In this document: piece by piece, positions 1 to 64,000 of the stretch | Layout of the letters: every line of letters begins with the position of its first letter | How positions within the stretch are numbered: position 1 is the stretch's first letter | Notes under the pieces: generated by a model | Seen by the model: the letters and a program-made list of their open reading frames with translations, nothing else | Databases searched by the model: none | Told to the model about the DNA's origin: nothing | Position numbers and translations under genes: made by a program | Assembly (NCBI GenBank): GCA_041223685.1 | Contig: JBCLQR010000015.1 | DNA: 64,000 bases | Source: Lachnospiraceae bacterium 62-26 | GTDB lineage: Bacteria > Bacillota > Clostridia > Lachnospirales > Lachnospiraceae | Reading direction: 5' to 3' (one strand)

Positions 1-155
1 CGGTGAAACGGAGGATTATGGACATGGGGCTTACAAAGGGTACTCAGGTCTGTGTAAGAAAGATGGCGCCTCTTGGAGATCCGGTAGAAGTGACGGTCAG
101 AGGCTATGAGCTGTCAATCAGAAAAGCGGATGCTCAGATGATCGAGGTACAGTAA
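1..155 (+). CDS. feoA: FeoA family iron transport protein, 3' part (start lies upstream of window)
   Basis: Frame open from window edge to TAA at 153-155; translation ..MDMGLTKGTQVCVRKMAPLGDPVEVTVRGYELSIRKADAQMIEVQ matches the FeoA SH3-like domain; sits directly upstream of feoB. Confidence 0.7.
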   Translation, partial: VKRRIMDMGLTKGTQVCVRKMAPLGDPVEVTVRGYELSIRKADAQMIEVQ

Positions 156-241
156 GGCATAATAACACAGAGAATTTTAGCAGTGAGGAAAGAAATATCT
201 GCGAAATACAAGAAACAGTATAAGAACAGGAGGGAAGAAAT

Positions 242-2395
242 ATGGGAGTAAAGATCGCACTTGCAGGAAACCCTAACAGCGGGAAGACCACGCTGTTCAA
301 TGCGCTTACGGGTTCGAACCAGTTTGTTGGAAACTGGCCGGGTGTTACCGTTGAGAAGAAGGAAGGAAAATTAAAGGATAATAAGGAAGTCACGATCACA
401 GATCTGCCGGGGATCTATTCCTTATCCCCATATACATTGGAGGAAGTTACAGCCAGAAATTATCTGATTACGGAGCGCCCGGATGCAATCCTTAATATTG
501 TGGACGGAACGAATCTGGAGCGGAATCTGTATCTGAGCACACAGCTGATGGAGCTCGGGATTCCGGTTGTATTGGCGGTTAATATGATGGATGTGGTGAG
601 AAAATCCGGAGATCAGATAGACATAAAGCTGTTGGGAGAAAAACTGGGGTGCAAGGTCGTGTCTATTTCCGCATTAAAGGGAGAAGGCGTCGGGGAAGCG
701 GTTGACATGGCCGTGAAAATGGCGCAGAATAAGTGTGAGACCAAAGCTGTCCATAGATTTTCTTTGGAGGTGGAAGGATATCTCGGGGAGATTGAGAGGA
801 AGCTGACAGGGATTGCAGAAGAGCAGAAAAGATTCTATGCGATAAAGCTGTTTGAAAGAGACGAGAAGCTTAAGGGGCAGATGGTGCAGGCCCCGGATGT
901 ATCGCAGATAATAGCAAAGGCAGAGGAGAAGCTGGATGATGACGCGGAGAGTATCATTACGGATGAACGGTATCATTACATTGCGTCCGTGACAGACGGC
1001 TGTGTTAAGAAGGCCGGGAAAGAGAAGATGACGATCTCTGACAAGATTGACCGGGTTGTGACGAACAGATGGCTTGCATTGCCGATCTTTGCCGCTGTAA
1101 TGTGGCTGGTCTATTATGTGTCGGTTTCAACGATAGGAACCGTTATGACAGATTGGACGAATGATGTTCTGTTTGGGGAGATTATTCCGCCTGCGGCAGA
1201 GAAATTTCTTGTGAGCATTCATTGTGCAGAATGGCTGCGGGGATTGATCCTGGATGGTATCATTGCGGGCGTGGGAGCTGTTCTTGGATTTGTTCCGCAG
1301 ATGCTGGTGCTGTTTATCTTTCTCGCATTTCTGGAAGCGTGCGGTTACATGGCCAGGATTGCGTTTATCATGGACAGAGTATTCCGCAGGTTCGGACTGT
1401 CCGGGAAGTCATTTATCCCCATGCTGATCGGTACGGGGTGCGGTGTGCCGGGGATCATGGCGTCCCGCACGATCGAGAATGACCGCGACCGCAAGATGAC
1501 GATCATTACGACTACATTTATTCCGTGCGGTGCGAAACTGCCGATCATCGCGCTGATTGCCGGAGCGTTGTTTGACGGGGCTTCATGGGTGGCGCCGAGC
1601 GCGTATTTTCTGGGGATTGCGGCGGTCATCTGTTCCGGGATCATTCTGAAGAAGACGAGGCTGTTTGCCGGAGATCCGGCGCCGTTTGTTATGGAACTGC
1701 CGGCTTATCACATGCCGACAGTGGGAAATGTGATGAGAAGCATGTGGGAGAGAGGCTGGTCCTTTATCAAGAAGGCGGGAACCGTCATTCTTCTGTCAAC
1801 GGTCTTTATCTGGTTTACCTCCGGATTCGGAATTGTGGACGGACAGTTCGGTATGGTGGATGACCTAAGCGACGGATTCCTGGCAGGTATCGGGCGGGCG
1901 TTTGCATGGATTTTCGTTCCGCTTGGCTGGGGAGACTGGCAGGCGGCTGTGGCGGCGGTCACAGGGCTTGTGGCGAAGGAAAATGTGGTCGGGACATTTG
2001 GTATTCTCTATGGATTTGGGGAAGTGGCAGAGGACGGGAGCGAGATCTGGGGGACGCTGGCCGTGAGCATGACGGCTGTTTCCGCGTATTCTTTCCTGGT
2101 ATTCAATCTTTTGTGCGCGCCATGCTTTGCGGCGATCGGCGCGATTAAGAGGGAGATGAACCATGCAGGCTGGACCTGGTTTGCGATTGGGTATCAGTGC
2201 GCATTTGCTTATGCGGTTTCATTATGTATCTATCAGTTTGGAATGCTGTTTGCTGGTAAAGAACCTGGGATTGGTACGATGGCGGCGCTTCTGGTGCTGA
2301 TAGGATTCTTGTATCTGTTATGCAGGCCGCATAAAGAGACGACTGGGTTAAATATGAATCTGTCCAGCGTGGCAGTTAAAGGAGCGAAGGTGTAA
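242..2395 (+). CDS. feoB: Ferrous iron transporter FeoB (N-terminal GTPase + membrane permease)
   Basis: 717-aa ORF; N-terminal G-domain motifs GNPNSGKTTLFNALTG, DLPGIYSL, NMMD; long polytopic C-terminal region; RBS GGAGGGAAG 8 nt upstream of ATG. Confidence 0.95.
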   Translation: MGVKIALAGNPNSGKTTLFNALTGSNQFVGNWPGVTVEKKEGKLKDNKEVTITDLPGIYSLSPYTLEEVTARNYLITERPDAILNIVDGTNLERNLYLSTQLMELGIPVVLAVNMMDVVRKSGDQIDIKLLGEKLGCKVVSISALKGEGVGEAVDMAVKMAQNKCETKAVHRFSLEVEGYLGEIERKLTGIAEEQKRFYAIKLFERDEKLKGQMVQAPDVSQIIAKAEEKLDDDAESIITDERYHYIASVTDGCVKKAGKEKMTISDKIDRVVTNRWLALPIFAAVMWLVYYVSVSTIGTVMTDWTNDVLFGEIIPPAAEKFLVSIHCAEWLRGLILDGIIAGVGAVLGFVPQMLVLFIFLAFLEACGYMARIAFIMDRVFRRFGLSGKSFIPMLIGTGCGVPGIMASRTIENDRDRKMTIITTTFIPCGAKLPIIALIAGALFDGASWVAPSAYFLGIAAVICSGIILKKTRLFAGDPAPFVMELPAYHMPTVGNVMRSMWERGWSFIKKAGTVILLSTVFIWFTSGFGIVDGQFGMVDDLSDGFLAGIGRAFAWIFVPLGWGDWQAAVAAVTGLVAKENVVGTFGILYGFGEVAEDGSEIWGTLAVSMTAVSAYSFLVFNLLCAPCFAAIGAIKREMNHAGWTWFAIGYQCAFAYAVSLCIYQFGMLFAGKEPGIGTMAALLVLIGFLYLLCRPHKETTGLNMNLSSVAVKGAKV

Positions 2396-2571
2396 TGATG
2401 GTATTGGCGGTGAGCAGTATTGTATCGACGTCGCTGACAGGGGGCGTGGTATTTGCCATTATGGTACTGGCGGTAAGGAGTATATGGAAAAAGAAGAAGT
2501 CAGGGGGAGGCTGTGGCTGCGGGTGCGCCGGATGCAGCGGCGCGTGCCCGTCTAAGAAACGTGATTCTTGA
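2395..2571 (+). CDS. FeoB-associated Cys-rich small membrane protein (58 aa, below ORF-track cutoff)
   Basis: ATG overlaps feoB stop (TAATG at 2393-2397); one predicted TM helix followed by GGGCGCGCAGCSGACPS Cys cluster; 59 codons ending TGA 2569-2571. Confidence 0.55.
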   Translation: MMVLAVSSIVSTSLTGGVVFAIMVLAVRSIWKKKKSGGGCGCGCAGCSGACPSKKRDS

Positions 2572-2586
2572 TTCCGTTGTAATAGT

Positions 2587-2615
2587 TTGACTTTTGAGGG
2601 GTGGAATAATATAAT
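2587..2615 (+). promoter_or_regulatory. Putative sigma-A promoter (TTGACT-17-TATAAT) for the aminopeptidase gene
   Basis: TTGACT at 2587-2592, 17-nt spacer, TATAAT at 2610-2615, about 40 nt upstream of the 2654 start. Confidence 0.4.
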
Positions 2616-2653
2616 GAAGTTATCAATATTATAGAGAAAGGCTGGGGAAGACA

Positions 2654-3739
2654 ATGGACCAGGGCAAAGTTGCAAGAGTGTTGAAATCAATGGAGGAACA
2701 CGAGATTCCGCAGATGATCATATCTGATCCGGTTGCTGTCTTTTATCTTACGGGAAAGCGGATCGAGCCGGGGGAGAGACTGCTGGCGTTATATCTGAAC
2801 GTCAACGGCGGTCATAAGCTGGTTATCAACAAGTTATTCCCGCAGGAGAAGGATCTGGGGGTTGAACTTGTATGGTATGATGACATTGAGGATGGTGTGG
2901 AGATTTTAAGCCGGCTTGTGGAGAAGGATAAGACCATGGGAGTTGACAAGACATGGCCGGCGAGATTTCTTCTTCGTCTGCAAGAGCTGGGCGGCGGAAG
3001 CAGGTTCGTGAATGGTTCTCCGATCGTTGATTACATCCGTATGGTGAAGGATGAGAAAGAGAAGGAGCTGATGAGAGAGGCCTCCAGGCTGAATGACATT
3101 GCTATGGAGAGACTGATTCCATGGGTTGTCAAAGGAATGACGGAGAAGGAATTGAACGCGAAGATCCGGGAGATTTACAAGGAACTTGGCTGTGAGGATG
3201 TATCCTTCGATCCGATCACGGCTTATGCAAAGGGCGCGGCAGATCCGCACCATGTAACGGATGATTCGAAGGGGAAGCGCGGTGACTGTGTGCTCCTTGA
3301 TATCGGTGCGTTCAAGGATAATTATGCTTCTGATATGACGAGGACGGTGTTTATCGGCGAGGTGTCCGACCGGGCAAAGGAGATCTACGATATCGTTGTT
3401 GAGGCGAACAGACGCGGTATCGAGGCGGCAAAGCCGGGTAACCGGATGTGCGACGTTGACCTTGCGGCCAGGAATTATATCGAAGAAAAAGGCTATGGGC
3501 AGTATTTTACGCACAGGACCGGACATTCCATTGGTTTGGAGGATCACGAGTTCGGGGATGTGTCCTCTGTCAATGAAGATATCATTCAGGCAGGACAGTG
3601 CTTCTCTGTTGAACCGGGGATCTATCTTGCGGACGAGGGCATCGGAGTGCGCATTGAGGATCTTGTGCTCATCACGGAAGACGGCTGTGAAGTGTTGAAT
3701 CACTTTACAAAAGATCTGATCATAGTACCAGAAGAATAG
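2654..3739 (+). CDS. M24 family metallopeptidase (Xaa-Pro aminopeptidase/dipeptidase-like)
   Basis: 361 aa; creatinase-N-like N-terminus plus pita-bread fold motifs DIGA..YASDMTRT, HRTGHSIGLEDHE, EPGIY, IRIED. Confidence 0.85.
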   Translation: MDQGKVARVLKSMEEHEIPQMIISDPVAVFYLTGKRIEPGERLLALYLNVNGGHKLVINKLFPQEKDLGVELVWYDDIEDGVEILSRLVEKDKTMGVDKTWPARFLLRLQELGGGSRFVNGSPIVDYIRMVKDEKEKELMREASRLNDIAMERLIPWVVKGMTEKELNAKIREIYKELGCEDVSFDPITAYAKGAADPHHVTDDSKGKRGDCVLLDIGAFKDNYASDMTRTVFIGEVSDRAKEIYDIVVEANRRGIEAAKPGNRMCDVDLAARNYIEEKGYGQYFTHRTGHSIGLEDHEFGDVSSVNEDIIQAGQCFSVEPGIYLADEGIGVRIEDLVLITEDGCEVLNHFTKDLIIVPEE

Positions 3740-3760
3740 AGACGGTTCTTTTATAAAGGG

Positions 3761-3798
3761 TTGCCGGGGAAGGTAATTATTTTCCGGCAATCTTTTTT
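3761..3798 (+). terminator. Rho-independent terminator after the M24 peptidase gene
   Basis: Stem TTGCCGG (3761-3767) / CCGGCAA (3784-3790) with 16-nt loop, followed by TCTTTTTTG. Confidence 0.6.
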
Positions 3799-4019
3799 GT
3801 TAAAATGTGTATGTGTCTTGTTGTCGAAAGATGTCGAAAATTTGTTCGTTTTTTTGAGGAAAAAGGATTGAAATCTATGGGGAAGGTCTGGTAAAATAAA
3901 GGTCAGAAAGATTGCAAGGGAAGTAATCATCTATTTTCATTTATTTCAGGATATATCTGTCGGATTCAGACAATGTTTTCCAGGTTATGCTATTTTAATT
4001 TAAGAACAGGAGTGAAGTT

Positions 4020-4274
4020 ATGAACCATATTAAGATGGAAAATGAATATGTAGGGGTAATGGTGAATTTATATGAGAAGTCAAATGAGGAGATTTGTGCA
4101 ATTGCAGAGAGCGGGCGTATAGACGACATTATGACAGGATATCTCGTATTGATCCTTCATAAGGTAGGGGTTGCGATGGATAAGGTAGATGAGATAGACT
4201 ACAACGCCATCTTCCGCAAGATTGATGTCAGAGAAGCGCAGATGCTTGGAAGACTGTATGGAAGAAAGAGATGA
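4020..4274 (+). CDS. Hypothetical small protein (84 aa)
   Basis: ORF with RBS AGGAGTGAAG 5 nt upstream of ATG; lies in an AT-rich 750-bp region; no recognisable motif. Confidence 0.4.
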   Translation: MNHIKMENEYVGVMVNLYEKSNEEICAIAESGRIDDIMTGYLVLILHKVGVAMDKVDEIDYNAIFRKIDVREAQMLGRLYGRKR

Positions 4275-4386
4275 GGCGGTTTCTCGTCTTACCTGTGTGA
4301 CAGGCGGTTTTTGGGTAAGTGTCTGTGAAGGTGTGTTAAGATAGTGAAAATATAGCAAAAAGACTGCGATTAAGAGAAGATACATC

Positions 4387-4415
4387 TTGACCTTTAGTTG
4401 TAAAGAGATTATAAT
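4387..4415 (+). promoter_or_regulatory. Putative sigma-A promoter (TTGACC-17-TATAAT) upstream of the HD-domain gene
   Basis: TTGACC 4387-4392, 17-nt spacer, TATAAT 4410-4415; about 80 nt upstream of the GTG start at 4493. Confidence 0.4.
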
Positions 4416-4492
4416 TTTGAACGTAAGACTTGAAGTTAAGGCGGATAAGAGGAGATAGAGGATAAGAGAAACTGACAAAGGAGGAAGCAAAA

Positions 4493-5056
4493 GTGACCAG
4501 AGAGCAGGCACACGATATCTTGATGAAGTATATGAAGGGTGAGAATTATATTACTCATTCATATGCAGTAGAGGCAATTATGAAGGGACTGGCCAAGCGC
4601 CTTGCCCCGGATGAGGTAGAATACTGGGGCATTGTCGGACTTCTCCATGATCTGGATGAGGAACAGTGTGACTGGAAGAACGACATGGGAGTGCATGGCC
4701 CGTCGTCTGTGGAGATCCTTAAAAAGGAAGGGATTGATGATAAAGTATTATTTGACGCGATCTGTGCGCATAACCCGAAGTGTGGTGTGAAAGCGAAGAC
4801 CAAGCTGCAATATGCGATTCTGTCGGCAGATCCGATGAGCGGATTTGTGAAGGCGGTTGCACAGATTTATCCAGATAAGAAGATTGCGAGTGTGAAGCAC
4901 AAGTCTGTAATGAAGCGTTTTAATGAACTGCGATTTGCGGCAGGAGCCAACAGGGATTATATGGAAGCGATTGAGTTTACAGGGCTGAGCCTGGACGACC
5001 TGATCGATGTTGCGTTGGAGGAGATGGGAGCCATCGCGGATGTGCTGGGGTTGTAA
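4493..5056 (+). CDS. HD/HDIG domain phosphohydrolase
   Basis: 187 aa; His..HD metal-binding signature (ITHSYAVEA .. GLLHDLDE); GTG start preceded by AAGGAGGAAGC. Confidence 0.75.
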   Translation: MTREQAHDILMKYMKGENYITHSYAVEAIMKGLAKRLAPDEVEYWGIVGLLHDLDEEQCDWKNDMGVHGPSSVEILKKEGIDDKVLFDAICAHNPKCGVKAKTKLQYAILSADPMSGFVKAVAQIYPDKKIASVKHKSVMKRFNELRFAAGANRDYMEAIEFTGLSLDDLIDVALEEMGAIADVLGL

Positions 5057-5201
5057 TTTATTGATAACGACAGCAGATATATCAGGGGCATATGCCGGAT
5101 ATCACATAGTATCTCTTATATAATAGGAAGAAACAGGGATTAACTGGTTTTGCAAATAAAAATTGGAAGTGTTTATGCGTCCCGCTTTGACGCTAAAGCT
5201 G

Positions 5202-5230
5202 TTGACAAAATTATATTGAGAAGGTATTAT
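5202..5230 (+). promoter_or_regulatory. Putative sigma-A promoter (TTGACA-17-TATTAT) of the cps-like operon
   Basis: TTGACA 5202-5207, 17-nt spacer, TATTAT 5225-5230, 46 nt upstream of the cpsB-like start. Confidence 0.45.
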
Positions 5231-5276
5231 TAAATACAGCTATATAACAGGCTGTATATAAGAAGGGTGTGAAGTT

Positions 5277-6014
5277 ATGGAAGGCTTTATAGACATGCAT
5301 TGTCATATATTGCCGGGAGTAGATGACGGCGCGAAAGATATCAAAGAGACGAAAGAGATGTTAAGGATCGCATATGAGGAAGGGATACGCTGTATTATTG
5401 CTACTCCACATCATCATCCAAAGCGTGGAAAAGAGAGCCCGAAGATATTGCGGCGGCAGGCTAAGCTGGTGCGGGAGGCCGCCCATGAGATAGACGAGCA
5501 TTTCCGTATCTATCTGGGGACAGAGATTTTCTTTGGACAGGATGTGCCGGACAAGCTGGAAGCCGGTGAGATATTATCCATGAATAACAGGGATTATGTG
5601 CTTGTGGAATTCTCGCCCTCTGATACTTATGCTTATATACGGCAGAGTCTCCAGCAGATGCAGATGGCCGGCTATGAGGTGATCCTCGCCCATGTAGAGA
5701 GATACAACTGTATTATCAAGGAGATTGAACTGGCAGAACAGTTGTGGGAGATGGGGATTCGTCTTCAGGTGAATGCGGACAGTATCACCGGCGAGAACGG
5801 CAGAGAGCTTAAGAAGTTTGTAAAGTGTCTGATGGACCAGGATCTTGTGTTCTGTGTTGGTACGGACGCACACAGCTGCCGGCACCGTGCACCCAGAATG
5901 AAGAAAGCGGCAGCCCAGGTAAAGAAGAAATTTGGCGATGAATATATGAGGAGGATATTCTTTGGCAATGCGAAGACGATGCTGAAGAAGTTACAGAAGA
6001 ATGAGTTACGATAA
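5277..6014 (+). CDS. cpsB: Capsular polysaccharide biosynthesis protein CpsB/YwqE-type PHP-family protein-tyrosine phosphatase
   Basis: 245 aa; N-terminal DMHCHILPGVDDG and ATPHHH PHP-phosphatase motifs; operon position immediately before Wzz and BY-kinase genes. Confidence 0.85.
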   Translation: MEGFIDMHCHILPGVDDGAKDIKETKEMLRIAYEEGIRCIIATPHHHPKRGKESPKILRRQAKLVREAAHEIDEHFRIYLGTEIFFGQDVPDKLEAGEILSMNNRDYVLVEFSPSDTYAYIRQSLQQMQMAGYEVILAHVERYNCIIKEIELAEQLWEMGIRLQVNADSITGENGRELKKFVKCLMDQDLVFCVGTDAHSCRHRAPRMKKAAAQVKKKFGDEYMRRIFFGNAKTMLKKLQKNELR

Positions 6015-6783
6015 GATGACGAATCCGGAATTTGATAATGATGAGATTACAATAGACCTGACAGAACTGCTTATGGTATTGTGGTCCGAGATTCATATTA
6101 TATTGCTGTCGGGGATGCTGATGGCTTTATTGGCGTTTGTAGGAACAAGATTGTTCATTACGCCGTTATATACGTCTGTTACCCAGATGTATGTATTAAC
6201 CAAGCAGGATAATAATGCGAATGTTACTTACAGTGACTTACAGACAGGTACTCAGCTGACGAAGGACTACATGGTCCTGATCAAGAGCCGCCCGGTAATG
6301 GAGCAGGTAATCTCGGCGCTGAACCTTGATATGGAGGCAGAAGAGCTTGCCGACATGATAAGCGTTGAGACTGAGACGGATACCCGTGTACTGAATATCA
6401 GCGTCCGGAATAAGGATCCTAAGGTGGCGAAGGAACTTGCGGATGCAGTGAGATCGGCCGTAGGCGTGCAGATCACAGAGATTATGGATGCAGAAGCGGT
6501 GAATACAGTACAGGAGGGCAATCTGGCCACATCACCTTCTTCGCCGAATACTATGAAGAATTCATTGATTGGCGGAATACTGGGAGTGATTATTGCGATA
6601 GGCGTGATCGTGCTGATATTCGTATTAGATGATACGGTTAAGAGCCCGGATGATGTGGAGCAGTATCTGGGACTTAACGTGCTTACGTCTATTCCGATAC
6701 AGGAAGGGGCAGAGAAGTCTAAGACGAAGAAGGTAAGAGGATTATCGGCAAAGAAGCTCATGGGGAGCAGTAAGAAGAGGTAA
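6001..6783 (+). CDS. cpsC: Wzz/CpsC-type polysaccharide co-polymerase (BY-kinase transmembrane activator)
   Basis: 260 aa; N-terminal TM, periplasmic Wzz-like segment, second TM (IGGILGVIIAIGVIVLIFVL) and short basic tail; overlaps cpsB end by 14 nt. Confidence 0.8.
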   Translation: MSYDKMTNPEFDNDEITIDLTELLMVLWSEIHIILLSGMLMALLAFVGTRLFITPLYTSVTQMYVLTKQDNNANVTYSDLQTGTQLTKDYMVLIKSRPVMEQVISALNLDMEAEELADMISVETETDTRVLNISVRNKDPKVAKELADAVRSAVGVQITEIMDAEAVNTVQEGNLATSPSSPNTMKNSLIGGILGVIIAIGVIVLIFVLDDTVKSPDDVEQYLGLNVLTSIPIQEGAEKSKTKKVRGLSAKKLMGSSKKR

Positions 6784-6798
6784 GAAGGAGAGAAGAGG

Positions 6799-7512
6799 AT
6801 GCAGGAAGTAATATTAAAGAATGTGGCGAAGGATTATCGGAGCAATGAAGCATATAAGACTCTCCGAACCAATGTTGAATTCTCGGGTTCAGATAAGCAG
6901 GTGATCGTATTCACGTCCTGTACACCGAATGAAGGTAAGAGTACGGTGTCGTTGTCTTTGGCAATCTCGCTTGCAGAGGCAGATAAGAATGTACTTTTTG
7001 TAGATGCAGACCTTAGAAAGTCTGTATTGGTAGGACGGCATCAGATTAAGGGATCTATCAAGGGGCTCAGTCATTTTCTGTCGGGACAGGCTGAGGCAAA
7101 GGATGTAATTGCCAAGACTCAGGAGAATGGATTATTCTGTGTACTTGCGGGTGTTGTACCGCCAAACCCGGCCGAGTTGTTGGGGAACCGCAGGTTTGAG
7201 GCATTTATCCAGGGGGCGAAGAAGGCATATGATTATGTGATCATTGATGCGCCTCCGGTTGGAAGTGTAATTGACAGCGCCATTATAGCTAAGAATTGTG
7301 ACGCGGCCATACTGGTAATTGCGGCGAATACGATCAGTTACAAGTTTGCCAGGAGCATGAAAGAGCAGATGGAGAAGTCGGACTGCCCGATCCTGGGTGT
7401 TGTGCTCAACAAGGTTAATATGAAGCAGAATAAGTATTACGGAAGATATTACGGAAGATATTACGGTGACTATTACGGAAGTTATGGTCATGAAGAAGAT
7501 AAGAAGAAGTAG
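6799..7512 (+). CDS. cpsD: CpsD/YwqD-type bacterial protein-tyrosine kinase (BY-kinase)
   Basis: 237 aa; Walker A CTPNEGKSTVS, Walker A' VLFVDADLRKS, Walker B VIIDAPP; C-terminal Tyr cluster YYGRYYGRYYGDYYGSYG typical of autophosphorylation sites. Confidence 0.9.
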   Translation: MQEVILKNVAKDYRSNEAYKTLRTNVEFSGSDKQVIVFTSCTPNEGKSTVSLSLAISLAEADKNVLFVDADLRKSVLVGRHQIKGSIKGLSHFLSGQAEAKDVIAKTQENGLFCVLAGVVPPNPAELLGNRRFEAFIQGAKKAYDYVIIDAPPVGSVIDSAIIAKNCDAAILVIAANTISYKFARSMKEQMEKSDCPILGVVLNKVNMKQNKYYGRYYGRYYGDYYGSYGHEEDKKK

Positions 7513-7520
7513 AGGGCATT

Positions 7521-8219
7521 GTGATGAAACATCGGGGATTAGCACTTGCATTGGCGAGTGGATGTGTGATTTTGGGAATTATAGCGGTTTTCTTACAGTT
7601 GAGCCAGGACACCACGCCGCCGGAGATTAAGATAGAAGAGAGAGATATTACGTATACGGAAGGAGACAGCTACGAAGGTTTGCTTGAGGGTGTGTCTGCT
7701 TCTGATAAGGCAGACGGCGATCTTACCAGCGAAGTATTTGTCAATAAGATCGTACTTACAGACGAACATGCGGCTGTCGTTTATTATGGAGTAATGGACG
7801 AGAGTAATAATGTGGGGATGGCAAGAAGACGTGTTAACTACAGGACTGCCGAGGAGGCATCAGGAGAAACAACTGATGAACCAGGAACGGACGCCTCCAA
7901 CGAAGCAGGAGAAGGAACAGCGGACGGAACGGTTCCGGCAGGAGGGGAGCCAACGCCGCTGGAGCCCAACGGACCAAGGCCGGTTATGGCGCTTACGACG
8001 AACCAGATAACGGTTCCGGTCAGAGGAGAGTTTGATCCGGTGAGTGTTGTACAGGGGGCGGTAGATGATAAGGACAGTTTTGAGATGTTATATCAGAATA
8101 TCCATGTAGATGGTGACTATGATCTGAAAGTCCCTGGCGTATATGAGCTTCGGTTTTATGTTACCGACAGCGACGGGAACGCATCTGATCCGCACATACT
8201 TACTTTGACGGTCGAATAG
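7521..8219 (+). CDS. Membrane-anchored protein with two Ig-like (DUF5011-type) repeats and a low-complexity acidic linker
   Basis: 232 aa; N-terminal signal/TM anchor; two related beta-rich repeat segments (..TYTEGDSYEGLL.. and ..VPGVYELRFYVTDSDGN..); assignment tentative. Confidence 0.5.
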   Translation: MMKHRGLALALASGCVILGIIAVFLQLSQDTTPPEIKIEERDITYTEGDSYEGLLEGVSASDKADGDLTSEVFVNKIVLTDEHAAVVYYGVMDESNNVGMARRRVNYRTAEEASGETTDEPGTDASNEAGEGTADGTVPAGGEPTPLEPNGPRPVMALTTNQITVPVRGEFDPVSVVQGAVDDKDSFEMLYQNIHVDGDYDLKVPGVYELRFYVTDSDGNASDPHILTLTVE

Positions 8220-8230
8220 AGAGGATAGAT

Positions 8231-9658
8231 ATGGAGCATCTTACCAGGAGAAAGAGAAACAGTATAATTGCGAAGATGTTTGTTCTGCTGCAATTGGTTG
8301 TGTCTATGGGATTCGCAGGTATATTACGGAAGAGCGGCATGATACCTGTGAAATATCTGCTTATCGTTCTGGTATTGCTGTTGATTGTGTGCGGTATTAT
8401 TTTCGCGCTTCAGCATTTGAGTAAGAGTATTAACGTACCAGGTGCTGTCCTGAGCATTCTGATCAGTATTATCCTGGGAATAGGGATTGCTTATTTCGCG
8501 AAAGCGGACAGGGTACTTAAGGATGTGGGAGGTGCGACATATAAGACTGATAATATGATTGTTGTGGTCAAGAAAGATGATCCGGCAGACAGTATAGAGG
8601 CTGCGAAGGATTATCGGTTTGGATATCAGACGGCGGCAGACAGTGACAATAATACACTTATGATTCAAGATATTGAGGCTAAGGTGGGAAGAGAACTGAT
8701 GCTGGTGGAAAACGCTACGGTTGTGGAGATGGCGCAGGCGCTTCTTGACGGAAGGGTTGATGCGGTCATTTATAACGAAGCGTACAGCGGTATTATTGAG
8801 GAAGCGGTTGAGAACTATCAGGATCAGGTAAGAGTTCTGTACCAGTATGGTATCCAGACAGAGATTGAACAGGAAGAGACGAATATTGAAGAAGCGTTTA
8901 ATATATATATCAGTGGTATAGATGTGGCTGGTTCGATCACAACGAACAGCCGGAGTGATGTGAATATTATCATGACCATCAACCCTAAGACGAAGAAGAT
9001 TCTTCTGACGACTACACCGAGAGATTACTATGTACAGATCCCGGGAGTATCAGGGGAAGCAAGGGATAAGCTGACACATGCCGGGATCTACGGGGTGGAC
9101 AGGTCGATGGCGGCATTGGAAAGTTTATATGGTATTGATATCTCTTATTATGCGAGGGTGAATTTTACTTCACTGATCACGATCGTGGACACTTTGGGAG
9201 GAGTAGATGTAAACTCTGAATATGCGTTTGAGGCCGGAGGCTACAGCTTTGTGAAGGGAATGAACCATCTGGATGGTAAACAGGCGCTTGCATTTGCAAG
9301 GGAGAGACACAGCTTCGCAGATGGAGATAATCAGAGGGGAAAGAATCAGGAAGCAATCCTGAAAGCAATACTGGAAAGAGTTATGTTTCCAGATATTCTT
9401 CTTCAGGCGAATCAGATATTGAATCATGTTGCAGATTGCGTTGAGACGAATATGACACAGGATGAGATGGCGAAGTTTATCAATATGCAGCTCTCTGAGA
9501 TGGCTGCATGGGAGATAGAGACGACGGCGGCAACGGGAAGAGGAGACAAACAGCCATGCTATTCGTCCGGATCACAGTTATTATATGTGATGTGGCCGGA
9601 TAATGCGATTGTTTCAGATATATCGAGAAAGATGAAGAAAATAGAGGGAGAGAACTAA
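8231..9658 (+). CDS. LCP (LytR-CpsA-Psr) family cell-envelope polymer ligase
   Basis: 475 aa; N-terminal TM segments, central accessory domain, C-terminal LCP core (NIIMTINPKTKKILLTTTPRDYYVQIPG .. HAGIYGVD .. YYARVNFTSLITIVDTLGGVDV .. ALAFARERH). Confidence 0.9.
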   Translation: MEHLTRRKRNSIIAKMFVLLQLVVSMGFAGILRKSGMIPVKYLLIVLVLLLIVCGIIFALQHLSKSINVPGAVLSILISIILGIGIAYFAKADRVLKDVGGATYKTDNMIVVVKKDDPADSIEAAKDYRFGYQTAADSDNNTLMIQDIEAKVGRELMLVENATVVEMAQALLDGRVDAVIYNEAYSGIIEEAVENYQDQVRVLYQYGIQTEIEQEETNIEEAFNIYISGIDVAGSITTNSRSDVNIIMTINPKTKKILLTTTPRDYYVQIPGVSGEARDKLTHAGIYGVDRSMAALESLYGIDISYYARVNFTSLITIVDTLGGVDVNSEYAFEAGGYSFVKGMNHLDGKQALAFARERHSFADGDNQRGKNQEAILKAILERVMFPDILLQANQILNHVADCVETNMTQDEMAKFINMQLSEMAAWEIETTAATGRGDKQPCYSSGSQLLYVMWPDNAIVSDISRKMKKIEGEN

Positions 9659-9660
9659 GG

Positions 9661-9786
9661 ATGTTTAATGTGATTGATCCAGAGAGAGCCGTAATTGCGG
9701 CGGGGGTAGTAATTGTAATCGGAATTGTGATCTTTGTTGTGAGAAACAGCAAGATGTTAGGAAGCAGATTGAGGAGCAGATATGAA
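9661..9786 (+). CDS. Possible 41-aa single-TM peptide between LCP and CapD-like genes
   Basis: ATG 3 nt after the LCP stop with GAGGGAGAGAA RBS; hydrophobic core AVIAAGVVIVIGIVIFVV; end overlaps next gene start by 5 nt; not in ORF track (<60 aa). Confidence 0.35.
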
Positions 9787-11647
9787 TAAAATGTTAGAAG
9801 GCAGGGGAATGCTGTGGATACACAAAGCAATCCTGGTTGCGGTTCTGGATGCACTGTTTGTGGTGATATCCTATGGATTAGCATTGATCCTTCGATTTGA
9901 TTTCATATTTTCCCGTATTCCCGAATCCTACCGGAGTGGTTATCTGTGGTCGATGCCGTTTTGGATTGCAGCTACAATTGTAGTATTTTATATTTTCAAG
10001 CTTTATCATAGTATCTGGAGTCTGGCCAGCATCTCGGAATTGCAGATGAGTGTTGCGGCATATCTGGTATTGGTCCCGGTATATGCGTCAGGCGCTATGT
10101 TCATGCGCCTGAAGATGCCGAGAGGCTATTATTTTATGGGGTATGTGATCTGCTTTTGTATGACGACAGCGATGAGGTTTTCCTATCGGTTTCTGAGAAC
10201 GTATCTTGGGAACAGAGAGGCTGTGAGTGAGAATGACCAGGACCGTATCATGGTGATCGGCGGCGGCGCCGCAGGTCAGACGTTGATCAGGGAACTGGTT
10301 AACAGCAGGAAGCTGCATACGAAGGTATGCTGTGTCATAGATGATAATCCCAACAAACTGGGCAGAGTTCTTGAGGGGATCCCTATTGTCGGAAACCGCA
10401 ATGATATCCTTGCCATGGTAAAGAAATACAGGGTGAATCACATTATATACGCGATTCCGGCGACGACAGGAAAGAATCAGAAGGATATTCTGAATATCTG
10501 TAAAGAGACTTCCTGTAAGCTTCAGACTGTGCCGGGGGTATATCAGCTGGTCAATGGAGAGGTGAGCGTCAGCAAGCTTCGGGATGTAGATATCTCAGAC
10601 TTGCTGGGAAGAGCGCAGGTTAAGGTCAATAACGATGAGATATTCAAGGCCATCCAGGGGCGCACGATCATGGTTACCGGAGGAGGAGGCTCTATCGGGA
10701 GCGAGCTTTGCCGGCAGATTGCCAAGGCTAATCCGGGTAAGCTGATCATCTTCGATATCTATGAGAATAACGCATATGAGATCCAGCAGGAGCTTAGACG
10801 GGCTTATCCGCAGCTTGAGCTGATAGTGCTGATCGGCTCTGTGCGTAACAGCAACCGGATCAATCAGGTTATGCATACCTATAAACCGGAGGTCGTATAT
10901 CATGCCGCGGCACATAAGCATGTACCGCTGATGGAAGACAGTCCGAATGAAGCGATCAAGAACAATGTAATGGGCACCTATAAAGCTGCGGCGGCGGCCG
11001 CGAAGACAGGTGTGAAGAAGTTCGTCCTTATCTCGACGGATAAGGCTGTGAATCCTACCAATATTATGGGAGCTTCTAAGCGTCTGTGTGAGATGGTCGT
11101 ACAGATGATGAACCGTAAGACACAGACTGAGTTCGTGGCTGTACGATTCGGTAATGTACTTGGAAGTAACGGCAGTGTGATCCCGCTCTTTAAGAAGCAG
11201 ATTGCACAGGGCGGACCTGTGACTGTCACAGACAAGAATATCATACGTTATTTTATGACGATACCAGAAGCTGTATCGTTGGTGCTGCAAGCATCCTACT
11301 ATGCACAGGGGGGAGAGATTTTCGTCCTGGATATGGGAGATCCTGTGAGGATTGACGATATGGCAAGGAACCTGATACGACTGTCAGGCTATATACCGGA
11401 TGTGGACATCCCGATCATATATACCGGGCTCAGGCCCGGCGAGAAGCTGTACGAAGAGCTTCTGATGGATGAGGAAGGACTTCAGGATACAGCGAATGAG
11501 ATGATCCATATCGGGCATCCGATAGAGATGGATGATGAGTTGTTCGAAGAGAAGCTCAGACTTCTTGACAAGGCGAGCAGACAGGATTCTGCAAGGATCA
11601 AGGAGATTGTGGCGGAGATTGTGCCTACTTATCATTACACTAAGTAG
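9782..11647 (+). CDS. CapD/PglF/WbpM-like membrane-bound nucleotide-sugar 4,6-dehydratase (polysaccharide biosynthesis protein)
   Basis: 621 aa; 4 N-terminal TM helices, Rossmann GxGxxG motifs (VIGGGAAGQT; VTGGGGSIGSEL), YxxxK-type SDR epimerase/dehydratase core (AAAHKHV, ISTDKAVNPTNIMGASKR). Confidence 0.9.
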   Translation: MNKMLEGRGMLWIHKAILVAVLDALFVVISYGLALILRFDFIFSRIPESYRSGYLWSMPFWIAATIVVFYIFKLYHSIWSLASISELQMSVAAYLVLVPVYASGAMFMRLKMPRGYYFMGYVICFCMTTAMRFSYRFLRTYLGNREAVSENDQDRIMVIGGGAAGQTLIRELVNSRKLHTKVCCVIDDNPNKLGRVLEGIPIVGNRNDILAMVKKYRVNHIIYAIPATTGKNQKDILNICKETSCKLQTVPGVYQLVNGEVSVSKLRDVDISDLLGRAQVKVNNDEIFKAIQGRTIMVTGGGGSIGSELCRQIAKANPGKLIIFDIYENNAYEIQQELRRAYPQLELIVLIGSVRNSNRINQVMHTYKPEVVYHAAAHKHVPLMEDSPNEAIKNNVMGTYKAAAAAAKTGVKKFVLISTDKAVNPTNIMGASKRLCEMVVQMMNRKTQTEFVAVRFGNVLGSNGSVIPLFKKQIAQGGPVTVTDKNIIRYFMTIPEAVSLVLQASYYAQGGEIFVLDMGDPVRIDDMARNLIRLSGYIPDVDIPIIYTGLRPGEKLYEELLMDEEGLQDTANEMIHIGHPIEMDDELFEEKLRLLDKASRQDSARIKEIVAEIVPTYHYTK

Positions 11648-11716
11648 GATCAGGCTTAAGCAGGATTAGAGGCTCAGGAAAGAATCAGAAACGTATCTGC
11701 GGAGAATGGAGGGCTT

Positions 11717-12541
11717 ATGGAGAAGACCTTATATGTAACCGACTTAGACGGCACGTTACTGAACAGGCAGGAACAGATCGATCCAAAGAGTATTCAGGTC
11801 ATCAATGATCTGGTAGAAGCGGGTATGATATTCACCTATGCGACGGCGAGATCATTTACCTCCGCATCCATTGTCACGCGGGGGTTGACCACGGACATTC
11901 CTGTGATCGCATATAACGGTGCATTTATTCTTAATCCGTCTACCGGCGAGATCTTATCCAGAGAAAGCTTCTGTAAAGAAGAGATGGACCAGGTAAGGGA
12001 TGCATTGGAGCGGATTGATGTCTGTCCGCTGGTCTACTCTTTTGTGGAGGGCGTGGAGAAGGTTTCATGGATCGTATCCAGGGAGAATGAGGGGATCCGC
12101 AGATACCTGGATAACCGGAAAGGCGACAGACGGCTGCGCCCGGTTACATCTAAGGAAGAATTGTATCAGGGAGATATGTTCTATTTTAGCTGTATCGGAG
12201 AGCAGGAGGAGATACAGCCGGTGTATGATATCTTCTCAAAAGACGCTAGATTCCGTTGTACCTTTCAGCAGGAGCTTTATCGGCCGGAATACTGGTGCGA
12301 GATCATGCCGGCGAAGGTATCGAAAGCAGAGGCAGTCCAGAAGCTTAAGCAGATCAAGGGATGTGACAGGGTGGTATCTTTTGGAGACGCAGTTAACGAT
12401 ATCCCCATGTTCGAGATATCCGACGAATGCTATGCGGTAGAGAATGCGGTGGACGAGCTTAAGGCGGCCGCTGACGGAGTGATAGACAGTAACGAGGAGA
12501 ACGGCGTTGCGAAGTGGCTTAAGGAGCATGTAGTGATATGA
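11717..12541 (+). CDS. Cof-type HAD-IIB family hydrolase
   Basis: 274 aa; motif I LYVTDLDGTLL at N-terminus, C-terminal SFGDAVNDIPMF motif IV. Confidence 0.85.
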   Translation: MEKTLYVTDLDGTLLNRQEQIDPKSIQVINDLVEAGMIFTYATARSFTSASIVTRGLTTDIPVIAYNGAFILNPSTGEILSRESFCKEEMDQVRDALERIDVCPLVYSFVEGVEKVSWIVSRENEGIRRYLDNRKGDRRLRPVTSKEELYQGDMFYFSCIGEQEEIQPVYDIFSKDARFRCTFQQELYRPEYWCEIMPAKVSKAEAVQKLKQIKGCDRVVSFGDAVNDIPMFEISDECYAVENAVDELKAAADGVIDSNEENGVAKWLKEHVVI

Positions 12542-12600
12542 TATATGCCGGCGTTCATACAGAATATACAGCATACAGATGAGAAGATAATCCATTACAG

Positions 12601-12644
12601 GGATGTTGCAGAATTCAGAGATGATTTTTGCAACATCCTTTTTT
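12601..12644 (+). terminator. Rho-independent terminator after the Cof hydrolase gene
   Basis: Perfect 10-bp stem GGATGTTGCA / TGCAACATCC with 18-nt loop followed by TTTTTT (12639-12644). Confidence 0.6.
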
Positions 12645-12710
12645 AGATCTTCTATCTTAGACACCAGACGAATCATATTCTTGTCAGATTATTGGAAATG
12701 ACATGAGAAA

Positions 12711-12736
12711 GGGCAGAAAGCTGATGCTTTCTGCCC
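12711..12736 (-). terminator. Hairpin terminator for the minus-strand M20 amidohydrolase gene
   Basis: 11-bp perfect stem GGGCAGAAAGC / GCTTTCTGCCC with 4-nt loop, 15 nt past the gene stop; U-rich tail (UUUCUCAU) on the minus-strand transcript. Confidence 0.4.
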
Positions 12737-12751
12737 GCAGGGGGACAATAT

Positions 12752-13936
12752 TTATCGGTTTAAAAACCTTTCTACTATTTCAACAAATAGAGCAGATCCT
12801 TTGTACAATACGTCTTCATCAATGTTAAACTTTGGATTATGATGTGGAACGTCTGTATGTTTCTCTGCATCTGACGAACTGAGGAAGCAGAATGCTCCGG
12901 GTGCCTTCTGGAGATAATATGCGAAATCTTCTCCGCCCATATTCGGAGCTGGAATGGAGACGATAACATGCTCCCCGCCAGCAATATCTCTGGCCGCATC
13001 GGCCGCCAGTGCTGCCATCTCGTCATGATTCACGACCGGAGGCGCGCCCCAGTCAATCTCTACTTCGGCGCGGCCTCCGAAAGCGGCCGCCACGCCGCAG
13101 GCAATCTCCTGGATACGTTTTGCCTGATACTGTCTTATGTCTTCTTCCAGTGCTCGGATTGTTCCTTCAATCGTTACAGTTTCAGGGATAACATTATATA
13201 CATTACCGCCGTGTACGGAACCAATGGTGGTAACTGCGGGCTTTGTCGCGGCAATTTCTCTTGCAATGATCTCTTCCAGAGAGATTACAATGTGAGAGGC
13301 AATGTTGATCGGATCAACACCTTTTTCCGGTGATGAACCATGGCAGCCCTTTCCGTGTACCCTGATCACAAATCGGTCAAAGGAAGCCATACAGCATCCG
13401 GGTACGACGATAATAGTTCCCGATGGAGCGGTCTTGTCAATGATCGTGCCGATATGCTGTCCGAATACAGCATCCACGCCGTCCATCGCTCCGTCCTCGA
13501 TCATGATCTGGGCGCCTTTTGACAATTCTTCTGCTGTCTGGAACAGAAGCCGGACATTTCCGCATAATTCTTCCTTATGACTGCATAGCACCCTGGCCGC
13601 GCCAAGGAGCATTGCCGTGTGGGCGTCGTGTCCACAGGCGTGCATACATCCTTCATGAGTGGAAATGTAATCCACTCCGGTTGCTTCCTGTATGGCAAGT
13701 GCGTCCATGTCTGCACGAAGTGCAACGGTCCTGCCCGGCCTGCCTCCGGTGATATCTGCGATAATACTGCTGTCAGTTTTCGAACAGCGGTAAGGGATTC
13801 CAAGCTTTTCCAGTTCTTTTATTACGTATTGCTGTGTCTTTGGAAGCATCTTACCAACCTCCGGAATTTGGTGCAGTTCTCTTCTCATCTGAACCAGTCC
13901 GTCCTGCAATGCTTCGCATTCTTTCCACAAATTCAT
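12752..13936 (-). CDS. M20D family amidohydrolase (N-acyl-L-amino acid amidohydrolase/hippurate hydrolase-like)
   Basis: ORF-track frame; start moved to ATG at 13936 (MNLWKE..) which has GGGAGGATATCAGA RBS; motifs VALRADMDAL, CGHDAHTAM, M20 dimerisation region. Confidence 0.85.
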   Translation of the reverse strand: MNLWKECEALQDGLVQMRRELHQIPEVGKMLPKTQQYVIKELEKLGIPYRCSKTDSSIIADITGGRPGRTVALRADMDALAIQEATGVDYISTHEGCMHACGHDAHTAMLLGAARVLCSHKEELCGNVRLLFQTAEELSKGAQIMIEDGAMDGVDAVFGQHIGTIIDKTAPSGTIIVVPGCCMASFDRFVIRVHGKGCHGSSPEKGVDPINIASHIVISLEEIIAREIAATKPAVTTIGSVHGGNVYNVIPETVTIEGTIRALEEDIRQYQAKRIQEIACGVAAAFGGRAEVEIDWGAPPVVNHDEMAALAADAARDIAGGEHVIVSIPAPNMGGEDFAYYLQKAPGAFCFLSSSDAEKHTDVPHHNPKFNIDEDVLYKGSALFVEIVERFLNR

Positions 13937-13964
13937 TCTGATATCCTCCCAATCCAATATAAGC

Positions 13965-14633
13965 CTATGCTTTTTTATTTTCACGTGTGTATAATACTCT
14001 TGCCCATGCAAGGCTTCCGAATACTGCGACTACAATAAGGATCCATGCCTGAGGTGCAATCGTATATTTTAAGATCAGCGGCACACCTATTCCAAATACT
14101 GCCACCTTCGGGTATTTCAGCGCATATGTCGCGAAAGTGGCGCCGAAGATTGCGGACGCAGCGTATTTTGTAAGTCCGGCAACGATAAATTCCGGAAGAA
14201 CGGCCACTATGGTCGCACCTAAGAATACAGCCGCCGTTGTCGCAACGAGATTAGTGATGATCGAACCGCAGATCGCCATAGTAGAGACGACCTCAGCCTG
14301 GATGGAGCCGGTCTCGCTGTCAGTTACTTCAAGTGCCATCGTCGCACAGGGTACACGCATATTCCCGATATTACCCGACAGAAAACTCAGATATGTTCCC
14401 GTCATACCAAGTGCCGCATAGTAAGATACAGGTTCTACTACATAGAACGCTCCAAAAGATAATGCGACCATTCCCCAACCGGCCAGCACAACCTTTGGAT
14501 CCGGCCAGCAATCATATGTAATACACAGCCAGACAGCCGGCAGAAATGCGGTAAACGCCGCAAGGAGATTTGTTGGGGAGCCAATCCGTATACTTCCCCT
14601 TTTCCATTCCTTCATCAAACTCTTATTATCCAT
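13965..14633 (-). CDS. Polytopic membrane protein, likely transporter subunit co-operonic with the M20 amidohydrolase
   Basis: 222 aa, about 6 hydrophobic helices; stops 28 nt before the amidohydrolase start on the same strand. Confidence 0.6.
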   Translation of the reverse strand: MDNKSLMKEWKRGSIRIGSPTNLLAAFTAFLPAVWLCITYDCWPDPKVVLAGWGMVALSFGAFYVVEPVSYYAALGMTGTYLSFLSGNIGNMRVPCATMALEVTDSETGSIQAEVVSTMAICGSIITNLVATTAAVFLGATIVAVLPEFIVAGLTKYAASAIFGATFATYALKYPKVAVFGIGVPLILKYTIAPQAWILIVVAVFGSLAWARVLYTRENKKA

Positions 14634-14644
14634 TTCCTTCCCTC

Positions 14645-15355
14645 CTATATGCCTGCCGTCATGTCATAGATAATTCCGCACGCCATTCCGAGAATCATCG
14701 CCATTCCCAAAGTATATTCTTTGATTTTCGGATATTTCGGTACTACAAATTTTTGCAGAAGGGCCATAGAGATGATACCGCCGATAACTGCCGATGCATT
14801 TCCAATGCCCTTCGCAATGTCGTTCGCGTTCAGGTAACCGAAAATACCGATGGAACATGCTCCGCTTAATGCAACCAGCCACTTCGAATCACCGCCGGAC
14901 ATCTTATCGCGGACCTTCTCGAGCGCCGGTGTAAAGCAGCCTGTCACAACCAGCCATCCGGCTCCGTTAAGCGCCATGACGAACCAGGTGATTGCCATCA
15001 CATTCAGCGTAAAGCCGGCACCCCCAAGTTCTGCTCCGGCCGCTTCCGCCCCCAGGGTTGCGGCCGTAAGCTCTGTAGGCGCCGCACCAATAATGGAAAG
15101 ACGCATCCACGCCATCGGCCCGCCGATAGAAGACATAAGTCCTACCATTACGATGAACACGCCAAGGGCAGGCCCGATTGCCGAGATAAGGCCGACACGG
15201 AAAGCCTGCTTTGGAACCGCTGCCGGGATATTTGCCTTAACCGTCATTTTCCGGGCCATTCTGATATAAAGAACAGCCTGTAGAAGGGCGATTACCACCG
15301 TGACTCCGCACAGGAGGTACACGGTAAGTGAGTTTGAGATTTTTACATAATCCAT
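14645..15355 (-). CDS. Polytopic membrane protein, second putative transporter subunit
   Basis: 236 aa, Gly/Ala-rich helices; first gene of the minus-strand operon, divergent from the PucR-family regulator. Confidence 0.6.
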   Translation of the reverse strand: MDYVKISNSLTVYLLCGVTVVIALLQAVLYIRMARKMTVKANIPAAVPKQAFRVGLISAIGPALGVFIVMVGLMSSIGGPMAWMRLSIIGAAPTELTAATLGAEAAGAELGGAGFTLNVMAITWFVMALNGAGWLVVTGCFTPALEKVRDKMSGGDSKWLVALSGACSIGIFGYLNANDIAKGIGNASAVIGGIISMALLQKFVVPKYPKIKEYTLGMAMILGMACGIIYDMTAGI

Positions 15356-15597
15356 AAATTCCTCTCTCCTTTGTATTTTTGTTACTTAATAGTCTAGCAC
15401 TGGAATGATTCAAAATATATATGCCTGCGGGCTAAAGCCGTCCCTTTGAATTTGTATATGAAAACTGTTTTTTATATTTATCGTACAATTTTTGTGCTTT
15501 CATTTTATATCACAGGTACAAGTACATAATTTTTAAAATGTTTTATAATATATCTAACATATAAAAATATTAAGGTTGAGGAAAGGAAATATTTTTA

Positions 15598-17229
15598 ATG
15601 ACAGTTTATGAGTTATTACAGGTCCCGTCATTGTCAGGATTCAAGGTGATATCAGGAGAACTGGGGCTTCACCGGAAGATATCCACGGTTACGGTGATCG
15701 ATACGCCCGACGGATTTAACTGGCTGAACGGCAACGAGGTAGTGATCACGACTACTTATGCGTTCAGAGACAGCGACGCTTCCTTCTGTGAGTTTGTGGA
15801 AAAGCTGATTTCACGCAACGCCAGCGCGTTGTTTGTCAAGACGGGGCGCTATCTGAAGGAAGTGCCTAAGAGAGCCATCGACCTGTCTGATGCATGTGAT
15901 TTTCCACTCATTTTCTGTCCGGGGAAATATTCCTTTGCAGACATTATCACGCCTGCGCTGTCCAGCATTATCGTCAGTCAGGCTGCGGAACTTAAGGAAG
16001 CAAGTCTTATCCATGAGAAGTTCACAACTCTGGCAATCAATGACAATACCATACCAGAGATCCTAAAGGCTTTAAGTTCACTGATCCACCGCCCCACGGC
16101 CTACGTAGATACGGTGTTTAAGAATATATATTTTTCAGACAATACGCAGCCTGAATTCCTGTCTCTGCGAAGTCTGTCCTACAGTGAGAGTCTGTCTAAG
16201 CTCGCAGAGACAGAGGATTTTGAACAGTTTACCGTCAATAATAAGAAGCGCCGGTTCGGCTATATATTTATCCTCAGGGAACAGAAAGAATCGGCGGAGA
16301 AAAGTGAGTGGGAGAACAGTATATTTAAGACTGCGGTTGAGAATGCGGGTGTTGTTATCATTCTGCGGATGCAGGTGCTCATCAGTACGAACCTTATCGA
16401 AGAGAAGTATAATTCTTCTTTTGTTGAGGATCTGATGTTCCACAATGTTAAGACGCGGGAAGAGATCCAGACCAGATCTCTGCTCTACGGATGGAATCTA
16501 AGCGGCGGCGGGTGTGTGGTTATCATAGATATCAATAATATCAAAAAGCATTATTTACAGAAACTGGATTCAGATACGAATAATAAGCTGCGGACGTACA
16601 CAGAGCACATATTTGATACGTCTATCTCCTGTATGACACGCTCCTTTTCAAATGCAAAATACTATCAGCAGAGCGACTTTATATCATTTCTCCTTCCGGG
16701 AAAGGAAGCTGCGTCTGCCAGACCGGTACTTGAGAAGGTATTTTCAGAACTGCGGGGGAATCTTGCAGGCAGTGTTCCCTTTACTGTTTCAATGGCTGTA
16801 GGGGCATATATTGACGATGTGATCAATATTCATCAGAGTTTTGAGCAGGCGAAGAATGTTATACAGATTATCTACCAGCTTCAGCGGTTTGACTGTATCA
16901 TGTTTTACGAGCAGCTGGGTATATTCAAGGTTTTGTTTTCCGTTTCGGATCAGGAGGAGGCGGTTGAATTTTGCAGAAAATATATTGCGCCGTTAAAAGA
17001 ATATGACAGACAGCATAATTCTACGCTGATAGAAACATTGCAGGTGATTGTAAACTGTGGATGGAATATAAAGGCGGCTTCGGAGCAATTGTTTATACAT
17101 TATAACTCAGCAAAATATCGGTTTAATAAAATCTGCGAGATACTTGAAATGGATCTGCATGACGCGACGCTTCACACAGAGATTGATCTGGCGCTCAAGA
17201 TATATATGATACGGAATAAAAATGTATAG
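15598..17229 (+). CDS. PucR family transcriptional regulator (purine-catabolism-regulator-like, C-terminal HTH)
   Basis: 543 aa; PucR-type N-terminal domain (..TVIDTPDGFNWLNGNEVVITTTYAF..), GGDEF-like middle, C-terminal HTH (LQVIVNCGWNIKAASEQLFIHYNSAKYRFNKICEIL). Confidence 0.85.
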   Translation: MTVYELLQVPSLSGFKVISGELGLHRKISTVTVIDTPDGFNWLNGNEVVITTTYAFRDSDASFCEFVEKLISRNASALFVKTGRYLKEVPKRAIDLSDACDFPLIFCPGKYSFADIITPALSSIIVSQAAELKEASLIHEKFTTLAINDNTIPEILKALSSLIHRPTAYVDTVFKNIYFSDNTQPEFLSLRSLSYSESLSKLAETEDFEQFTVNNKKRRFGYIFILREQKESAEKSEWENSIFKTAVENAGVVIILRMQVLISTNLIEEKYNSSFVEDLMFHNVKTREEIQTRSLLYGWNLSGGGCVVIIDINNIKKHYLQKLDSDTNNKLRTYTEHIFDTSISCMTRSFSNAKYYQQSDFISFLLPGKEAASARPVLEKVFSELRGNLAGSVPFTVSMAVGAYIDDVINIHQSFEQAKNVIQIIYQLQRFDCIMFYEQLGIFKVLFSVSDQEEAVEFCRKYIAPLKEYDRQHNSTLIETLQVIVNCGWNIKAASEQLFIHYNSAKYRFNKICEILEMDLHDATLHTEIDLALKIYMIRNKNV

Positions 17230-17236
17230 TGATAAT

Positions 17237-17283
17237 GGGAAGACGGCTGACTCAGGGAAGATATCTCTGAACAACCGTCTCCC
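17237..17283. terminator. Weak imperfect hairpin between convergent PucR and oxidoreductase genes
   Basis: GGGAAGACGG (17237-17246) pairs with CCGTCTCCC (17275-17283), 28-nt loop; plus AU-rich palindrome CAAAAAGATTTTTTG nearby. Confidence 0.25.
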
Positions 17284-17325
17284 AAATACTGTTAAGCTAT
17301 GCAAAAAGATTTTTTGGCAGGCGTG

Positions 17326-19896
17326 CTAACAAGTGGCGCCCCCGACTACATTTTTCTCAAGAATCTGCTTCTTATCAATCCTGCTGTTCAGCAGTTTATC
17401 CTGTACGTAGTCGAATCCAAGCCTTGCGACGGTATCTGCAAAGCGTTCTCCGGAAATACCCTCATCACGGAAGAACAGGATCGCGTTTTCGACCAGATCA
17501 AGAACTTCTTCTTCTGTGGCAAAAACCTTATCTAACGCGCGTCCTTCGGCGGCCTTCTTGCCCCAGCGTCCTCCTATGTAGACCTTATAGCCGGTCAGAG
17601 CTTCTGTTACCGCGCCAAACGGGCATCTGTCGATACAGCGTCCGCAATGGTTGCACTGATCCGGAGCGATACGAAGTTTACTGTCCTCTACACTGGCGAT
17701 CTTGATCGGACAGCTGTTCTGAACCTGGCAGGTCTTACAGCCTTTACATTTGGACAGATCGATCTCCGGCAGACGCTGGCCGATGATCCCGAGATCGTTC
17801 AGGTCCGGTTTTACACAGTTATTCGGACATCCGCCCACGGCAATCTTGAATTTATGAGGCAGAGACACATGGTGATAGCCAGTGTAATACAGGTCGTGCA
17901 GTTTCTCGGAGAGTGCGAAGGTGTCTATAAGGCCGTACTGGCAGGTCGTGCCTTTACAGGATACCACCGGACGCACTTTGGAGCCGGTTCCGCCGGTCTT
18001 AAGTCCGGCTTCCTCAAGGAAGGCAAAGAGCGGTTCCAGATTGTCATAGTTAACGCCCTGTATCTCAAGAGTAAGACGGGTGGTCATTGTGACTTCGCCG
18101 GAGCCGAATCTCTCGGCCGCCTGCGCAACCTTCATCTGTTCTTCTGAGGTCAGCTTACCGTTCCGGGTGATGACGCGGACGTTGAACACATCATCATACC
18201 GCTTATCTTGCAGGCATCCCAGCCCCTTAACGCGCTTGATCTCATCGGCAGACAGCTTTTTGCCGTCACGGGGTACTTTTACATCATTGAAGAACGCTCC
18301 GCCCTCCAGGACCTTTGTGCCGGTATAGCCGTAAGCTTTCAGGCGGTTCTGTAGAAAATAGCCTCTCTTGCCCTTTGCACACACGAGCAGAAGCTTTGCA
18401 TCTTTTGGGAGTCCGTCGATCGGGGCGTTGACAGAAGCCAGATCGATCCAGCGCGCGTTAGGAAGCGCCGGGGAGGGTTGTACATCCAGTACGGTATATC
18501 CCTTTGCCATGCCGGCCGCATATTCAGCCGGGCTCATAGACTCAAGCAGTCCGTCGATCTTATTTTCCAGGATATAGCACGCAGAGACGAACGGATGGAT
18601 CGCGGTGGAAAATGGCGGTGCATATGCAAAATCGAGGGTATCAAAGTCGTCAAGCTTCATACCCTGAGAGATTCCCACAACGGCGGTATCTGTGATCTTA
18701 TCTACGGCGCCCGGGCCAAATACCTGGATGCCGAGGAGCTTCCTGGTGGAGGTCTCGGCGGTCAGCTTGATAACAAAGGATGAAGCGCCTGGATAGTAGT
18801 GGGCCTTGTCATCCAGCACACAGGTCACAGAGGCCGTGTCATAGCCGGCAGATTTTGCCTGTGCTTCTGTAAGACCGGTACGTCCGCCGTTCAGAGAAGG
18901 AAGCAGACGGACAACGCCGGTTCCAAGGCATCCGCCGTATCCGTATCCTGCGCCGTTCAGGGATTTGGCCATGGCACGTGCCGCCAGGTTGGCGGTAGAG
19001 CCCATGGCGGACCACTGGTCTTTGCCGGTCTGGGCATTCTTCACCATAGCGCAGTCGCCAACGGCATAGACATCCGGCAGGTTTGTCTTCATCCGGCTGT
19101 CCACAAGGATGGTTCCTTTGAACATCTCAATTCCGGAATCGTTAAGGAATGCAGTCGCCGGACGGACGCCGATCGCCATGATCACGAGATCTGCGGCGAA
19201 GGTGCCGTTATTGGTGATCACCTTCTCGGCTTTGCCGTTCCCTTCGATTCTCTCAAGAGCGGCGGAGGTCAGCACGCGCATACCGGCCGCTTTGAGCTGC
19301 CTCCTGGCGTAGTCTGCCATCTCCTCATCGAAAGCGTTAGGCATAATCTGAGGTGCGGCGTCGATGGTGGTTACCTCAAGGCCGAGAGCCATCAGGTTTT
19401 CAGCCGCTTCAAGGCCGATAAAGCCAGCCCCGCAGACAACGGCTTTACGGCATTTCTGCTCCTGTGCATAAGCCCGTACATTTACCGCGTCATCAGGGGT
19501 GCGCACGCAGAATACGCCGGGAAGGTCTCTTCCTTCTACCGGCGGAACAAAAGGCACGGCGCCGGTTGCGATGATCAGTTTGTCATAGTCCTCTGTGAAT
19601 GTCCCGCCGGAGGCTTTTTTGAAAGAGACGGTCTTGCCGGCGCTGTCAATGCCGACGGCTTCGCATCCTGTAAATACCTCGACGCCGGTTAATCCCGAAT
19701 AGCGCGTTGGCGTGTTGACGATCAGGGCTTCTCGGGTTGGGATATCCCCGCCGATATAATAGGGAAGTCCGCAGCCTGCGTAGGAGATATCCCCGCCTTT
19801 CGTGTAGACCTTGACCTGAGCGTTCCTGTCACAGCGTTTCAGCTTGGCGGCCGCTTTTGTTCCGGCAGCGACGCCGCCTAGAATTACATACTTCAT
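17326..19896 (-). CDS. Multidomain redox enzyme: FAD pyridine-nucleotide disulfide oxidoreductase (CoA-disulfide/persulfide reductase-like) + rhodanese + nitrite/sulfite-reductase-type siroheme/4Fe-4S ferredoxin domain
   Basis: Start moved to ATG 19896 (MKYVILGGVAAG.., RBS AAAGGAGAA). N-terminus GGxAAG FAD fold with redox Cys in YAGCGLPYY; mid rhodanese with active Cys LLLVCAKGKR; C-terminus VSCKGTTCQ..GGCPNNC (sulfite/nitrite reductase Cys motif) and two ferredoxin CxxCxxCxxxCP motifs. Confidence 0.8.
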   Translation of the reverse strand: MKYVILGGVAAGTKAAAKLKRCDRNAQVKVYTKGGDISYAGCGLPYYIGGDIPTREALIVNTPTRYSGLTGVEVFTGCEAVGIDSAGKTVSFKKASGGTFTEDYDKLIIATGAVPFVPPVEGRDLPGVFCVRTPDDAVNVRAYAQEQKCRKAVVCGAGFIGLEAAENLMALGLEVTTIDAAPQIMPNAFDEEMADYARRQLKAAGMRVLTSAALERIEGNGKAEKVITNNGTFAADLVIMAIGVRPATAFLNDSGIEMFKGTILVDSRMKTNLPDVYAVGDCAMVKNAQTGKDQWSAMGSTANLAARAMAKSLNGAGYGYGGCLGTGVVRLLPSLNGGRTGLTEAQAKSAGYDTASVTCVLDDKAHYYPGASSFVIKLTAETSTRKLLGIQVFGPGAVDKITDTAVVGISQGMKLDDFDTLDFAYAPPFSTAIHPFVSACYILENKIDGLLESMSPAEYAAGMAKGYTVLDVQPSPALPNARWIDLASVNAPIDGLPKDAKLLLVCAKGKRGYFLQNRLKAYGYTGTKVLEGGAFFNDVKVPRDGKKLSADEIKRVKGLGCLQDKRYDDVFNVRVITRNGKLTSEEQMKVAQAAERFGSGEVTMTTRLTLEIQGVNYDNLEPLFAFLEEAGLKTGGTGSKVRPVVSCKGTTCQYGLIDTFALSEKLHDLYYTGYHHVSLPHKFKIAVGGCPNNCVKPDLNDLGIIGQRLPEIDLSKCKGCKTCQVQNSCPIKIASVEDSKLRIAPDQCNHCGRCIDRCPFGAVTEALTGYKVYIGGRWGKKAAEGRALDKVFATEEEVLDLVENAILFFRDEGISGERFADTVARLGFDYVQDKLLNSRIDKKQILEKNVVGGATC

Positions 19897-20109
19897 GAAA
19901 TGAGTTCTCCTTTCTTGTTCCATGCTTTTACATATATTATAATACCTGCCGTCCAAAAAGGAAATCTCTTGACATTATAATACTTGCCATTCATTAAGAA
20001 AAATCGTAAAATGAAATCTATAATCGGTCCAATCTTTTTTGCATCCCATGCATGGTAAGGATTGGGGCATCTGAAAAAGGTCATCTGACAGAGAAGGAGT
20101 AGAAGCAGA

Positions 20110-22377
20110 ATGGGTATTTTATATAATGAACAGGCAGGGATTTTTAAACTGGATGCGCTGGATACCAGTTACGTGATCGGTATCTTTGACGATGAGAGGT
20201 TTGTCTCGCATCTATATTATGGAAAGAAGATCATAGACTCGGATGTGCGTTATCTCTACGGTCCGTTATACCAGGTCCGTCCGTCGGTACTGCCGGGGCA
20301 GGCGGGGCGTATCATGGATGCAGTCCCCTTTGAATATCCGACCTTCGGATGCGGGGATTATCGTGAGCATTGTCTCGAGGTGGAGACGGTTGACGGGTAT
20401 CATGCCTGTGATCTGCGCTATGAAGCGCATAAGATTTATCCGGGCAAGCCGGCTCTTGAGGGACTGCCGTCGACTTTTGAGCGGGAAGCGGGTGATTGTA
20501 ACACGTTGGAACTGGTCTGCCGGGATAAGGTACTGAATCTTGGAGTAACGCTTCTTTATACGGTATTTGAACAGCTTAACGTGATTACCCGTGCTGTTCT
20601 TGTTACGAATGAAGATTCGAATGCTGTGTATATAAAAAGAGTCCTGTCAGGATGCGTGGAATTCGATCATCAGAACTTTGATGTGATGACACTTCACGGA
20701 AGCTGGGAGAGGGAATGCGGGCCGGTCCGCACGCCGCTGCGGCAGGGAAAGATCGTTACAGAAAGTACCAGGGGAGAGTCCGGTCCTACGGACAATCCGT
20801 TTCTGGCTGTGCTTTCCTGTGACGCCACAGAAGATACCGGAGAGGTATTTGCCATGAATCTGGTATATTCCGGCAATTTCCTTGGAGTTGCACAAGGCCA
20901 TCATTTTCGCGGTACACGGATCGTAATGGGAATCAATCCGGTCAATTTCAGCTGGAAACTGGAGCCGGGCGATACTTTTACGGCTCCGGAGGTTGTGATG
21001 GTCTATTCTGACCGGGGGCTTGGGAAAATGAGCAGGACCTTTCATGATCTGTACAGAGGGCATCTGATCCGTGACGTTTATCCGGATACGTCAAGGCCGG
21101 TCCTGATCAATAACTGGGAAGCTACGTATTTTGGGTTTACCTTTGACAGGCTGATTGAGATTGCGGCAGAGGCGTCGAAGTGCGGTATCGAATTATTTGT
21201 GCTGGACGACGGATGGTTTGGAGACCGGAACGATGAAACGAAAGGATTAGGAGACTGGTTCGTCAATGAAGAAAAGCTGCCGGGCGGTATCGCCCGCCTT
21301 TCAAAGGAGATCAACAAGCTTGGCATGAAGTTCGGACTGTGGATCGAGCCGGAGATGGTAAGTCCCGATTCTGAGCTGTTTCGCGAGCACCCGGATTGGG
21401 CGATACAGATTCCGGGAAGGCACCGGTCGTTGTTCCGACATCAATATGTTCTGGACTGGTCCAGAAGAGAAGTGCGAAGCCATATCTATGATATGATCCA
21501 TCAGGTGCTATCCGGCGCAAATGTTGAGTATATTAAGTGGGATATGAACCGTACTCTGACAGAGGCGGCGTCTGCGGCGCTTCCGGCAGACCGTCAGGGC
21601 GAGCTGTGCCACCGGTATGTACTGGGAGTCTATGAGATCATGGGAAGGCTCAGAGAGGATTTCCCTTCACTGCTTCTGGAAAATTGTTCTGCGGGCGGTT
21701 CGCGGTTTGACCCGGGCGTGCTCTATTACAGCCCTCAGATCTGGGGTTCCGACGATTCAGACGCGATAGAGCGGATCCAGATAGAGATGGGAGCCTCCAT
21801 GTGCTATCCTCTTTCCACGATAGGCGCGCATGTGAGCGCGGTGCCTAATCATCAGACCGGCAGGATCACGCCGCTTGAGACGCGGGGATATGCGGCCATG
21901 GCCGGGACGTTTGGGTATGAGCTTAATATTGCGCAGATGAGCGAGGCGGAGAAGGCGGTTATCCGTGAGCAGGTGGATATTTATCATAAATATAATTGGA
22001 TCGTGAAGGAAGGAGATCTCTACCGGATCGGAGATCCTTTTGCAAACCGTGATCATGCATGTTGGATGGTTGTATCCAGGGATAAGAAGGAAGCGCTCGT
22101 GACTTATATCCAGACACATGCTCTGCCGGGGTATTTCGGTTCTGCAAGAAAGCTGAGGCTGAAAGGATTGATGGATGAGGCGGTTTACAGGGCGGAGGTG
22201 ATCTCTGTCTCGTCAGAGGTTGTGAACGGGGATGCGCATCTGGAAGGCGGGCAGAATGCAGGAAAAGGCCGTGAGGTGCTGGAAGTGTCCGGATCGGCGC
22301 TTATGAACGCCGGATACTGGATGGAGCGTCTGGGAGGCGATTATATGGGGATGATGATACATCTGAAAGCCGAATAG
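20110..22377 (+). CDS. GH36 alpha-galactosidase
   Basis: 755 aa; GH36 catalytic region motifs FVLDDGWFGDRNDETKGLGDW, KWDMNR, ENCSAGG; adjacent GPH sugar symporter. Confidence 0.9.
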   Translation: MGILYNEQAGIFKLDALDTSYVIGIFDDERFVSHLYYGKKIIDSDVRYLYGPLYQVRPSVLPGQAGRIMDAVPFEYPTFGCGDYREHCLEVETVDGYHACDLRYEAHKIYPGKPALEGLPSTFEREAGDCNTLELVCRDKVLNLGVTLLYTVFEQLNVITRAVLVTNEDSNAVYIKRVLSGCVEFDHQNFDVMTLHGSWERECGPVRTPLRQGKIVTESTRGESGPTDNPFLAVLSCDATEDTGEVFAMNLVYSGNFLGVAQGHHFRGTRIVMGINPVNFSWKLEPGDTFTAPEVVMVYSDRGLGKMSRTFHDLYRGHLIRDVYPDTSRPVLINNWEATYFGFTFDRLIEIAAEASKCGIELFVLDDGWFGDRNDETKGLGDWFVNEEKLPGGIARLSKEINKLGMKFGLWIEPEMVSPDSELFREHPDWAIQIPGRHRSLFRHQYVLDWSRREVRSHIYDMIHQVLSGANVEYIKWDMNRTLTEAASAALPADRQGELCHRYVLGVYEIMGRLREDFPSLLLENCSAGGSRFDPGVLYYSPQIWGSDDSDAIERIQIEMGASMCYPLSTIGAHVSAVPNHQTGRITPLETRGYAAMAGTFGYELNIAQMSEAEKAVIREQVDIYHKYNWIVKEGDLYRIGDPFANRDHACWMVVSRDKKEALVTYIQTHALPGYFGSARKLRLKGLMDEAVYRAEVISVSSEVVNGDAHLEGGQNAGKGREVLEVSGSALMNAGYWMERLGGDYMGMMIHLKAE

Positions 22378-22400
22378 GGATGAAAGGCGGGGAGGATCTG

Positions 22401-24011
22401 ATGCGGAAAGAGTTCAATATTACAGGGTTGTGTGTGCCGAGGAAGCATTATATGGTGAATTTAGACGATCGTCTGGAACGGATGAAGAAAATGGTTGATA
22501 AGGGGAATTATTTTGCTATAAACCGTGCGAGGCAGTATGGGAAAACGACAACGCTTGCAGCACTGGCGAATTATCTGAGTGATAAGTATGTTGTGATATT
22601 TATAGATTTTCAGACAATCGGAAATGCAATGTATCAGGATGAAGACGCATTTGCAAGGGCGTTTGCAATTTGCTTTTTGGATGAATTTCGCACAGAATAT
22701 TCGGACTGGTCCGAAGAAATGAGACATAAGGCAGACGGGCTTGAGAAGTTGTTGGAGGAGCAGGAGAAGCCGTTTTACCTGATGAATCTGTTCAGATATC
22801 TGACCGCTTTCTGTAAGATGACCGAAAAACCGATGGTTCTGATGATTGATGAGACCGACAGTGCGGCGGATAACCAGGTGTTTTTGGATTTCCTGTCACA
22901 GCTTCGTAATTATTATCTTCAAAGGGAGCGGAAAGGAACAGAAACATTCCATTCTGTGATACTGGCGGGGGTTCATGATGTTAAGAATCTGAAAGGGAAG
23001 CTTAGGCCGAAAGAAGACGGAAGGACGAACAGCCCATGGAATATTGCTGTAAATTTTGATCTGGATATGAGTTTTTCCAAAGATGAGATAGCCGGTATGT
23101 TGAAGGAATATGAGAAAGATGTGGATTCGGGAATGGATGTTGATAAGATGGCCGGGCTGATCTATGATGAGACGTCAGGCTATCCGTTTCTGGTATGTCG
23201 CTTGTGTAAGATCATAGATGAAGAACTGCCGGAGATGCTGGATTTTCGGAATCTTTCTGAAGCCTGGAGCAGGATGGGGTTTCTTGCGGCAGTACGCATA
23301 CTGGTTCTTGAAAAGAATACATTGTTTGATTCTCTGAATCATAAGCTGGAGGAATATCCTGAATTGGAGAGGGTTATCGGCAAAGTATTGTTTAATGGGG
23401 AAAAGATTGTATATAATCCGGATCTTAGGGAAATTGATGTTGCGATGATGTTTGGATTCGCGAAACGAAAGGACGCCTCAGTTGTGATCGCGAACCGTAT
23501 TTTTGAGACACGGCTTTATAATCGTTTCCTTGCGTCTGAAGAATGGAAAGAGAGTGAGATCACACAGGCGTCTTTTTTGGATAAAAATGGGTTTGTGAGG
23601 GACGGCCGTTTAAATATGCGAAGAATACTCGAGAAATTTGTGATACATTTTCAAGAGTTATATGGAGGGAAGGATCATAAATTTATAGAAGAGTATGGAA
23701 GACGTTTTTTTCTGTTATATCTCCGTCCCATTATAAACGGAACCGGAAATTACTATATTGAGGCACAGACCAGAGATAAAAAGCGGACTGATGTCATCGT
23801 AGACTATCACGGGGAGCAATTTATTATTGAGATGAAGCTGTGGCACGGAAAAGAATATCATGAAAGAGGAGAAGCACAGCTTGCTGAATATCTGGACATT
23901 TATCAGAAGCGGACAGGATATATGCTGAGTTTTAATTTTAATAAAAAGAAAGAGACCGGTGTATTTGAGCGGATGATCGGTGACAAGCGGATTATAGAAG
24001 CAATAGTGTAA
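22401..24011 (+). CDS. AAA-ATPase (DUF1703-type) with C-terminal PD-(D/E)XK nuclease-like domain
   Basis: Start set to ATG 22401 (MRKEF.., RBS GGCGGGGAGGA); Walker A RQYGKTTTLAAL; C-terminal YYIEAQTRDKKRTDVIVDYHGEQFIIEMKLW resembles PDDEXK_9. Confidence 0.8.
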   Translation: MRKEFNITGLCVPRKHYMVNLDDRLERMKKMVDKGNYFAINRARQYGKTTTLAALANYLSDKYVVIFIDFQTIGNAMYQDEDAFARAFAICFLDEFRTEYSDWSEEMRHKADGLEKLLEEQEKPFYLMNLFRYLTAFCKMTEKPMVLMIDETDSAADNQVFLDFLSQLRNYYLQRERKGTETFHSVILAGVHDVKNLKGKLRPKEDGRTNSPWNIAVNFDLDMSFSKDEIAGMLKEYEKDVDSGMDVDKMAGLIYDETSGYPFLVCRLCKIIDEELPEMLDFRNLSEAWSRMGFLAAVRILVLEKNTLFDSLNHKLEEYPELERVIGKVLFNGEKIVYNPDLREIDVAMMFGFAKRKDASVVIANRIFETRLYNRFLASEEWKESEITQASFLDKNGFVRDGRLNMRRILEKFVIHFQELYGGKDHKFIEEYGRRFFLLYLRPIINGTGNYYIEAQTRDKKRTDVIVDYHGEQFIIEMKLWHGKEYHERGEAQLAEYLDIYQKRTGYMLSFNFNKKKETGVFERMIGDKRIIEAIV

Positions 24012-24048
24012 TACGCCTCTCCCAACCTAAAAATAAGACAACAAAACA

Positions 24049-24066
24049 TTGTCATATTCATGACAA
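24049..24066. promoter_or_regulatory. 18-bp palindrome TTGTCATATTCATGACAA upstream of the GPH symporter gene (candidate operator)
   Basis: 7-4-7 perfect inverted repeat about 100 nt upstream of the 24164 start. Confidence 0.3.
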
Positions 24067-24163
24067 CTTGTAAAATACTAAGAAATCTAAAAAATGTACG
24101 GATTCTGACAGGGCAGAATGTCTGTTATCCTTTTCTTAGCGATAAGAAAGGGAGGAGACAAAG

Positions 24164-25546
24164 ATGAATAATACTTCTACAACGGACGGAAAGCTTACCT
24201 GGAGAATCCGGGTTTCCTATGCAGGCGGAGACGTGGCGTGTAACGTGATCTTCGGAATGGTCGGAACGCTGCTTACACTTTTTTATACGGATTATGTGGG
24301 GATCAATCCGGCGACGGTCGGTATGGTCATGCTGATCTCACGTCTGTTTAACGGTGTTTCAGATCTGGTCATGGGAATGATCGTGGAGCGCACCAATTCA
24401 AAATGGGGGAAATCAAGGCCCTGGATTTTGTGGATGAGCGTGCCATACGCGCTGTCAGCCGTTCTTTTGTTTACCGTGCCGCATTCTTCGGCGATGGTGC
24501 AGGCCGTCTACATATTTGTAACCTATAATTTCTGCACGACCATATGCTATACGGCCGTCAATCTCCCCTACGGAAGTCTTTCGGCCATGATGACACGGAT
24601 ATCGGCAGAGAGAGATATGCTGAGCGTTGTGAGGATGGGGCTGTCTCCGCTTGGAAGGATTATGGCAGTGACATTTACCCTTCCTCTGGTGAAGCTGTTC
24701 GGGGATGATCAGGCGGCATGGGTTAAGACGATGGCGGTGTGGGCCGTGATCGCGCTGATCCTTCTGGTCATCTGCTTTGTAGAATGTAAGGAGACTGTAG
24801 TGATCACCGCGAAGAAGGAGGCGAAGACGGTTTCGACAGGAAAGGGACTGAAAGCGCTGGTTACGAATCAGTATTTCTGGGCTGTCCTTGTGCTTTGGAT
24901 GCTGCAAAGCGTATCCTTTGGGATATCCGGTACGATCCTTCCATACTATTGTAAATATATTTTCCATAATGATACCTGGATGTACAGCGCGCTCTATCTG
25001 ACAGAGACCTTGGTACTGGTCGCATGTATCTTCCTGTGTGCTCCGCTGATCAGGAAGTATGGCAAGAGAAATGCGGCCTTTGCAGGTGCGGTGACCGCCC
25101 TTGCGGGACAGCTGTTATTCTTTTTGAATCCATACAGCTTCACGTGGATGGTGGGAAGCTGTGTACTCCGTGCAGTAGGGCTGGCGCCTTTGAATGCGGC
25201 GGTATTCGGAATGATCGGGGATGTGGTGGAATTCGGACAATGGAAAACGCATATCCGTCAGGAGAGCCTGATATTCGCGGGCGGTTCCATCGGTACGAAG
25301 GTGGGTGCGGGACTGGCGTCTGCGCTCATGACAGGAATGCTCTCTGCGGCAGGATATATCAGCACGTCAACAGGAAGCGTGACACAGCCGGAGTCCGCGC
25401 TGAACTGTATTGTTACCATCTATAAGTTCGGGCCGGTGATCGTTGCCGGGATTGCAGTGATCACGCTTGCGCTGTATAAGCTTGATAAGAAGTATCCGTC
25501 TATCATGGAGGAACTGATGAAGAGAGAGGCACAAGGAGAGTTATAA
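24164..25546 (+). CDS. Glycoside-pentoside-hexuronide (GPH):cation symporter, MelB-like
   Basis: 460 aa, 12 TM; GPH signature region (VSYAGGDVACNVIFGMV..YTDYVGINPATVGMVMLISRLFNGVSDLVMG..RTNSKWGKSRPWIL). Confidence 0.85.
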   Translation: MNNTSTTDGKLTWRIRVSYAGGDVACNVIFGMVGTLLTLFYTDYVGINPATVGMVMLISRLFNGVSDLVMGMIVERTNSKWGKSRPWILWMSVPYALSAVLLFTVPHSSAMVQAVYIFVTYNFCTTICYTAVNLPYGSLSAMMTRISAERDMLSVVRMGLSPLGRIMAVTFTLPLVKLFGDDQAAWVKTMAVWAVIALILLVICFVECKETVVITAKKEAKTVSTGKGLKALVTNQYFWAVLVLWMLQSVSFGISGTILPYYCKYIFHNDTWMYSALYLTETLVLVACIFLCAPLIRKYGKRNAAFAGAVTALAGQLLFFLNPYSFTWMVGSCVLRAVGLAPLNAAVFGMIGDVVEFGQWKTHIRQESLIFAGGSIGTKVGAGLASALMTGMLSAAGYISTSTGSVTQPESALNCIVTIYKFGPVIVAGIAVITLALYKLDKKYPSIMEELMKREAQGEL

Positions 25547-25748
25547 GGAAATGGGAAGTTCTGCACTGAGCAGGACTGGCTGACAGGGAGATTAAAAGCA
25601 CGCAGATTTTGCGTGCTTTTATGATAAAATACTACAAAATATGTGTTGACACGCAGGCATATATTCTGTATATTAGGATATAGAGAAAATGCGTAAAAAT
25701 TAGGAAGAACAGCTTGTAAACAGGTATAGGCCGCAGAGGGACAGCAAG

Positions 25749-26691
25749 ATGGGAATCTTAAATTATGCCGGCAGGAGCTTAAGAACTGTGACGGCAATTA
25801 TGCTTGGGTTATGTGTGATATCGGGATGTGCACGCAGAGAGAGCGCGGAATCTGAGGAAGAGCCGTATACGATTGGCGTGGTTACGAAGTCCAGAGACAG
25901 TGAGTATTGGATGTCTGTGTTCGGGAATGGAGAAGGCGGCCGGAGATTACAGAGTGTCTGTCAGGATCATTTCCCCGGATTCAGAGTCCAATGACAAGAT
26001 GCAGAAGAAGATGATCCATGATCTGATACAACAGAACGTGGATGCCCTGGCGATCTCCCCGATCTCTTCTTATGACGCCCCCTATCTAGAAGAGGCAGAA
26101 GAAGAGGGGATAAGAGTGGTTGCATACGATACGAAGATCATGGCGGACGGGATACCGTACATAGGGATAGATAACCGCAAGGCGGGGGAAGAGCTTGCCG
26201 CAGATATGGCAGGACGGCTTTCGAACTGTGGAAAGGTAGGGATTGTTGCGGGTGATCTGAGGCAGACAGCGCATTCAGAACGAGTGGAGGGTATCCTCTC
26301 CTACATAGAGAAGAATACGGACATTGAGATTGCGTTTGTCGAGAGCGGGTATGCGAATCTTCTGATTTCGGATGCGGAGATATCAAGGATATTCTCAGAG
26401 CATCCGGATATTGACGGGATATTTGCCACCAGCGGGGTTACGGCCCTTGGGATCCGGCAGTATCTGGGAGAGTCTCCGGTACTTGTGATGACGGTGGACG
26501 CCCAGCAGGATGCGCTGACTGCGGTCGCAAGCGGGAAGCTTGCCGCGCTGGCTGCGCAGTCCGGATATGAGATCGGATACGAGACGGTCCGCTTTATCGC
26601 CGAGAACAGGGAGAATGACGATGGCATATTGGAAGACAGGATATTAGACGCAGATATTTTGACAAAAGACAATATAGATGAGTGGCAGTAA
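25749..26691 (+). pseudogene. Frameshifted lipoprotein-type periplasmic sugar-binding protein (PBP1, RbsB/LacI-type), sensor partner of the downstream kinase
   Basis: Frame 0 (25749..25994) encodes lipobox LGLCVISGC and domain start TIGVVTKSRDSEYWMSV; the domain continues in the +1 frame (SGMEKAAGDYRVSVRIISPDS.. to 26691); junction in the TCTGTGTTCGGG run near 25917-25923. Confidence 0.6.
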
Positions 26692-26714
26692 ATAAGTACC
26701 TAAGGAGACAGGGT

Positions 26715-28526
26715 ATGTTCCATAGTATGAGAAGTAAGATGATCCTGGCAATGCTTGTGGTGACAGGCTGTGCGGTAGTTCTGGTTACCGCGATGTTCTA
26801 TCAGAGATCTGCCGGGATGATAGAAGAGGATTACGTGGAGAACCTCTATGGCAGGCTCCGTCAGATGGGCGATGCGCTGGACGAATCCTTAAAGGAGATC
26901 TATTTTCTCACGGTACAGGCTTCCTGTGATGAGAAGATTCTTGCAGGAACGGAAGCTTATCTTTCTGAGGGTGAGGAACAGAACCTGACGGAGCTTGCAA
27001 AGATGCTTCGGGATTATTCCGGAAGACACAGCGAGGCAGGGTGCTTCTATCTGGTGATTCCTGAAAAACGGATGATCGTGACGTCTCTGGAGTATCCGGT
27101 ATATCACAAGGAGATATCGGAGGAGAAGCTTGATGAGATTGAGAAGACGGGGACGGCCTCCCTTACACCGGCGCTTATCAAAGATCCGCTGAGGGAACAG
27201 GATCATATCCTGGTATTTGTAAGCCCGGTGGAGGCGGATAACGGCGGGATATGTGCTTATGTTATGAGTTGCCTGAAAGAACGGACGCTGTATTATAATT
27301 ACCTTGATAATCTGGAAGGCGGAGAAACCTCGAGGGCGGCGCTTCTGGATGAGAATGGAAGGATCGTATCAGCGAAGCGTCTGGAACATGTGGGCATGTA
27401 TTATCCGGCAGAGCAGGAGCAGGGTTATGCCGGGACGCAGAAGGACCGTGAGGGACAAAAAAGCAAGGACGGCCGGGATATGATCTTCGTACAGTATCGG
27501 GCTGATTTCTCCGGATATTCGTTTCTGCTGGAGCGGGAGAAGAATGAAGTGTTAGCCGACTTAAGAGAGATACGCTCTTATCTGGCAGTGATTCTCCTGG
27601 CGGTCCTTGGATGTGTGGCGGTTCTGATGGTTGTGATCACGAAAGCCATGTATCAGCCCTTAAAGCGCCTGACAGAGACGATGGGGCAGGTAAGCAGGGG
27701 CGGACTGGAATGTCGTGTGGAAGTGACGACAAAGGATGAGATCGGCCTCCTGTCCGGTGAATTCAATGATATGCTGGACCATATTGAAGATCTGATCGGC
27801 CGGCTTTTGCAGGAGGAAATGCTGAAAAAAGATGCGGAGCTTGAGGCGCTTCAGTATCAGATCACGCCTCATTTCATGTACAATACACTGAATTCCATCA
27901 AGTATGCCGCGCTGTTAAAGGGCGAGGATGAGATTGGCGGTCTGCTTGAGGATTTTATAGAGCTTCTTCAGGCAAGTATCAATAAGAAGGGAAAGTTCGT
28001 TACTGTTGCGGAGGAGATCCATTTTCTTAAGAACTACATGAACTTGTAGCGTATGCGCTATGAAGAGGAAATCGTGGTTGATTACCAGATACAGCAGGAG
28101 GCTTATGCCTGTTTCCTTCCAAGGCTGATGCTCCAGCCGCTTGTGGAGAATGCGATCCTGCACGGGCTTGATCTGAGAGGCAAAAGGAACAGGATCGTGA
28201 TCGGCGGAGACGTAGAGGAGGGCCGGCTAAAGCTGTGGGTACAGGATTACGGCAGAGGAATGTCACAGGAGCAGATAGCGCGTCTCTTACAGGAGACGCA
28301 CAAGAAGGAGAAGGGGCTGTCCGGAATCGGCGTGGCGAATGTGAAGGAACGTCTGCGGCTGTATTATGGTGACGCCGGGCATGTGACGTGTGTAAGCAGT
28401 GACGCAGGTACGAAGATCTGTATGTACCTGCCTGCATACAGGGAGCAGAACCAGTATGCACTGTATGGGTTTGATATGCAGAAGGAAAAGGAGCAAGGAT
28501 ATGATCAGAACGGTGATTGTGGATGA
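26715..28526 (+). pseudogene. YesM-like sensor histidine kinase interrupted by an in-frame TAG
   Basis: N part (to 28049) has 2 TM + HAMP + His_kinase signature LQYQITPHFMYNTLNSI; TAG at 28047-28049; same frame continues RMRYEEE.. with HATPase_c (LQPLVENAILHGL, DYGRGM, GLSGIGVANVKERL) to 28526; a CAG codon at the stop position would give the family-typical ..NLQRMRY.. Confidence 0.6.
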
Positions 28527-30147
28527 TGATTTCCTGGTGCGCAGTTATCTGAGACAGCTTAAAGCGTGGGAACGGGCGGATTATCAGATCGTGGCCGATG
28601 CAAGGGACGGCGAGGAGGCGCTTACGGCTGTGGAGGAGCTGGGGCCTCAGGTGGTGATCACGGATATTTCCATGCCTTTGATGGACGGTATCGAGCTGAT
28701 TAGAAGAATACGGGAGACAAATCGTACCGTATATATTATCGTACTCAGCTGTCACGATGACTTTGAATATGTGAGAGAGGCCATGAAGCTTGGAGCCGAT
28801 GAATATGTACTGAAGAATTCACTGAATGAAGACAGCCTGTATGAGATGCTGGTCCATACGGCCGGACAGCTTAAGGACAGGAGGGCGCAGTTTCAGGAAA
28901 ATGATGAGACAAAGCGGTTGGTGGAGATGGGAAGGCAATCGCTGAAATATCATTTCTTCAACGGACTGCTTGCGGGCAGTTTAACCGCTAAGGAGCGGGA
29001 GAAGAGAAGGAAAGAGGCAGGGATCCATGCGAAATATACCAACAGTGCGGTGATCAATCTGTTCATACCTTCCTGGGGGATGCTGAAATATCAGTACAGC
29101 GGACTGGAGCTGGAGCAGTACGGACAGAGATTCTTACGAAAGCTGATCAGAGGGCTGGAACGCAGGGCAGAGGATATCTCTCTTGAAGCTTCGAACGGGA
29201 CAAGAGAGATACGGGGGAGGGATTCGCCCGGGAAAGAGATGGAATGCGTGGAATGTGTATATCTGGGAGAAGGGGTTTTCTGCTGTTTCCTGGATATGTC
29301 GGGACTGTATCGGGACAGCCTGATGAGGCAGAAGCTGACGAGCGCCGCCACGGCGTGCTATCGCTGTTGTAAAGATGAGGAGCATACTTTTTTTGTAGGC
29401 GTGAGCGGTATCTGCTTTGGAGAAGAGGGAATCCGTCAGGCATATCAACAGGCAAGAGAGATGCTGAGGCTTGGCTTTTATGAGGACGCCGGGATCCTGT
29501 ATTATGAGGATTGTCCGGGGATCGGAAGGGTTCTGCCGGGGGAGGCTCAGGAGCTTCTGGATCATGCGGCGGATTATGTGGAATGCCGGCCGTATGAGGA
29601 CATGAGAGCGGAATTTGAGAAGGTATCGTCGGTTTTTTGTAAGGAGCATACAGATCCCCGTCTGATCCTGCACTGGCTCAGGGAGCTGGATCAGCGGCTG
29701 AAGGTTGAACGGCCGCAGGAGGAGTATGCCGGGATCATCAAGATCGAACAGCTTATGTCTGCGTGTGACGCCTACAAGCCGAAGTGGTTTCTGTTGCAGA
29801 AAAAACCGCTGCCAAAGGAAGTAAGCTCGGCTGTGCGCCGGGTGGTGGAGTATCTCCATACCCATTATAAGGAACCGATCGGGCTTGCGGATGCGGCAGA
29901 GACGGCGGGACTGAATCCGGCATATTTAAGCTTCCTGTTCAAGCAGGAGCTGGGAACGGGGTTTTCCTCCTACCTCCTTGATCTGAGAATGGAGTGCGCC
30001 AGGGCTTTGCTTCGGGGCACGAATGAAAAGATAAAGGAGGTGGCAAGAGAAGCAGGATTCAACGACTATCATTATTTTTCCAAGGCATTCAAGAAGATCA
30101 ACGGATGCAGTCCGGTGGATTACCGGAAGAATCATATTAAGGTCTAA
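28501..30147 (+). CDS. YesN-like two-component response regulator with AraC-type DNA-binding domain
   Basis: Start ATG 28501 (MIRTVIVDDD, RBS AAGGAGCAAGG) overlapping the kinase 3' end; REC domain with DISMPLMDG; C-terminal AraC HTH (..GFSSYLLDLRMECARALL..FNDYHYFSKAFKK). Confidence 0.85.
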   Translation: MIRTVIVDDDFLVRSYLRQLKAWERADYQIVADARDGEEALTAVEELGPQVVITDISMPLMDGIELIRRIRETNRTVYIIVLSCHDDFEYVREAMKLGADEYVLKNSLNEDSLYEMLVHTAGQLKDRRAQFQENDETKRLVEMGRQSLKYHFFNGLLAGSLTAKEREKRRKEAGIHAKYTNSAVINLFIPSWGMLKYQYSGLELEQYGQRFLRKLIRGLERRAEDISLEASNGTREIRGRDSPGKEMECVECVYLGEGVFCCFLDMSGLYRDSLMRQKLTSAATACYRCCKDEEHTFFVGVSGICFGEEGIRQAYQQAREMLRLGFYEDAGILYYEDCPGIGRVLPGEAQELLDHAADYVECRPYEDMRAEFEKVSSVFCKEHTDPRLILHWLRELDQRLKVERPQEEYAGIIKIEQLMSACDAYKPKWFLLQKKPLPKEVSSAVRRVVEYLHTHYKEPIGLADAAETAGLNPAYLSFLFKQELGTGFSSYLLDLRMECARALLRGTNEKIKEVAREAGFNDYHYFSKAFKKINGCSPVDYRKNHIKV

Positions 30148-30288
30148 AGAAAAGACAACTTTTATCTGACCAGAAAGCAACAAACCTAAAATAATTACAG
30201 TTTTTTTAGACCTGCGGGTATGGTATATTTTTTATAGAAAAGCAAGAGAAGAGAAGAAGAGTGGATATAGAGAAAGGAGAGTCAAGAG

Positions 30289-31188
30289 ATGTTTGACAAG
30301 AACAAAGTAAAACTTGGAATTGCGCCCATTGCATGGACGAACGACGATCTGCCGGATCTGGGAGGAGAGAACACATTTGAGCAGTGTGTCAGTGAGATGG
30401 CGCTGGCCGGATTTACGGGATCGGAGGTAGGAAACAAGTATCCTAAGGATCCGGAAGTCCTGAGGAAGGCTTTGGAGCTTAGAGGGATTGAGATCTGTAA
30501 TCAGTGGTTCTCCTCTTTCCTGATCACGAAGCCGTTTGAAGAGGTGGAGAAGGAGTTCCGTGCACAGCTTACATTCTTAAAGGCCATGGGAGCGAAGATC
30601 ATCGGCGCTTCTGAGCAGAGCCACAGTGTGCAGGGACAGCAGGATACGCCGATCTTCGGGCATAAGTATGTGATGAACGACGAAGAGTGGAAGACCTTCT
30701 GCGACGGCATGAACCGTCTTGGCAAGATTGCGAAGGAGGAGTACGGGATTGCCCTTACCTTCCATCATCATATGGGAACCGTGGTACAGAACCCGGATGA
30801 GGTGGAGCGCATGATGGAGAACACGGATCCGGAATATGTAAGCCTGCTGTTTGATACGGGGCATTTTACATACTGCGGGGCTGATCCGCTTGAGATGGTG
30901 ACCAAGTATGTGGACAGGATCAAGCATGTCCACCTGAAGGATATCCGTCCGGAGGTAGTAGAGAAGGTCAAAGCAGAGAACTTAAGCTTCCTTGAAGGTG
31001 TAAGGATGGGAACCTTTACGGTGCCGGGAGACGGATGCATTGATTTTGATCCTATTTTCAAGGTTCTTGAGGATCACAATTATGAAGGATATATGCTGGT
31101 AGAGGCGGAGCAGGATCCGGCGAAGGCGAATCCGTTAGAGTATGCCGTTAAGGCAAGGAAGTTTATCGCAGAGAAGACAGGGCTTTAA
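30289..31188 (+). CDS. iolE: IolE-like (myo-inosose-2 dehydratase family) xylose-isomerase-like TIM-barrel protein, paralog 1
   Basis: 299 aa; N-terminal [37 protein letters not shown] and internal [15 protein letters not shown] motifs typical of the IolE family. Confidence 0.75.
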
Positions 31189-31212
31189 ACCAGAGAAGAC
31201 AGGGCTTTAAAC
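31169..31212 (+). repeat. Perfect 22-bp tandem duplication spanning the iolE-like stop codon
   Basis: CAGAGAAGACAGGGCTTTAAAC at 31169-31190 repeated exactly at 31191-31212. Confidence 0.8.
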
Positions 31213-31274
31213 CGGCGCGGAAAGATTGCCGGTAAGTGATACAGTCACATAAACAGGAAGGAGATAAGAAGATT

Positions 31275-32288
31275 ATGGTTACAGTAGGTATTATCGGAGC
31301 AGGAAGAATCGGAAGAGTTCACGTGGAGAGCATTTGTACAAAGGTGGGCAATGCAAAGATCAAGGCCCTTGCGGATCCGTTCATGAACGAGGAGACAGAA
31401 CTCTGGGCAAAGAAGATGGGTGTGGAGAAGACGACGAAGGATTACAAGGAGATCCTTGCAGATCCTGAGATCGATGCAGTGCTGATCTGTTCCTCCACAG
31501 ATACACATTCACCAATCTCTGTAGAGGCGATCCAGGCAGGAAAGCATGTATTCTGCGAGAAGCCGATCGACCATGATGTGGCGAAGATCAAGGAGGTTAT
31601 AACTGCGCTTGAGAAGAACCAGGTGAAATACCAGGTAGGCTTCAACCGCAGATTCGACCACAACTTTGAGGCGGTAAGAGATGCGGTGGCGGCAGGCAGG
31701 ATCGGAGATACACATATCATCAAGATCACATCCAGAGATCCGGAGCCGCCGTGTGCAGACTATGTGAAGGTATCAGGCGGAATGTTCCTGGATATGACCA
31801 TCCATGATTTCGATATGGTGCGTTTCCTTGCAGGATGCAATGCAACAGAGGTTTATGTAGAGGCAGCGGTCCTTGTGGATCCGGCGATCGGAGAAGCAGG
31901 AGACGTAGATACGGCAGTGATCACGCTCAAGATGGAGAACGGCGCGATCGCAGTTATTGATAATTCAAGACAGGCCGTATATGGATACGACCAGAGAGCG
32001 GAAGTATTTGGCTCTAAGGGAATGGTGGCAACGGGAAATGACACTGCAAGTGCCGCAGTGATCAGTAACGTGGACGGCGTGACTGGAGAGAAGCCGCTTC
32101 ACTTCTTCCTGGAGCGTTATATGGATGCATATGCGAAGGAGATTAAGTGCTTTATCGAGGCAATCGAGAATGATTCTGAAACTCCTCTTGGAGTGGAGGA
32201 CGGATTGCAGCCGGTACTGATGGGACTTGCGGCGAAGAAGTCCTTGGAGGAGCATCGTCCGGTGAAGATCTCTGAGATCAGCGCGTAA
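31275..32288 (+). CDS. Gfo/Idh/MocA family NAD-dependent inositol dehydrogenase paralog (IolX/IolW-like)
   Basis: Start ATG 31275 (MVTVGIIGAGRIGRVH, RBS AAGGAGATAAGAAG); Rossmann GxGxxG, conserved EKP motif (VFCEKPI) and GFNRRFD. Confidence 0.8.
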   Translation: MVTVGIIGAGRIGRVHVESICTKVGNAKIKALADPFMNEETELWAKKMGVEKTTKDYKEILADPEIDAVLICSSTDTHSPISVEAIQAGKHVFCEKPIDHDVAKIKEVITALEKNQVKYQVGFNRRFDHNFEAVRDAVAAGRIGDTHIIKITSRDPEPPCADYVKVSGGMFLDMTIHDFDMVRFLAGCNATEVYVEAAVLVDPAIGEAGDVDTAVITLKMENGAIAVIDNSRQAVYGYDQRAEVFGSKGMVATGNDTASAAVISNVDGVTGEKPLHFFLERYMDAYAKEIKCFIEAIENDSETPLGVEDGLQPVLMGLAAKKSLEEHRPVKISEISA

Positions 32289-32377
32289 TCCGAGTGAGCA
32301 GTAGTTTTCTCGTTAATTTTCACACCCTTCGCCGATCACACAGCTGATTGAGTGGAGCCGATATAAGATACACATCC

Positions 32378-32425
32378 AACGGGACTGCCCCTGGCCGAAG
32401 ACGGCTTTTAACGGGCAGTCCCGTT
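32378..32425 (+). terminator. Long hairpin after the dehydrogenase gene (possible terminator or attenuator)
   Basis: 13-bp stem AACGGGACTGCCC / GGGCAGTCCCGTT with 22-nt loop, followed by only a weak T tract (TATAATTCTC). Confidence 0.35.
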
Positions 32426-32575
32426 TATAATTCTCAACTGCATAGAATAAAAGCTATATAGAATCCGGCGGGGATTTGCTTCTATTTTTATAAGGTGATA
32501 TAATAGACCTTGACTTTCGGGAGACACTACATCAGAAGGATATGTGCAGTCTGCCCGCAGCAGGGAGGGAAGGAT

Positions 32576-33604
32576 ATGGCAGTAACCTTACAACAGATCG
32601 CAGAAGCGGCCGGAGTCTCCAGAGGAACGGTAGACCGGGCTTTGAACAATAGAGGAAGAATCAATGCGGAGGTGGCGGACAGGATCCGGAGAATCGCAGA
32701 TGAGATGGGATATCAGCCCAACCGGGCGGGCAGGGCGCTGGCGATGTCGAAACGGTCGATCACCATAGGCGTGCTTATCCAGGCGGCGGAGACGCCGTTT
32801 ATGGAGAATGTCATTGAGGGCGCAGAGGATGCCAAGGCAGAGGTAGAGCGTCTCGGCGCGGATGTGATCATCCGCAGGATGGAGGATTTTGATGCCGGGA
32901 AGGCGGTTGAGGCGATGTATGAGCTTAAGAAGGCGGGATGCAACGGGATCGCCATGATCCCGGTGGACGACGGGGAGCTTAAGGAGACGGTCAACAGATT
33001 CGCCGATGAGAATATACCGGTGATCACGTTTAACTCGGATATCGAAGAGTCGAAGAGGCTCTGCTTTGTGGGGCAGGATACTTACCAGAGCGGAAGAGTG
33101 GCGGCGGGCCTGATGGCCGATATTCTCCCGGCAGACGGGAAGGTACTTGTCATATCAGGATATCCGACCAGTTACGGACATAAGAACCGGACAAAAGGAT
33201 TTCTTGGAGAATTTGCGGCGCTCAGGGAGGATGTCCGGGTACTGGATGTACAGTATGATTTTGACGACGACCATATGGCGGAGATGATCACGAGGGGAAT
33301 GCTTAAGGAGTACGAGGATCTGTCCGGCATCTATCTTGCGGCGTCCGGGGTAGAGGGTGTGTGTAAGGCGCTTAAGGATTTTGGCATGGAAGAGAAGGTG
33401 AAGGTGATCTCTAATGACCTGACTGCCCGGAACGTGCAGTATCTTAGGGAGGGGAAGATCCGCTTCCTGATCGGGCAGGACGGTTACCGCCAGGGGTATG
33501 AGCCGGTCATGCTGTTATTTGAGAAGATTTTTGACGGCAAAGAACCAGAGAAAGAATATGCCTACACGGAGATTGTGATCAAGACCAGGTATAATCTTGT
33601 ATAG
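32576..33604 (+). CDS. LacI family transcriptional regulator
   Basis: Start ATG 32576 (MAVTLQQIAEAAGVSRGTVDRALNN, RBS GGGAGGGAAGGA); N-terminal HTH plus periplasmic-binding-protein-like sugar-binding core. Confidence 0.85.
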   Translation: MAVTLQQIAEAAGVSRGTVDRALNNRGRINAEVADRIRRIADEMGYQPNRAGRALAMSKRSITIGVLIQAAETPFMENVIEGAEDAKAEVERLGADVIIRRMEDFDAGKAVEAMYELKKAGCNGIAMIPVDDGELKETVNRFADENIPVITFNSDIEESKRLCFVGQDTYQSGRVAAGLMADILPADGKVLVISGYPTSYGHKNRTKGFLGEFAALREDVRVLDVQYDFDDDHMAEMITRGMLKEYEDLSGIYLAASGVEGVCKALKDFGMEEKVKVISNDLTARNVQYLREGKIRFLIGQDGYRQGYEPVMLLFEKIFDGKEPEKEYAYTEIVIKTRYNLV

Positions 33605-33648
33605 ACATAATGAATAAAAATGTTTTGTGAAAATTGTGTAAAATGCCA

Positions 33649-33670
33649 ATTGCGTTCACGTGAACGCAAT
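33649..33670. promoter_or_regulatory. 22-bp perfect palindrome ATTGCGTTCACGTGAACGCAAT, candidate LacI-type operator upstream of the iolG-like gene
   Basis: Perfect inverted repeat about 70 nt upstream of the 33740 start; same 18-bp core recurs at 34776-34793. Confidence 0.5.
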
Positions 33671-33739
33671 GATAAAATAACAACATAAAGAAACAAAGTC
33701 ATGAGAAACATATAAAAAGCAGGAAAGGTGGAAAACAAA

Positions 33740-34744
33740 ATGTTAAGAGTAGGAGTTATCGGTTGCGGCGGAATGGGAAGAGACCATATCAGGAGGATCA
33801 CAGAGAGGATTCAGGGAGCTGAGGTTGTGGCAGTATCAGATGTATTTGAAGAGGGTGCGAAGAAGGCGGCAGAGATTGCCGGAGGAGCCAGGGTATATAC
33901 GGACGGCAAAGCACTGATCAATGATCCGGAGGTTGACGCGGTTCTGATTGTTTCACCCGGATTTGCGCATGTAGAGGATCTTCTTGAGGCAATTAAGGCC
34001 GGCAAGCGAGTATTCTGCGAGAAACCGCTCTGTACAACAGCGGAGGACTGCAAGAAGGTTATGGACGCGGAAGAGGCATCCGGCAGGCATCTGATCCAGT
34101 TAGGATTCATGCGCCGTTACCACAAGGGATACAACCAGATCAAGGATGCGATTGCCACAGGAGAGTACGGCGAACCGCTGATGATGCACTGTACGCACAG
34201 GAATCCTGAGGTGGGGACAAATTACAACACGCCGATGGCAGTACATGATACCGTGATCCATGAGATTGATCTCTGCCACTGGCTGGTAGATGATGATTAT
34301 GAGAGCGTACAGGTGATCATGCCGAAGGTTACCAAGTACTCACATTCAGAGCTTAAGGATCCTCAGATCATGCTGATGCGCACGAAGAGCGGTATCTGCA
34401 TTGACGTAGAGTGCTTCGTGAACTGCAAGTTTGGCTATGATATCAACTGCGAGGTTGTATGTGAGGACGGCGCTCTTAAGATGGGAGCTCCGATGGCTCC
34501 GTCTATCCGTAAGAATGCGGCGGCTTCTACAGAGATCACGACAGACTGCTTCGTACTGTTCAAGGATGCATATGACGCGGAGATCCAGAACTGGGTAGAT
34601 TGTGCAAAGAAGGATGTGATTGAAGGGCCGACCACGTGGGACGGATATCTGGCGGCAGTTACAGCGGATGCGCTGGTGAAGGCTCAGGAAACGGGGAATA
34701 TCGAGAAGGTTGTAACGGTTGAGAAGCCGGAATTTTATAAGTAA
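33740..34744 (+). CDS. iolG: myo-inositol 2-dehydrogenase-like (IolG-type) Gfo/Idh/MocA oxidoreductase
   Basis: Start ATG 33740 (MLRVGVIGCGGMGRDH; the track start 33728 is a GTG); VFCEKPLCTTAEDC, QLGFMRRYH, GEPLMMHCTHRNP resemble the B. subtilis IolG pattern. Confidence 0.8.
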   Translation: MLRVGVIGCGGMGRDHIRRITERIQGAEVVAVSDVFEEGAKKAAEIAGGARVYTDGKALINDPEVDAVLIVSPGFAHVEDLLEAIKAGKRVFCEKPLCTTAEDCKKVMDAEEASGRHLIQLGFMRRYHKGYNQIKDAIATGEYGEPLMMHCTHRNPEVGTNYNTPMAVHDTVIHEIDLCHWLVDDDYESVQVIMPKVTKYSHSELKDPQIMLMRTKSGICIDVECFVNCKFGYDINCEVVCEDGALKMGAPMAPSIRKNAAASTEITTDCFVLFKDAYDAEIQNWVDCAKKDVIEGPTTWDGYLAAVTADALVKAQETGNIEKVVTVEKPEFYK

Positions 34745-34775
34745 TACTAAGGCAGGAGATTATTTTTTCAGGCAA

Positions 34776-34793
34776 TGCGTTCACGTGAACGCA
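34776..34793. promoter_or_regulatory. 18-bp palindrome TGCGTTCACGTGAACGCA, second copy of the candidate operator
   Basis: Identical core to the 33649-33670 site, about 40 nt upstream of the 34832 start. Confidence 0.5.
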
Positions 34794-34831
34794 AATGAAC
34801 CCGGAGGGAAAAACGAAAGGAGACGACGATC

Positions 34832-35665
34832 ATGAAATTAGGATTTAACGAGGCAACAGCGCTGGAGTGTAAAGGGCAGTCCCTGCTTGCAGATATGGAG
34901 GCATGTGAGAAGTATGGTTTTGATTATATAGAGATTAGATTTGACTGTGTAAAGGATTATCTGAAGGAGCATACGTTAGAGGACCTGGCAGACTGGTTTA
35001 AGAATCATCATCTGAAGCCGTGGGCGTATAACACGCTGATTTTCTTTAACCAGAGAGATGAAGCGGGTGTGAAGGAGATTGATGAGGAGACCGATTTTAT
35101 CATCGAGGTATGCAGGGCGATCGGGATGAAGATGCTGATCACGGTTCCGCAGTTTGATGTAAAGGATAAGAGCGTGTCCGAGATTAAGGAGGAGGCTGTG
35201 GAAAGACTTCGCTATCTGTCCGACAAGGTTGGCTCTGACATCAGGATTTCCCTGGAGTTCTGCGGCGCTCCTAACTGTTCCATCAATCAGTTTGGGACGG
35301 CGTATGACGTAGTGAAAGCGGTAGACAGAGAGAATGTGGGAATTACGGTTGATACCTTCCATTTCCATGAGATGTGTTCTAAGATCGAGGATCTTAAGAA
35401 GGCTGACGGCAGAAAGATTTTCGCATATCACCTGAATGACTGCGAGGATCTGCCTCTTGGTTCCTGCGGCGATGACAAGAGACTGTGGCCGGAAGAGGGT
35501 GTGGTCGATCATGCGGCGATTGCCGGCGCGCTGAAGGAGATTGGATTCGACGGAGTGTGCACGATAGAGGAATTCCGTCCGGAGTATTATGCAATGTCTC
35601 ATGAGGAGAATGTGAAGAAGGCGGCAGAGGTAACGAAGGCATTTGTAGAGAAATATTTCGGCTAA
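34832..35665 (+). CDS. Sugar phosphate isomerase/epimerase, xylose-isomerase-like TIM barrel (IolI/inosose-isomerase-like)
   Basis: 277 aa; AP-endonuclease-2/xylose-isomerase TIM-barrel pattern (..DYIEIRFD.., ..VDTFHFHE.., ..YHLNDCED..). Confidence 0.75.
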   Translation: MKLGFNEATALECKGQSLLADMEACEKYGFDYIEIRFDCVKDYLKEHTLEDLADWFKNHHLKPWAYNTLIFFNQRDEAGVKEIDEETDFIIEVCRAIGMKMLITVPQFDVKDKSVSEIKEEAVERLRYLSDKVGSDIRISLEFCGAPNCSINQFGTAYDVVKAVDRENVGITVDTFHFHEMCSKIEDLKKADGRKIFAYHLNDCEDLPLGSCGDDKRLWPEEGVVDHAAIAGALKEIGFDGVCTIEEFRPEYYAMSHEENVKKAAEVTKAFVEKYFG

Positions 35666-35702
35666 ATGGATTGGGCAGTGCGGGCTGGAAGGAGCAGAAG
35701 AG

Positions 35703-36599
35703 ATGTTAGATAAGAATAAAGTTTCACTTGGTATAGCGCCGATCGGATGGACGAACGACGATATGCCGGACCTGGGGAAAGAGAATACATTTGAACAGAC
35801 GGTAAGCGAGATGGCGCTTGCAGGATTTACGGGATCAGAGGTGGGCAGCCATTATCCTGCGGATCCGGCAGTGCTAAAGAAAGCGCTGGATCTGAGAGGA
35901 ATGACGATCTGTAATCAGTGGTTTTCTTCTTTCCTGATCAGCAGACCGTATGAAGAGACGGAGGAAGCATTTATTAAGCAGTGCGATTTTCTGAAAAAGG
36001 TGGGTGCAAGGTGCATCGGCGTGTCCGAGCAGAGCTTCAGCATCCAGGGAATGACGGACCATCCGATCCAGGAGGGCAAATATGTCATGAATGATGAGGA
36101 GTGGGATCTGCTTACGGGGGGCCTCAACAGGCTTGGAAGGATTGCGAAGGAGAAAGGAATGGTACTTACCTTCCATCATCATATGGGAACGGTTGTGCAG
36201 ACGGAGGAGGAGATAGACCGGTTCATGGCATCTGTGGATCCCGAACTTGTATTCTTGTTGTTTGACAGCGGACACTTGTCGTTTGCAGGGATAGATCCGG
36301 AGAAGGTGCTGAGAAAATATGTGGACCGTGTGCGTCATGTCCACCTGAAAGATCTGAGGAAGCGTGTTGTGGAACAGTCGCGCAATGAGAAATGGAGTTT
36401 CCTGAAAGGAGTGCGCGAGGGAACGTTTACCGTGCCCGGCGACGGGGATGTGGATTTTGCACCGATTTTTAAGATCCTTGAAGAGGCTGATTACAGAGGA
36501 TGGGTAGTGGTAGAGGCGGAGCAGGATCCGGCGAAGGCAAACCCGCTTGAGTACGCTCTTAAGGCAAGAAAGTATATTGCAAAGCATACGGGCTTATAG
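35703..36599 (+). CDS. iolE: IolE-like (myo-inosose-2 dehydratase family) TIM-barrel protein, paralog 2
   Basis: 298 aa; same family motifs as 30289..31188 ([37 protein letters not shown]; LTFHHHMGT; HVHLKD). Confidence 0.75.
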   Translation: MLDKNKVSLGIAPIGWTNDDMPDLGKENTFEQTVSEMALAGFTGSEVGSHYPADPAVLKKALDLRGMTICNQWFSSFLISRPYEETEEAFIKQCDFLKKVGARCIGVSEQSFSIQGMTDHPIQEGKYVMNDEEWDLLTGGLNRLGRIAKEKGMVLTFHHHMGTVVQTEEEIDRFMASVDPELVFLLFDSGHLSFAGIDPEKVLRKYVDRVRHVHLKDLRKRVVEQSRNEKWSFLKGVREGTFTVPGDGDVDFAPIFKILEEADYRGWVVVEAEQDPAKANPLEYALKARKYIAKHTGL

Positions 36600-36641
36600 G
36601 ATAAATTTTAAAAATCCAAAAACAGGAAAGGAGTGTAAGAA

Positions 36642-37541
36642 ATGAAGATAGCATTCGATGTAGATGTATTGGCGAAGCAGATGGGTATTAATGATATGGT
36701 TCATCAGGTTGCGGACTGGGGTTACAAATATATTGAGCAGTCCCCGCACCCGCGTATCAACCCGTTCTACAAGCATCCGTTGTTTTCTAAAGAGTGTGAG
36801 GCGGAGTATAGAAAGGCTCTTCGCGAGACAGGTGTGGAGATCTCCTCTTTTATCGTTGTATACCGCTGGTCCGGTCCGACAGAGGAGCAGCGGCAGATGG
36901 CGGTGGCAAACTGGAAGCGGATGGTTGAGATTGCAGTAGATATGGGAGTACAGGTGATCAACACGGAGCTTTCCGGCGACCCCAATCAGCAGGAAATCTG
37001 CAATGGTATGTGGTTCCGCTCTATGGATGAACTGCTGCCGTTGTTTGAGAAGGAAGGGATCCGTGTAGAGATACAGTCACATCCGTGGGATTTCTGCGAG
37101 TTGAATAATGAGACCTGCGATATGGTGAAGAGTTATCGTTCCGATAATCTGAAATATGTATATTCTTCCCCGCACGGTTTCTTCTACGACAAGGGCGCGG
37201 GCGATGTCCGTTCGATGCTCAAGTACGCGGGCGATGATCTGAGCCATGTATTATTTGCAGATACGTACAACCAGACCAAGGATTGCAGATATATCCTGAA
37301 TCCGCCGTGGCTTAACAGTATGGGAAGAGAAGATGTTTCCATTCATCAGCATAATCCGATGGGAGAAGGGGATGTGGATTTTGACGGGATCTTCGAGACG
37401 CTGAGAGAGATGGATTTTGCAAACAGACAGTTTAAAGCAGGCGGAGACGCAATCTCCTGTGTATCTATCTTCGGATATCCGGAGCGCATGGCGGTTGAAG
37501 CTCCAAAGGCAAGAGAGATCATTGAGCGTGAATTATTATGA
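36642..37541 (+). CDS. Sugar phosphate isomerase/epimerase family TIM-barrel protein
   Basis: 299 aa; xylose-isomerase-like fold pattern; stop overlaps the next gene start (ATGA at 37538-37541). Confidence 0.7.
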   Translation: MKIAFDVDVLAKQMGINDMVHQVADWGYKYIEQSPHPRINPFYKHPLFSKECEAEYRKALRETGVEISSFIVVYRWSGPTEEQRQMAVANWKRMVEIAVDMGVQVINTELSGDPNQQEICNGMWFRSMDELLPLFEKEGIRVEIQSHPWDFCELNNETCDMVKSYRSDNLKYVYSSPHGFFYDKGAGDVRSMLKYAGDDLSHVLFADTYNQTKDCRYILNPPWLNSMGREDVSIHQHNPMGEGDVDFDGIFETLREMDFANRQFKAGGDAISCVSIFGYPERMAVEAPKAREIIERELL

Positions 37542-39661
37542 AATCAGCGGCGGAATTACTGAATTATAAACAAAAGAATAAAGATATGGATGAGTTCATC
37601 AGGGTGCCCGTGTCTGAAAAGCTGGCGTACTGCTTCGGCGATCCGGCTTTGACGCTGATGTATACGATGACAACCACACTTCTGATCTACTTCTATACCA
37701 ATGTGGTTGGTATTTCGGCAGGATCGGTCGGAATGATCATGCTGGTGTCCCGCGTGTTCGACGGCTTCTCGGATGTGTTGATGGGAACCATTATAGACCG
37801 GACTCATTCCAAATACGGGAAATCCAGAATATGGATCTTACGGCTGGCGGTTCCTTATGCGTTAGCGGCAATTATCCTTTTTACGATGCCGGGCATGGGG
37901 CCGAAGGGGAAGATTGTATATGCGTTTGTGACTTATAATATCATGAATACGGTTGTATATACGGCGATCAGCCAGCCGTTCCATGCTCTGGGATCCCTGA
38001 TGAGCCGTGACAGGAGAGAGCGCGATGTAATCTGTAATATCCGTATGGTACTGTCCATTACGGCGAGCATGGTCATCACGGCATTCACGCTTCCGCTGAT
38101 CAATAAGACTGCGGGCATCATCCATCATGAACAGGCGGCGTGGATCCTCGTTACGGCTGTGTATGCCGTCATCTCAGTGTTCGTACTGCTGAACACCTAT
38201 GCGACATGTACCGAGCGTGTACAGACAGCCCAGAAGAGCAAGGAGGATATCCCGTTCTGGATGGCGCTTAAGGCTACGGTGACGAATCCGTATTTCCTGA
38301 TCGCGCTGGGGCTGATGCTGTTCTATACGGTGTATCAGATCATTATAGGGACGGATCTTACATATTATTGTCAGTATGTATTGAATGATGTGGATCTGGT
38401 CATGCCGTTGTCGGCTTCCGAGAAGATTGCAACTATCATCGGAATCGCCCTGCTTCCGAAGCTTCTTCCCAAATTCGGAAAACGAAATCTGATCTGTGCG
38501 GGATGTATTCTTGGCGTTGCCGGGCAGCTCATCTTCCTGATGAATGTTACAAGCGTTCCGTTAGGAGTTGTTACGTGTATTATGAGGGGATTCGGAATCG
38601 CCCCATTCTATGGTGTACAATATTCGCTGCCAAGTGATGCCATTGAATATGGCCAATGGAAGACAGGGCTTAGGATCGAGGGGCTGATGTTCTCATCCAT
38701 GAGCATGGGGCAGAAGGCCGGTTCGGGATTCACGTCTGCTATTATGGGTGCAATCCTCTCTATGGCGGCATTCGACGGACTGAAAGCGACGGCGGCTGAA
38801 CAGACAGCAGAAGCGATTGCGGTGATCAAAGGGTTCTATCTCTATGTACCGATCGCAATCTGGATGATTATGTTCCTGATTGCTCTGTGCTATAAGCTTG
38901 ATAAGAAATATGACCAGATGATGCGGGATCTGATCGCGCGGGAAAGCAAAGCGGAGCATACGGAAAGCGGGCGTGATGATACAGAGCTTATCGGGCAGAA
39001 TGATCACTTAAGCAGATTTAACGCAGACAACCAGGCCGTTGATTGGAAGCAGGGGCAGATTAATATCGCGATCGGGCGGCTCTATGGGGCAAGTGGAAGA
39101 AAGATTGCGGAAGCACTTGCAAAGGAGCTTGGATGCCGGGTGTATGACCGGCAGATCATCTGTATGCTGGGCGAGAAATTCGGAATGGAGACAACGGATA
39201 TCGAGAAGCTTAAGCGGTATCTGGATTCCTATAATGAAGGACGGCAGGTAACGTTCTCCCCTTATTCCATGCCGGGCGCCGGGGTTGCGGAGGATATTAT
39301 AGACACGCAGGTATTTGAAGAGCAGAGCCGGCTGATCATGAAGCTTGCGAAGACGGCGCCGGGAGTCTTCCTCGGACGTTGTGCGAACTTCTTATTGGCG
39401 GAGCTTCCTCACACCTATTCCTTCTTCATCTATGCGGATGATGAATACAGGGAAAGAGAAGGACGGGAATATTACCAGGGACAGACGCTTGAGAAGCTGA
39501 AAGAGCGTGATGAGAAGAGGAGTGAATATTATCTGCGGTACACCGGCACGAAGCGGGACGATCCAGGATGCTATGATATGGTCATCAACGTAAGCAGGAC
39601 GGGCGTTGCCGGCGCGGTGCAGGTGATTATGGATTATATTAAGAAGAAAGAGGAAGAATAG
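37538..39661 (+). CDS. GPH-family sugar:cation symporter fused to a C-terminal cytidylate-kinase-like (Cytidylate_kin2) P-loop domain
   Basis: 707 aa single ORF; residues 1-470 are a 12-TM MelB-like transporter (..YTNVVGISAGSVGMIMLVSRVFDGFSDVLMG..RTHSKYGKSRIWIL); residues 515-707 (INIAIGRLYGASGRKIAEALAKELGCRVYDRQII..) match the standalone cytidylate-kinase-like family. Confidence 0.7.
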   Translation: MKSAAELLNYKQKNKDMDEFIRVPVSEKLAYCFGDPALTLMYTMTTTLLIYFYTNVVGISAGSVGMIMLVSRVFDGFSDVLMGTIIDRTHSKYGKSRIWILRLAVPYALAAIILFTMPGMGPKGKIVYAFVTYNIMNTVVYTAISQPFHALGSLMSRDRRERDVICNIRMVLSITASMVITAFTLPLINKTAGIIHHEQAAWILVTAVYAVISVFVLLNTYATCTERVQTAQKSKEDIPFWMALKATVTNPYFLIALGLMLFYTVYQIIIGTDLTYYCQYVLNDVDLVMPLSASEKIATIIGIALLPKLLPKFGKRNLICAGCILGVAGQLIFLMNVTSVPLGVVTCIMRGFGIAPFYGVQYSLPSDAIEYGQWKTGLRIEGLMFSSMSMGQKAGSGFTSAIMGAILSMAAFDGLKATAAEQTAEAIAVIKGFYLYVPIAIWMIMFLIALCYKLDKKYDQMMRDLIARESKAEHTESGRDDTELIGQNDHLSRFNADNQAVDWKQGQINIAIGRLYGASGRKIAEALAKELGCRVYDRQIICMLGEKFGMETTDIEKLKRYLDSYNEGRQVTFSPYSMPGAGVAEDIIDTQVFEEQSRLIMKLAKTAPGVFLGRCANFLLAELPHTYSFFIYADDEYREREGREYYQGQTLEKLKERDEKRSEYYLRYTGTKRDDPGCYDMVINVSRTGVAGAVQVIMDYIKKKEEE

Positions 39662-39677
39662 CTGATAAAAATCCGAT

Positions 39678-39734
39678 ATTGCGTATGTATAGCTTCCGCG
39701 GGGGTTAGACCGCCAGAGCTTTTACATACGCAAT
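39678..39734. terminator. Long-loop hairpin between convergent genes (possible bidirectional terminator)
   Basis: 12-bp stem ATTGCGTATGTA (39678-39689) / TACATACGCAAT (39723-39734) enclosing a GC-rich 33-nt loop. Confidence 0.35.
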
Positions 39735-39761
39735 CTCGAAAAAGTTCAGAATGGAACATGA

Positions 39762-40967
39762 TCATGCCTGCGGTTGTATATCGGAGGCATATCTGTCATA
39801 GTATAGTGATGATTCATCTTCAGTGAGACCAAAATGTTTTTGCAGTTTCATAAGGATTCTTCCCTTGGGGATCTGCTCGTCCAGGTTGTCTAGAATTAAT
39901 GCCTGTATGCCTTCTTCTTTGGCAATCCTGGCTTGTGCTTTAGCGTCCATAGCTTCTTTTTTAATAATTTCAGATTCCTTTTTAATAATTTCAGCTTCTT
40001 CCATAACAATTTCGGCTTCTTTTCTGGCGATTTCAGCCTTTTCTTTAACAATTTCAGCTTCTTTTCTGGCGATTTCAGCTTCCGCTTTAATAGCCTCAAC
40101 TTCTTTCTGGACAGATTTTAGAGCATCATCCCGAACTCCTGCGTGTACGACCTGCTCCAGGCTGCTCATCTGCGTAACCTCCCTCCACAATTCCGCATTG
40201 GCAGAGAAATCGATATATTCTGTTACTGTTGACATAAAGTCCTCTTTATGCGGATACATAATTGCATTCAGGAAACGAAAAAGGTCATATCCATCGTCTT
40301 CCTTACCCCCATTATACACCTCATTGCCTAATTTGATAACTACTAATGTCATCAGATCGTAGTTTTCTCTGGCCACGGAGCCGGGCGAGGTATTCCTGGT
40401 GTTGGTCGTCTCGTAAACGGAAATACTATAGCAGTCCTTCTTTGGGATATCATCCCGGCAGATAAAGATGCTGTAGCATTTGGAGAGAAGGTTGTAATCC
40501 GTGCCTTCATAGGCCAGTGACAGCTGGGAGGACAAACGGCGTGCAAGATAGTAAAATCCCCGCTTTTCAATCGGGTAACCTGGTTTATACGTCTTCTGCG
40601 GTTCCAGATCGATATGCAGGTTGATCTGGATATCTTCTGTAGAGAGCTGGGGATTCCGGGCCTGAAAGGCCAGATCAAAGTTAGTTGTTTTCTCATTGAG
40701 ATGAATGAATTCGGTGTTGCCGCAGCTGACTTTGGTGTTACTCCTTCCCGGCGATACTTCCGTGGTGTTGGTAATGGAATCCGGAACAATAAATTCTTGT
40801 ACTTCCTTTAAACTATATCCTTTGTATTCTGAGACGGTTCCTTTCAAGATAACTGCCAGCACCTCCAAGTGGCGCAGGATTGTTTTGCTTGGAGCGTCCT
40901 TACCGGCCGTGTCTGCGGTAGTCTGCAAAGCGCTAAGGGCAGCAATGCTTCCCTGAAGCTTATCCAT
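39762..40967 (-). CDS. Rpn family recombination-promoting nuclease/putative transposase (PD-(D/E)XK, YhgA-like)
   Basis: 401 aa; N-terminal nuclease-like region, central acidic heptad-like repeats (KEAEIARKEAEIVKEKAEIARKEAEIV), C-terminal ..LILDNLDEQIPKGRILMKLQKHFGL.. tail as in Rpn/Transposase_31 proteins. Confidence 0.6.
   Translation of the reverse strand: MDKLQGSIAALSALQTTADTAGKDAPSKTILRHLEVLAVILKGTVSEYKGYSLKEVQEFIVPDSITNTTEVSPGRSNTKVSCGNTEFIHLNEKTTNFDLAFQARNPQLSTEDIQINLHIDLEPQKTYKPGYPIEKRGFYYLARRLSSQLSLAYEGTDYNLLSKCYSIFICRDDIPKKDCYSISVYETTNTRNTSPGSVARENYDLMTLVVIKLGNEVYNGGKEDDGYDLFRFLNAIMYPHKEDFMSTVTEYIDFSANAELWREVTQMSSLEQVVHAGVRDDALKSVQKEVEAIKAEAEIARKEAEIVKEKAEIARKEAEIVMEEAEIIKKESEIIKKEAMDAKAQARIAKEEGIQALILDNLDEQIPKGRILMKLQKHFGLTEDESSLYYDRYASDIQPQA
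40007..40090. repeat. Two tandem 42-bp units (plus degenerate flanking copies) inside the Rpn-like gene
   Basis: CAATTTC(G/A)GCTTCTTTTCTGGCGATTTCAGC.. repeated at 40007-40048 and 40049-40090; encodes the EAEIxRKEAEI peptide repeats. Confidence 0.7.
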
Positions 40968-41251
40968 GTGATGACCTCCTCCATTCTGTTGAAATGATAT
41001 AAAAATACTGGTAAATCCTATCGAAGTGATATGGGGATACTGTTGAATGCTGTTGAGATGTTCCGGAAATGATGCCGGATGATCAAGAAATCATAAGGCT
41101 GTCTTTCTGTCTTTATAATGAAGTAAAAACCGACGTTTGTCAATGCAAATCCTTCGACATCTTTTGACAAAATCACCAGCCGGCAGACTTCTATATATGA
41201 TAAAAGAGACTGCCTGGAAATGAATCGACAGTCTCAATCTGCGTCCCCTGC

Positions 41252-42040
41252 TTACGAAAGAACATCCATCTTGCAATATCTGCAAAATCCAACTCCGATC
41301 CCGATTATCGTAAACACCAGTCCCGCAGACAGATATTTTACATCCAGACATTGACCTGCAATGATGTCCGCGCTCTCTGTATAGCTGAACGGAGTAATAT
41401 ATTTTACAAAGTCTGCATGATCTGTAAGATTCGCGGCAAGGTTAAGAAAGTAAAGAAGCGCGGCCATGCCAATCCCGATTCCGGCGCCTCCCTGTGTAAG
41501 GAAGGCAGATATCCCGAAGCATACGGAAGCCACCTCGATCTGTAGGATGAAATAAGCAAGGAACAGAAGCAAGATTGGACGGATCTCAGGGGATTCGCCG
41601 ATAGCCCGTATAGATACTGCGGTGATAATGACGGCAAAGAGATTCAGGAACAGGATCTGTAAAAATACGGCAATCAGTTTCCTGCTTAGGATATCCCGCC
41701 GGCTGACCGGATGGGTAAGAAGGAACTCTGCCGTATGTTCCCTGCCTTCTTTGGCGGATATAGAGATGCCAAGGAGAGCCGCGAAAAGGGCGCCCCCAAG
41801 CCCCAGGATATTACCGCATTCCACACCGAAGAATCCTGTGAACTCACCGAAATTAAGCCTGTCCATGCCGAAAGCGGCAGAAAAACTCCCCATCTTGGCG
41901 AATATAGAGCTGACGTCCCCCATCTGCATTTCCATTTCCGGATAGATCAGAATACAGAGGGACAGCATAAATGCGATCACAGCCGTCCATATGAGTAAGG
42001 TGATCCGTCCTTCCTTTAATTCGTGTCTTATCATAACCAT
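41252..42040 (-). CDS. ABC-2 family transporter permease
   Basis: 262 aa, 6 TM helices; downstream of and co-directional with the ABC ATPase. Confidence 0.75.
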   Translation of the reverse strand: MVMIRHELKEGRITLLIWTAVIAFMLSLCILIYPEMEMQMGDVSSIFAKMGSFSAAFGMDRLNFGEFTGFFGVECGNILGLGGALFAALLGISISAKEGREHTAEFLLTHPVSRRDILSRKLIAVFLQILFLNLFAVIITAVSIRAIGESPEIRPILLLFLAYFILQIEVASVCFGISAFLTQGGAGIGIGMAALLYFLNLAANLTDHADFVKYITPFSYTESADIIAGQCLDVKYLSAGLVFTIIGIGVGFCRYCKMDVLS

Positions 42041-42069
42041 GCCAATTTACCTCCCTGATTTTCTTGCCG

Positions 42070-42945
42070 CTATCCATAATAATGCATAAATATTTCCTCC
42101 AGATCCGGTTCGGTGATCGAGGCGTCTGAAAGTGGAAGCGCGGCCAGAGTGTTCAACAGTTCTTTCAGGCTGCCACTGTACAGGAAACTGACAGAATCAC
42201 CGTCAATCTGTAGATCTTTCAGATTCAACAGACTGGACAGACGATCAGATATCCGCCCTGTTCCTCTTAGACGAACCCGCTTTGTATCTGTATGTCCGAG
42301 GTTTTTGGTGCTGTCTAGAGCTAACAGCCTGCCTTCGCGGATTATAGCCGCATGGCGGCAGTACCGCTGGACTTCTGAAAGAATATGAGAGGATACGAAG
42401 ATGGTGGCGCCGTTCTTGCTGCGTTCCTCCAATATAGCATAGAATTCCCTCTGCATCAGCGGATCCAGCCCGCTTGTCGGCTCATCCAGGATACAGAGCC
42501 TGGGCATATGCTGGAGTGCGCAGACGATGGATACTTTCTTGCGGTTGCCAAGAGACAGCTCGTGGATTTTCCTGTTTACGTCAAGTTCCAGACGTTCACA
42601 GAGCGTTTGGGCTTCTGCGCGGCAATCCTTGCGACGAAGATCCGCTGAGAATTTTATCACATCCCGAACCCGCATATTGCGGTAGAAAGAGGCTTCTGAC
42701 GGCATGTATCCGACATGGGAGAGTATGGTCTCCTTCTGGCGGGAGATATCCATCCCGAGAACCTGCGCACTTCCAGAAGATGGTGCGATCAGGCCCAGAA
42801 GAATGCGGATGGTGGTGCTCTTGCCGGCGCCGTTCGGCCCGATAAATCCAAAGAAATCGCCCTGTTCCACCGTCAGGTTCATGTCCGTGATACCCCGTGC
42901 CCTGCCATAATATTTAGTGAGTGAGTTGGTTCTTATTGCGTCCAT
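42070..42945 (-). CDS. ABC transporter ATP-binding protein
   Basis: 291 aa; Walker A GPNGAGKST, signature LSLGNRKKVS, Walker B LCILDEP. Confidence 0.9.
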   Translation of the reverse strand: MDAIRTNSLTKYYGRARGITDMNLTVEQGDFFGFIGPNGAGKSTTIRILLGLIAPSSGSAQVLGMDISRQKETILSHVGYMPSEASFYRNMRVRDVIKFSADLRRKDCRAEAQTLCERLELDVNRKIHELSLGNRKKVSIVCALQHMPRLCILDEPTSGLDPLMQREFYAILEERSKNGATIFVSSHILSEVQRYCRHAAIIREGRLLALDSTKNLGHTDTKRVRLRGTGRISDRLSSLLNLKDLQIDGDSVSFLYSGSLKELLNTLAALPLSDASITEPDLEEIFMHYYG

Positions 42946-42973
42946 CCTATATTAATGCCTCCTTCCTCTTATG

Positions 42974-43071
42974 AAGATTTCCGTGGATACGCATTCTTCC
43001 AGAAGTTCACACTATCCGAAGTCAATTCATACCTCTATCAAGATTTCCGCAGATACACATTCTTCCAGAAG
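42974..43071. repeat. Imperfect 32-bp direct repeat (29/32), one copy intergenic, one inside the 3' end of the TetR gene
   Basis: AAGATTTCCGTGGATACGCATTCTTCCAGAAG (42974-43005) vs AAGATTTCCGCAGATACACATTCTTCCAGAAG (43040-43071); explains the artefactual + strand ORF 42955..43149. Confidence 0.6.
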
Positions 43072-43652
43072 GCCAGCATCTCCGAGAAGTCCTTCTTTAG
43101 TACGTCAGCCGTCAGGACACCGCCCTGCTGTGAGATCTCCCACAGATAGCCGACGGACATTAAGTAGATCTGCCGGTGCATCATCTTAAGATCCAGCCCG
43201 GGAACAAAGTCTTCCGGGTTAAGCTTTTCGAGAGCATTCTCCGCTTTCAGGTCAAAATGCCGGCGGTAACTCATCTGGATGTCCTCACAGATGGAGGCAT
43301 CCTTTTCGTAGAAAGCCTTTATGGCGAATACAGCCATGTCCGGATAACGACACATGATCTGGATCTTTGCATACATACCCCGCTTTATCATCTCAAATAA
43401 ATCTGTAGAGTCGTAACAGTGATACAAGTTAAGATATTCCATTGTGACGTCCGCCGCCTTGTTCCACAGGAACAGATACAGGTCCTTCTTGTTGCGGAAG
43501 TAATAGAATAAGAGGGATTTGCTGATCCCCGCCTCGTCCGCAATCTCCTGCATGGGGCTTTTTTTGTAGGAATTCTGTGAAAATACACGGAAGCCTGCAT
43601 TGATGATCCGCTGCTGCTTATCCGGCGGAAGGATAAAAAATCGTTCGTTCAT
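43038..43652 (-). CDS. TetR/AcrR family transcriptional regulator
   Basis: 204 aa; N-terminal HTH (QEIADEAGISKSLLFYYFRNKKDLY); immediately upstream of the ABC-2 exporter operon on the same strand. Confidence 0.85.
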   Translation of the reverse strand: MNERFFILPPDKQQRIINAGFRVFSQNSYKKSPMQEIADEAGISKSLLFYYFRNKKDLYLFLWNKAADVTMEYLNLYHCYDSTDLFEMIKRGMYAKIQIMCRYPDMAVFAIKAFYEKDASICEDIQMSYRRHFDLKAENALEKLNPEDFVPGLDLKMMHRQIYLMSVGYLWEISQQGGVLTADVLKKDFSEMLAFWKNVYLRKS

Positions 43653-43756
43653 GGGAATGCCTCGCTGACTATAATGGTCAATGGGTTATATGTATCATTA
43701 TACTCCATTGACCATTTTTGAGAAGACCGTTTGACTGAGAAAGTATGAAGAGGATC

Positions 43757-44617
43757 CTATTCTGATTTTATAGATGAATACATGGCCACACTTAAGATGA
43801 CAGCCCCGCCGATCAGTTCCCTTACGCTGGGGATTTCCCCGAGGAAGAGAAGGGCATAGACGATCCCGTACACCGTCTCCATTCCTGATACGATCCCGGC
43901 AGTCTGAGCCCGGACGCTCTTCTGGGCGGATATATAGAGGGAATGTGCGAAGGCCGTGCAGATGAATCCCACGAACGCAACTCCTGCAATATCCTGTATC
44001 CGCCAGGAAGCCTCCACGAGAAACAATGCCGGAAGAAGCACGATGGCGGCGCTTCCCTGTTCGTACAGGCATATGGTGCGGGCGGCGTACCGCGCGGAGA
44101 AATACCGGTTGGCAAGTGTCAGGACCGCATAGGTGAAGCTTGAGATCATTCCCCATATGATGCCGATCGTCGTATGATTGGCCATGGAAAATTCCGGGAT
44201 CGTGATGAGCACGCCGATAAACAGCACGACGGCGCTTGTGATACTCTGTTTTCGCAGTCTCTCATGGAATATAAGGGGTTCCAGAAAGGTCAGGAACAGT
44301 GGAAATGTGGAAAATGTGATCGTACCGATGGCCACCGTTGATACCTGTATGGACTGGAAGAATGTGGTCCAGTGTGCGGCCATGACTACGCCCGTCAGGA
44401 CGATCATGCCATAATCCTTCTTAGAATTCAGGCTCAGCCTGTCTTTTTTGAATACTGCGATCAAAAACAGCAGGATGGAGGAGCAGATTACTCGTCCAAG
44501 GGCGGTCAGGACCGCGGGTATCTCTACGAACTGTGCGGCGACGCCGGCCAGCCCGAAGAGCATTACTGCAATGTGCAGGTACAGGATATTTCTGTCAAAT
44601 GATTCACGTATATGCAT
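43757..44617 (-). CDS. DMT superfamily (EamA/RhaT-like) transporter
   Basis: 286 aa, 10 TM in two EamA-like halves. Confidence 0.8.
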   Translation of the reverse strand: MHIRESFDRNILYLHIAVMLFGLAGVAAQFVEIPAVLTALGRVICSSILLFLIAVFKKDRLSLNSKKDYGMIVLTGVVMAAHWTTFFQSIQVSTVAIGTITFSTFPLFLTFLEPLIFHERLRKQSITSAVVLFIGVLITIPEFSMANHTTIGIIWGMISSFTYAVLTLANRYFSARYAARTICLYEQGSAAIVLLPALFLVEASWRIQDIAGVAFVGFICTAFAHSLYISAQKSVRAQTAGIVSGMETVYGIVYALLFLGEIPSVRELIGGAVILSVAMYSSIKSE

Positions 44618-44792
44618 GAGTATGGATTTCCTCTCTGGTAAATATTGTTTTTCTCTACATATCAGATTATAAAGGATATTCTTATAAGGTCAATGTTTTT
44701 TTTGATTAAGTTTGAAGATACGAAAAGCATCCTGTATAATAAAAAAAGACACAGATAAATCAGCAACAGGAGCATACAGAGAAGGAGAGGAT

Positions 44793-46484
44793 ATGGAATT
44801 AATCATTCTTGCAATTGGAGCGGTATTTGCGATACTTTCAGGGTATCTGTACAATCTATATTTAAGAAGAAAACGGATTCAGGATATACTTCTGAGAAGA
44901 TTTGGGACCAAACCAGAGTATAAGGAATATGATTTTGACAGGATAAAGATACTCTGGGAAGAAACCAGAGTGACGGGATGTCCGGGGAACATAGATGATA
45001 TAACCTGGAATGATCTTGAGATGGATAAGGTGTTTGCAAGGATTAACGGGTGCTGTTCGTTTGCAGGGGAACAGTATCTGTATCGAAGTTTAAGAACGCT
45101 TTGCTTTGACCGCTCAAAGAGGGAGGCTCTGGAAAGAAAGATATCATATATGGAGAGTGACCGGGAGGGAAGAACGGATATACAGAAGAAGCTGTTATGT
45201 ATAGGCAAAAGGGAAAATAGTTATCACGTGTCATCCTTTTTAAACGATCTGGACAGTTTTAAGCTTGATCGGAGCTGGATTTATTATACTTTGCAGCTCC
45301 TGCTGTTTCTTGCGATCGCATCAAGTATGATTTTCAGGCATATTTATGCTTACGCTTTTCTCGGTATTATTTTCCTGGTCAATATGAATGTCTATGCGTT
45401 GATGAAGAACAGATATGAGACGAATATAGATCTGATCACAGCGTTGCAGAACGTTCTTACGATCAGCAGGAAGCTTGCAGGCAATAAAGAGCCTGTCGTG
45501 TCCGGTATATTTAAAGAGAATCTGTCAGTGCTCCATAAATTGTTAAAGCCGATGTCGTTCGTCAACGGAAGACATCAAAGAGAATATTCCGCAGATTTTA
45601 TGGAGCTGTGTGGGATGTATGTGACGGGTGCGTTCTTATTCGATTTTGTGCTGTATAATCGGATACTGTCGGATCTTAAGGAGCATCTGTCGGTCGTATA
45701 TGAGCTTTTGGATGGCGTGGGAGAACTGGAGCTGGCGGTTTCGGCGGCGTCTTTTCGAAAGAGCCTGCCGTTATACTGCGTTCCGAAGATCTGTAAGGAG
45801 GGCGGGATTTGTTACGAGGAGATGTATAATCCGCTGTTGGATAAGCCGGTCTATAATGATTTCAGCCTGAACGGACACTGTATTATCACAGGCTCCAATG
45901 CGTCGGGGAAATCTACTTTCATTAAGGCGGCTGCGATCAATGAGATACTGGCCATGAGCATACATACCTGTGCCGCGAAGACGGCGCGGGTATCAGAGGC
46001 GGAGGTCTATACATCCATGGCGGTACGGGATGATCTGCTGGCAGGCGAGAGTTACTTTGTGAGAGAAATAAAGTCGTTGCAGAGAATCATAGAAGTGATT
46101 GACCAGGGAAGATTTGTCATAGCGGTCATAGACGAAATCTTACGCGGAACGAATAACAGGGAACGGATCTTCGCCTCGTCGGCGATACTAAAATACCTGG
46201 AAGATAAAAACTGTATGGTGATCGTCGCGTCTCACGATGTGGAACTGATCGATCTGCTGGGAAGCGAAAGATATGCAAATTACTTTTTCTGTGAACAGGC
46301 AGAAGAAGAGGAGGTAATATTTGATTATAAGATACATCTTGGGATCTGTGAGCAGAGTAACGCAATAAAGCTGCTCGGCTGTTTTGGATTTCCCGAAAGA
46401 ATTGTGGAGGATGCGAATGGATATCTCCGTGAATATCAGGACAAGGAAAAAAACGCGGGTAGTGTCTGCGGGCTGCTCTTCTGA
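44793..46484 (+). CDS. Membrane-anchored MutS domain V-type ABC ATPase (MutS-related protein without mismatch-binding domain)
   Basis: Start ATG 44793 (MELIILAIGAV.., RBS GAAGGAGAGG); 2-4 TM helices then MutS ATPase motifs GSNASGKSTFIKAAAINEIL, VIDEILRGTN, VIVASHD. Confidence 0.75.
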   Translation: MELIILAIGAVFAILSGYLYNLYLRRKRIQDILLRRFGTKPEYKEYDFDRIKILWEETRVTGCPGNIDDITWNDLEMDKVFARINGCCSFAGEQYLYRSLRTLCFDRSKREALERKISYMESDREGRTDIQKKLLCIGKRENSYHVSSFLNDLDSFKLDRSWIYYTLQLLLFLAIASSMIFRHIYAYAFLGIIFLVNMNVYALMKNRYETNIDLITALQNVLTISRKLAGNKEPVVSGIFKENLSVLHKLLKPMSFVNGRHQREYSADFMELCGMYVTGAFLFDFVLYNRILSDLKEHLSVVYELLDGVGELELAVSAASFRKSLPLYCVPKICKEGGICYEEMYNPLLDKPVYNDFSLNGHCIITGSNASGKSTFIKAAAINEILAMSIHTCAAKTARVSEAEVYTSMAVRDDLLAGESYFVREIKSLQRIIEVIDQGRFVIAVIDEILRGTNNRERIFASSAILKYLEDKNCMVIVASHDVELIDLLGSERYANYFFCEQAEEEEVIFDYKIHLGICEQSNAIKLLGCFGFPERIVEDANGYLREYQDKEKNAGSVCGLLF

Positions 46485-46924
46485 AAATACCTGCTGAAAT
46501 ACAAGGGCTTCTCGAATTCGCACAGCGCTCATGCAAAGCCCCGAAACCAGGCCCTTTAGGGGAAGGTTTCGGGCAAAAAAAACAGTCGTGCAATGTAAAA
46601 AAACTTCACTTCACTGGCAATCTATGGTATATTAATTATAATCTGTCGTCCAATTTGGCACGGCGCATAACTAACTCCTATTAGTGTACTGTCTGACTAA
46701 TATGTAGGCAAATCTCCTTGCCTATCTTCCTGATAGCACTATATTAAAAGCCCTGACGAAACCCCCGGCGCTGTCAAGCGTCTGCGGTGCTTTTTTAGTG
46801 AGGACCAAAACGGAGTGTAAAACTGCGTTTGTGAGACAGGACTTTCAGAAAAAGATCCTGAATGCTGTTCTTAAGCGGGAATGGTCTGGATCGCAAATAT
46901 CATTATATATCAGGAGTGAAATAT

Positions 46925-48595
46925 ATGGCATCTTTCGTACACAAAGGAAACGACAAGCAGAAGATTAAACGGATTGGCCGCAAGGTGGGAAACCTGGTTG
47001 CGGCGATGTTGGGCGTGAGCATCACCCTTGTTGTGGTGCTGTGTGTGCTGATGTTTTACCGGCTCACGATGTCCATGATGCAGAAGGAATGCGTAAGCGG
47101 CACGAATGTGCTGGCTTATGAGCTGGCCGCCTATTCCGGCAACGATGATAAGACGGAGTTATTAGATGAGCTCAAGAAGGAGATGGGGTGTGAGTTTACC
47201 ATTTTTCACGGGGACGAACGGGCGTACACCACCATTTTGCAGAACAAAGAGAGAGCCGTGGGCACCCGTCTTTCCGGCGAGATTGCAGAGATAGTGCTGG
47301 AAAAAGGGGAAGAATACGTGGGGCAGGCTGTTATTCTGGGAGAAAAGCATCTATGCTCATATGTTCCTACATACGATGCCGACGGTCAGATCGACGGCCT
47401 GATCTTTGCCGGGATCTCCATGTCTTCGGCGATGAGACAGATTGGACTGACGGTCGTGCTGTCCTGCCTGGCCGGAGTCGTGCTGATCATTATTGGGATT
47501 TTGATCATTGGAGCCTATATAAAGAGAACGGTTTCCAGCCCGCTCTTCCGCCTGACCATATTGGCGCAGACACTGGAGCAGGGAGATCTGGGGCTGAATC
47601 AGCATCAGACTATGCTGGGCGGGATCGAATCTGACGATGAAATCGGAGTATTGTCTAGAAGTTTCGACAATACCATCTGCCGTCTGAGAGATTATATCGG
47701 AGAGATATCGAATATGCTGGAGGCCATCGCAAGCGGCGATCTGACGGCGCAGACCACCCATGATTATGTCGGTGATTTTTCGTCTATCCGTACATCTCTC
47801 GACGACATTCTTCAGAGACTTAATGCCACAATGGGACAGATTGTCACCAGCGCGGAGCATGTATCCGGCGGGGCAGAGCAGATGTCAACTGCCTCACAGG
47901 CTCTCAGCCAGGGTTCTACAGAGCAGACCTGTGCCGTGGAGGAATTAGAGGAGACCATCCGCTCCGTCACAAACAGCGTCAAGCAGACGGCGGAAAATGT
48001 CCAGCGTGCGCGGGAGCAGGTTGGCGGAATGGGACGTCAGCTTGCCGAGGGAAATCAGAAGATGCAGGAAATGATAACTGCTATGGATGAGATTACCGAC
48101 AGTTCTAATGAGATTGAGAAGATTATCAAGACGATTGAGGATATCGCTTTCCAGACCAATATCCTGGCGCTTAATGCCGCTGTGGAGGCGGCACGTGTCG
48201 GTGCGGCGGGTAAGGGTTTTGCCGTGGTTGCCGACGAGGTCCGCAACCTGGCGGCCAAGAGTGCGGAAGCCTCGCAATCCACTTCGGCGTTGATCGGGCG
48301 GTCCATTGCCGCGGTGAATCAGGGGACACAGATCGCGGACGCTACGGCGAAGCAGCTGGAGAGCGTAGTGGCGGGCGCGTCTGAGATTGTGGAAACCATT
48401 AACGGGATTGCCGCAGATGCGCAAACCCAGGCAGGAGCGGTGGAACAGATCCAGGATCAGATCGGCCAGATCACAAGTGTGGTGCAGACCACATCCTCTA
48501 CGGCAGAGGAGAGCGCGGCCACCAGCCAGGAACTCAGCGCTCAGGCCGGCGTATTGAAGCAGCTGGTCAGAGCATTCAATCTCCGTCAGAAATAA
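46925..48595 (+). CDS. Methyl-accepting chemotaxis protein (Cache-like sensor, HAMP, MCP signalling domain)
   Basis: Start ATG 46925 (MASFVHK, RBS CAGGAGTGAA); two TM, HAMP, highly conserved signalling hairpin (..[43 protein letters not shown]..). Confidence 0.9.
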
Positions 48596-48611
48596 ATAAC
48601 GAAGAGGTTGT

Positions 48612-48692
48612 TGTAAAACGGCGGGTTTTTACAATATATGGTATGAATACGAGGGTATTTGCGCCTATATATTGTAAAAACCCGCCGTTTTC
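48612..48692. terminator. 25-bp perfect inverted repeat flanking a 27-nt loop, 17 nt after the MCP stop; T-rich downstream
   Basis: AAAACGGCGGGTTTTTACAATATAT (48615-48639) and its exact reverse complement (48667-48691); each arm also contains a small AAAAC-GGCGG-GTTTT hairpin. Confidence 0.5.
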
Positions 48693-48744
48693 TCATGGCT
48701 TCCTGGATTTTTATAAAAGGGTTTTATATTTCTTTTTTTACTCC

Positions 48745-48773
48745 TTGAGAAATACCAGAATATTAAGTATAAT
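48745..48773 (+). promoter_or_regulatory. Putative sigma-A promoter (TTGAGA-17-TATAAT) for the malic enzyme gene
   Basis: TTGAGA 48745-48750, 17-nt spacer, TATAAT 48768-48773. Confidence 0.4.
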
Positions 48774-48875
48774 GAGAAGGATACTATCAGCCGGAATGAA
48801 TGATGATGTGAACAGCAGACGGTACGGATAGAAGCGATAAGTCTGGCAGGAAAATCAATTAAGGAGGATATAAAC

Positions 48876-50069
48876 ATGAATTATGCAGAAGAGTCATTGA
48901 AGATGCACTATGACCTGAAGGGGAAGATTGAGATCGCGTCCAGATCATCCGTGGATTCAAAGGAAGCGTTAAGCCTTGCCTATACGCCGGGAGTTGCACA
49001 GCCTTGTCTTGAGATCCAGAAGGATCCGCAGAAGAGCTTCGAGCTTACCCGACGCTGGAATACTGTTGCCGTCGTGACGGACGGGACGGCCGTTCTGGGA
49101 CTGGGCGATATCGGACCGGAAGCAGGGATGCCGGTAATGGAGGGCAAATGCGTCCTTTTTAAAGCTTTCGGAGATGTCGATGCTTTTCCGCTGTGCATCC
49201 GCAGTAAGGATGTGGATGAGATTGTAAAGACTATAAGTCTCCTGGCCGGAAGCTTTGGCGGAATTAACCTCGAGGACATTTCCGCTCCGCGGTGTTTCGA
49301 GATTGAGGATAAACTGAAGAAATGCTGCGATATCCCGATCTTCCATGACGACCAGCATGGAACGGCTGTAATTACCCTTGCCGGACTTCTCAATGCTTTG
49401 AAAGTAGTCGGTAAGAGATTAAGCGAAGTCAAGATTGTCACATCAGGTGCGGGAGCCGCCGGGATTGCGATCATTAAGCTCCTTATGTCCATGGGGCTTA
49501 AAAATGTGATCATGACGGACCGGAAAGGAGCCATTTACGAAGGCCGTGAAGGCATGAACGATATCAAAAAGGAGATGGCTGAGATCACCAACCTCAATCG
49601 TGAGACGGGAGAGCTTTCGGAGGTGATACAAGGAGCGGATGTATTCATCGGCGTGTCTGCGCCGAAGACACTGACGGCAGATATGGTGAGGACGATGGCG
49701 GAAGATCCGATTATCTTCGCCTGTGCCAACCCTACGCCTGAGATCTTCCCAGAAGAGGCGAAGGCCGCCGGAGCGGCGGTGGTGTCTACCGGACGTTCCG
49801 ATTACCCGAATCAGGTGAACAATGTGCTCTGTTTCCCGGCGCTGTTCAGGGGAGCCCTGGATGTACGCGCCTCTGAGATCAATGACGAGATGAAAGTGGC
49901 GGCCGCATATGCGATCGCGGACCTTGTAAGGCCGGAGGAATTGAATACAGAATATATCTTGCCGCAGCCTTTCGATCCGCGGATTAAGGACGCTGTGGCG
50001 TCGGCCGTGGCAGAAGCGGCGAGAAAAACCGGCGTGGCGAGAGTTTATTCAGCCAAGATGGATCAGTAA
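48876..50069 (+). CDS. NAD(P)-dependent malic enzyme (short form)
   Basis: 397 aa; malic enzyme N-terminal and NAD-binding domain motifs (LSLAYTPGVAQPC, VVTDGTAVLGLGDIGP, GAGAAGIAI); strong RBS AAGGAGGA. Confidence 0.9.
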   Translation: MNYAEESLKMHYDLKGKIEIASRSSVDSKEALSLAYTPGVAQPCLEIQKDPQKSFELTRRWNTVAVVTDGTAVLGLGDIGPEAGMPVMEGKCVLFKAFGDVDAFPLCIRSKDVDEIVKTISLLAGSFGGINLEDISAPRCFEIEDKLKKCCDIPIFHDDQHGTAVITLAGLLNALKVVGKRLSEVKIVTSGAGAAGIAIIKLLMSMGLKNVIMTDRKGAIYEGREGMNDIKKEMAEITNLNRETGELSEVIQGADVFIGVSAPKTLTADMVRTMAEDPIIFACANPTPEIFPEEAKAAGAAVVSTGRSDYPNQVNNVLCFPALFRGALDVRASEINDEMKVAAAYAIADLVRPEELNTEYILPQPFDPRIKDAVASAVAEAARKTGVARVYSAKMDQ

Positions 50070-50113
50070 GACGAGAGAGATTAAAATATGAGCATGAAAG
50101 GATAATTTCTGAA

Positions 50114-51595
50114 ATGGATACGAAGGGAAATATGGACGGAAAGAATGTAAATATGGAAATGGAGAAAAAAAATTACCGGACAGAGGAGGATTCGATCGGT
50201 ACAAAGGCTGTCCCGGAAAGCGTCTATTATGGAGTGCAGTCTCTGAGAGCCGCCGAGAATTTCCGTATCACGGGGCTTAATATGCACCCGGAGATCATCA
50301 ACAGTCTGGCGTATATTAAGAAGGCGGCCGCGGTTACAAACTGTGAGGTCGGGATTCTCGACCGGAAGATTGCCGATGCCATTGCCAAAGCCTGTGATGA
50401 GATCCTGGAAGGAAAACTTCACAAAGATTTTATCGTAGATCCCATACAGGGAGGCGCGGGTACTTCCATCAATATGAATGCCAACGAAGTGATCGCGAAC
50501 CGTGCCATAGAGATTTTGGGAGGGCATAAGGGAGATTATTCCATTGTGAATCCGAACGACCATGTAAACTGCGGACAGTCTACCAACGACGTGATACCTA
50601 CCGCAGGAAAGATGACCTCCCTCAGACTGCTTAAGAACTTAAAGGAAGAGCTCCTGAGACTGCACAAAGCGCTGCTTGCAAAGGCTGAAGAGTTCGACCA
50701 TGTTATTAAGATGGGACGAACCCAGATGCAGGATGCGGTGCCGATCCGTCTGGGGCAGGAATTCCGGGCGTATTCGGTTGCGATCATGCGCGACATCCGC
50801 CGTATGGATAAAGCCATGGAAGAGATGTGTACGCTGAACATGGGAGGCACCGCCGTCGGGACGGGGATCAATGCGGACGCGGCTTATCTGCGCCGGATTG
50901 TTCCGAATCTGGCAGAGCTGTCCGGCATGGAGCTTGTACAGGCATTTGACCTGATTGACGCGACACAGAATCTGGATTCCTTCGTGGCGGTATCCGGTGC
51001 AATTAAGGCCTGCGCGGTTACGCTGTCTAAGATTGCCAATGATCTGCGGCTGATGTCTTCCGGACCTAGAACCGGTTTCGGAGAGATCAATCTGCCTGCG
51101 CGCCAGAATGGTTCGTCAATCATGCCAGGAAAAGTGAATCCGGTTATCCCGGAGGTGGTCAATCAGGTTGCGTTCAATATCATCGGTAACGACGTGACGA
51201 TCACCATGGCGGCAGAGGCAGGACAGCTGGAACTGAATGCGTTTGAACCAATCATCTTTTACTGCATGTTTCAGTCGATCGATACCCTTGCTTATGCGGT
51301 ACAGACTTTCGTTGATAACTGTATCACAGGGATTACCGCGAATGAAGACCGCTGCCGTTATCTGGTCGAGAACAGCGTGGGGATCATTACGGCAATCTGC
51401 CCTCATGTAGGATACCAGAGGGCGGCAGAGATCGCAAAGACAGCCATGAAGACGGGGGAATCGGTGCGTACTCTGATCCTCAGGGAAGGACTGCTTGATG
51501 AAAAAGAGTTAGACGAGATCCTTGAGCCGCTGCATATGACAGAGCCGGGGATTTCCGCCAAAGAGCTTCTGAAAAAAGAACGGCTGAAAAAGTAA
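50114..51595 (+). CDS. aspA: Aspartate ammonia-lyase (fumarase/aspartase family)
   Basis: 493 aa; fumarate-lyase signature GSSIMPGKVNPVIPE, AspA-like following segment VVNQVAFNIIGNDVTITMAAEAGQLELN; start ambiguous (in-frame ATGs at 50114, 50132, 50153, 50159). Confidence 0.8.
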   Translation: MDTKGNMDGKNVNMEMEKKNYRTEEDSIGTKAVPESVYYGVQSLRAAENFRITGLNMHPEIINSLAYIKKAAAVTNCEVGILDRKIADAIAKACDEILEGKLHKDFIVDPIQGGAGTSINMNANEVIANRAIEILGGHKGDYSIVNPNDHVNCGQSTNDVIPTAGKMTSLRLLKNLKEELLRLHKALLAKAEEFDHVIKMGRTQMQDAVPIRLGQEFRAYSVAIMRDIRRMDKAMEEMCTLNMGGTAVGTGINADAAYLRRIVPNLAELSGMELVQAFDLIDATQNLDSFVAVSGAIKACAVTLSKIANDLRLMSSGPRTGFGEINLPARQNGSSIMPGKVNPVIPEVVNQVAFNIIGNDVTITMAAEAGQLELNAFEPIIFYCMFQSIDTLAYAVQTFVDNCITGITANEDRCRYLVENSVGIITAICPHVGYQRAAEIAKTAMKTGESVRTLILREGLLDEKELDEILEPLHMTEPGISAKELLKKERLKK

Positions 51596-51632
51596 GAAAC
51601 TACTGATTTCTTTTAGAAATGGAAGAGTTGTT

Positions 51633-52859
51633 ATGAAAATAATATCACAATACAAGGGGCTTCGCAGGGAGAATTATATCCTCTGCTTCGGACGTCTCGT
51701 TACGGCTATGGGCTCCATGATCTGGCCGATGCTGACGATGATCTTAAGCCAGAAGATGGGCATGAGCGCAGAGCATATTGCCTGGATCATGGCTGTGGTA
51801 GGCATCCTGGCCCTGCCGGCTAATCTGATCGGCGGCAAGATGGCGGATCATTTCAATAAGAAAATGAATATTGTATACCTGGATATGATATCTGTAGTCT
51901 GCTATGTGATCTGTGCATTGACGCCTCTGACAGAAAAGTCCATTGTGGTGATGTTTATTGCGGCCACCTGTCAGAGCATGGAGCATCCGTCTTATAATGC
52001 GCTCACAGCGGATATCACGGTAACGGAAGACCGGGAGCGTGCGTATTCACTCCAGTACCTCTGCTCGAATCTGGGATTTGTCATGTCACCGACGATCGCG
52101 GGATTTCTGCTCAGGGATTATCTCTGGCTGGCGTTTTTGATCAGCGGGAGCGCCATCGGGTGCTCTGCTGTGCTGATTCTGTTTCTGGTGAAGGATATCA
52201 CCCCGGTCAGAGACACCAGCCAGAAGGCTGTATATCAGGCCGAACGAAAAGGCGAGGGGCTGTGGACCGTCTTGAAGGAGAACAAGATGATCGTTCTCTA
52301 CCTTCTGGCAGTCAGCGGTTACTTTGCGACCTATCAGATGTATAATTATCTGATGCCTCTGGACCTTGCGAGACTGCATGGAGACAGCGGTGCGGTCATC
52401 TTCGGCTCTATCACCAGCGTGAACTGTGTGGTAGTCGTGTTGTGCACACCGCTGTTTACCAGAATGTTCCCGCAGGTGACAGAGACTGTCAAGACGCTGC
52501 TCGGCCAGGTCCTTTTGGTGGCGGGCTTCGGTATATTCCTGCTGTGCCTGGGGCGGATACCGTTCTACTATGTTGCGATGATCGTCCTGACCTGGGGAGA
52601 GGTGTTCAGTACGCTCGCGGAGAGCCCGTACCTTACGAAGCGGATGCCTGCAAGCCACAGAGGACGTATCAACGGGCTGGCAGAAGTGTTAAGGACCGGT
52701 ATAACCAGTGTATACCAGCTGTTGATAGGTTTCGTGTATAAGGCCGGAGGATCAGAGACGGCCTGGGTGGCTGTTCTGATCCTTGGAGTGTTCTTTGTGA
52801 TACTCTGTGTGGTACTGACGGTAAAAGACCGGAAGGTCTATAAGAATCTATACCTTTAA
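51633..52859 (+). CDS. MFS transporter
   Basis: 408 aa, 12 TM; follows the malic enzyme and aspartase genes on the same strand. Confidence 0.8.
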   Translation: MKIISQYKGLRRENYILCFGRLVTAMGSMIWPMLTMILSQKMGMSAEHIAWIMAVVGILALPANLIGGKMADHFNKKMNIVYLDMISVVCYVICALTPLTEKSIVVMFIAATCQSMEHPSYNALTADITVTEDRERAYSLQYLCSNLGFVMSPTIAGFLLRDYLWLAFLISGSAIGCSAVLILFLVKDITPVRDTSQKAVYQAERKGEGLWTVLKENKMIVLYLLAVSGYFATYQMYNYLMPLDLARLHGDSGAVIFGSITSVNCVVVVLCTPLFTRMFPQVTETVKTLLGQVLLVAGFGIFLLCLGRIPFYYVAMIVLTWGEVFSTLAESPYLTKRMPASHRGRINGLAEVLRTGITSVYQLLIGFVYKAGGSETAWVAVLILGVFFVILCVVLTVKDRKVYKNLYL

Positions 52860-53378
52860 AGCGAGCCGTCTGATGTCGGGGACTGCCAGCAGGATTGGAT
52901 ATAGTACAAAAGCGATAATAAGTCCACTGAGTCCCTGAATCAGATTGGCGGGAATACTTGCCGCGGCGGCGGAGATTCCATAGAGCGGGATCTCACAGAG
53001 GAAATATCCCCCGGCAACGAAGATGATGTCAACAATCCCGCCCAGTATCACGGCTGTACACTGACCTTTGCCGGTACGGCCGATCTTATGATAGATAAGT
53101 CCCGCAACACATGCGGTGATTCCTTTGATCGCGAATGTGATCGGTATATAGATAAAATATCCGCCGACAAGATCAGCCATGGCGGAACCGATTCCTGCGG
53201 CCAGAAATCCGCCGGACGGACCTAAGATAATACCGGAGAGGATGACAACAGCGTCGCCCGGATGTATGTATCCGCCCGTTCCCGGCGTCGGGATGCGGAT
53301 GGACATGGTTGCAACACAGGCCAGAGCCGCAAACAATGCAGTCGTGACGATTTTTCGCAGATTAGTATTTACGTTCAT
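52848..53378 (-). CDS. ECF transporter S component (substrate-specific membrane subunit)
   Basis: Start moved to ATG 53378 (MNVNTNLRKIVTTALFAALACV.., RBS AAGAGG); 176 aa with 5-6 TM and Gly-rich motifs typical of ECF S proteins; the upstream part of the track ORF has no RBS or homology. Confidence 0.65.
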   Translation of the reverse strand: MNVNTNLRKIVTTALFAALACVATMSIRIPTPGTGGYIHPGDAVVILSGIILGPSGGFLAAGIGSAMADLVGGYFIYIPITFAIKGITACVAGLIYHKIGRTGKGQCTAVILGGIVDIIFVAGGYFLCEIPLYGISAAAASIPANLIQGLSGLIIAFVLYPILLAVPDIRRLALKV

Positions 53379-53540
53379 AGTAGTGACCTCTTTTCCTTTT
53401 AATCTGTGGTAAACCTGTATGGATACAGGTTCAATCCGATAGAGATACTTTATACCCAGACTGGCGTGAAGGGAAGGTCCAATAAATACAAAATTAACCA
53501 TACCAGTTATTTTTTGAATATGTTTGTGAGGAAATAGAAA

Positions 53541-53825
53541 ATGGCAGATAACATCTATAAATTCAACGCAGTTATTCACACGATTCCGGAGAAAGGCGGA
53601 GCATATATTGAATTCCCCTATGATATCCGCGAGGAATTTGGGAAGGGGAGGGTGAAGGTCCATGTGACATTTGACGGGATTCCCTACGACGGGAGCATCG
53701 TGAACATGGGCGTAAAAAATCCTGACGGAAGTATCTGCTATATTATCGGAATGTTGAAAGCGATTCGTGAACGGCTGGGCAAGTCAAACGGTGATTCGGT
53801 TGAAGTAACTGTATGTGAGAGATGA
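53541..53825 (+). CDS. DUF1905 domain protein
   Basis: 94 aa; small beta-rich protein (..YIEFPYDIREEFGKGRVKVHVTFDGIPYDGSIVNMG..) matching the DUF1905 pattern; RBS GAGGAAA. Confidence 0.6.
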   Translation: MADNIYKFNAVIHTIPEKGGAYIEFPYDIREEFGKGRVKVHVTFDGIPYDGSIVNMGVKNPDGSICYIIGMLKAIRERLGKSNGDSVEVTVCER

Positions 53826-53832
53826 TCCCCTT

Positions 53833-54888
53833 TCATTTCAGATTCCGTTGTCTCCAAAGGCGCGACCGCAGGCTTTTCAGGAATTTCTCATTTCCGATCA
53901 CTGTGATCATAGGACCAAAGGACATCACTTCGATCAACAGCTCGGTTTCCATGCTCTGATTATAATAGATAAGGCATTCATAGGTGTTCTCATCTATCTT
54001 GGTCGTATTCTTTTCATAATTGGCAAAATGTAACATAGCCCGTTCCAGTGCGTTGCGCTTATTGGCGATATGCAGCCGGAGCGGTTCTTTGTAGTAGGAT
54101 CTTCGGATCAGCGAATTCAGATCAATGTCAGAAGAGAGCCGTTTTTCTGTGAGCCGGGCACTCTGTATGCGGGCGATATTCAGGATGTCAAGCCTCATGC
54201 CGCCACGGCCGGTATTCTTCAGCGCGAGGAGGCGGAACTTGTCGTTTTTGACGGAGTATTCAAGCCTGGCAGGAACATAGTGATGGTGTACGCGCGTTCC
54301 GGCAGGGGAAGTATAATCAAGATCCACATACCGTTTAAGCTTCTGCGCCTTCAAGAGAGTTCGGAAGTTTTGACGGTATGTTTCACTTCTGCCGTAAAGC
54401 CTGTCCTCTTTTTCATCTGCGCCGGCTTCGTCTGACAACGCCGCGGCGCCTGATGATACCGCGTCACTGCCTGACGGCGGTATCGGATAGGGATCTTTGT
54501 CTGCAAACTGGTCATAATAGCAGAACTGTTCCTTACGCCAGAGCGGTTTTACAGACGCAAGCATTTCGTTCAGGGCATCGAATTGCTCCCGGTCAAGAAA
54601 CAGTCCGATGCGGGGATCTGACAGCAAAGCCTTGAGATAAGATTTTTCAAGGGAAGTGAGCGGGACGGCAAAGGAGGGGGAAAGCCTGGACAGATAGAGT
54701 TCGTTGTCCCTGTCAAACAGATTCCATGCCCCGCTCTCCAGTCTTGGGATGATGGAGATCATGCTTTCGCCGAAGCCTTCGTTGTCGATCTGGCGGTAGA
54801 TCTCCTGTATGGTCATGGCATCTGTCCGGCACAGAATATGCCGTAATACCTGGTAATAACAGCTGTATATTTCTGAAAATAATTCCAT
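53833..54888 (-). CDS. WYL domain transcriptional regulator (wHTH-WYL-WCX architecture), downstream member of a tandem pair
   Basis: 351 aa; WYL-domain signature region (..YVPARLEYSVKNDKFRLLALKNTGRGGMRLDILNIARI..), C-terminal WCX-like end (FGPMITVIGNEKFLKSL); RBS AAAAGGAG. Confidence 0.7.
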   Translation of the reverse strand: MELFSEIYSCYYQVLRHILCRTDAMTIQEIYRQIDNEGFGESMISIIPRLESGAWNLFDRDNELYLSRLSPSFAVPLTSLEKSYLKALLSDPRIGLFLDREQFDALNEMLASVKPLWRKEQFCYYDQFADKDPYPIPPSGSDAVSSGAAALSDEAGADEKEDRLYGRSETYRQNFRTLLKAQKLKRYVDLDYTSPAGTRVHHHYVPARLEYSVKNDKFRLLALKNTGRGGMRLDILNIARIQSARLTEKRLSSDIDLNSLIRRSYYKEPLRLHIANKRNALERAMLHFANYEKNTTKIDENTYECLIYYNQSMETELLIEVMSFGPMITVIGNEKFLKSLRSRLWRQRNLK

Positions 54889-54916
54889 GTGAGAACTCCT
54901 TTTTCATTCGCGGCTG

Positions 54917-55025
54917 GTGTAAGGGGACCGATTCGTAAAGGTATTGACTCGTAAAGGAATCGATTCGTAAAGAAATCGACTCGTAAGGGGATTGATTCGT
55001 AAAGAAATCGACTCGTAAGGGGATC
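54917..55025. repeat. Tandem array of 6.5 copies of a 16-bp unit (GAYTCGTAARGRRATY), filling the spacer between the two WYL genes
   Basis: Full units at 54930, 54946, 54962, 54978, 54994, 55010; units alternate GATTCGTAAAGAAATC / GACTCGTAAGGGGATT, giving a 32-bp period; last unit overlaps the stop codon (55024-55026) of the upstream WYL gene. Confidence 0.85.
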
Positions 55026-56289
55026 AGGCGTCTTCGTTTGGCGTATGGGAAGCCGGGGGGATCTCATACATCTCGTACATTTTCTGCAAGTCACGGTAAA
55101 ACCGTTGTTCTACGGATCTGGCGGTACACTTAAGATCAAGGATCCTTCCGATAAATGTGCGGATCCACGGCAGCATTTCATTACAATCAAAGACTTCGAT
55201 CTCGTACTGATAGATATTCCGTGCGATCTTTGTTACGGTTCCGCCCCTGCCTTCCCGTTTCAGCCTGTCAACAATATAATCCTCAGCAGGTTCGAGAGCC
55301 TGTATGGTCATGGTAAGTCTGTCCAGATGATGCGCTCCTTCGCCCTGAAAGGAAACGCCCCACAGCTTCTTGCGGTTCTGATCCAGTGTGTCTGTGAGCC
55401 TGTCATATTCCGGGAAGGGTTCCAGAGGGGTAACACATTTGATGGAATCCAGTCGGAAGCAGGAGAAGCGTTTTCTTCTGTGCACATATCCGCACAGGTA
55501 ACGCCGGCCGCTCCTTGTGCTGATAAATATCTGCAACGGGACGCAGACGGTGGTGGTTACTTTCTCCGAGCGGGAGCTTTTCAGGCTGAGTTCCACACGC
55601 ATTTTCTGGTTCATGGCACAGAGAAGCTTAAGAAGAATCTCATCCTCCAGTGTATGTACGCAGAAGCTGTGTTTTACCCGGAAAGTCTGGTTCTGACAAT
55701 CCATCTGATCGGTTAGTTCATTCCCGATGATTCCAAATACTTCCGCTGTCTGGTAGAAGAAGAGTGCATCCAGTATATCTTCGTTGGAACGGATCCACCG
55801 GATCGGCGCAAGGTTCAGGGAGTAGACGACCGTCTTTCCTTTCTTCTGCTTGTCTAAAAGCCCCTCTCTGGCATAGGCGTTGCATTTGCGCCGGACGGTC
55901 TGTATGTCGAACAGTGCTTCGTATTCCGTGAGAAGGAGGTCTGTGACGGCTTCTGCTGTCAGGGCGCGCCCGTCTTGCAGGATATCTAAGATCAGAAAAT
56001 GCAGGACAATATCGTTGTCGGTAAAGCTCTTCGTCTTCCATACTCTGAACAGGGGATTGGCATCCAGAAGATTACTGTCGATGGCGAGGGAAATATTTGA
56101 GCCGCCGGATACATGATCTTTCCGGACATAGGGGGCAAGCCAGCTCTCCAGCCGTCTCCGCTCATTGTCGTAGGTGCGGGGGCTTTTGGCCTTGAATTCA
56201 TTCCTGGTCTTGAACCCGTAGACGAAAAAATCGCGGACGTATTCCCGTGTCTTGGGAAAGCTCTTTATTAATTCCTGAAAATCAGACAT
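55024..56289 (-). CDS. WYL domain transcriptional regulator (wHTH-WYL-WCX), upstream member of the tandem pair (PafB/PafC-like arrangement)
   Basis: 421 aa; classic WYL motif VPLQIFISTRSGRRYLCGYVHRRKRFSCFRLDSI; C-terminal WCX-like ..WIRTFIGRILDL; strong RBS GTAAGGAGGCA; divergent from rtcB. Confidence 0.75.
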   Translation of the reverse strand: MSDFQELIKSFPKTREYVRDFFVYGFKTRNEFKAKSPRTYDNERRRLESWLAPYVRKDHVSGGSNISLAIDSNLLDANPLFRVWKTKSFTDNDIVLHFLILDILQDGRALTAEAVTDLLLTEYEALFDIQTVRRKCNAYAREGLLDKQKKGKTVVYSLNLAPIRWIRSNEDILDALFFYQTAEVFGIIGNELTDQMDCQNQTFRVKHSFCVHTLEDEILLKLLCAMNQKMRVELSLKSSRSEKVTTTVCVPLQIFISTRSGRRYLCGYVHRRKRFSCFRLDSIKCVTPLEPFPEYDRLTDTLDQNRKKLWGVSFQGEGAHHLDRLTMTIQALEPAEDYIVDRLKREGRGGTVTKIARNIYQYEIEVFDCNEMLPWIRTFIGRILDLKCTARSVEQRFYRDLQKMYEMYEIPPASHTPNEDA

Positions 56290-56472
56290 TGGGTGATGCC
56301 TCCTTACTTCTGTGCCTGTGGGACGGATGTACTTTGTATGGAAGTAATCGTATCACAGACCAGAAGAAAATACCAGAGTTCGCAGCTTTTTTTAAATGAT
56401 TCTGCGGAAAATGCCGGGTATAATACTACCATCAGATGCAGATCAGAAATAAGATGAAAGGGTGTGGAGGAT

Positions 56473-57705
56473 ATGTTTGTAATATCAAATGAGAATACCA
56501 GATTTCCGATAAAAATATGGCTTGAAGATATCAGCCGGCTTGAAGGATCCTGTCTTGAACAGGCGTATCACCTGGCACAGCTTCCGTTTTTGCACAAATG
56601 GGTGTGCCTGATGCCGGACACCCATACGGGCAAAGGAATGCCGATCGGCGGGGTGATCGCGGCGAAGGATGTGATCATACCCAACGCGGCAGGCGTGGAC
56701 ATCGGTTGCGGGATGGATTACATACCGACGAATATTTTGGTGGAAGAGATAAGGAAGGTACAGACGGGAAACGGCACGATCCTCCAGGCAGTCATCGGAA
56801 ATATCATGCGGACGATCCCGCTTGCCACGGAACGTTACAGGGAACCGCAGAAGTCCAGGGTGCTTGACCGGGCGAAGCAGGAGCCGGAAAAGTATCAGGA
56901 GGATCAGGAGCTTCTGCCGTTGATCGAAGACGGGTATTTTCAGGTGGGAAGCCTGGGAGGAGGAAATCATTTCATAGAGCTTCAGGAGGATCAGGACGGC
57001 TGTCTGTGCATCATGATCCATTCGGGCAGCCGCCATCTTGGGAAGGAAATCTGTGATCATTTCCACAAGAAGGCCAGAGAACTGAACCGGAGATGGTACA
57101 GTGAAGTAAAAGACGAATATCAGCTGGCGTTCCTTCCGGTTCAGGCCAGGGAGGGGCAGCAGTATATCAATTGGATGAACCTGGCGCTTGATTATGCTTT
57201 CGAGAACAGAGAGAGGATGCTTGAGAAGACCTGTTCCATTGTGAAGGAGACCATAGAGAAGTATACGGATATGATCGTGGAATTCGGGGAAGAGATCAAC
57301 TGCCACCACAACTATGCGGCGTTGGAGAACCACTATGGAGAAAATGTCTGGGTACACAGGAAAGGCGCAGCCAGGGTGCGGGAAGGCGAGCTGGCTGTAA
57401 TCCCGGGGGCGATGGGTTCCTTCAGCTATGTGGTGGAAGGAACGGGGAATCCCTTATCTTTCTGCTCGTCTTCCCACGGCGCCGGAAGGAATTATTCGAG
57501 GACGGGAGCCATGAGAGAGTTCAGCGTGGAAAAGGTCATGACCGATCTGAAGGAACAGGGCGTCGTGCTTGGGAAACGCAGGAAAAATGATGTGGCAGAA
57601 GAGTGCCGGTTTGCCTATAAAGATATCGACCAGGTAATGGCACAGCAGATGGACCTGGTTACGCCGGTCAGAAGACTTCGGACGGTCGGCGTCGTGAAGG
57701 GATAG
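56473..57705 (+). CDS. rtcB: RtcB family RNA 3'-phosphate/2',3'-cyclic-phosphate ligase
   Basis: Start ATG 56473 (MFVISNE.., RBS GTGGAGGAT); metal-binding and catalytic motifs MPDTHTGKGMPIGGV, GGGNHFIELQ, IHSGSRHLG, CHHNYAALENH; the track start 56464 is a GTG. Confidence 0.9.
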   Translation: MFVISNENTRFPIKIWLEDISRLEGSCLEQAYHLAQLPFLHKWVCLMPDTHTGKGMPIGGVIAAKDVIIPNAAGVDIGCGMDYIPTNILVEEIRKVQTGNGTILQAVIGNIMRTIPLATERYREPQKSRVLDRAKQEPEKYQEDQELLPLIEDGYFQVGSLGGGNHFIELQEDQDGCLCIMIHSGSRHLGKEICDHFHKKARELNRRWYSEVKDEYQLAFLPVQAREGQQYINWMNLALDYAFENRERMLEKTCSIVKETIEKYTDMIVEFGEEINCHHNYAALENHYGENVWVHRKGAARVREGELAVIPGAMGSFSYVVEGTGNPLSFCSSSHGAGRNYSRTGAMREFSVEKVMTDLKEQGVVLGKRRKNDVAEECRFAYKDIDQVMAQQMDLVTPVRRLRTVGVVKG

Positions 57706-57820
57706 GGAAATAATTTATTGTGTCAGGGTATTGGGAGGACTTCATATAACCCGTGCTCCCTGCCCGGCGGTGCCTGCGGCGTGCTGTCAGGTATACCATA
57801 AATATTTCAAATATAAAAAG

Positions 57821-57875
57821 TGTGGTGTCGGGGGTTCGAATCCCTCCCGTGTAAACGGCAGCTCAGAGGTAGAGC
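57821..57875 (+). other. tRNA-like fragments: T-arm (GGGGG-TTCGAAT-CCCTC) with 3' acceptor-like strand, then a D-arm-like GCTCAGAGGTAGAGC; no complete tRNA
   Basis: T-stem/loop at 57830-57846 followed by CCGTGTA-A; D-arm-like element at 57861-57875; the upstream 50 nt are AT-rich with no acceptor or D-arm partner. Confidence 0.35.
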
Positions 57876-58317
57876 ACACATGAGAAAGGGAAGACTTGTC
57901 AAAGGTCTGCGGTTTAACGCCGCTCTAATTAAAAATACTTCTGTCCCTTCTGTGTCATTGCATGTTATATGCGGATGCAATGATGCAGGGGTTCATGCAC
58001 AGGATGCAGATTGACTTGCCGCCTGTAAGCCCGATTTGCAATACGCAGACTGGAAGGATCATGGAAGTGATCATAGACAGGGATCAGGAAGATAAGCCGG
58101 AAAGAAAGAACAGCGGCCGGCAAAAGGTATTTTCAGAATGTACGGCAAAAGGCGGCGGCCTGTGAATGCCGTGCAGGAGAAGTGGATACCAGCTGACGGA
58201 CCGTCCTTCTTTCAGACCGGCCGCCTCCCCGGGCTTCCGCGGCAGGCCGATGAACAAGGGATGGGAGTATTCTGAAAAGAACAAAATTATTCTACATTCA
58301 GACAGGAGGAATGTGTT

Positions 58318-59430
58318 ATGAAGTATATGCTCAGGGATAATCAGGCGGGATTTGTGTTAAAGGACGGAGTATTCAAGAAAATGATAACGTCCGGAATCTG
58401 CCGTTTCTCCAAAATGCGGGGGTACAGTGTTGAGATAGAAGAGATGTCGGGCGAGGTCGACTACATGGAAGTGCCTTATCAGATCCTTGCCAAAGATCCG
58501 GCGTTTCTTGCATCGGTCCTGCATGTGGAGATTCCTGACGGTTCTGTGGGATTTATTTACATAAATGGAAAACTGACGTCATTTGCCAATCGGAAAGAGT
58601 ATACATTCTGGAATGTATTTGACAAGTATGAGGTAAAGACCGTATCCATGGCGGAGACAGAGATCGGGGCGGAGGTGTCAAAGCAGATGCTTGCACTGGT
58701 CCCAAAGAACCTTTATACGGAGATATCCGTAGGAGAAGGGCAGACTGGCCTGGTATATTATGACAATGTACTCCAAAGGCAGCTGGCGAAGGGGGTGTAT
58801 CGCTTCTGGAACTATGCCCGAAGTGTGACGTACCATATATTTGATATGAGGCAGCAGGAACTGGACATCGTGGGGCAGGAGATACTGACCAAAGACAAGA
58901 TCGGTATCCGGATGAATGTTTCCTGCATGTATAAGGTCCGGGACGCCGTAGAATTTGCCGCGACGGTGACGGAGCTTAAGAGGCCCCTTTACTCGGCGGT
59001 ACAGCTTGTGATCCGGGAAATTGTGGGAAATTATAAGCTGGATGAGATATTAGAGTTAAAAGAGAAGATTTCCGGGGAAATCTATACGGCTCTCAGGGTG
59101 CGGGAGAAGATGTTCTGCGTTAATTTCCTGACTGCCGGGATCAAGGATATCATACTGCCGGGCGAGATCCGGGAGATTATGAATTCCGTCCTGGTGGCTG
59201 AGAAGTCGGCGCAGGCAAATGTAATCTCAAGGCGGGAGGAGGTGGCTTCTACCCGGTCGCTTCTCAATACGGCGAAACTGATGGATGAGAACAAGACGCT
59301 CTTTAAGCTCAAGGAGCTCGAGTATCTGGAGCGGATCTGTGAGAAGGTGGGAGAGATATCTGTGAATGGAAATATGGGGATTGTAGAACAACTGGGGAAG
59401 ATGATCGGGACAGGGCAGAGGGCTTCTTAA
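58318..59430 (+). CDS. SPFH/Band-7 domain protein (slipin/flotillin-like) with no N-terminal TM
   Basis: 370 aa; SPFH core (..QEILTKDKIGIRMNVSCMYKVRD.. and ..REIMNSVLVAEKSAQANVISRREEVAST..) preceded by a 130-aa soluble N-terminal extension. Confidence 0.7.
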   Translation: MKYMLRDNQAGFVLKDGVFKKMITSGICRFSKMRGYSVEIEEMSGEVDYMEVPYQILAKDPAFLASVLHVEIPDGSVGFIYINGKLTSFANRKEYTFWNVFDKYEVKTVSMAETEIGAEVSKQMLALVPKNLYTEISVGEGQTGLVYYDNVLQRQLAKGVYRFWNYARSVTYHIFDMRQQELDIVGQEILTKDKIGIRMNVSCMYKVRDAVEFAATVTELKRPLYSAVQLVIREIVGNYKLDEILELKEKISGEIYTALRVREKMFCVNFLTAGIKDIILPGEIREIMNSVLVAEKSAQANVISRREEVASTRSLLNTAKLMDENKTLFKLKELEYLERICEKVGEISVNGNMGIVEQLGKMIGTGQRAS

Positions 59431-59580
59431 TGAAGCTCTCTAATTTTTTGGGGATTTTAGATATATTTCATACTGTTTTTCTGATTATATGATAAAATAA
59501 ACAAGAATGCGGAGAAATACAAGGGCGTAGATTTCCACAGATAAAAAAGAGTTGTCATCACAGGAAGGAGTTGTTTTATT

Positions 59581-60288
59581 ATGGAAGCAGGAAAGCAAAG
59601 ATTTCGAAAGATGAGATTTCGAAAGATGAGATTTAAAAAGGATTTATTATGCAGATGTGCGGTATTCGTCCTGTGCTGTCTGCCTGTTCTGAGCGGATGT
59701 GCGTCAGGGGAAGGGGCTTCGACTGGCGGAAAGGACGCCGTTTCTGAAAAGGAACAGGGAAGCCGGCAGAAAGACGACGGAGAGGGGAACGACGGACAGG
59801 ATCAGACAGGAGCGAAGGGTTCAGAAAGCGAAACGCTGGGAGATTTCAGCATACAGGACGTCGCAGGGGAGACTTATACGCCGGACATGTTCGCGGATTA
59901 TGAGCTGACTCTGGTCAATGTGTTTACTACCTGGTGTACGCCGTGTATCCGGGAGATCCCGGAGCTTGAGAAGCTTCACCGGGAAATGGCGGATCAGGGC
60001 GTACAGGTGGCGGGTATTGTCCTGGATGCGGCGGGACAGTCCGGCGAGACGGATGAAGAGGCGGTAAAGAAAGCGAAGCTTCTGGCAGAGAAGGCGGAAG
60101 TGACATATCCGTTCCTGATTCCTGATGCGGGATATCTGAACGGCAGGCTTGCAGGAATCAGCGCCGTGCCGGAGACCTTCTTCGTGGATAAGGAGGGCAA
60201 TATCGTCGGAGAGACTTATTCTGGGAGCCGTTCTTATGACGACTGGAAGAGTATCGTAGAGAAAGAACTCTCAGAGGCGGCGCAATGA
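59581..60288 (+). CDS. TlpA/ResA-like thiol-disulfide oxidoreductase lipoprotein (thioredoxin fold, WCxxC)
   Basis: 235 aa; lipobox VLSGC, Asp/Gly-rich linker, thioredoxin motif VFTTWCTPCIREIPELEKL; 5' end has a 15-bp x3 tandem repeat encoding RFRKM. Confidence 0.8.
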   Translation: MEAGKQRFRKMRFRKMRFKKDLLCRCAVFVLCCLPVLSGCASGEGASTGGKDAVSEKEQGSRQKDDGEGNDGQDQTGAKGSESETLGDFSIQDVAGETYTPDMFADYELTLVNVFTTWCTPCIREIPELEKLHREMADQGVQVAGIVLDAAGQSGETDEEAVKKAKLLAEKAEVTYPFLIPDAGYLNGRLAGISAVPETFFVDKEGNIVGETYSGSRSYDDWKSIVEKELSEAAQ

Positions 60289-60434
60289 GCCGTATCTTAC
60301 GCACACCCCGGGCAGGGATCATCCTTGCCGTCACAGGGCTTGTATTCATGGGGATCGGCATATACCGCGGGGAGATGGCGGTAGTTCTTGAAAAGGCGGT
60401 CAATATATGCATGGAGTGTGTGGGGATCGGGTAA
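60285..60434 (+). CDS. Small single-TM CxxC-motif protein (49 aa) translationally coupled to TlpA
   Basis: ATG overlaps the TlpA stop (ATGA 60285-60288); MSRILRTPRAGIILAVTGLVFMGIGIYRGEMAVVLEKAVNICMECVGIG; TAA at 60432-60434; below the ORF-track cutoff. Confidence 0.5.
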   Translation: MSRILRTPRAGIILAVTGLVFMGIGIYRGEMAVVLEKAVNICMECVGIG

Positions 60435-60575
60435 ATAGTTCTATATTGTGCAGATAACTGGCGGAAACCGGCTTTTCCTGCGTCTTTGGCATACAGGAAT
60501 TGTGAGGGATTGGAAGCCTGGGAGGTGAATGTTATACAAGGAGAGGGAAAGAAGGGCGAAGAACCAGGGGAGAGG

Positions 60576-60899
60576 CTGGAAAATGGTGAGAATCAGGCGA
60601 TTGGGAAGGATCAGAAAAATGGTGAGAATTTGGCAATTGGTGAGAGCTTGAAAAATGGTGAGAATTTGGCAATCGGGGAGAGCCTGAAAAGTGGTGGAAA
60701 GCAGGCAATCGAGAAGAATCAGGAGGCCGGGAAGAATCAGAAAATGGAGGAAAGTCTGAAAAATGGGGAGAATTTGGCAGCCGGGAAGAATGTGAAAAAT
60801 GGTGAGAGTCTGAAAAACGGAAAGAATCAGAAAGCCGGGAAGAATCAGAAAATGGAGGAAAGCCTGAAAAATGGTGAATATCAGGCGGCCGGGAAGAAG
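60576..60899. repeat. 18-bp tandem repeat, about 18 units (CWGAAAAATGGTGAGAAT-like), in-frame hexapeptide repeat or upstream noncoding minisatellite
   Basis: Units readable every 18 nt from 60576 to 60899; translate in the polyferredoxin frame as (K/E)NGEN(L/Q)A(I/A)G(E/K)S repeats. Confidence 0.8.
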
Positions 60900-60941
60900 A
60901 CGGCGGCACGAAAGTCGGGATTATACGGGAGATGTACGGGG

Positions 60942-61763
60942 GTGTATGAAGGGAAACGTCATGGCGTTCAGGCTTTGTGGGCATTGCTTACTAATAGCTA
61001 TCTGGCGGGATTTGTGCAGGGGAAAATATACAGAGGAAGTCTTAAGAATCTGTGCGTGCCGGGCTTAAACTGTTATTCTTGCCCGGGAGCTGTCGGCTCC
61101 TGCCCGATCGGCGCTATGCAGGCAGTCATCGGGAGCTGGAACTTTAAGCTTGCATTTTATGTGGCAGGCTTCCTGATGTTTGTTGGGGCGCTGATGGGAA
61201 GATTTGTCTGTGGATGGCTGTGTCCATTCGGGCTGATCCAGGATCTGCTGTACAAGGTTCCGTTTTTTAAGAAAATCGAGAGCTTTCGGGGGGATAAGTC
61301 TGCGCGGAAGCTGAAATATGTGATACTTGTTGTATTTGTGATCCTTCTGCCGATGTTCCTGGTGGATATCCTGGGACAGGGGGCGCCGTATTTCTGTAAG
61401 CTGATCTGTCCGGCCGGGACGCTGGAGGGAGGAATTCCCCTTGTCCTGCTCAACAAGTCCATGCGAAGCGCGGTGGGATGGCTGTATGCATGGAAAAATG
61501 TGCTGCTGGCGGTTACCGTCATTTTCTCGGTTCTGATCTACCGGCCGTTCTGCAAATATATCTGTCCGTTGGGAGCGGTCTATTCTGTATTCAATCCCGT
61601 CTCGGTGTTCCGATACCGGATAGATGATGATAAATGTACCGGCTGCGGGATCTGCGCAAAGGTCTGTAAGATGCAGGTGAACCCGGTGAAGAATGCAAAT
61701 CATCCGGAGTGTATCCGATGCGGAGTTTGTAAAGCGTCATGTCCTGTAAAGGCGATACGGTAA
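60942..61763 (+). CDS. Polytopic 4Fe-4S-binding membrane protein (NapH/MauN-like polyferredoxin)
   Basis: Conserved core starts ..HGVQALWALLTNSYLAGF.. with CxxC pairs in TM helices and C-terminal 2x CxxCxxCxxxCP; proposed GTG start 60942 (RBS GGGAGA); the track ORF extends to a TTG at 60486 through the repeat region and an in-frame ATG lies at 60744, so the start is uncertain. Confidence 0.6.
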   Translation: MYEGKRHGVQALWALLTNSYLAGFVQGKIYRGSLKNLCVPGLNCYSCPGAVGSCPIGAMQAVIGSWNFKLAFYVAGFLMFVGALMGRFVCGWLCPFGLIQDLLYKVPFFKKIESFRGDKSARKLKYVILVVFVILLPMFLVDILGQGAPYFCKLICPAGTLEGGIPLVLLNKSMRSAVGWLYAWKNVLLAVTVIFSVLIYRPFCKYICPLGAVYSVFNPVSVFRYRIDDDKCTGCGICAKVCKMQVNPVKNANHPECIRCGVCKASCPVKAIR

Positions 61764-61889
61764 GTCTGATTGCAGTATGATACATTTGACCAATAAAATG
61801 GGAAAAAAGGAAGAAATTTCTTGTTCATGTTGTATATTTCTATTTATGGAAAATTATGATATCATCTTTTTCGAAAAGGAGAGGTTAAT

Positions 61890-62120
61890 ATGAACAAGAT
61901 GACAGTAGTATTTCAAAATCCGGATGACATCTTAGAGTTTGTGCAGAAGGTAGAAAAGTATCCATATAATATGGATATGAAGCGCGGCAGGTATGTAGTA
62001 GATGCGAAATCTCTGTTGGGGTTGATGAACCTTGGCTTTCACAGGGAGATTGAGCTGGAGGTTCATGAAGAGGACTGCGAAGATCTCCGAAGAGATATTG
62101 AAGAATTTATTGCTGCGTAA
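61890..62120 (+). CDS. HPr-family-like phosphocarrier protein lacking the catalytic His15 (Crh-like)
   Basis: 76 aa; HPr fold pattern with Ser46 region RYVVDAKSLLGLMNLG conserved, but the N-terminal region (NPDDILEFV) has no His at the His15 position. Confidence 0.55.
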   Translation: MNKMTVVFQNPDDILEFVQKVEKYPYNMDMKRGRYVVDAKSLLGLMNLGFHREIELEVHEEDCEDLRRDIEEFIAA

Positions 62121-62267
62121 GGAGTTGGTTTGATAACTCCGGGGTATTTTAAATTGATACTTGTATAAAGAGACTCCTCGTCGTATAATAAGTAATTGTG
62201 CAGAAGAGATTATATATCTACTTTTCTTTTTTCTGACATTTCTTATCCGATGAAGGAGTCTTTCGTT

Positions 62268-63629
62268 ATGAGTAAAACAGCCAGGGCGGACAGGAGCGGT
62301 TATCTTTTTGACAACAGAGCTCTTGTAACGCTCATCATTCCGCTTATTATTGAACAGCTTTTGGCAGTGCTTGTCGGTATGGCGGATTCTATTATGATTG
62401 CGAGTGTAGGCGAGGCGGCTGTGTCCGGGGTATCGCTGGTGGACCAGATCATGGTCCTGCTCATCAATATTTTTGCCGCGCTTGCGACCGGCGGTGCGGT
62501 TGTGGCAGGACAATACCTGGGACACGGGAGGAAGGATTCGGCGTGCGAATCGTCGACACAGCTTGTATGGTTCATTACCATTTGTGCATTAGTGATAACG
62601 GCAGTGGTATATCTGGGGAAATCTCTGATACTGCGAGGGGTATTTGGCCAGATTGAGCCGGATGTCATGCGTCACGCGGACATTTACCTGACGATCGTGA
62701 CCATGGCGATCCCATTTATGGCACTGTATAATGCCGGTGCGGCGGTTTTCCGGGCGATGGGGAATTCCAGGGTGTCTATGCTGGTATCCATTATCATGAA
62801 TGTGATCAATGTGACAGGCAATGCAATCCTGATCTATGGTTTCCACCGGGGGACGGAAGGGGTTGCGATACCGACGCTGGTATCCAGGATCGTGGCGGCG
62901 GTGATCATCATCGTGCTCCTCTGTGATGAGAAGCAGATCTTGCATATCAGGCGTTCCTGGCGTTACAGAGTGGACTGGACACATGTGAAGAAGATCCTGA
63001 GCGTGGGAGTTCCGAACGGGCTTGAGAACAGTATGTTCCAGCTTGGCAAGATTCTGGTGCTGAGCCTGGTATCTACCTTCGGGACATATGCGATTGCGGC
63101 CAATGCGGTGAGCAACGCGATCGCATTATTCCAGATTCTTCCGGGAATGGCGATCAACCTTGCGGTTACGACAGTCATTGCAAGATGTGTGGGCGCCGGT
63201 GATTATGAGCAGGTGAGATATTATAATAAGAAGCTGCTGCTCATTACGCATATAGGGATTACGGGAATGGTCCTGGGTGTATTTACGCTTCTTCCGTTGA
63301 TTATCCGTGCGTATAATCTGTCAGATATTACGGCAGAGGTAACGAAGCAGATCATATATTTCCACGGGCTTAGCGCGATTATTATATGGCCGGCGTCATT
63401 TTCCCTTCCGTCAACCTTCCGGGCTTCCGGGGACGCGAAGGCATGTATGATCATTTCCATGGTATCTATGTGGTTATTCCGGATTATATTCAGTTATATT
63501 CTGGGGAAATATATGGGAATGGGAGTGTTTGGAATCTGGGTGGCGATGGTTGTGGACTGGGCATTTCGGGCGTTGTGTTTTATCATTCGGTATTTCAGGG
63601 GCGGATGGAGAAAGCAGGCGTTGGTGTGA
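62268..63629 (+). CDS. MATE family efflux transporter
   Basis: Start ATG 62268 (MSKTARADRSGYLF.., RBS GAAGGAG); 12 TM, MatE repeats. Confidence 0.85.
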   Translation: MSKTARADRSGYLFDNRALVTLIIPLIIEQLLAVLVGMADSIMIASVGEAAVSGVSLVDQIMVLLINIFAALATGGAVVAGQYLGHGRKDSACESSTQLVWFITICALVITAVVYLGKSLILRGVFGQIEPDVMRHADIYLTIVTMAIPFMALYNAGAAVFRAMGNSRVSMLVSIIMNVINVTGNAILIYGFHRGTEGVAIPTLVSRIVAAVIIIVLLCDEKQILHIRRSWRYRVDWTHVKKILSVGVPNGLENSMFQLGKILVLSLVSTFGTYAIAANAVSNAIALFQILPGMAINLAVTTVIARCVGAGDYEQVRYYNKKLLLITHIGITGMVLGVFTLLPLIIRAYNLSDITAEVTKQIIYFHGLSAIIIWPASFSLPSTFRASGDAKACMIISMVSMWLFRIIFSYILGKYMGMGVFGIWVAMVVDWAFRALCFIIRYFRGGWRKQALV

Positions 63630-63850
63630 TGATGTTGGCGTGATGCTGGTGTGATAGGGTTGGTGTGATGTTGGTGGTGTCAGGGAGATATTATGGGGAG
63701 AGTGTATGTACAGTCGGGGTGGTTTAGATAGGTTTGTAGATTGATTTATTGATAGGCTGGTTTTATAGATTAAACAGATTTGTAGATTTGAGGGGATTTG
63801 TAGATAGATAGGCAGATGGATGCATCGGGCAGATTTGTTTAACAGGCAGG
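63630..63850. repeat. G/T-rich low-complexity repeats (GTTGGTGTGATG-like units, then GATTTGTAGAT-like units)
   Basis: Begins at the MATE stop codon; 5 copies of a GGTGTGATG-type motif followed by 4 copies of GATTTGTAGAT-type motif. Confidence 0.5.
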
Positions 63851-63871
63851 TGAATGAAAAAGTCTTTTAAT

Positions 63872-63890
63872 CCCCCATCTGAGATGGGGG
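63872..63890. terminator. 8-bp GC-rich hairpin CCCCCATC-TGA-GATGGGGG; U-rich flank on the minus-strand reading
   Basis: Perfect stem; on the minus strand it is followed by AUUAAAAGACUUUUUC; a new + strand gene (RBS AGGAGG, ATG 63991) starts just downstream. Confidence 0.35.
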
Positions 63891-64000
63891 AACAGGCAAA
63901 GCCGTAGCGGTGCGTAGAGTATAAAAAACTCCTATGCTATAATGATATTGGTTTCGCAGGCCATATCAAAAGCATAGGAGGTATCCAAAATGGATAATCA

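Follow-up and report, generated by a model that had tools for sequence, protein, structure and literature searches.

We analysed a window of 64,000 nt from contig JBCLQR010000015.1 of Lachnospiraceae bacterium 62-26, in which an intact open reading frame, running from an ATG at position 19896 to a stop codon at 17326-17328, encodes a flavoprotein, a rhodanese and a siroheme sulfite-reductase-type domain in one chain (Table 1). A TTG further upstream, at 19956, is listed as an alternative start for the 856-aa ORF; orthologues begin with MKYV. The identical protein is recorded as MEY8411673.1, 'FAD-dependent oxidoreductase [Lachnospiraceae bacterium 62-26]', and 'FAD-dependent oxidoreductase' is also the only name under which NCBI lists the fusion family. 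The initial annotation had read the gene as an 856-aa three-module protein and named no strand for it, which is the minus strand; the ORF is real, Pfam agrees with this parse in every part, and the motifs that had been named, YAGCGLPYY (Cys42), LLLVCAKGKR (Cys506) and CKGTTCQ...GGCPNNC, are all present. The convergent arrangement with a PucR-family regulator gene holds as well. PucR probably regulates the DUF5058/M20-peptidase operon and is unlikely to be the regulator of the fusion gene, as it is divergent from that other operon and is not a conserved neighbour.

Table 1. Features of the fusion gene and its surroundings in the window (invariance refers to a set of 77 orthologues).
Feature	Position	Strand	Basis or remark
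Complete CDS, 856 aa + stop	17326..19896	minus	identical protein on record
Ribosome-binding site AAAGGAGAA	19905..19913	minus	8 nt ahead of the ATG, read from sequence
FAD/NADH-binding pyridine-nucleotide-disulfide oxidoreductase domain, residues 1-290	19027..19896	minus	Pfam Pyr_redox_2, 215 bits
Redox-active Cys42, SYAGCGLPYY, CoADR/Npsr/CoAPR type	19771..19773	minus	invariant 77/77
Dimerisation domain, residues 338-433	18598..18885	minus	Pfam Pyr_redox_dim, 52.6 bits
Rhodanese, residues 456-533	18298..18531	minus	weak Pfam match, 23.9 bits vs cutoff 22.2
Rhodanese active-site Cys506, loop C-A-K-G-K-R	18379..18381	minus	invariant 77/77
NIR_SIR ferredoxin-like half domain, residues 569-630, with Arg574 and Arg607	18007..18192	minus	Pfam NIR_SIR_ferr, 51.4 bits
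Siroheme/[4Fe-4S] sulfite-reductase domain, residues 638-837	17386..17985	minus	Pfam NIR_SIR, 102 bits
Siroheme-coupled cluster ligands Cys647/652/690/694	17815..17958	minus	invariant 77/77
Inserted ferredoxin module, residues 710-764, two [4Fe-4S] motifs	17605..17769	minus	Pfam Fer4_10, Fer4_7, Fer4
C-terminal extension, residues 838-856, ending GGATC-COOH (Cys856 codon 17329-17331)	17329..17385	minus	
PucR-family regulator gene	15598-17229	plus	convergent with the fusion gene
DUF5058/M20-peptidase operon	12752-15355	minus	divergent from PucR

The fusion was found in 80 species-level genomes, with orthologues in Lachnospiraceae, Oscillospiraceae and Spirochaetales; carriers include Dorea, Blautia, Roseburia hominis, Schaedlerella, Sporofaciens, Oscillospiraceae and gut Spirochaetales, and in all of the best 120 clusters at 90% identity the protein measures 853-912 aa. 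Conservation was evaluated on 77 orthologues, whose pairwise identities go as low as 54% and which are 58-86% identical to the protein of the window; in this set, all catalytic and cofactor residues are invariant and other cysteines vary. None of the NCBIfam equivalogs considered for curated family membership, namely CoADR (NF007123, 363 vs a cutoff of 458 bits; TIGR03385, 356 vs 579), AsrC (TIGR02912, 103 vs 324), DsrA (TIGR02064, 94 vs 393), DsrB (TIGR02066, 85 vs 342) and NirB, reached its cutoff. Full-text searches of the openly accessible literature yielded no description of the fusion, no published characterisation and no characterised enzyme equal to it.

The N-terminal ~540 residues are predicted to constitute a complete Npsr/CoAPR-type persulfide reductase, equipped with FAD, an NADH site, Cys42 and the rhodanese Cys506. 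Matches to Pyr_redox_2, Pyr_redox and Pyr_redox_dim (Pfam) are all present, as in the class I PNDOR fold, and over their whole length residues 2-533 can be aligned with CoAPR (8a56, E 6e-97), AfNpsr (6pfz) and BaCoADR-RHD (3icr), which brings both catalytic cysteines into register. The top Foldseek matches are 8a56, 3ict, 6pfz and 3nta (TM ~0.7); together with the end-to-end alignments, they independently back the rhodanese call. Both dinucleotide motifs, GGVAAG and GAGFIGLE, are invariant in the 77 orthologues, and residue 179 is Asp in 76 of them and Glu in one, the residue found at this position in the NADH-specific AfNpsr. The Cys42 motif aligns with equivalent motifs in 6pfz and 3icr and with SFANCGLPYY of CoAPR, in which the catalytic C42 of that enzyme resides (PMC9405070). 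Cys506 aligns with C508 of CoAPR (CHSGLR) and C519 of AfNpsr (CAIGLR), within a loop whose consensus among the orthologues is C-[ATNV]-[KR]-G-K-R.

The likeness of residues 1-540 to the Npsr/CoAPR/CoADR-RHD enzymes (3nta, 6pfz, 8a56, 3icr) comprises fold, length and NADH-type site, a single redox cysteine in S-[YF]-A-x-C-G-L-P-Y, and a C-terminal rhodanese with an active cysteine and an arginine at position +5. In contrast to the loops of these enzymes (CHSGLR, CAIGLR, CQLGMR), the CAKGKR loop of the fusion is more cationic, and the fusion adds a siroheme/Fe-S extension of 320 residues which no characterised member possesses. CoAPR requires both cysteines, which are bridged by CoA (PMC9405070), and in the known rhodanese-bearing persulfide reductases sulfane sulfur travels to CoA and on to the FAD/Cys site (PMC9405070, PMC7969121). 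Enzymes of this group are also marked by tightly bound CoA and by the NADH-dependent reduction of persulfide or polysulfide.

The C-terminal part is a genuine siroheme sulfite-reductase-type domain rather than a member of an unrelated Fe-S family, and its ~290 residues can be read as a complete group-IIId Dsr-like sulfite reductase with a sulfite-type Arg/Arg/Lys/Lys pocket. Among solved structures, the F420-dependent sulfite reductases 7np8 and 7npa lie closest to it (E ~1e-37, residues 565-831). By alignment, Arg574, Arg607, Arg642, Lys682 and Lys684 correspond to Arg355, Arg388, Arg423, Lys460 and Lys462 of MjFsr and are invariant in the 77 orthologues, such that all four sulfite-binding Arg/Lys of MjFsr are kept (Arg574, Arg642, Lys682 and Lys684). 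All four are likewise present in subgroup d of the group III Dsr-LP (PMC3448663), a standalone member of which works as a sulfite reductase in vivo, its mutants being also thiosulfate-sensitive (10.1101/2024.03.05.583561). In the nitrite-reducing FsrII, the Arg positions are occupied by Gly or Lys (PMC9295563), whereas the fusion retains Arg. The ligands of the siroheme-coupled cluster are spaced CX4C-X37-CX3C, one residue under the canonical CX5C, and align with the CX5C...CX3C of Fsr with a single gap. Two CxxCxxCxxxCP clusters had been proposed for the ferredoxin module; the second (Cys748/751/754/758) has this form, whereas the first (Cys717/720/723/729) reads CxxCxxCx5CP, and all eight cysteines are invariant in the orthologues. 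The module matches the 'peripheral' and 'additional' clusters defined for group III Dsr-LP (PMC3448663).

Like Fsr, the fusion combines in one polypeptide a flavin-dependent input module and one Dsr-like siroheme domain into which a two-cluster ferredoxin is inserted, and the identical residues include the aSir-type Arg388. The input modules are unrelated: Fsr employs an FrhB-like F420H2 oxidase that brings Fe-S clusters of its own, for which Pfam gave no match in the fusion (the Fsr alignment being limited to the range given above), whereas the fusion carries an NADH/FAD/Cys persulfide reductase and a rhodanese. Fsr also has five relay clusters, compared with two in the fusion, and continues for ~13 residues beyond the stretch that aligns, up to 620 aa, compared, by length only, with a Cys-terminated extension of ~20 residues. 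With group III Dsr-LP and AsrC the fusion shares the siroheme-[4Fe-4S] centre and the peripheral and additional [4Fe-4S] clusters; however, AsrABC relies on separate AsrA and AsrB input subunits, whereas here the input is covalently joined and a terminal Cys tail is added. Siroheme reductases joined to a rhodanese are also encountered in the NirA/Sir-rhodanese fusions of Halobacteria (PMC11237513), which are four-domain assimilatory proteins without a flavoprotein module and likewise uncharacterised.

The flavoprotein and siroheme halves form a conserved evolutionary partnership, either fused or as adjacent genes. A CoADR-RHD gene (P0125, 55% identity) is followed after 119 bp by the gene of a 317-aa Dsr-LP whose last residues are GGATC, and another (P0127, 51% identity) is followed after 84 bp by a further Dsr-LP; both split partners have kept the rhodanese. 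As the halves are thus adjacent as separate genes in two diverged lineages, this Rosetta-stone evidence argues for a functional partnership.

The extreme C-terminus is itself a conserved feature. GGATC ends the protein in 77/77 orthologues, and a GGAxC tail is found in 121 of 123 full-length fusions, the exceptions being one GGSTC and a chimera with a FecCD-like C-terminus lacking the tail (P0122). AF2 assigns residues 851-856 a pLDDT below 50, and the tail is flexible according to this model. It is also kept in all ten fusions of the siroheme domain to a C_GCAxxG_C_C module. In addition, it is missing from standalone relatives of 295-314 aa, some of which are 70-73% identical, and probably from the split pair at L089, and is therefore not essential for the core reaction. 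The idea that the tail occurs only where a thiol module is fused or adjacent was weakened by two genuine standalones which carry it with no thiol partner nearby (P0362 and P0348) and by a tail-less siroheme protein that appears paired with P0127. A further apparent standalone with the tail (P0313) is a full fusion broken by an assembly gap, and many similar entries start inside the rhodanese and are probably fragments. A selenocysteine variant of the terminal residue, hinted at by a protein ending in GGAT (P0319), was rejected, since at all 77 loci the codon is TGC or TGT followed by a stop; the record, one residue short, is most likely incomplete.

Among the genes around the fusion in relatives, the only recurring neighbours are a LysR regulator, often divergent and ahead of the fusion gene, a FecCD-type ABC importer, repeatedly downstream of the siroheme domain, NifS (9 loci) and FeoAB (split loci); the regulator and the importer are absent from the window. 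The initial annotation mentioned neither this regulator and transporter context nor the Cys tail or the split-gene relatives. No sulfite, thiosulfate or sulfate-assimilation gene lies beside the fusion gene in the window or at the 80 loci.

Taken together, these features suggest that the fusion is probably an uncharacterised hydrogen-sulfide-producing enzyme, and the reading that we somewhat prefer, judged from sequence, is that of a self-sufficient, NADH-linked sulfidogenic reductase which resides in the cytoplasm and is probably a homodimer. This enzyme would follow the logic of Fsr, a flavoprotein input coupled to a Dsr-like siroheme module, with a different input module. NADH would reduce FAD, from which single electrons would reach the siroheme by way of the two ferredoxin clusters; there, sulfite, bound by the four Arg/Lys residues, would be reduced to sulfide. 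In a parallel thiol line, sulfane sulfur would move from Cys506 through bound CoA to Cys42/FAD and be released as H2S at the expense of NADH, perhaps with participation of the flexible Cys856. The sulfane sulfur may stem from the outer sulfur of thiosulfate, split at the cationic rhodanese loop such that the sulfite half is freed beside the siroheme, or alternatively from zero-valent sulfur leaving the siroheme. Overall, sulfite, and probably also thiosulfate or polysulfide, would be converted with NADH to H2S, in the service of sulfite detoxification, sulfur assimilation or, in a fermenter, as an electron sink. Two further observations speak for this reading: a route from thiosulfate to sulfide through a rhodanese and an anaerobic sulfite reductase is described in Halanaerobium (PMC5497025), and the operon of one relative contains a gene with the siroheme-synthase fold (NAD_binding_7).

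The initial annotation had proposed that persulfide sulfur is relayed from the rhodanese directly to the sulfite-reductase site. This is not supported as stated, because sulfite reductases take sulfite rather than persulfide and because the known rhodanese persulfide reductases pass sulfur in the opposite direction (PMC9405070, PMC7969121); two reductive sites acting in parallel or in series on one sulfur flux fit better. In addition, the siroheme centre probably draws electrons from the flavoprotein, relatives of which, such as 8c0z_E (a potential aldehyde oxidoreductase subunit according to its PDB entry), PadH and the N-terminal part of NirB, deliver electrons into Fe-S chains. The thiol chemistry of CoADR-type flavins ordinarily proceeds in two-electron steps, which counts against the direct transfer from FAD to a [4Fe-4S] cluster proposed here for this subfamily; the AF2 model, with a pTM of 0.54, packs the domains too unreliably to give a FAD-to-cluster distance. 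The CX4C spacing, the absence of sulfur-gene neighbours, the lack of a SAM riboswitch or T-box ahead of the gene and the dispensable tail were also counted against the proposal. Ferredoxin could be the true electron donor of the siroheme half, because standalone Dsr-LPs work without a flavoprotein module.

A more specific and rather unlikely version of the NADH-linked reductase is a soluble single-polypeptide eight-electron NADH:thiosulfate reductase. Here, cleavage of thiosulfate at the cationic loop would yield sulfite and a persulfide on Cys506; the latter would be reduced via CoA, Cys42 and FAD, while sulfite reduction at the adjacent siroheme would pull the unfavourable cleavage forward and the terminal Cys856 would act as a swinging arm between the sites. 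Still less likely in our judgement is an in-cis relay resembling a 'mini-Dsr', in which ferredoxin would feed the clusters, the siroheme would stop at zero-valent sulfur and the Cys856 arm would carry it, as a persulfide or trisulfide in the manner of DsrC for DsrAB, to Cys506 and CoA, where the NADH/FAD/Cys42 module would accomplish the last two-electron reduction as DsrK does. The near-invariant Cys-ending tail of the fused forms, its retention next to the C_GCAxxG_C_C module, the invariant thiols at Cys42 and Cys506 and the rhodanese of both split partners are consistent with such a relay. The likeness to DsrAB-DsrC-DsrK is nevertheless one of logic only, a siroheme sulfite reductase with a flexible Cys arm and a thiol-based reductase: Pfam found no DsrC domain in the fusion, which makes the resemblance to the DsrC arm a functional one, and the DsrC/TusE arm combines the DsrC fold with two conserved cysteines, compared with a single one at the very end of the fusion. 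Moreover, the siroheme half displays assimilatory/Fsr traits linked to full six-electron reduction, with Arg607 replacing the Thr of DsrA and CXnC instead of the CCX3C of DsrB, tail-bearing standalones occur at L087 and L088 without a thiol partner nearby, and the tail-less type appears paired with a CoADR-RHD at L089.

It is about equally doubtful that the protein merely co-locates two independent activities, an NADH persulfide/polysulfide (or CoA-persulfide) reductase, which would clear reactive sulfur species, and a ferredoxin-dependent sulfite reductase, with no transfer between the modules. Both halves are complete counterparts of enzymes that are known to function on their own, and AF2 shows no confident inter-domain packing; however, the length of ~856 aa (853-912) and the linkers are conserved across families and phyla, and the adjacency of the halves in two independent diverged lineages usually indicates physical cooperation. 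An NADH-dependent nitrite or hydroxylamine reductase of NirB-like or FsrII-like type, serving nitrite detoxification or ammonification, is very improbable. The NirB model (TIGR02374) does match three stretches, best at the N-terminus, and siroheme sulfite reductases, Fsr included, also reduce nitrite; nonetheless, this best match reaches 256 bits vs a cutoff of 578, Pfam detects no Fer2_BFD/BFD [2Fe-2S] domain, whose position is occupied by the rhodanese, the pocket retains every Arg, as in the sulfite-type FsrI, and the rhodanese and persulfide-reductase cysteines would serve no purpose in nitrite chemistry. We give as little credence to a selenite reductase or selenium-delivery enzyme in which selenite would be reduced at the siroheme and the rhodanese and the terminal cysteine would carry perselenide for selenophosphate synthesis. 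Fsr reduces selenite, sulfite reductases are listed among selenite-reducing enzymes (PMC9312934), and the divergent LysR regulator best matches 'selenium metabolism-associated LysR' (164 bits), but this score falls well short of the required 250 and is similar to those of YeiE and other models, the surroundings of the 80 loci show no recurrent selD, yedE/yedF or other selenium gene, and no selenocysteine variant of any catalytic cysteine was found.

Hydrogen sulfide in the gut is usually credited to Desulfovibrio and Bilophila (dsrAB), to carriers of asrABC and to cysteine degraders. Named only as an FAD-dependent oxidoreductase, the fusion family would be missed by sulfur-gene surveys. Provided that it uses NADH to reduce sulfite or thiosulfate, it would provide abundant fermenters with an electron sink and constitute a source of sulfide. 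Next to Fsr, it would then be the second instance in which a Dsr-like siroheme domain has independently acquired a flavoprotein as electron donor. Should the thiosulfate-reductase version apply, gut Lachnospiraceae would possess a new route from host-derived thiosulfate or sulfite to H2S, invisible to catalogues built on dsrAB, asrABC and cysJI. As a natural construct in which a siroheme site shares its chain with a persulfide reductase, a rhodanese and an arm ending in Cys, the fusion also offers a tractable system for the hand-over of sulfur between thiols and siroheme.

With regard to regulation, neither a SAM riboswitch nor a T-box was detected ahead of the fusion gene in the window and four related loci; the sole T-box in the riboswitch scan lies downstream of an ABC transporter at L039.

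The fusion gene is an intact reading frame on the minus strand, an orientation left unstated in the initial annotation, and AAAGGAGAA is found 8 nt before its ATG in the window sequence. An upstream TTG was ruled out as the start, since the orthologues begin at the same MKYV as the ATG at 19896. The three-module architecture proposed in the initial annotation was upheld by Pfam and by alignments to solved structures, and parsing of the C-terminus, suggested there as a check, recovered NIR_SIR_ferr, NIR_SIR and a 4Fe-4S dicluster. The claim of two CxxCxxCxxxCP ferredoxin motifs held only in part, as the first motif reads CxxCxxCx5CP; the siroheme-cluster motif is CX4C and not CX5C. Residues 2-533 aligned end to end, at the sequence level, with four solved rhodanese-bearing persulfide reductases, and this alignment, together with a fold search using the AF2 model, is the basis for the rhodanese assignment despite its weak Pfam score. 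The top match of the C-terminal 290 residues was the sulfite-reductase half of Fsr, an F420-dependent sulfite reductase (7np8 and 7npa, E ~1e-37), with DsrA, DsrB, NirA and the CysI-type assimilatory sulfite-reductase hemoprotein matching far more weakly. Membership in the CoADR, NirB, AsrC, DsrA and DsrB families was rejected, the protein being under the curated cutoff of each.

Features of the fusion gene, its product and neighbouring or related genes (L, related loci; P, homologous proteins)
Feature	Location	Strand	Remarks
Fusion CDS	17326-19896	-	856 codons, intact; ATG at 19896, stop 17326-17328
Pyr_redox_2	residues 1-290		Pfam
Pyr_redox_dim	residues 338-433		Pfam
Rhodanese	residues 456-533		Pfam, weak, 23.9 bits
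NIR_SIR_ferr	residues 569-630		Pfam
NIR_SIR	residues 638-837		Pfam
4Fe-4S dicluster, inserted	residues 710-764		Pfam
E. faecalis CoAPR, 8a56	residues 2-533		aligned, E 6e-97
A. fulgidus Npsr, 6pfz	residues 2-533		aligned
B. anthracis CoADR-RHD, 3icr	residues 2-533		aligned
S. loihica Npsr, 3nta	residues 2-533		aligned
PucR-family regulator	15598-17229	+	
DUF5058	14645-15355		operon divergent from PucR
222-aa protein without Pfam match	13965-14633		same operon
M20 peptidase	12752-14011		same operon
LysR regulator (examples)	L020:195-1160, L007:6799-7824		fusion loci
LysR regulator	L081:4934-5857, L082:882-1805		split loci
Importer after fusion gene	L039, L040, L042, L048, L049, L059, L060, L064, L066, L068, L069, L075, L079		
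Importer after Dsr-like gene, further loci	L083-L086, L088, L090, L091		
C_GCAxxG_C_C fusions	L086:6001-7359		P0131, P0317, P0318, P0328, P0341, P0352, P0361, P0364, P0369, P0375

To evaluate residue conservation, 77 full-length orthologues out of 80 species-level genomes were aligned (58-86% identity to the window protein; lowest pairwise identity 54%), and the Fsr alignment was mapped onto MjFsr numbering using the structural paper (10.1101/2022.04.07.487323). In this alignment, the sulfite-binding Arg355, Arg423, Lys460 and Lys462 of MjFsr correspond to Arg574, Arg642, Lys682 and Lys684, and the assimilatory-type Arg388 to Arg607. All five residues are invariant in the 77 orthologues, as are the four siroheme-cluster and eight ferredoxin Cys, Cys42 (within SYAGCGLPYY), the rhodanese Cys506 and both dinucleotide motifs, unlike several other Cys, which are free to vary. 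Position 179, where the NAD domain's second strand ends, holds Asp in 76 sequences (Asp179 in the window protein) and Glu in one; the strictly NADH-specific AfNpsr carries Glu at this position. The rhodanese loop, CAKGKR, is more cationic than those of CoAPR (CHSGLR), AfNpsr (CAIGLR) and BaCoADR-RHD (CQLGMR). Judged by residue conservation, these comparisons establish two complete predicted catalytic modules with conserved catalytic residues.

A further feature, unnoticed in the first sequence reading, was seen on comparison of the orthologues: every one of them (77/77) ends in GGATC-COOH. Among all homologues collected, a GGAxC end is present in 121 of the 123 full-length fusions, the exceptions being one GGSTC and one chimera. 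The terminal Cys codon is always TGC or TGT with the stop directly after it, and no selenocysteine form was found among the fusion loci checked by codon. In the AF2 model a short helix (842-847) precedes the last six residues, whose pLDDT values under 50 fit a flexible arm. A group of standalone relatives (295-314 aa, 45-73% identical to the siroheme domain) lacks this ~20-residue extension, which a few genuine standalone proteins do have. Some 'standalone' siroheme entries, such as P0313, can be assembly-gap artefacts of the kind encountered at L083, where an N run (~5778-5802) in the rhodanese-coding part led to one full fusion gene being called as two proteins of 481 and 320 aa. A second fusion family (~441-452 aa), uncharacterised, joins an N-terminal C_GCAxxG_C_C putative redox domain (PF09719) to the same Dsr-like domain with its GGA[TS]C tail, the tail being kept in 10/10 of these fusions.

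The exact protein is recorded in Lachnospiraceae bacterium 62-26 as MEY8411673.1, under no more specific name than 'FAD-dependent oxidoreductase', and the JGI automatic name lists both COGs. The best 120 clusters at 90% identity are all full-length (853-912 aa). Scanning one genome per species yielded 123 relatives, 80 of which were kept; these carriers are Lachnospiraceae (Dorea, Blautia, Schaedlerella, Sporofaciens), Oscillospiraceae/Ruminococcaceae and Spirochaetales MAGs. At 50% clustering, the whole architecture is confined to about three clusters, the others being represented by P0121 (56% identity) and P0123 (44%), each with all key Cys and the tail. In P0122, a 770-aa homologue, the match to fusion residues 155-711 gives way to a C-terminus like that of a FecCD permease; this is either a chimera from misassembly or frameshift, or a true fusion to the importer gene next door. 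In other lineages the two parts are encoded separately and side by side. The gene for P0125 (545 aa, loop CAKGKR, 55% identical) precedes by 119 bp a Dsr-like gene whose 317-aa product ends in SGGATC; 84 bp separate the gene for P0127 (546 aa, loop CAKGKN, 51% identical) from a second Dsr-like gene downstream. That the parts are fused in one lineage and neighbours in others implies that they work together and, at the level of gene organisation, demonstrates a conserved partnership.

Several characterised systems bear on what this partnership may do. CoAPR and Npsr, which the N-terminal 540 residues resemble, reduce persulfides and polysulfide with NADH using their rhodanese Cys, CoA as a swinging arm, and the Cys beside the flavin (PMC9405070, PMC7969121). 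Fsr, likewise a flavoprotein donor fused to a Dsr-like siroheme domain, passes electrons from flavin through [4Fe-4S] clusters to siroheme and fully reduces sulfite to sulfide (10.1101/2022.04.07.487323); the fusion protein lacks the F420H2 oxidase domain and is therefore not an Fsr member. M. maripaludis gains resistance to sulfite and the ability to use it from a standalone group-IIId Dsr-like protein, mutants of which are also thiosulfate-sensitive (10.1101/2024.03.05.583561), while Halanaerobium converts thiosulfate to sulfide via rhodaneses and anaerobic sulfite reductase (PMC5497025). On our best reading, it is somewhat probable that the fusion protein is an NADH-linked sulfidogenic reductase, in which the flavoprotein module would supply the Fe-S/siroheme line with electrons and retain a separate thiol line for sulfane sulfur, with the rhodanese and the terminal Cys handling sulfur other than sulfite. 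FAD-to-Fe-S transfer, a putative step for the CoADR subfamily, has precedents among flavoproteins related to it, namely 8c0z_E (potentially part of an aldehyde oxidoreductase), PadH and the NirB N-terminus.

The Cys-terminated arm might alternatively serve a DsrC-like sulfur relay in cis, which we regard as improbable. Equally unlikely are two unconnected activities that simply share one chain: each module is complete in its catalytic residues, which would allow this, but the pair recurs both fused and adjacent. Nitrite reduction is known from group II Fsr, where Gly and Lys replace the Arg residues (PMC9295563); the Arg are retained here, which argues for a predicted sulfite-type pocket, and we hold this activity to be very improbable. 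Selenite handling is just as doubtful. In about 30 of 80 loci, and in split loci too, ~60-260 bp separate the fusion gene or split pair from a divergent LysR regulator upstream; its top NCBIfam match is 'selenium metabolism-associated LysR', at 164 bits against a cutoff of 250, with YeiE next. No LysR regulator adjoins the fusion gene in the window.

In 13 of 80 loci, a Peripla_BP_2/FecCD/ABC-ATPase importer, of the iron-chelate/heme/B12 class, directly follows the fusion gene. It follows the siroheme-domain gene in every architecture, i.e. the full fusion, the C_GCAxxG fusion and the standalone form with or without tail. At L083, L090 and L091 the binding-protein gene alone is visible, the L090 and L091 calls resting on the resemblance of a cut-off reading frame; next to the tail-less P0134, the following gene product resembles the start of this binding protein. 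Its best match is IsdE, at 66 bits and far under the cutoff. The importer is absent from the window. The last gene of the standalone Dsr-like-protein/ABC-importer operon at L088 (9782-10381) encodes a 199-aa NAD_binding_7 protein with the fold of precorrin-2 dehydrogenase/sirohydrochlorin ferrochelatase/siroheme synthase (SirC, CysG-N), in support of siroheme being the clade's real cofactor. Together with NifS in nine of the 80 fusion loci and FeoAB in split loci, these neighbours point to iron, Fe-S and siroheme supply and not to any one sulfur substrate. At L039, the ABC-ATPase gene that comes after the fusion gene is closely followed by a T-box leader (13292-13522, 99.5 bits).

A full-text literature search found no description of the fusion architecture, the nearest mention being an uncharacterised NirA/Sir-rhodanese fusion in Halobacteria (PMC11237513). 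The parts themselves are familiar; new are the combination of modules, the arm that ends in Cys and the conserved linkage to an importer. Carriers are widespread among the gut Firmicutes, and current catalogues of sulfur genes miss the enzyme.

Within the window, the neighbours of the fusion gene are unrelated to it. The ORF layout bears out the earlier statement that the gene converges with that of the PucR-family regulator, whose target is probably its own divergent DUF5058/M20-peptidase operon and not the fusion gene. On the other side lies a divergent carbohydrate-use cluster (20110-25546; GH36 alpha-galactosidase, AAA-like ATPase, MFS_2 transporter); only three other loci share the GH36 neighbour, indicating low local synteny. 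A riboswitch scan of the window and four related loci showed none ahead of the fusion gene. The 213-bp intergenic region upstream contains two copies of GGCA[AG]GTATTATAAT 38 bp apart (19936-19944 and 19974-19982, minus strand), to which a promoter scan gave no score; they are possibly -10-like boxes or an operator repeat. Elsewhere, a 707-aa ORF (37538-39661) is an unusual transporter/kinase-like-domain fusion, combining an MFS_2 sugar-transporter domain (residues 31-456) with a C-terminal cytidylate-kinase-like Cytidylate_kin2 domain (residues 509-686).

Follow-up and report, generated by a model that had tools for sequence, protein, structure and literature searches.

The window, a 64-kb stretch of DNA from Lachnospiraceae bacterium 62-26, carries eight genes on the plus strand between positions 30289 and 39661, all of them present as the earlier note had placed them. 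An alpha-galactosidase gene, a transporter gene and a sugar sensor lie upstream. The features are as follows:

20110-22377, plus strand: GH36 alpha-galactosidase, upstream of the cluster
24164-25546, plus strand: GPH transporter, upstream of the cluster
25749-30147, plus strand: three-component sugar sensor (binding protein, kinase, AraC regulator)
26715-28526: His_kinase-type kinase gene of the sensor, with TAG at 28047-28049
28501-30147: Response_reg/AraC regulator gene of the sensor, intact
30289-31188, plus strand: iolE1 (A), myo-inosose-2 dehydratase, opening the two-gene unit iolE1-idh
31275-32288, plus strand: idh (B), inositol 2-dehydrogenase of the TIGR04380 (IolG/IdhA) family
32378-32425, plus strand: hairpin, then UUUAUAAUU, downstream of B
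32573-33604, plus strand: LacI-family regulator, HTH and Peripla_BP_4 sensor domain
33650-33669: predicted operator O1, perfect 20-bp palindrome TTGCGTTCACGTGAACGCAA
33740-34744, plus strand: iolG (D), B. subtilis-type myo-inositol 2-dehydrogenase/D-chiro-inositol dehydrogenase
34775-34794: predicted operator O2, second copy of the palindrome with one mismatch, between D and E
34832-35665, plus strand: iolI (E), putative inosose isomerase (2-keto-myo-inositol to and from 1-keto-D-chiro-inositol)
35703-36599, plus strand: iolE2 (F), myo-inosose-2 dehydratase, inside the repressor-controlled operon
36642-37541, plus strand: G, IolH-type xylose-isomerase-like TIM barrel
37538-39661, plus strand: H, GPH-family (MFS_2) cation symporter with a C-terminal cytidylate-kinase-like domain
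39674-39738: long hairpin between convergent genes, downstream of H

Both IolE proteins scored well above the cut-off of 290 bits for myo-inosose-2 dehydratase (TIGR04379), with 428 bits for A and 414 bits for F, and A matched the IolE structure 3CNY in the PDB (E 3e-83). As a Bacillus-type reference we used the PGAP-annotated operon of a Peribacillus plasmid (NZ_CP133765; order iolA-B-C-D-E-porter-iolG-[IolH position]-iolI-fba), to whose IolE A and F are 46 and 50% identical, respectively. The N-terminal motif quoted previously was found in both proteins. The genes had been described as duplicated; two copies are indeed present, but they are old paralogues and not the result of a recent duplication, because they are only 67% identical and each has its own orthologues in relatives. 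Those of A are 89-97% identical; those of F, with 78-95% identity, occupy the equivalent position in loci of Blautia, Anaerostipes and Dorea. The omega value of A was 0.03-0.04, and purifying selection was strong on every enzyme of the cluster (0.01-0.04).

The two dehydrogenases share only 29% identity. B reached 477 bits against TIGR04380 (inositol 2-dehydrogenase; cut-off 355), and its matches in the PDB were led by the Thermotoga maritima dehydrogenase 3EZY (E 1e-104), presumably TM0414, and included the inositol 2-dehydrogenase 4HKT (E 4e-85). The assignment of B to the inositol dehydrogenases was thus correct, while its narrower IolX-like label found no support. D matched 3MZ0 over its full length (E 7e-119), kept the Lys97, Asp172 and His176 positions in that comparison, and was the reciprocal best hit of the gene at the IolG position of the Peribacillus operon (56% identical). 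This agrees with its earlier description as IolG-like, though its 468 bits against NF052679 (B. subtilis-type IolG) fall under the cut-off of 540.

E and G are both AP_endonuc_2 TIM barrels according to Pfam. The former aligned with B. subtilis IolI (PDB 1I60) over residues 1-276 of 277 (E 6e-84) and was the reciprocal best hit of the PGAP-annotated iolI in the Peribacillus operon (46% identical). G scored 130 bits against AP_endonuc_2, matched no equivalog among the NCBIfam models and no PDB sequence, and gave generic fold matches only in the structural comparison with Foldseek. Its homologues carry the JGI/KEGG label "IolH", and it was the reciprocal best hit of the IolH-position gene in the same iolABCDEFGHIJ-type operon (40% identical). 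Accordingly, these are not two extra isomerases, as had been proposed, but an IolI orthologue and an IolH-type protein, both members of the classical Bacillus iolABCDEFGHIJ set. G is extremely conserved, its homologues in Vibrio, Megasphaera and Flexilinea being 82-86% identical.

The end of G and the start of H share 4 nt. H exceeded the GPH model (TIGR00792, 312 bits; cut-off 231) and consists of an MFS_2 domain (residues 31-456) and a Cytidylate_kin2 domain (509-686), and this architecture of about 700 aa recurs in 23 related loci. The classical substrates of GPH transporters are glycosides and not free polyols.

The regulator at 32573-33604 contains the Pfam domains LacI and Peripla_BP_4 and is preceded by a promoter-like TTGCTT-17-TATAAT. 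Of the 80 related loci, 39 have its counterpart next to D. O1 abuts TGATAAAAT, an extended -10 upstream of D. Zero chance matches to this palindrome were expected from shuffled sequences, and in 14 loci from other species, other genera included, its 16-bp core is kept ahead of the D homologue. O2 is present in four loci (L001-L003 and L006). Presumably, the LacI-family repressor binds the two 20-bp palindromes. The hairpin at 32378-32425 (-32.9 kcal/mol, z = -6.0) was matched in stability by 0 of 200 shuffles in RNA folding and is a probable terminator of the iolE1-idh unit, and that at 39674-39738 (-37.3 kcal/mol, z = -5.05) probably marks the end of the D-H operon. The predicted transcription units are iolE1-idh, the LacI-family gene alone, and iolG-iolI-iolE2-iolH-transporter, the last of which would be both preceded and interrupted by the palindromes. 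For iolE1-idh, the regulation is guesswork, because the searches found no operator upstream of it and no motif that it shares with the sensor.

The lesions of the sensor were called against four contigs from other strains of the species in which it is intact (L002, L004, L005, and L006; Pfam-labelled alleles of 314, 603, and 548 aa). A 2-bp deletion near 25915 shifts the frame of the binding-protein gene, and a C to T change at 28047 turns CAG into TAG in the kinase gene. The sensor had been reported as degraded; this holds for the binding protein and the kinase, but the AraC-type regulator is intact. The regulator gene precedes iolE-idh in the relatives L007, L010, L012, and L015. The two pairs of IolE and dehydrogenase genes are old paralogues that are probably regulated differently: one lies behind the sensor, which is inactivated in this strain, and the other in the repressor-controlled operon.

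As stated in the earlier note, iolD, iolB, iolC, iolJ and iolA are missing from the 64-kb window: none was found among the Pfam labels of contigs with exactly matching proteins, and tblastn of the window with the iolC, iolD, iolB, iolA, iolJ and Fe-ADH proteins gave a best E of 1.5. The window proteins are exact matches to those of the isolate Lachnospiraceae bacterium 62-26 (MEY8411656, ...674, ...682, ...685, ...688, and ...689), for which the FeoB, GH36 and H accessions are named. A second locus, with the order iolC-iolD-iolB-iolA-GntR-opp-amidohydrolases-FeADH-MFS-aldolase (IolJ-type), is very likely part of the same genome, because of the accession numbering, the single organism name and the co-occurrence in three metagenomes. 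Its IolD (P0214) is MEY8412737.1, numbered 1,049 after G. The contigs with this IolD carry PfkB-TPP-KduI-Aldedh, corresponding to iolC-D-B-A, and overlap (99.1-99.7%) a contig that continues into FeADH, MFS and a class II aldolase, of which the variant P0297 is named by NCBI for strain 62-26. Window-type and lower-pathway contigs occur together in assemblies ERZ27269636, ERZ17962527, and ERZ28595594, and the GC content of the latter was 48.2-49.2% compared to 48.6% in the window. The earlier interpretation as a non-canonical route therefore fails, since the canonical genes are very probably encoded elsewhere in the genome of 62-26; the link to inositol and the gene identifications behind it were borne out by the curated models and PDB matches.

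We consider it likely that the region provides the uptake and the upper part of a conventional inositol (iol) regulon split over two loci, which makes the cluster a routine split pathway and no new inositol route. With the chemistry taken from characterised orthologues, the GPH-type symporter H would import the cyclitol, and IolG and/or the TIGR04380 dehydrogenase would oxidize myo-inositol to scyllo-inosose (2-keto-myo-inositol), which D-chiro-inositol could reach via IolG and IolI. IolE would then dehydrate scyllo-inosose to 3D-(3,5/4)-trihydroxycyclohexane-1,2-dione, the putative substrate of IolD, IolB, IolC, the IolJ-type aldolase and IolA, all supplied by the second locus.

A self-contained route that bypasses IolD, either of the Thermotoga type (taken here as IolG, a second oxidation, the hydrolase IolN and the epimerase IolO) or through a new IolH-type ring opening, would suit a window without iolD, iolB, iolC, iolJ and iolA and the closeness of B to 3EZY. 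It would also suit the minimal modules, such as those on Pantoea plasmids, in which G is accompanied by a regulator, a TIM barrel and a Gfo oxidoreductase and the stretch examined contained no iolD. This route is very unlikely. Every TIM barrel stayed at or below 35 bits against the IolO model (cut-off 300), so that the Thermotoga-type reading of the earlier note is not supported, and the window lacks a Zn-ADH-type second oxidoreductase, a kinase and uronate genes. Moreover, there are two genuine IolE dehydratases, whose product requires IolD. A canonical iolC-D-B-A...iolJ locus has been linked to this organism, and in many relatives iolD adjoins the module. The likewise proposed oxidation and elimination of unusual C-/O-glycosides (DgpA/DgpBC-, BT2157-2159- or levoglucosan-type) would make the Gfo/Idh/MocA proteins sugar 3-dehydrogenases and the TIM barrels lyases. 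The enzyme families fit, H belongs to the glycoside-pentoside-hexuronide family, and DgpB-C and DfgA-B are among the fold neighbours of G; yet the latter likeness is generic (TM 0.62, 13% identity, ranked under ketose epimerases). The glycoside, disaccharide and levoglucosan dehydrogenase models gave 50-86 bits (cut-offs 650-750), compared to 468-477 bits for the inositol dehydrogenase matches, and DgpA about 80 bits versus 400 for B. subtilis IolG. With E being IolI and A and F above the IolE cut-off, this proposal is extremely improbable.

The region might also be part of a larger island for galactosides of cyclitols (galactinol, fagopyritols, galactopinitols), in which the glycoside is taken up by the GPH transporters and cleaved by GH36, and the freed myo- or D-chiro-inositol is consumed through the iol genes. 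This would add to the split regulon and not exclude it. The genes for GH36, a GPH transporter and the sensor immediately precede the cluster in the same orientation, both transporters belong to the glycoside-type GPH family, IolG and IolI together would handle both inositols, and the GH36/sensor/iolE1-idh segment varies between strains as a block, being missing from L118 and L122. We regard such an island as rather improbable, since adjacency is its sole basis, a GH36 gene paired with a GPH transporter is a standard unit for melibiose/raffinose, and in related loci the D-E-G module is found together with both GPH types. In addition, Anaerostipes rhamnosivorans, whose cluster is alike in gene content, grows on free myo-inositol.

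Taken together, the two loci contain every enzyme type of the B. subtilis-type iolABCDEFGHIJ, which forms one operon there. The second locus is 45% (IolC), 50% (IolD), 45% (IolA), 39% (IolJ-type aldolase), and 26% (IolB) identical to the Peribacillus operon and additionally has Fe-ADH and an MFS transporter. Further differences are the two IolE genes, the additional TIGR04380-type dehydrogenase, the GPH (MFS_2) protein with its cytidylate-kinase-like tail in place of the sugar porter IolF/IolT, and the LacI-family regulator; the B. subtilis iol regulator is the DeoR-type IolR. The T. maritima pathway, reportedly from work of Rodionova et al. in 2013, is said to be IolG-IolM-IolN-IolO. It resembles the window in the affinity of B and in dehydrogenases accompanied by TIM-barrel proteins, but IolO and IolM-type or kinase genes are absent from the window, whereas true IolE dehydratases are present and a canonical IolD locus is linked to 62-26. 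With DgpA/DgpB-C, BT2157-2159 and LgdA, the likeness is at the level of the two shared superfamilies and the GPH-type transporter, the specific models being far under their cut-offs.

The gut Lachnospiraceae A. rhamnosivorans likewise has iol genes over several clusters and multiple iolG and iolE copies, a comparison with the window made by gene content alone. Its IolJ (1054), IolG (1057), inosose isomerase (1058), and transporter (1059) are clustered away from iolCDB (1104-1106). On myo-inositol, the first three of these proteins are either abundant or induced, and the strain can also use chiro-inositol (Bui et al., 2021, PMC8355322). In the A. hominis locus L047, the order is MFS, aldolase, R, D, E, GPH, iolE, G. 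Compared with Anaerostipes, the window has no aldolase beside the module, and an additional iolE1-idh pair and the sugar sensor stand ahead of it. In seven relatives (L014, L020, L029, L047, L053, L078, and L082), the module directly abuts iolC/iolD/iolB/FeADH/iolJ.

The eight open reading frames described in the earlier note were all found, on the plus strand, and their identities were assigned as follows.

Genes of the cluster and the matches that identify them
30289-31188, +, iolE1, myo-inosose-2 dehydratase (TIGR04379, 428 bits, cut-off 290)
31275-32288, +, idh, inositol 2-dehydrogenase of the TIGR04380 family (477 bits, cut-off 355)
32573-33604, +, regulator with LacI HTH and Peripla_BP_4 domains (Pfam)
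33740-34744, +, iolG, close relative of B. subtilis IolG (PDB 3MZ0, E 7e-119; NF052679, 468 bits, under the cut-off of 540)
34832-35665, +, iolI, xylose-isomerase-like TIM barrel, inosose isomerase IolI (PDB 1I60)
35703-36599, +, iolE2, myo-inosose-2 dehydratase (TIGR04379, 414 bits, cut-off 290)
36642-37541, +, IolH-type gene, xylose-isomerase-like TIM barrel (Pfam; match in the Peribacillus operon)
37538-39661, +, GPH symporter with a C-terminal Cytidylate_kin2 domain (TIGR00792, 312 bits, cut-off 231, residues 28-467)

The IolE assignment was also tested against the PDB, where 3CNY was matched at E 3e-83. Comparison of IolG with 3MZ0 revealed that the positions of Lys97, Asp172 and His176, which we take to be the catalytic triad, are kept. 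The earlier note had counted two extra TIM-barrel isomerases in this cluster. Both are present, but the first is IolI rather than an unknown isomerase, as it matched B. subtilis IolI (PDB 1I60) over its full length at E 6e-84. The proteins were further compared with the operon of a Peribacillus plasmid (iolA-iolB-iolC-iolD-iolE-porter-Gfo-[isomerase]-iolI-fba). Reciprocal best hits were obtained between IolG and the product of the gene in the IolG position (56% identical), between IolI and the annotated IolI (46%), between IolE2 and IolE1 and the Peribacillus IolE (50 and 46%, respectively), and between the IolH-type protein and the product of the gene between iolG and iolI (40% identical, E 1e-79). 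The comparison with IolH was made through the position in this operon and the JGI label of the homologues, which is 'IolH'. Measured against relatives at dS 0.7-1.9, every enzyme had an omega of 0.01-0.04, a sign of strong purifying selection. Together, the profile and reciprocal-best-hit identities indicate that the window carries uptake and the upper half of the classical iol gene set: as predicted from sequence, its content is iolG, iolH, iolI, two copies of iolE, a second dehydrogenase, a regulator and a transporter. IolE, IolG, IolI and the IolH-type TIM barrel of the Bacillus-type pathway were all found in the window, whereas IolD, IolB, IolC, IolJ and IolA are not in its cluster.

The lack of iolD, iolB, iolC, iolJ and iolA in the 64-kb window, which the earlier note had reported, was borne out by Pfam labels and tblastn alike. 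No TPP enzyme, KduI/IolB, PfkB, class II aldolase or aldehyde dehydrogenase was labelled by Pfam in the 64 kb, with genes called on contigs that carry the same genes. Every tblastn match of IolC, IolD, IolB, IolJ and IolA proteins to the window had E > 1, and no IolD match fell on window-type contigs. The claim of a non-canonical route without a lower pathway had to be given up, since a canonical iolC-iolD-iolB-iolA...Fe-ADH-MFS-aldolase locus was linked to the organism, a finding that the earlier note itself had named as evidence against its proposal.

This linkage was drawn from several sources. Exact look-ups of the window proteins gave the record MEY8411656 for FeoB at the window start and, in the MEY84116 series, those ending in 674 (GH36), 682 (IolE1), 685 (IolG), 688 (IolH-type protein) and 689 (transporter); the FeoB, GH36 and transporter records are named Lachnospiraceae bacterium 62-26. 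The IolD protein variant P0214, drawn from IolD proteins about 92% identical to that of a relative, is MEY8412737.1, which lies 1,049 accession numbers after the IolH-type protein. On its contigs, PfkB-TPP-KduI-Aldedh precede GntR and an opp transporter. Another contig, which overlaps these at 99.1-99.7% over 5.8 kb, extends past two amidohydrolases as far as Fe-ADH, MFS and a class II aldolase. A variant of this aldolase, in the same gene arrangement, is named by NCBI for strain 62-26. Moreover, window-type and lower-pathway contigs occur together in three assemblies (ERZ27269636, ERZ17962527, and ERZ28595594), and the GC content of the lower-pathway contigs agrees with that of the window. 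The IolB of the second locus is a weak match, with a KduI/IolB Pfam domain and 26% identity to Peribacillus IolB. Because of the accession numbering, the strain name on the aldolase and the co-occurrence in three assemblies, the second locus very probably belongs to the organism of the window; the linkage is indirect and consistent on every count. With both IolA (Aldedh) and the Fe-ADH/MFS pair at this locus, malonic semialdehyde may have two fates.

The commonest IolD variants, P0130 and P0128, belong to a related 'Dorea sp.' with 85-88% nucleotide identity to the relevant locus, and were discarded as evidence for the window's genome because no sample or MAG contains them together with the window. 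The second locus was observed in two forms (L106-L110, L125-L127, L134, and L136, contigs of the same species). In one, iolC-iolD-iolB-iolA is followed by GntR, the opp transporter and two amidohydrolases before Fe-ADH-MFS-aldolase, while a few small ORFs replace the GntR/opp/amidohydrolase segment in the other.

Two other chemistries had been proposed for the cluster. A Thermotoga-type inositol route has as its sole link the best PDB hit of the idh product, the T. maritima dehydrogenase 3EZY, and this match simply reflects the TIGR04380 family. The IolO model NF041099, with a cut-off of 300 bits, gave 30.5 bits for IolE1, 35 for IolI, 28.8 for IolE2 and 18.6 for the IolH-type protein, so that none of the four TIM barrels exceeded 35 bits. 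Furthermore, no second oxidoreductase of another family (IolM), hydrolase (IolN), kinase or uronate genes were found in the window among the Pfam families of the called genes, and the Thermotoga-type route was judged very unlikely. The other proposal, a system that oxidises and then eliminates on glycosides, was contradicted by the dehydrogenases. The models of BT_2158, BT_2159 and levoglucosan dehydrogenase scored 50-86 bits, far below their cut-offs of 650-750, and DgpA (7XR9) gave about 80 bits, compared to 400 bits for IolG. The predicted structure of the IolH-type protein would resemble DgpB-C at the fold level only.

A pathway split over the genome has precedents. Anaerostipes rhamnosivorans has its iol genes in several separate clusters, with IolJ (1054), IolG (1057), an inosose isomerase (1058) and a transporter (1059) together and iolCDB at 1104-1106 (PMC8355322). 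The genome holds 11 copies of iolG and 4 of iolE, myo-inositol induces the pathway proteins, and the strain also uses chiro-inositol (PMC8355322). Anaerostipes hominis carries the same module as the window (L047), and studies of Dysosmobacter and of hen and pig gut communities describe the canonical IolG/IolE/IolD route with its upper pathway. The scattered clusters of A. rhamnosivorans, the A. hominis locus and the gut studies therefore show that a split iol arrangement is normal in these bacteria. The window locus is the ordinary upper module of a split canonical iol pathway in an uncharacterised gut Lachnospiraceae isolate, which adds one further mouse- or animal-gut member of the family, with iol genes split as in Anaerostipes, to the known inositol fermenters. 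Clostridia that carry iolG and iolE with iolD/B/C/J/A 'missing' nearby usually have a split regulon and not a new pathway, and the importance of the locus is small beyond correct annotation. Two points were brought into view: a very highly conserved IolH-type protein and the accompanying GPH transporter with a kinase-like tail.

The IolH-type protein was used as a query, which gave 80 loci from GTDB species representatives, and the ORFs of these loci were clustered. The loci closest to the window had just 80-88% DNA identity. The protein is 82-86% identical among Lachnospiraceae, Vibrio, Megasphaera and Flexilinea, and Halioxenophilus also belongs to this cross-phylum set. Its gene has a Gfo/Idh/MocA dehydrogenase, a further TIM barrel and a GPH transporter as neighbours in most of the 80 loci, and the recurrent module is regulator-iolG-iolI-[transporter]-[iolE]-iolH. 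The full module directly adjoins iolC, iolD, iolB, Fe-ADH and an iolJ-type class II aldolase (NCBIfam) in L014, L020, L029, L047, L053, L078, and L082. The same lower-pathway neighbours are present in L044, L059, and L083, but there the IolH-type gene stands alone or within a rearranged gene set. Other modules consist of AraC, a divergent IolE-like TIM barrel, a 390-aa Gfo oxidoreductase and the IolH-type gene, or, on Pantoea plasmids, of LacI, a TIM barrel, a Gfo oxidoreductase and the IolH-type gene. These minimal modules have no other iol gene nearby, and GPH transporters are often alongside. Some genomes hold two copies, such as A. hominis (L047/L050) and Blautia celeris (L039/L055).

The IolH-type protein has no sequence relative in the PDB and no NCBIfam equivalog, and no function was found in the literature on IolH; we know of no reaction for B. 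subtilis IolH. Its AlphaFold model (pLDDT 74) matched ketose 3-epimerases, UlaE, DgpB-C and IolI at the fold level in a Foldseek search against the PDB (TM 0.6-0.7, 11-17% identity). A function was not taken from the fold, as the generic ketose-3-epimerase/UlaE-like match (TM about 0.69) gives no functional assignment. The transporter is of the glycoside-type GPH family, with Cytidylate_kin2 at residues 509-686, C-terminal to the MFS_2 part, and its NCBI name, 'cytidylate kinase family protein', is due to this domain. Of the 80 loci, 23 have this conserved MFS_2-Cytidylate_kin2 fusion of roughly 700 aa adjoining iolG-iolI-iolH. The IolH-type protein may catalyse an essential, as yet uncharacterised reaction of its own, such as the epimerisation or isomerisation of keto-cyclitols, which would open further inositol isomers or derivatives to catabolism, and the kinase-like fusion may add a regulatory or phosphorylating function; as a pair, these proposals are rather unlikely. 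The upstream GH36 alpha-galactosidase hints at a possible use of cyclitol galactosides.

The cluster is divided by two long hairpins, which were found by folding, while a consensus terminator scan missed both. The first (32378-32425; -32.9 kcal/mol, z -6.0) lies 3' of iolE1-idh and is followed by a U-rich tract, and the second (39674-39738; -37.3 kcal/mol) ends the run from iolG to the transporter. A separate promoter-like TTGCTT-17-TATAAT precedes the regulator gene. At 33650-33669, the perfect 20-bp palindrome TTGCGTTCACGTGAACGCAA abuts an extended -10 upstream of iolG, and a second copy with one mismatch lies between iolG and iolI at 34775-34794; zero copies were expected by chance. In 14 loci of other species, Blautia and Intestinibacillus among them, the 16-bp core of the palindrome is kept upstream of iolG homologues. 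The regulator is thus predicted to be a LacI-family repressor with a candidate palindromic operator at its target promoter. The spacings from iolG to the transporter gene are 87, 37, 42, and -4 nt. The hairpins, the promoter-like sequence of the regulator gene, the palindromes and these short spacings thus define three units: the pair iolE1-idh, the regulator gene by itself, and iolG-iolI-iolE2-iolH-transporter. Upstream of iolE1 no copy of the operator was found, and a comparison of the promoter regions of the GH36, first GPH, sensor and iolE1 genes gave no convincing shared regulatory motif.

Two IolE genes and two Idh genes are present, as the earlier note had described, but they are not a recent tandem duplication, since IolE1 and IolE2 are 67% and the two dehydrogenases 29% identical. 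Orthologues of IolE1 (89-97% identical) lie 3' of an AraC-type regulator or of an iolD-iolB-FeADH-MFS block, and those of IolE2 (78-95% identical) lie between iolI or the transporter and the IolH-type gene in Dorea-, Blautia- and Anaerostipes-type loci. L118 and L122, which encode an identical IolH-type protein and so come from this species or one very close to it, lack the sensor and iolE1-idh, have ABC-transporter genes in that place, and keep the genes from the regulator to the transporter. The separate IolE orthologues and these two loci indicate that the window holds two juxtaposed modules.

The adjacent sugar sensor was confirmed to be degraded in this strain. Over 25400-30288 the window is identical to contig ERZ27269636:k119_40419. 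Compared with four contigs of other strains in which the sensor genes are intact (L002, L004, L005, and L006), a 2-bp deletion near 25915 frameshifts the binding-protein gene, and a C to T change at 28047 turns CAG into TAG (28047-28049) in the histidine-kinase gene. The response regulator is intact in the window. In L001, the binding-protein gene is split differently and the kinase gene is intact. The decay of the sensor and the presence or absence of iolE1-idh among strains represent an ongoing modular turnover of the locus.

Other differences among strains were also observed. In L120, with an identical IolH-type protein, iolE2 is split into 192 and 122 aa, and in L005, likewise from this species or one very close to it, the IolH-type gene is split into 56 and 214 aa. 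An AAA_35 / AAA-ATPase_like gene of 543 aa (22380-24011) lies between the GH36 and GPH genes in the window. It is present in L001 and L003 and absent in L002 and L004-L006, and a diverged paralogue (65-80% nucleotide identity) lies upstream of iolC in the lower-pathway locus of L106, so these genes look like a mobile or variable family. On the minus strand, an ORF of 401 aa without a Pfam hit (39762-40967), with C-terminal near-repeats (KEAEIARKEAEIV...), converges on the end of the iol operon; its length is 387-401 aa among strains, and it is split in L005. Over the window (1-64000), the GC skew is strongly positive for the most part and the majority of genes are on the plus strand, which fits a region on the leading strand of a Bacillota chromosome.

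What the first reader, a model, noticed from the sequence alone, without database searches (positions are those of the whole stretch)
33649..34793. Two copies of a perfect palindrome (TGCGTTCACGTGAACGCA) in front of two operons of the cluster: candidate operator of the local LacI regulator
ATTGCGTTCACGTGAACGCAAT (22-bp perfect, 33649-33670) sits about 70 nt upstream of the iolG-like gene, and the same 18-bp core recurs at 34776-34793, about 40 nt upstream of the TIM-barrel/iolE2/transporter operon. Both lie directly downstream of the LacI-family regulator gene (32576..33604). Two identical perfect palindromes within 1.1 kb are very unlikely by chance and define a small regulon.
Basis: seen in the sequence. 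Interest (0 to 1): 0.5.

Follow-up and report, generated by a model that had tools for sequence, protein, structure and literature searches.

The report
Two operators of an inositol-cluster repressor
Two identical 18-bp palindromes next to a LacI-type regulator gene in a gut Lachnospiraceae genome are very probably that regulator's binding sites, switching off an inositol-utilisation gene set; this is an ordinary, well-behaved bacterial repressor/operator pair that had not been described for this group.

Summary
TGCGTTCACGTGAACGCA occurs exactly twice in the window, at 33651-33668 and 34776-34793. Nothing else matches even at 3 mismatches (0.02 expected).

- In 80 genome loci chosen only by homology to the adjacent LacI protein, there are 44 sites at 3 mismatches or fewer, against 0 in shuffles.
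- 21 of 29 homologues of the first downstream gene carry such a site within 350 nt upstream. That gene resembles B. subtilis IolG.
- The site is locked into a promoter. A T before it gives a -35-like TTGCGT, and a TATAAT-like box follows 4 nt after it (17-nt spacer) in 18 of 23 genomes. A bound dimer would therefore occlude RNA polymerase.
- Departures from the palindrome are almost never compensated, so it is a protein site and not an RNA hairpin.

The second site lies in the spacer between the IolG-like and IolI-like genes. It is conserved only in the closest clade, and its role (internal promoter operator or roadblock) is unresolved.

The regulated genes encode an IolG-like dehydrogenase, an IolI-like isomerase, an IolE paralogue, a TIM-barrel protein and a GPH transporter. 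The effector is unknown and binding is untested.

This is a new member of a known kind (LacI-family inositol regulons) and of modest interest.

The parts
32576..33604 (+). LacI-family regulator gene (342 aa): an N-terminal LacI HTH plus a Peripla_BP_4 effector domain. It is the presumed repressor.
   Evidence: Pfam PF00356 1.4e-12 and PF13407 6.6e-50. The HTH GVSRGTVDRAL and the hinge residues N49, A51, G52, L55 and A56 are invariant in 17 homologues of 54-89% identity.
32476..32504 (+). Putative promoter of the regulator gene itself: TTGCTT, 17 nt, TGn plus TATAAT. It carries no operator.
   Evidence: Read by eye. No motif match in 32289-32575. Inference only.
33649..33670 (.). Operator O1: a perfect 22-bp palindrome, ATTGCGTTCACGTGAACGCAAT (18-bp core 33651-33668).
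   Evidence: PWM score 37.7 bits. The position is conserved upstream of IolG-like genes in 21 of 29 foreign loci.
33650..33678 (+). Putative promoter P1 overlapping O1: -35-like TTGCGT (33650-33655), a 17-nt spacer, TG at 33670-33671, and -10 TAAAAT (33673-33678).
   Evidence: Sequence. The same geometry holds in other genomes: T before the palindrome in 20 of 23, a -10-like hexamer exactly 4 nt after it in 18 of 23, and at least 5 of 6 matches to TATAAT in 17 of 23. The consensus scanner missed it because the -35 matches only 3 of 6.
33740..34744 (+). B. subtilis-type IolG-like inositol dehydrogenase (334 aa), the first regulated gene.
   Evidence: PDB 3mz0 (inositol 2-dehydrogenase/D-chiro-inositol 3-dehydrogenase) E 6.7e-119. 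NCBIfam NF052679 scores 468 bits, below the 540 cut-off.
34776..34793 (.). Operator O2: an 18-bp core identical to that of O1, in the 87-nt spacer between the IolG-like and IolI-like genes.
   Evidence: PWM score 33.5 bits. Degenerate copies (2-5 mismatches) sit at the same place only in the clade whose LacI is at least 62% identical.
34758..34769 (+). Weak -10-like box (GATTAT or TATTTT) and T-run, 9-12 nt upstream of O2. This is a possible internal promoter.
   Evidence: A -10-like hexamer lies 7-12 nt before the site in 7 of 8 relatives. The sequence is AT-rich, so this is only suggestive.
34832..35665 (+). IolI-like inosose isomerase (277 aa).
   Evidence: PDB 1i60 (B. subtilis IolI) E 6.3e-84 over the full length. 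Pfam AP_endonuc_2.
35703..36599 (+). IolE paralogue (myo-inosose-2 dehydratase).
   Evidence: TIGR04379 scores 413.9 bits against a cut-off of 290.
36642..37541 (+). Xylose-isomerase-like TIM-barrel protein of unknown specificity.
   Evidence: Pfam PF01261 1.7e-37. No PDB relative by sequence.
37538..39661 (+). GPH-family symporter fused to a C-terminal cytidylate-kinase-like domain (707 aa). It is the last gene of the unit and overlaps the previous gene by 4 nt.
   Evidence: TIGR00792 312 bits, PF13347 and PF13189.

Best explanation
The two palindromes are operators of the adjacent LacI-family repressor (32576-33604).

Proposed mechanism:
- A repressor dimer binds each 18-22-bp site. The invariant recognition helices (GVSRGTVDRAL) read the outer arms TGCGT/ACGCA. 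The hinge helices (NRAGRALA, with Leu55 equivalent to LacI Leu56) insert at the central CpG.
- O1 covers the -35 hexamer and the spacer of the promoter of the IolG-like gene (TTGCGT, 17 nt, TGnTAAAAT). Bound repressor therefore excludes RNA polymerase.
- O2 lies 1,125 bp downstream, in the spacer before the iolI-like/iolE/TIM-barrel/GPH-transporter genes. It gives a second point of control, either as the operator of a weak internal promoter (operator about +5 to +25) or as a roadblock to read-through from P1.
- An inositol isomer or an early pathway intermediate presumably binds the Peripla_BP_4 domain and releases the protein.
- In this genome the regulator gene has its own operator-free promoter, so it is not autoregulated. 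In relatives of 47-64% identity a third site sits 14-21 nt before the regulator's start codon.

Shown here: the sites, their statistical significance, their conservation, the promoter geometry, and their linkage to the LacI gene and the iolG/iolI genes.

Inferred: actual binding, repression rather than activation, dimeric state, the function of O2, and the effector.
For: Significance:
- Two exact copies in 64 kb, with 0.02 expected even at 3 mismatches.
- 44 sites at 3 mismatches or fewer in 1.26 Mb of LacI-selected loci, against 0 in five shuffles.

Linkage:
- Sites lie upstream of 21 of 29 IolG-like homologues next to LacI homologues in Dorea, Blautia, Anaerostipes, Butyricicoccus, Agathobaculum and Oscillibacter.
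- They also lie upstream of the cluster's transporter genes (SSF symporter) and of the regulator gene itself.
- In a motif-first metagenome scan, 48 of 91 low-GC loci carry a cluster gene within 450 nt.

Promoter geometry: -35-like TTGCGT and a -10 box at a fixed 17-nt spacing in 18 of 23 genomes.

Not an RNA structure: only 3 of 37 departures from the palindrome are compensated on both sides.

Family hallmarks: an even palindrome with central CG, lying 38 and 71 nt from the start codons, as described for more than 1,100 LacI-family regulators (PMC4052901).

Protein and site vary together. A paralogue group with a different hinge (PNQLGRALS), next to iolG1/iolE1, has the same arms but a different centre (xTCGGxx). 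Homologues with no hinge helix have no such site.

A weight matrix from foreign sites picks out only these two positions in the window.
Against: - There is no binding or expression data for this organism.
- L167 has the motif before the same genes with an IclR-family regulator and no LacI gene within 13 kb.
- 8 of 29 IolG-like homologues lack a site at 3 mismatches or fewer directly upstream. In two of these (L025, L029) a site lies 0.4 kb before the LacI gene, further upstream on the IolG-like gene's strand; in L029 an ORF of the SSF-symporter size class lies between it and the IolG-like gene.
- In Anaerostipes rhamnosivorans a cluster with the same gene order and identical protein lengths (AR1Y2_1056-1059) shows no difference for IolG and the isomerase between myo-inositol and rhamnose cultures (fold 1.06-1.09). 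Strains that have it but lack another IolG cannot use chiro-inositol (PMC8355322). The inducer is therefore not evidently myo- or chiro-inositol.
- O2 has no convincing -35 box, and its -10-like box is in AT-rich sequence.
- The identical 18-mer is used in a ParB-linked context elsewhere. The sequence alone therefore does not identify the binding protein.
Confidence: 0.8

Rival explanations
1. The palindromes are operators, but of a different transcription factor encoded elsewhere. The adjacent LacI gene would be linked only by gene neighbourhood.
For: L167 carries the motif before the same genes with an IclR-family regulator in the cluster and no LacI gene in 13 kb. L164 shows no LacI gene within 6.8 kb on one side.
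Against: A LacI homologue is present within a few kb of the motif in almost all loci with enough flank. The site has the LacI-family signature of an even palindrome with central CG. The centre of the site changes with the hinge sequence of the paralogue. No other regulator is shared across the loci.
Confidence: 0.07
2. The LacI-family protein binds the sites but acts as an activator, or as a co-repressor-dependent regulator like PurR or CcpA, rather than as an inducer-released repressor.
For: Some LacI-family members bind DNA only with a ligand (PurR, per PMC4052901). The probable Anaerostipes counterparts are abundant both with and without inositol.
Against: O1 occupies the -35/spacer region of the promoter in 18 of 23 genomes, a position that is incompatible with activation. 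The regulated genes are catabolic, and for such genes inducer-released repression is the rule in this family (PMC4052901).
Confidence: 0.06
3. The palindromes act as RNA hairpins (terminator, attenuator or processing signal) in the transcripts of the LacI gene and the IolG-like gene.
For: Each folds into a 7-9-bp hairpin (-11.9 kcal/mol, z = -3.2 for site 1). Both lie just after stop codons.
Against: No U-run follows either hairpin, and the terminator scan does not call them. Across genomes, changes on one arm are not compensated on the other (3 of 37); common variants such as TGCGTTCTCGTGAACGCA break the pairing. The site keeps a fixed register with the -35 and -10 boxes. It also occurs upstream of divergent genes, where it would not follow a stop codon.
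Confidence: 0.03
4. The sites are parS-like centromere sites, or sites for a ParB/Noc-type protein.
For: The inner 10 bp, TTCACGTGAA, equal the core of canonical parS, TGTTNCACGTGAAACA (own knowledge). In high-GC metagenome contigs the identical 22-mer precedes a ParB-family gene (L131: ParB_N 7.8e-19, HTH_ParB 8e-13). Arrays of close variants also occur there.
Against: Over a 16-bp frame the site has 6 mismatches to parS, and the window has no parS at 3 mismatches or fewer. No ParB gene was found among the annotated neighbours. Conservation follows the iol promoters and the LacI gene across genomes.
Confidence: 0.02

Closest known systems
LacI/GalR-family repressor-operator pairs (LacI, PurR, and the RegPrecise LacI-family regulons of Ravcheev et al. 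2014, PMC4052901, which include seven non-orthologous 'IolR' groups for inositol)
   Same: The regulator has an HTH_LacI domain plus a periplasmic-binding-protein fold. The operator is an even palindrome of 18-22 bp with a central CG. The sites lie 38-71 nt before start codons and beside the regulator gene. The targets are sugar or cyclitol catabolism and transport genes.
   Different: The half-site TGCGTTCAC is unlike the common TGnAAnC type. The effector domain scores as Peripla_BP_4 and is closest to ABC-transporter binding proteins in the PDB, not as the usual Peripla_BP_1/3. Lachnospiraceae does not appear in the text of that survey. I could not query RegPrecise itself.
Bacillus subtilis IolQ (DegA), the LacI-family repressor of iolX (PMC5504672)
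   Same: It is a LacI-family repressor of an inositol dehydrogenase gene. It has two binding sites of different affinity at one locus, placed downstream of the transcription start.
   Different: The IolQ sites are AGAAARCGCTTKCK, close to the cre consensus, and unrelated to TGCGTTCACGTGAACGCA. IolQ sites lie at +4 to +30 and +68 to +88, whereas O1 here overlaps the -35 box and spacer. Orthology to IolQ was not tested.
Bacillus subtilis iolG / iolI / iolE functions (PDB 3mz0, 1i60)
   Same: The regulated genes are close sequence relatives: E 6.7e-119 to IolG, E 6.3e-84 to IolI, and IolE above the NCBIfam cut-off.
   Different: According to the Anaerostipes paper's supplementary table, the canonical IolR of the myo-inositol operon is a DeoR-family repressor. 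Here the genes form a separate module with a GPH transporter under a LacI-type regulator. No iolB, iolC or iolD was found among the larger window ORFs scanned.
CcpA cre sites
   Same: A palindrome with a central CG, bound by a LacI-family protein in Firmicutes.
   Different: The half-site does not fit TGWAANC. There is no cre match in 32.3-35 kb. The only match in the window at 1 mismatch is inside a gene and is at chance level.
parS / ParB
   Same: They share the inner 10 bp, TTCACGTGAA. The identical 22-mer precedes a ParB-family gene in unrelated high-GC contigs.
   Different: The outer positions differ (6 of 16). The context is catabolic promoters, and the site is linked to a LacI gene.

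Membership tests
LacI-family operator | Even-length palindrome (16-22 bp) with a central CG | tested here: met
   18-bp and 22-bp perfect palindromes centred on C33659/G33660 and C34784/G34785. The central CG is invariant in 23 foreign sites. The criterion comes from PMC4052901.
LacI-family operator | Located in a non-coding region, typically 30-140 nt upstream of the start codon of the regulated gene | tested here: met
   The core ends 71 nt and 38 nt before the ATGs at 33740 and 34832. Both sites are intergenic.
LacI-family operator | A cognate LacI-family regulator (HTH_LacI plus sugar-binding domain, with a hinge helix carrying the intercalating Leu) is encoded in the genome, usually adjacent | tested here: met
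   PF00356 and PF13407 in 32576-33604. The hinge NRAGRALA with L55 is invariant. It aligns to LacI residues 4-148.
LacI-family operator | The site is conserved upstream of orthologous genes in genomes that carry the orthologous regulator (phylogenetic footprint) | tested here: met
   21 of 29 IolG-like homologues have a site at 3 mismatches or fewer. There are 44 sites against 0 in shuffles.
LacI-family operator | Specific binding of the purified regulator, released or enhanced by a small-molecule effector | not testable with these tools
   Needs EMSA or footprinting. The effector is unknown.
IolQ (B. subtilis) regulon | Operator matching AGAAARCGCTTKCK | tested here: not met
   The window motif shares no half-site with the IolQ footprint sequences quoted in PMC5504672.
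IolQ (B. subtilis) regulon | Regulator orthologous to IolQ/DegA | not tested
The NCBIfam hits are all far below their cut-offs.
cre / CcpA site | Match to WTGNAANCGNWNNCW / TGWAANCGNTNWCA | tested here: not met
   No match at 1 mismatch or fewer in the region.
parS (ParB centromere site) | Match to TGTTNCACGTGAAACA | tested here: not met
   No match at 3 mismatches or fewer in the window. Over 16 bp, the sites differ from parS at 6 positions.
Intrinsic terminator | GC-rich hairpin followed by a U-run | tested here: not met
   A hairpin can form, but the tails are AUGAUAAAAU and AAUGAACCCG. The terminator scan does not call either site.
Structured RNA element | Compensatory base changes that keep the stem | tested here: not met
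   Only 3 of 37 departures are compensated on both sides.

The most novel reading that the evidence does not exclude
The regulator belongs to a family of paralogous Peripla_BP_4-type LacI switches in gut Clostridia. All keep one recognition helix (GVSRGTVDRAL) and the same operator arms (TGCGT...ACGCA). They are kept apart from one another only by the central 8 bp, which the hinge helix reads: CACGTG-type centres with the hinge NRAGRALA, and xTCGGxx centres with the hinge NQLGRALS. Each paralogue would gate a different inositol-isomer module. This would be a compact natural example of operator specificity being re-coded through the hinge rather than the recognition helix.
Probability: 0.25. 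Interest if true: 0.45.

Novelty: new member of a known kind. Interest (0 to 1): 0.3.

Why it matters
It gives a testable operator, promoter and regulon for an inositol-isomer module. That module is widespread in gut Lachnospiraceae and Oscillospiraceae, groups in which inositol fermentation to propionate and acetate has been linked to host health (PMC8355322).

The consensus TTGCGTKCWCGWGMACGCAA, embedded in a -35/-10 frame, can be used in three ways:
- to annotate these clusters in metagenomes;
- to correct generic names such as 'novel xylose regulator';
- to build an inducible expression switch for these hard-to-engineer anaerobes once the effector is known.

It does not change how LacI-family regulation is understood.

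Tried and rejected
- Consensus promoter/terminator scan. It called nothing at either site, because the -35 box (TTGCGT) matches only 3 of 6. The promoter was recognised only from the cross-genome alignment.
- cre/CcpA site: no match.
- parS: no match.
- RNA hairpin or terminator: a hairpin is possible, but there is no U-run and no covariation.
- Repeat or mobile element: only the 18-25 bp are shared between the two copies, and there are no other copies.
- Autoregulation in the window: no site upstream of 32576.
- More regulon members in the window: none. No iolB, iolC or iolD among the larger window ORFs scanned.
- Literature search for the motif string: 0 papers.
- PDB sequence search for the second TIM-barrel protein: nothing.
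- Genome-wide regulon: not possible.
- DNA looping between O1 and O2: considered unlikely. The centres are 1,125 bp apart, and the protein ends right after the binding-protein fold with no extra C-terminal segment for tetramerisation. This is an inference.
Full report
**1. Observation**

The sequence shows ATTGCGTTCACGTGAACGCAAT at 33649-33670, a perfect 22-bp palindrome. The same 18-bp core, TGCGTTCACGTGAACGCA, recurs at 34776-34793. A search allowing up to 3 mismatches finds only these two positions in the 64-kb window; 0.02 are expected, and none of 100 shuffles gave two. The repeat finder reports the pair as 25-nt arms at 92%.

**2. Genes around the sites**

| Coordinates | Product | Evidence |
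|---|---|---|
| 24164-30147 | GPH transporter, a binding-protein-like sensor, a histidine kinase and an AraC-type response regulator | Pfam |
| 30289-31188 | IolE | TIGR04379, 428 bits |
| 31236-32288 | IolG | TIGR04380, 477 bits |
| 32576-33604 | LacI-family regulator | HTH_LacI plus Peripla_BP_4 |
| 33740-34744 | Dehydrogenase very close to B. subtilis IolG | PDB 3mz0, E 6.7e-119 |
| 34832-35665 | Close relative of B. subtilis IolI, inosose isomerase | PDB 1i60, E 6.3e-84 |
| 35703-36599 | Second IolE | 414 bits |
| 36642-37541 | TIM-barrel protein | No solved relative by sequence |
| 37538-39661 | GPH symporter fused to a cytidylate-kinase-like domain | Pfam, NCBIfam |

None of the other larger window ORFs that were scanned is an iol gene. 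The organism is a Lachnospiraceae close to Dorea; the regulator is 89% identical to a Dorea sp. 5-2 protein.

**3. Comparative test, regulator first**

I aligned 17 homologues of the regulator (54-89% identity). With that alignment I fetched 80 genome loci from different species, with 10-kb flanks. The motif played no part in this selection.

- These loci total 1.26 Mb and hold 44 sites within 3 mismatches of the palindrome. Five shuffles each gave none.
- All sites lie in or beside the cluster.
- Of 29 homologues of the IolG-like gene in these loci, 21 have such a site within 350 nt upstream, and 23 do at 4 mismatches or fewer.
- In two of the eight without one (L025, L029), a site lies about 0.4 kb before the LacI gene, further upstream on the IolG-like gene's strand; in L029 an ORF of the SSF-symporter size class lies between it and the IolG-like gene.
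- The loci come from Dorea, Blautia, Anaerostipes, Bilifractor, Coprococcus, Butyricicoccus, Agathobaculum, Oscillibacter and unnamed Clostridia.
- The consensus is TTGCGT[T/G]C[A/T]CG[T/A]G[A/C]ACGCAA, with the central CG and positions 5, 7, 12 and 14 invariant.
- A weight matrix made from these foreign sites scores the two window sites at 37.7 and 33.5 bits, and nothing else in the window above -3.3.

**4. Comparative test, motif first**

- Among the 91 loci with G+C below 0.58, 48 have a homologue of a cluster gene within 450 nt of the site. Many of the rest are short contigs.
- Among the 28 high-GC loci, only 1 does.
- For the exact window palindrome, 10 of 16 loci are cluster-linked. The other six are high-GC contigs of a different kind (see section 10).
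- In a collection of this size some unrelated 18-mer matches are expected. I could not compute that expectation because the size of the collection in bases is not given.

**5. Where the site sits**

I anchored the upstream regions on the palindrome and found a fixed architecture.

- The base before the palindrome is T in 20 of 23 foreign sites, which makes TTGCGT.
- The best TATAAT-like hexamer starts exactly 4 nt after the palindrome in 18 of 23. It matches TATAAT at 5 or 6 positions in 17 of 23.
- TG precedes that hexamer by one base in 12 of 23.
- This is a promoter with a -35-like TTGCGT, a 17-nt spacer and, often, an extended -10 box. The operator fills the -35 box and the spacer.
- In the window the elements are TTGCGT 33650-33655, TG 33670-33671 and TAAAAT 33673-33678. 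Transcription should therefore start near 33685, about 55 nt before the ATG.
- The generic promoter scanner missed this because the -35 box matches TTGACA at only three positions.
- A dimer bound here would block RNA polymerase. This is the classical position for a repressor and is incompatible with activation.

**6. Protein site or RNA hairpin**

The palindrome can fold as a hairpin. However, no U-run follows it, and in the 23 foreign sites only 3 of 37 departures from the palindrome are compensated on the partner arm. Frequent variants such as TGCGTTCTCGTGAACGCA or TGCGTTCACGTGCACGCA break the pairing while keeping each half-site close to consensus. That is the pattern expected for two half-sites read by a protein dimer.

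**7. The second site**

The spacer between the IolG-like and IolI-like genes carries a recognisable site only in the clade whose regulator is at least 62% identical to the window's: L001, L002, L004, L097, L104, L106, L119, L133, L155, L174 and L183.

- In those relatives the site has 2-5 mismatches. In the window it is perfect.
- In more distant relatives the two genes are 30-110 nt apart with no site, so the ancestral state is one operon under O1. O2 is a later addition.
- In 7 of 8 sequences, O2 is preceded at 7-12 nt by a T-run and a -10-like hexamer (TATATT, TAAATT, TAAAAT; GATTAT in the window).
- This would put the operator at about +5 to +25 of a weak internal promoter. The sequence is AT-rich, however, and no convincing -35 box exists.
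- The alternative is a roadblock to read-through from P1. I cannot decide between the two.
- Looping between O1 and O2 (centres 1,125 bp apart) seems unlikely. The protein ends right after its binding-protein fold, with no extra segment for tetramerisation (inference).

**8. Further regulon members and autoregulation**

- In Butyricicoccus, Agathobaculum and related loci the motif also precedes an SSF-family sodium:solute symporter placed between the regulator gene and the iolG-like gene.
- In some loci it also precedes the GPH transporter or the second TIM-barrel gene.
- In relatives of 47-64% identity, a site with about 3 mismatches sits 14-21 nt before the regulator's own start codon. The window has none.
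- By eye, the window's regulator gene has its own promoter (TTGCTT, 17 nt, TGnTATAAT, 32476-32504) with no operator.

**9. Does the protein vary with the site?**

All retrieved homologues share the recognition helix GVSRGTVDRAL. This is partly forced, because that peptide was one of the two patterns used for retrieval.

- Homologues with the hinge NRAGRALA, or related hinges, and a neighbouring iolG-like gene have centres of the CACGTG or CTCGTG type.
- A paralogue group with the hinge NQLGRALS, next to the other iolG/iolE pair (L005, L012, L014), has the same arms TGCGT...ACGCA but centres such as GTTCGGAC, GCCCGGAA and TTTCGGGC.
- Homologues whose linker is a Lys/Arg-rich stretch without a hinge helix have no such site.
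- The sample is small. The pattern fits established LacI-family structure, in which the recognition helix reads the outer half-site and the hinge helix reads the centre. It ties the motif to this protein family.

**10. What argues against, and what remains open**

- There is no experimental evidence for binding.
- L167 has the motif before the same genes together with an ABC transporter and an IclR-family regulator, and no LacI gene in 13 kb.
- The effector is unknown. Homology to IolG and IolI points to myo- or D-chiro-inositol chemistry.
- In Anaerostipes rhamnosivorans, a cluster with the same order and identical protein lengths exists: AR1Y2_1056 (LacI family, 342 aa), 1057 (IolG, 334 aa), 1058 (inosose isomerase, 277 aa) and 1059 (transporter). 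For 1057 and 1058, protein levels are equal on myo-inositol and on rhamnose (fold 1.06-1.09).
- Strains that have this cluster but lack another IolG do not convert chiro-inositol (PMC8355322). I did not test orthology of that cluster directly.
- The identical 22-mer, again in a TTGCGT-17-TATAAT frame, lies upstream of a ParB-family gene in the high-GC contigs L131 and L196.
- Arrays of the palindrome with CAGCTG-centred variants occur in L105, L108, L156 and L190.
- The inner 10 bp equal the core of parS (own knowledge). A different protein family can therefore use the same sequence.
- For the window this rival fails on three counts: context, 6 of 16 mismatches to parS, and the absence of any parS at 3 mismatches or fewer.

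**11. Comparison with what is known**

- LacI-family regulons for inositol are a known kind. Ravcheev et al. list seven non-orthologous 'IolR' groups. They describe even palindromes with a central CG, located 30-140 nt before the start codon, as the family norm (PMC4052901).
- B. subtilis IolQ is a LacI-family repressor of an inositol dehydrogenase gene with two sites. Its sites (AGAAARCGCTTKCK) are unrelated to this motif and lie downstream of the start point (PMC5504672).
- A full-text search for the motif string found no paper. The large survey of inositol clusters does not mention LacI regulators.
- I therefore file this as a new member of a known kind: a predicted LacI-type repressor with a defined operator and promoter for an iolG/iolI/iolE/transporter module of gut Clostridia.

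**12. Verdict**

My confidence is about 0.8 that these are operators of the adjacent regulator acting as a repressor.
- Interest is modest (0.3). The finding is useful for annotation and as a candidate inducible switch, but not surprising.

Noticed in passing
L131:5366-5387 (minus strand), L196:687-708; also L105:8552, L108:13073, L156:916, L190:17: The exact window palindrome occurs in high-GC (0.64-0.67) metagenome contigs that have no iol or LacI genes. In L131 and L196 it sits in the same TTGCGT-17-TATAAT frame about 75 nt upstream of a ParB-family gene (ParB_N plus HTH_ParB). In the other four contigs it is flanked at about 30-nt spacing by TGCGTTCAGCTGAACGC variants, like a centromere or iteron array. 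Its inner 10 bp equal the parS core.
   Followed up: partly
window 37538-39661: The GPH-family symporter is fused to a C-terminal cytidylate-kinase-like domain (PF13189), giving 707 aa. The same fusion is present in L006, L007, L119, L155 and L183, while other relatives have the transporter alone. The function of the kinase-like domain on a transporter is unexplained.
   Followed up: partly
window 24164-32288: A second inositol module lies directly upstream: a GPH transporter, a Peripla_BP_4 sensor-like protein, a histidine kinase, an AraC-type response regulator, iolE and iolG. It has no copy of the palindrome, so it is presumably under the three-component sensor. A GH36 alpha-galactosidase gene (20110-22377) precedes it, which hints at inositol galactosides such as galactinol as substrates.
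   Followed up: no
L005, L012, L014 (for example L014:11201-11218, L012:2414-2431, L005:1720-1773): A paralogous LacI group (hinge PNQLGRALS), next to the other iolG/iolE pair, has operator-like sites with the same arms TGCGT...ACGCA but a different centre (xTCGGxx). In L014 the site sits in the same -35/-10 frame.
   Followed up: partly
L167:2655-11002: The same motif precedes iolG-like, iolI-like and iolE genes. Here these are followed by an ABC transporter, the second TIM-barrel gene and an IclR-family regulator. There is no LacI gene within 13 kb.
   Followed up: partly
L024, L047 versus the window (transporter and TIM_D genes): The GPH transporter and the second TIM-barrel protein are about 80% identical between the Lachnospiraceae window and the Agathobaculum/Butyricicoccus loci. 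The regulator and the IolG-like protein are only 43-56% identical. This suggests mosaic clusters and lateral transfer of part of the module.
   Followed up: no
window 39762-40967 (minus strand): A 401-aa ORF with no Pfam match contains seven 21-nt tandem repeats (39931-40119), that is, heptad-like peptide repeats. An inverted repeat at 39674-39738 separates it from the end of the operon.
   Followed up: no
Oscillospiraceae loci, for example L040, L082, L102, L146 (5' leader of the iolG-like gene): The leaders are long, 130-260 nt between the operator and the start codon. They contain conserved extra half-site-like elements (GTGCACGCA ... TGCGTGCAT) that could be auxiliary operators or a leader hairpin.
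   Followed up: no
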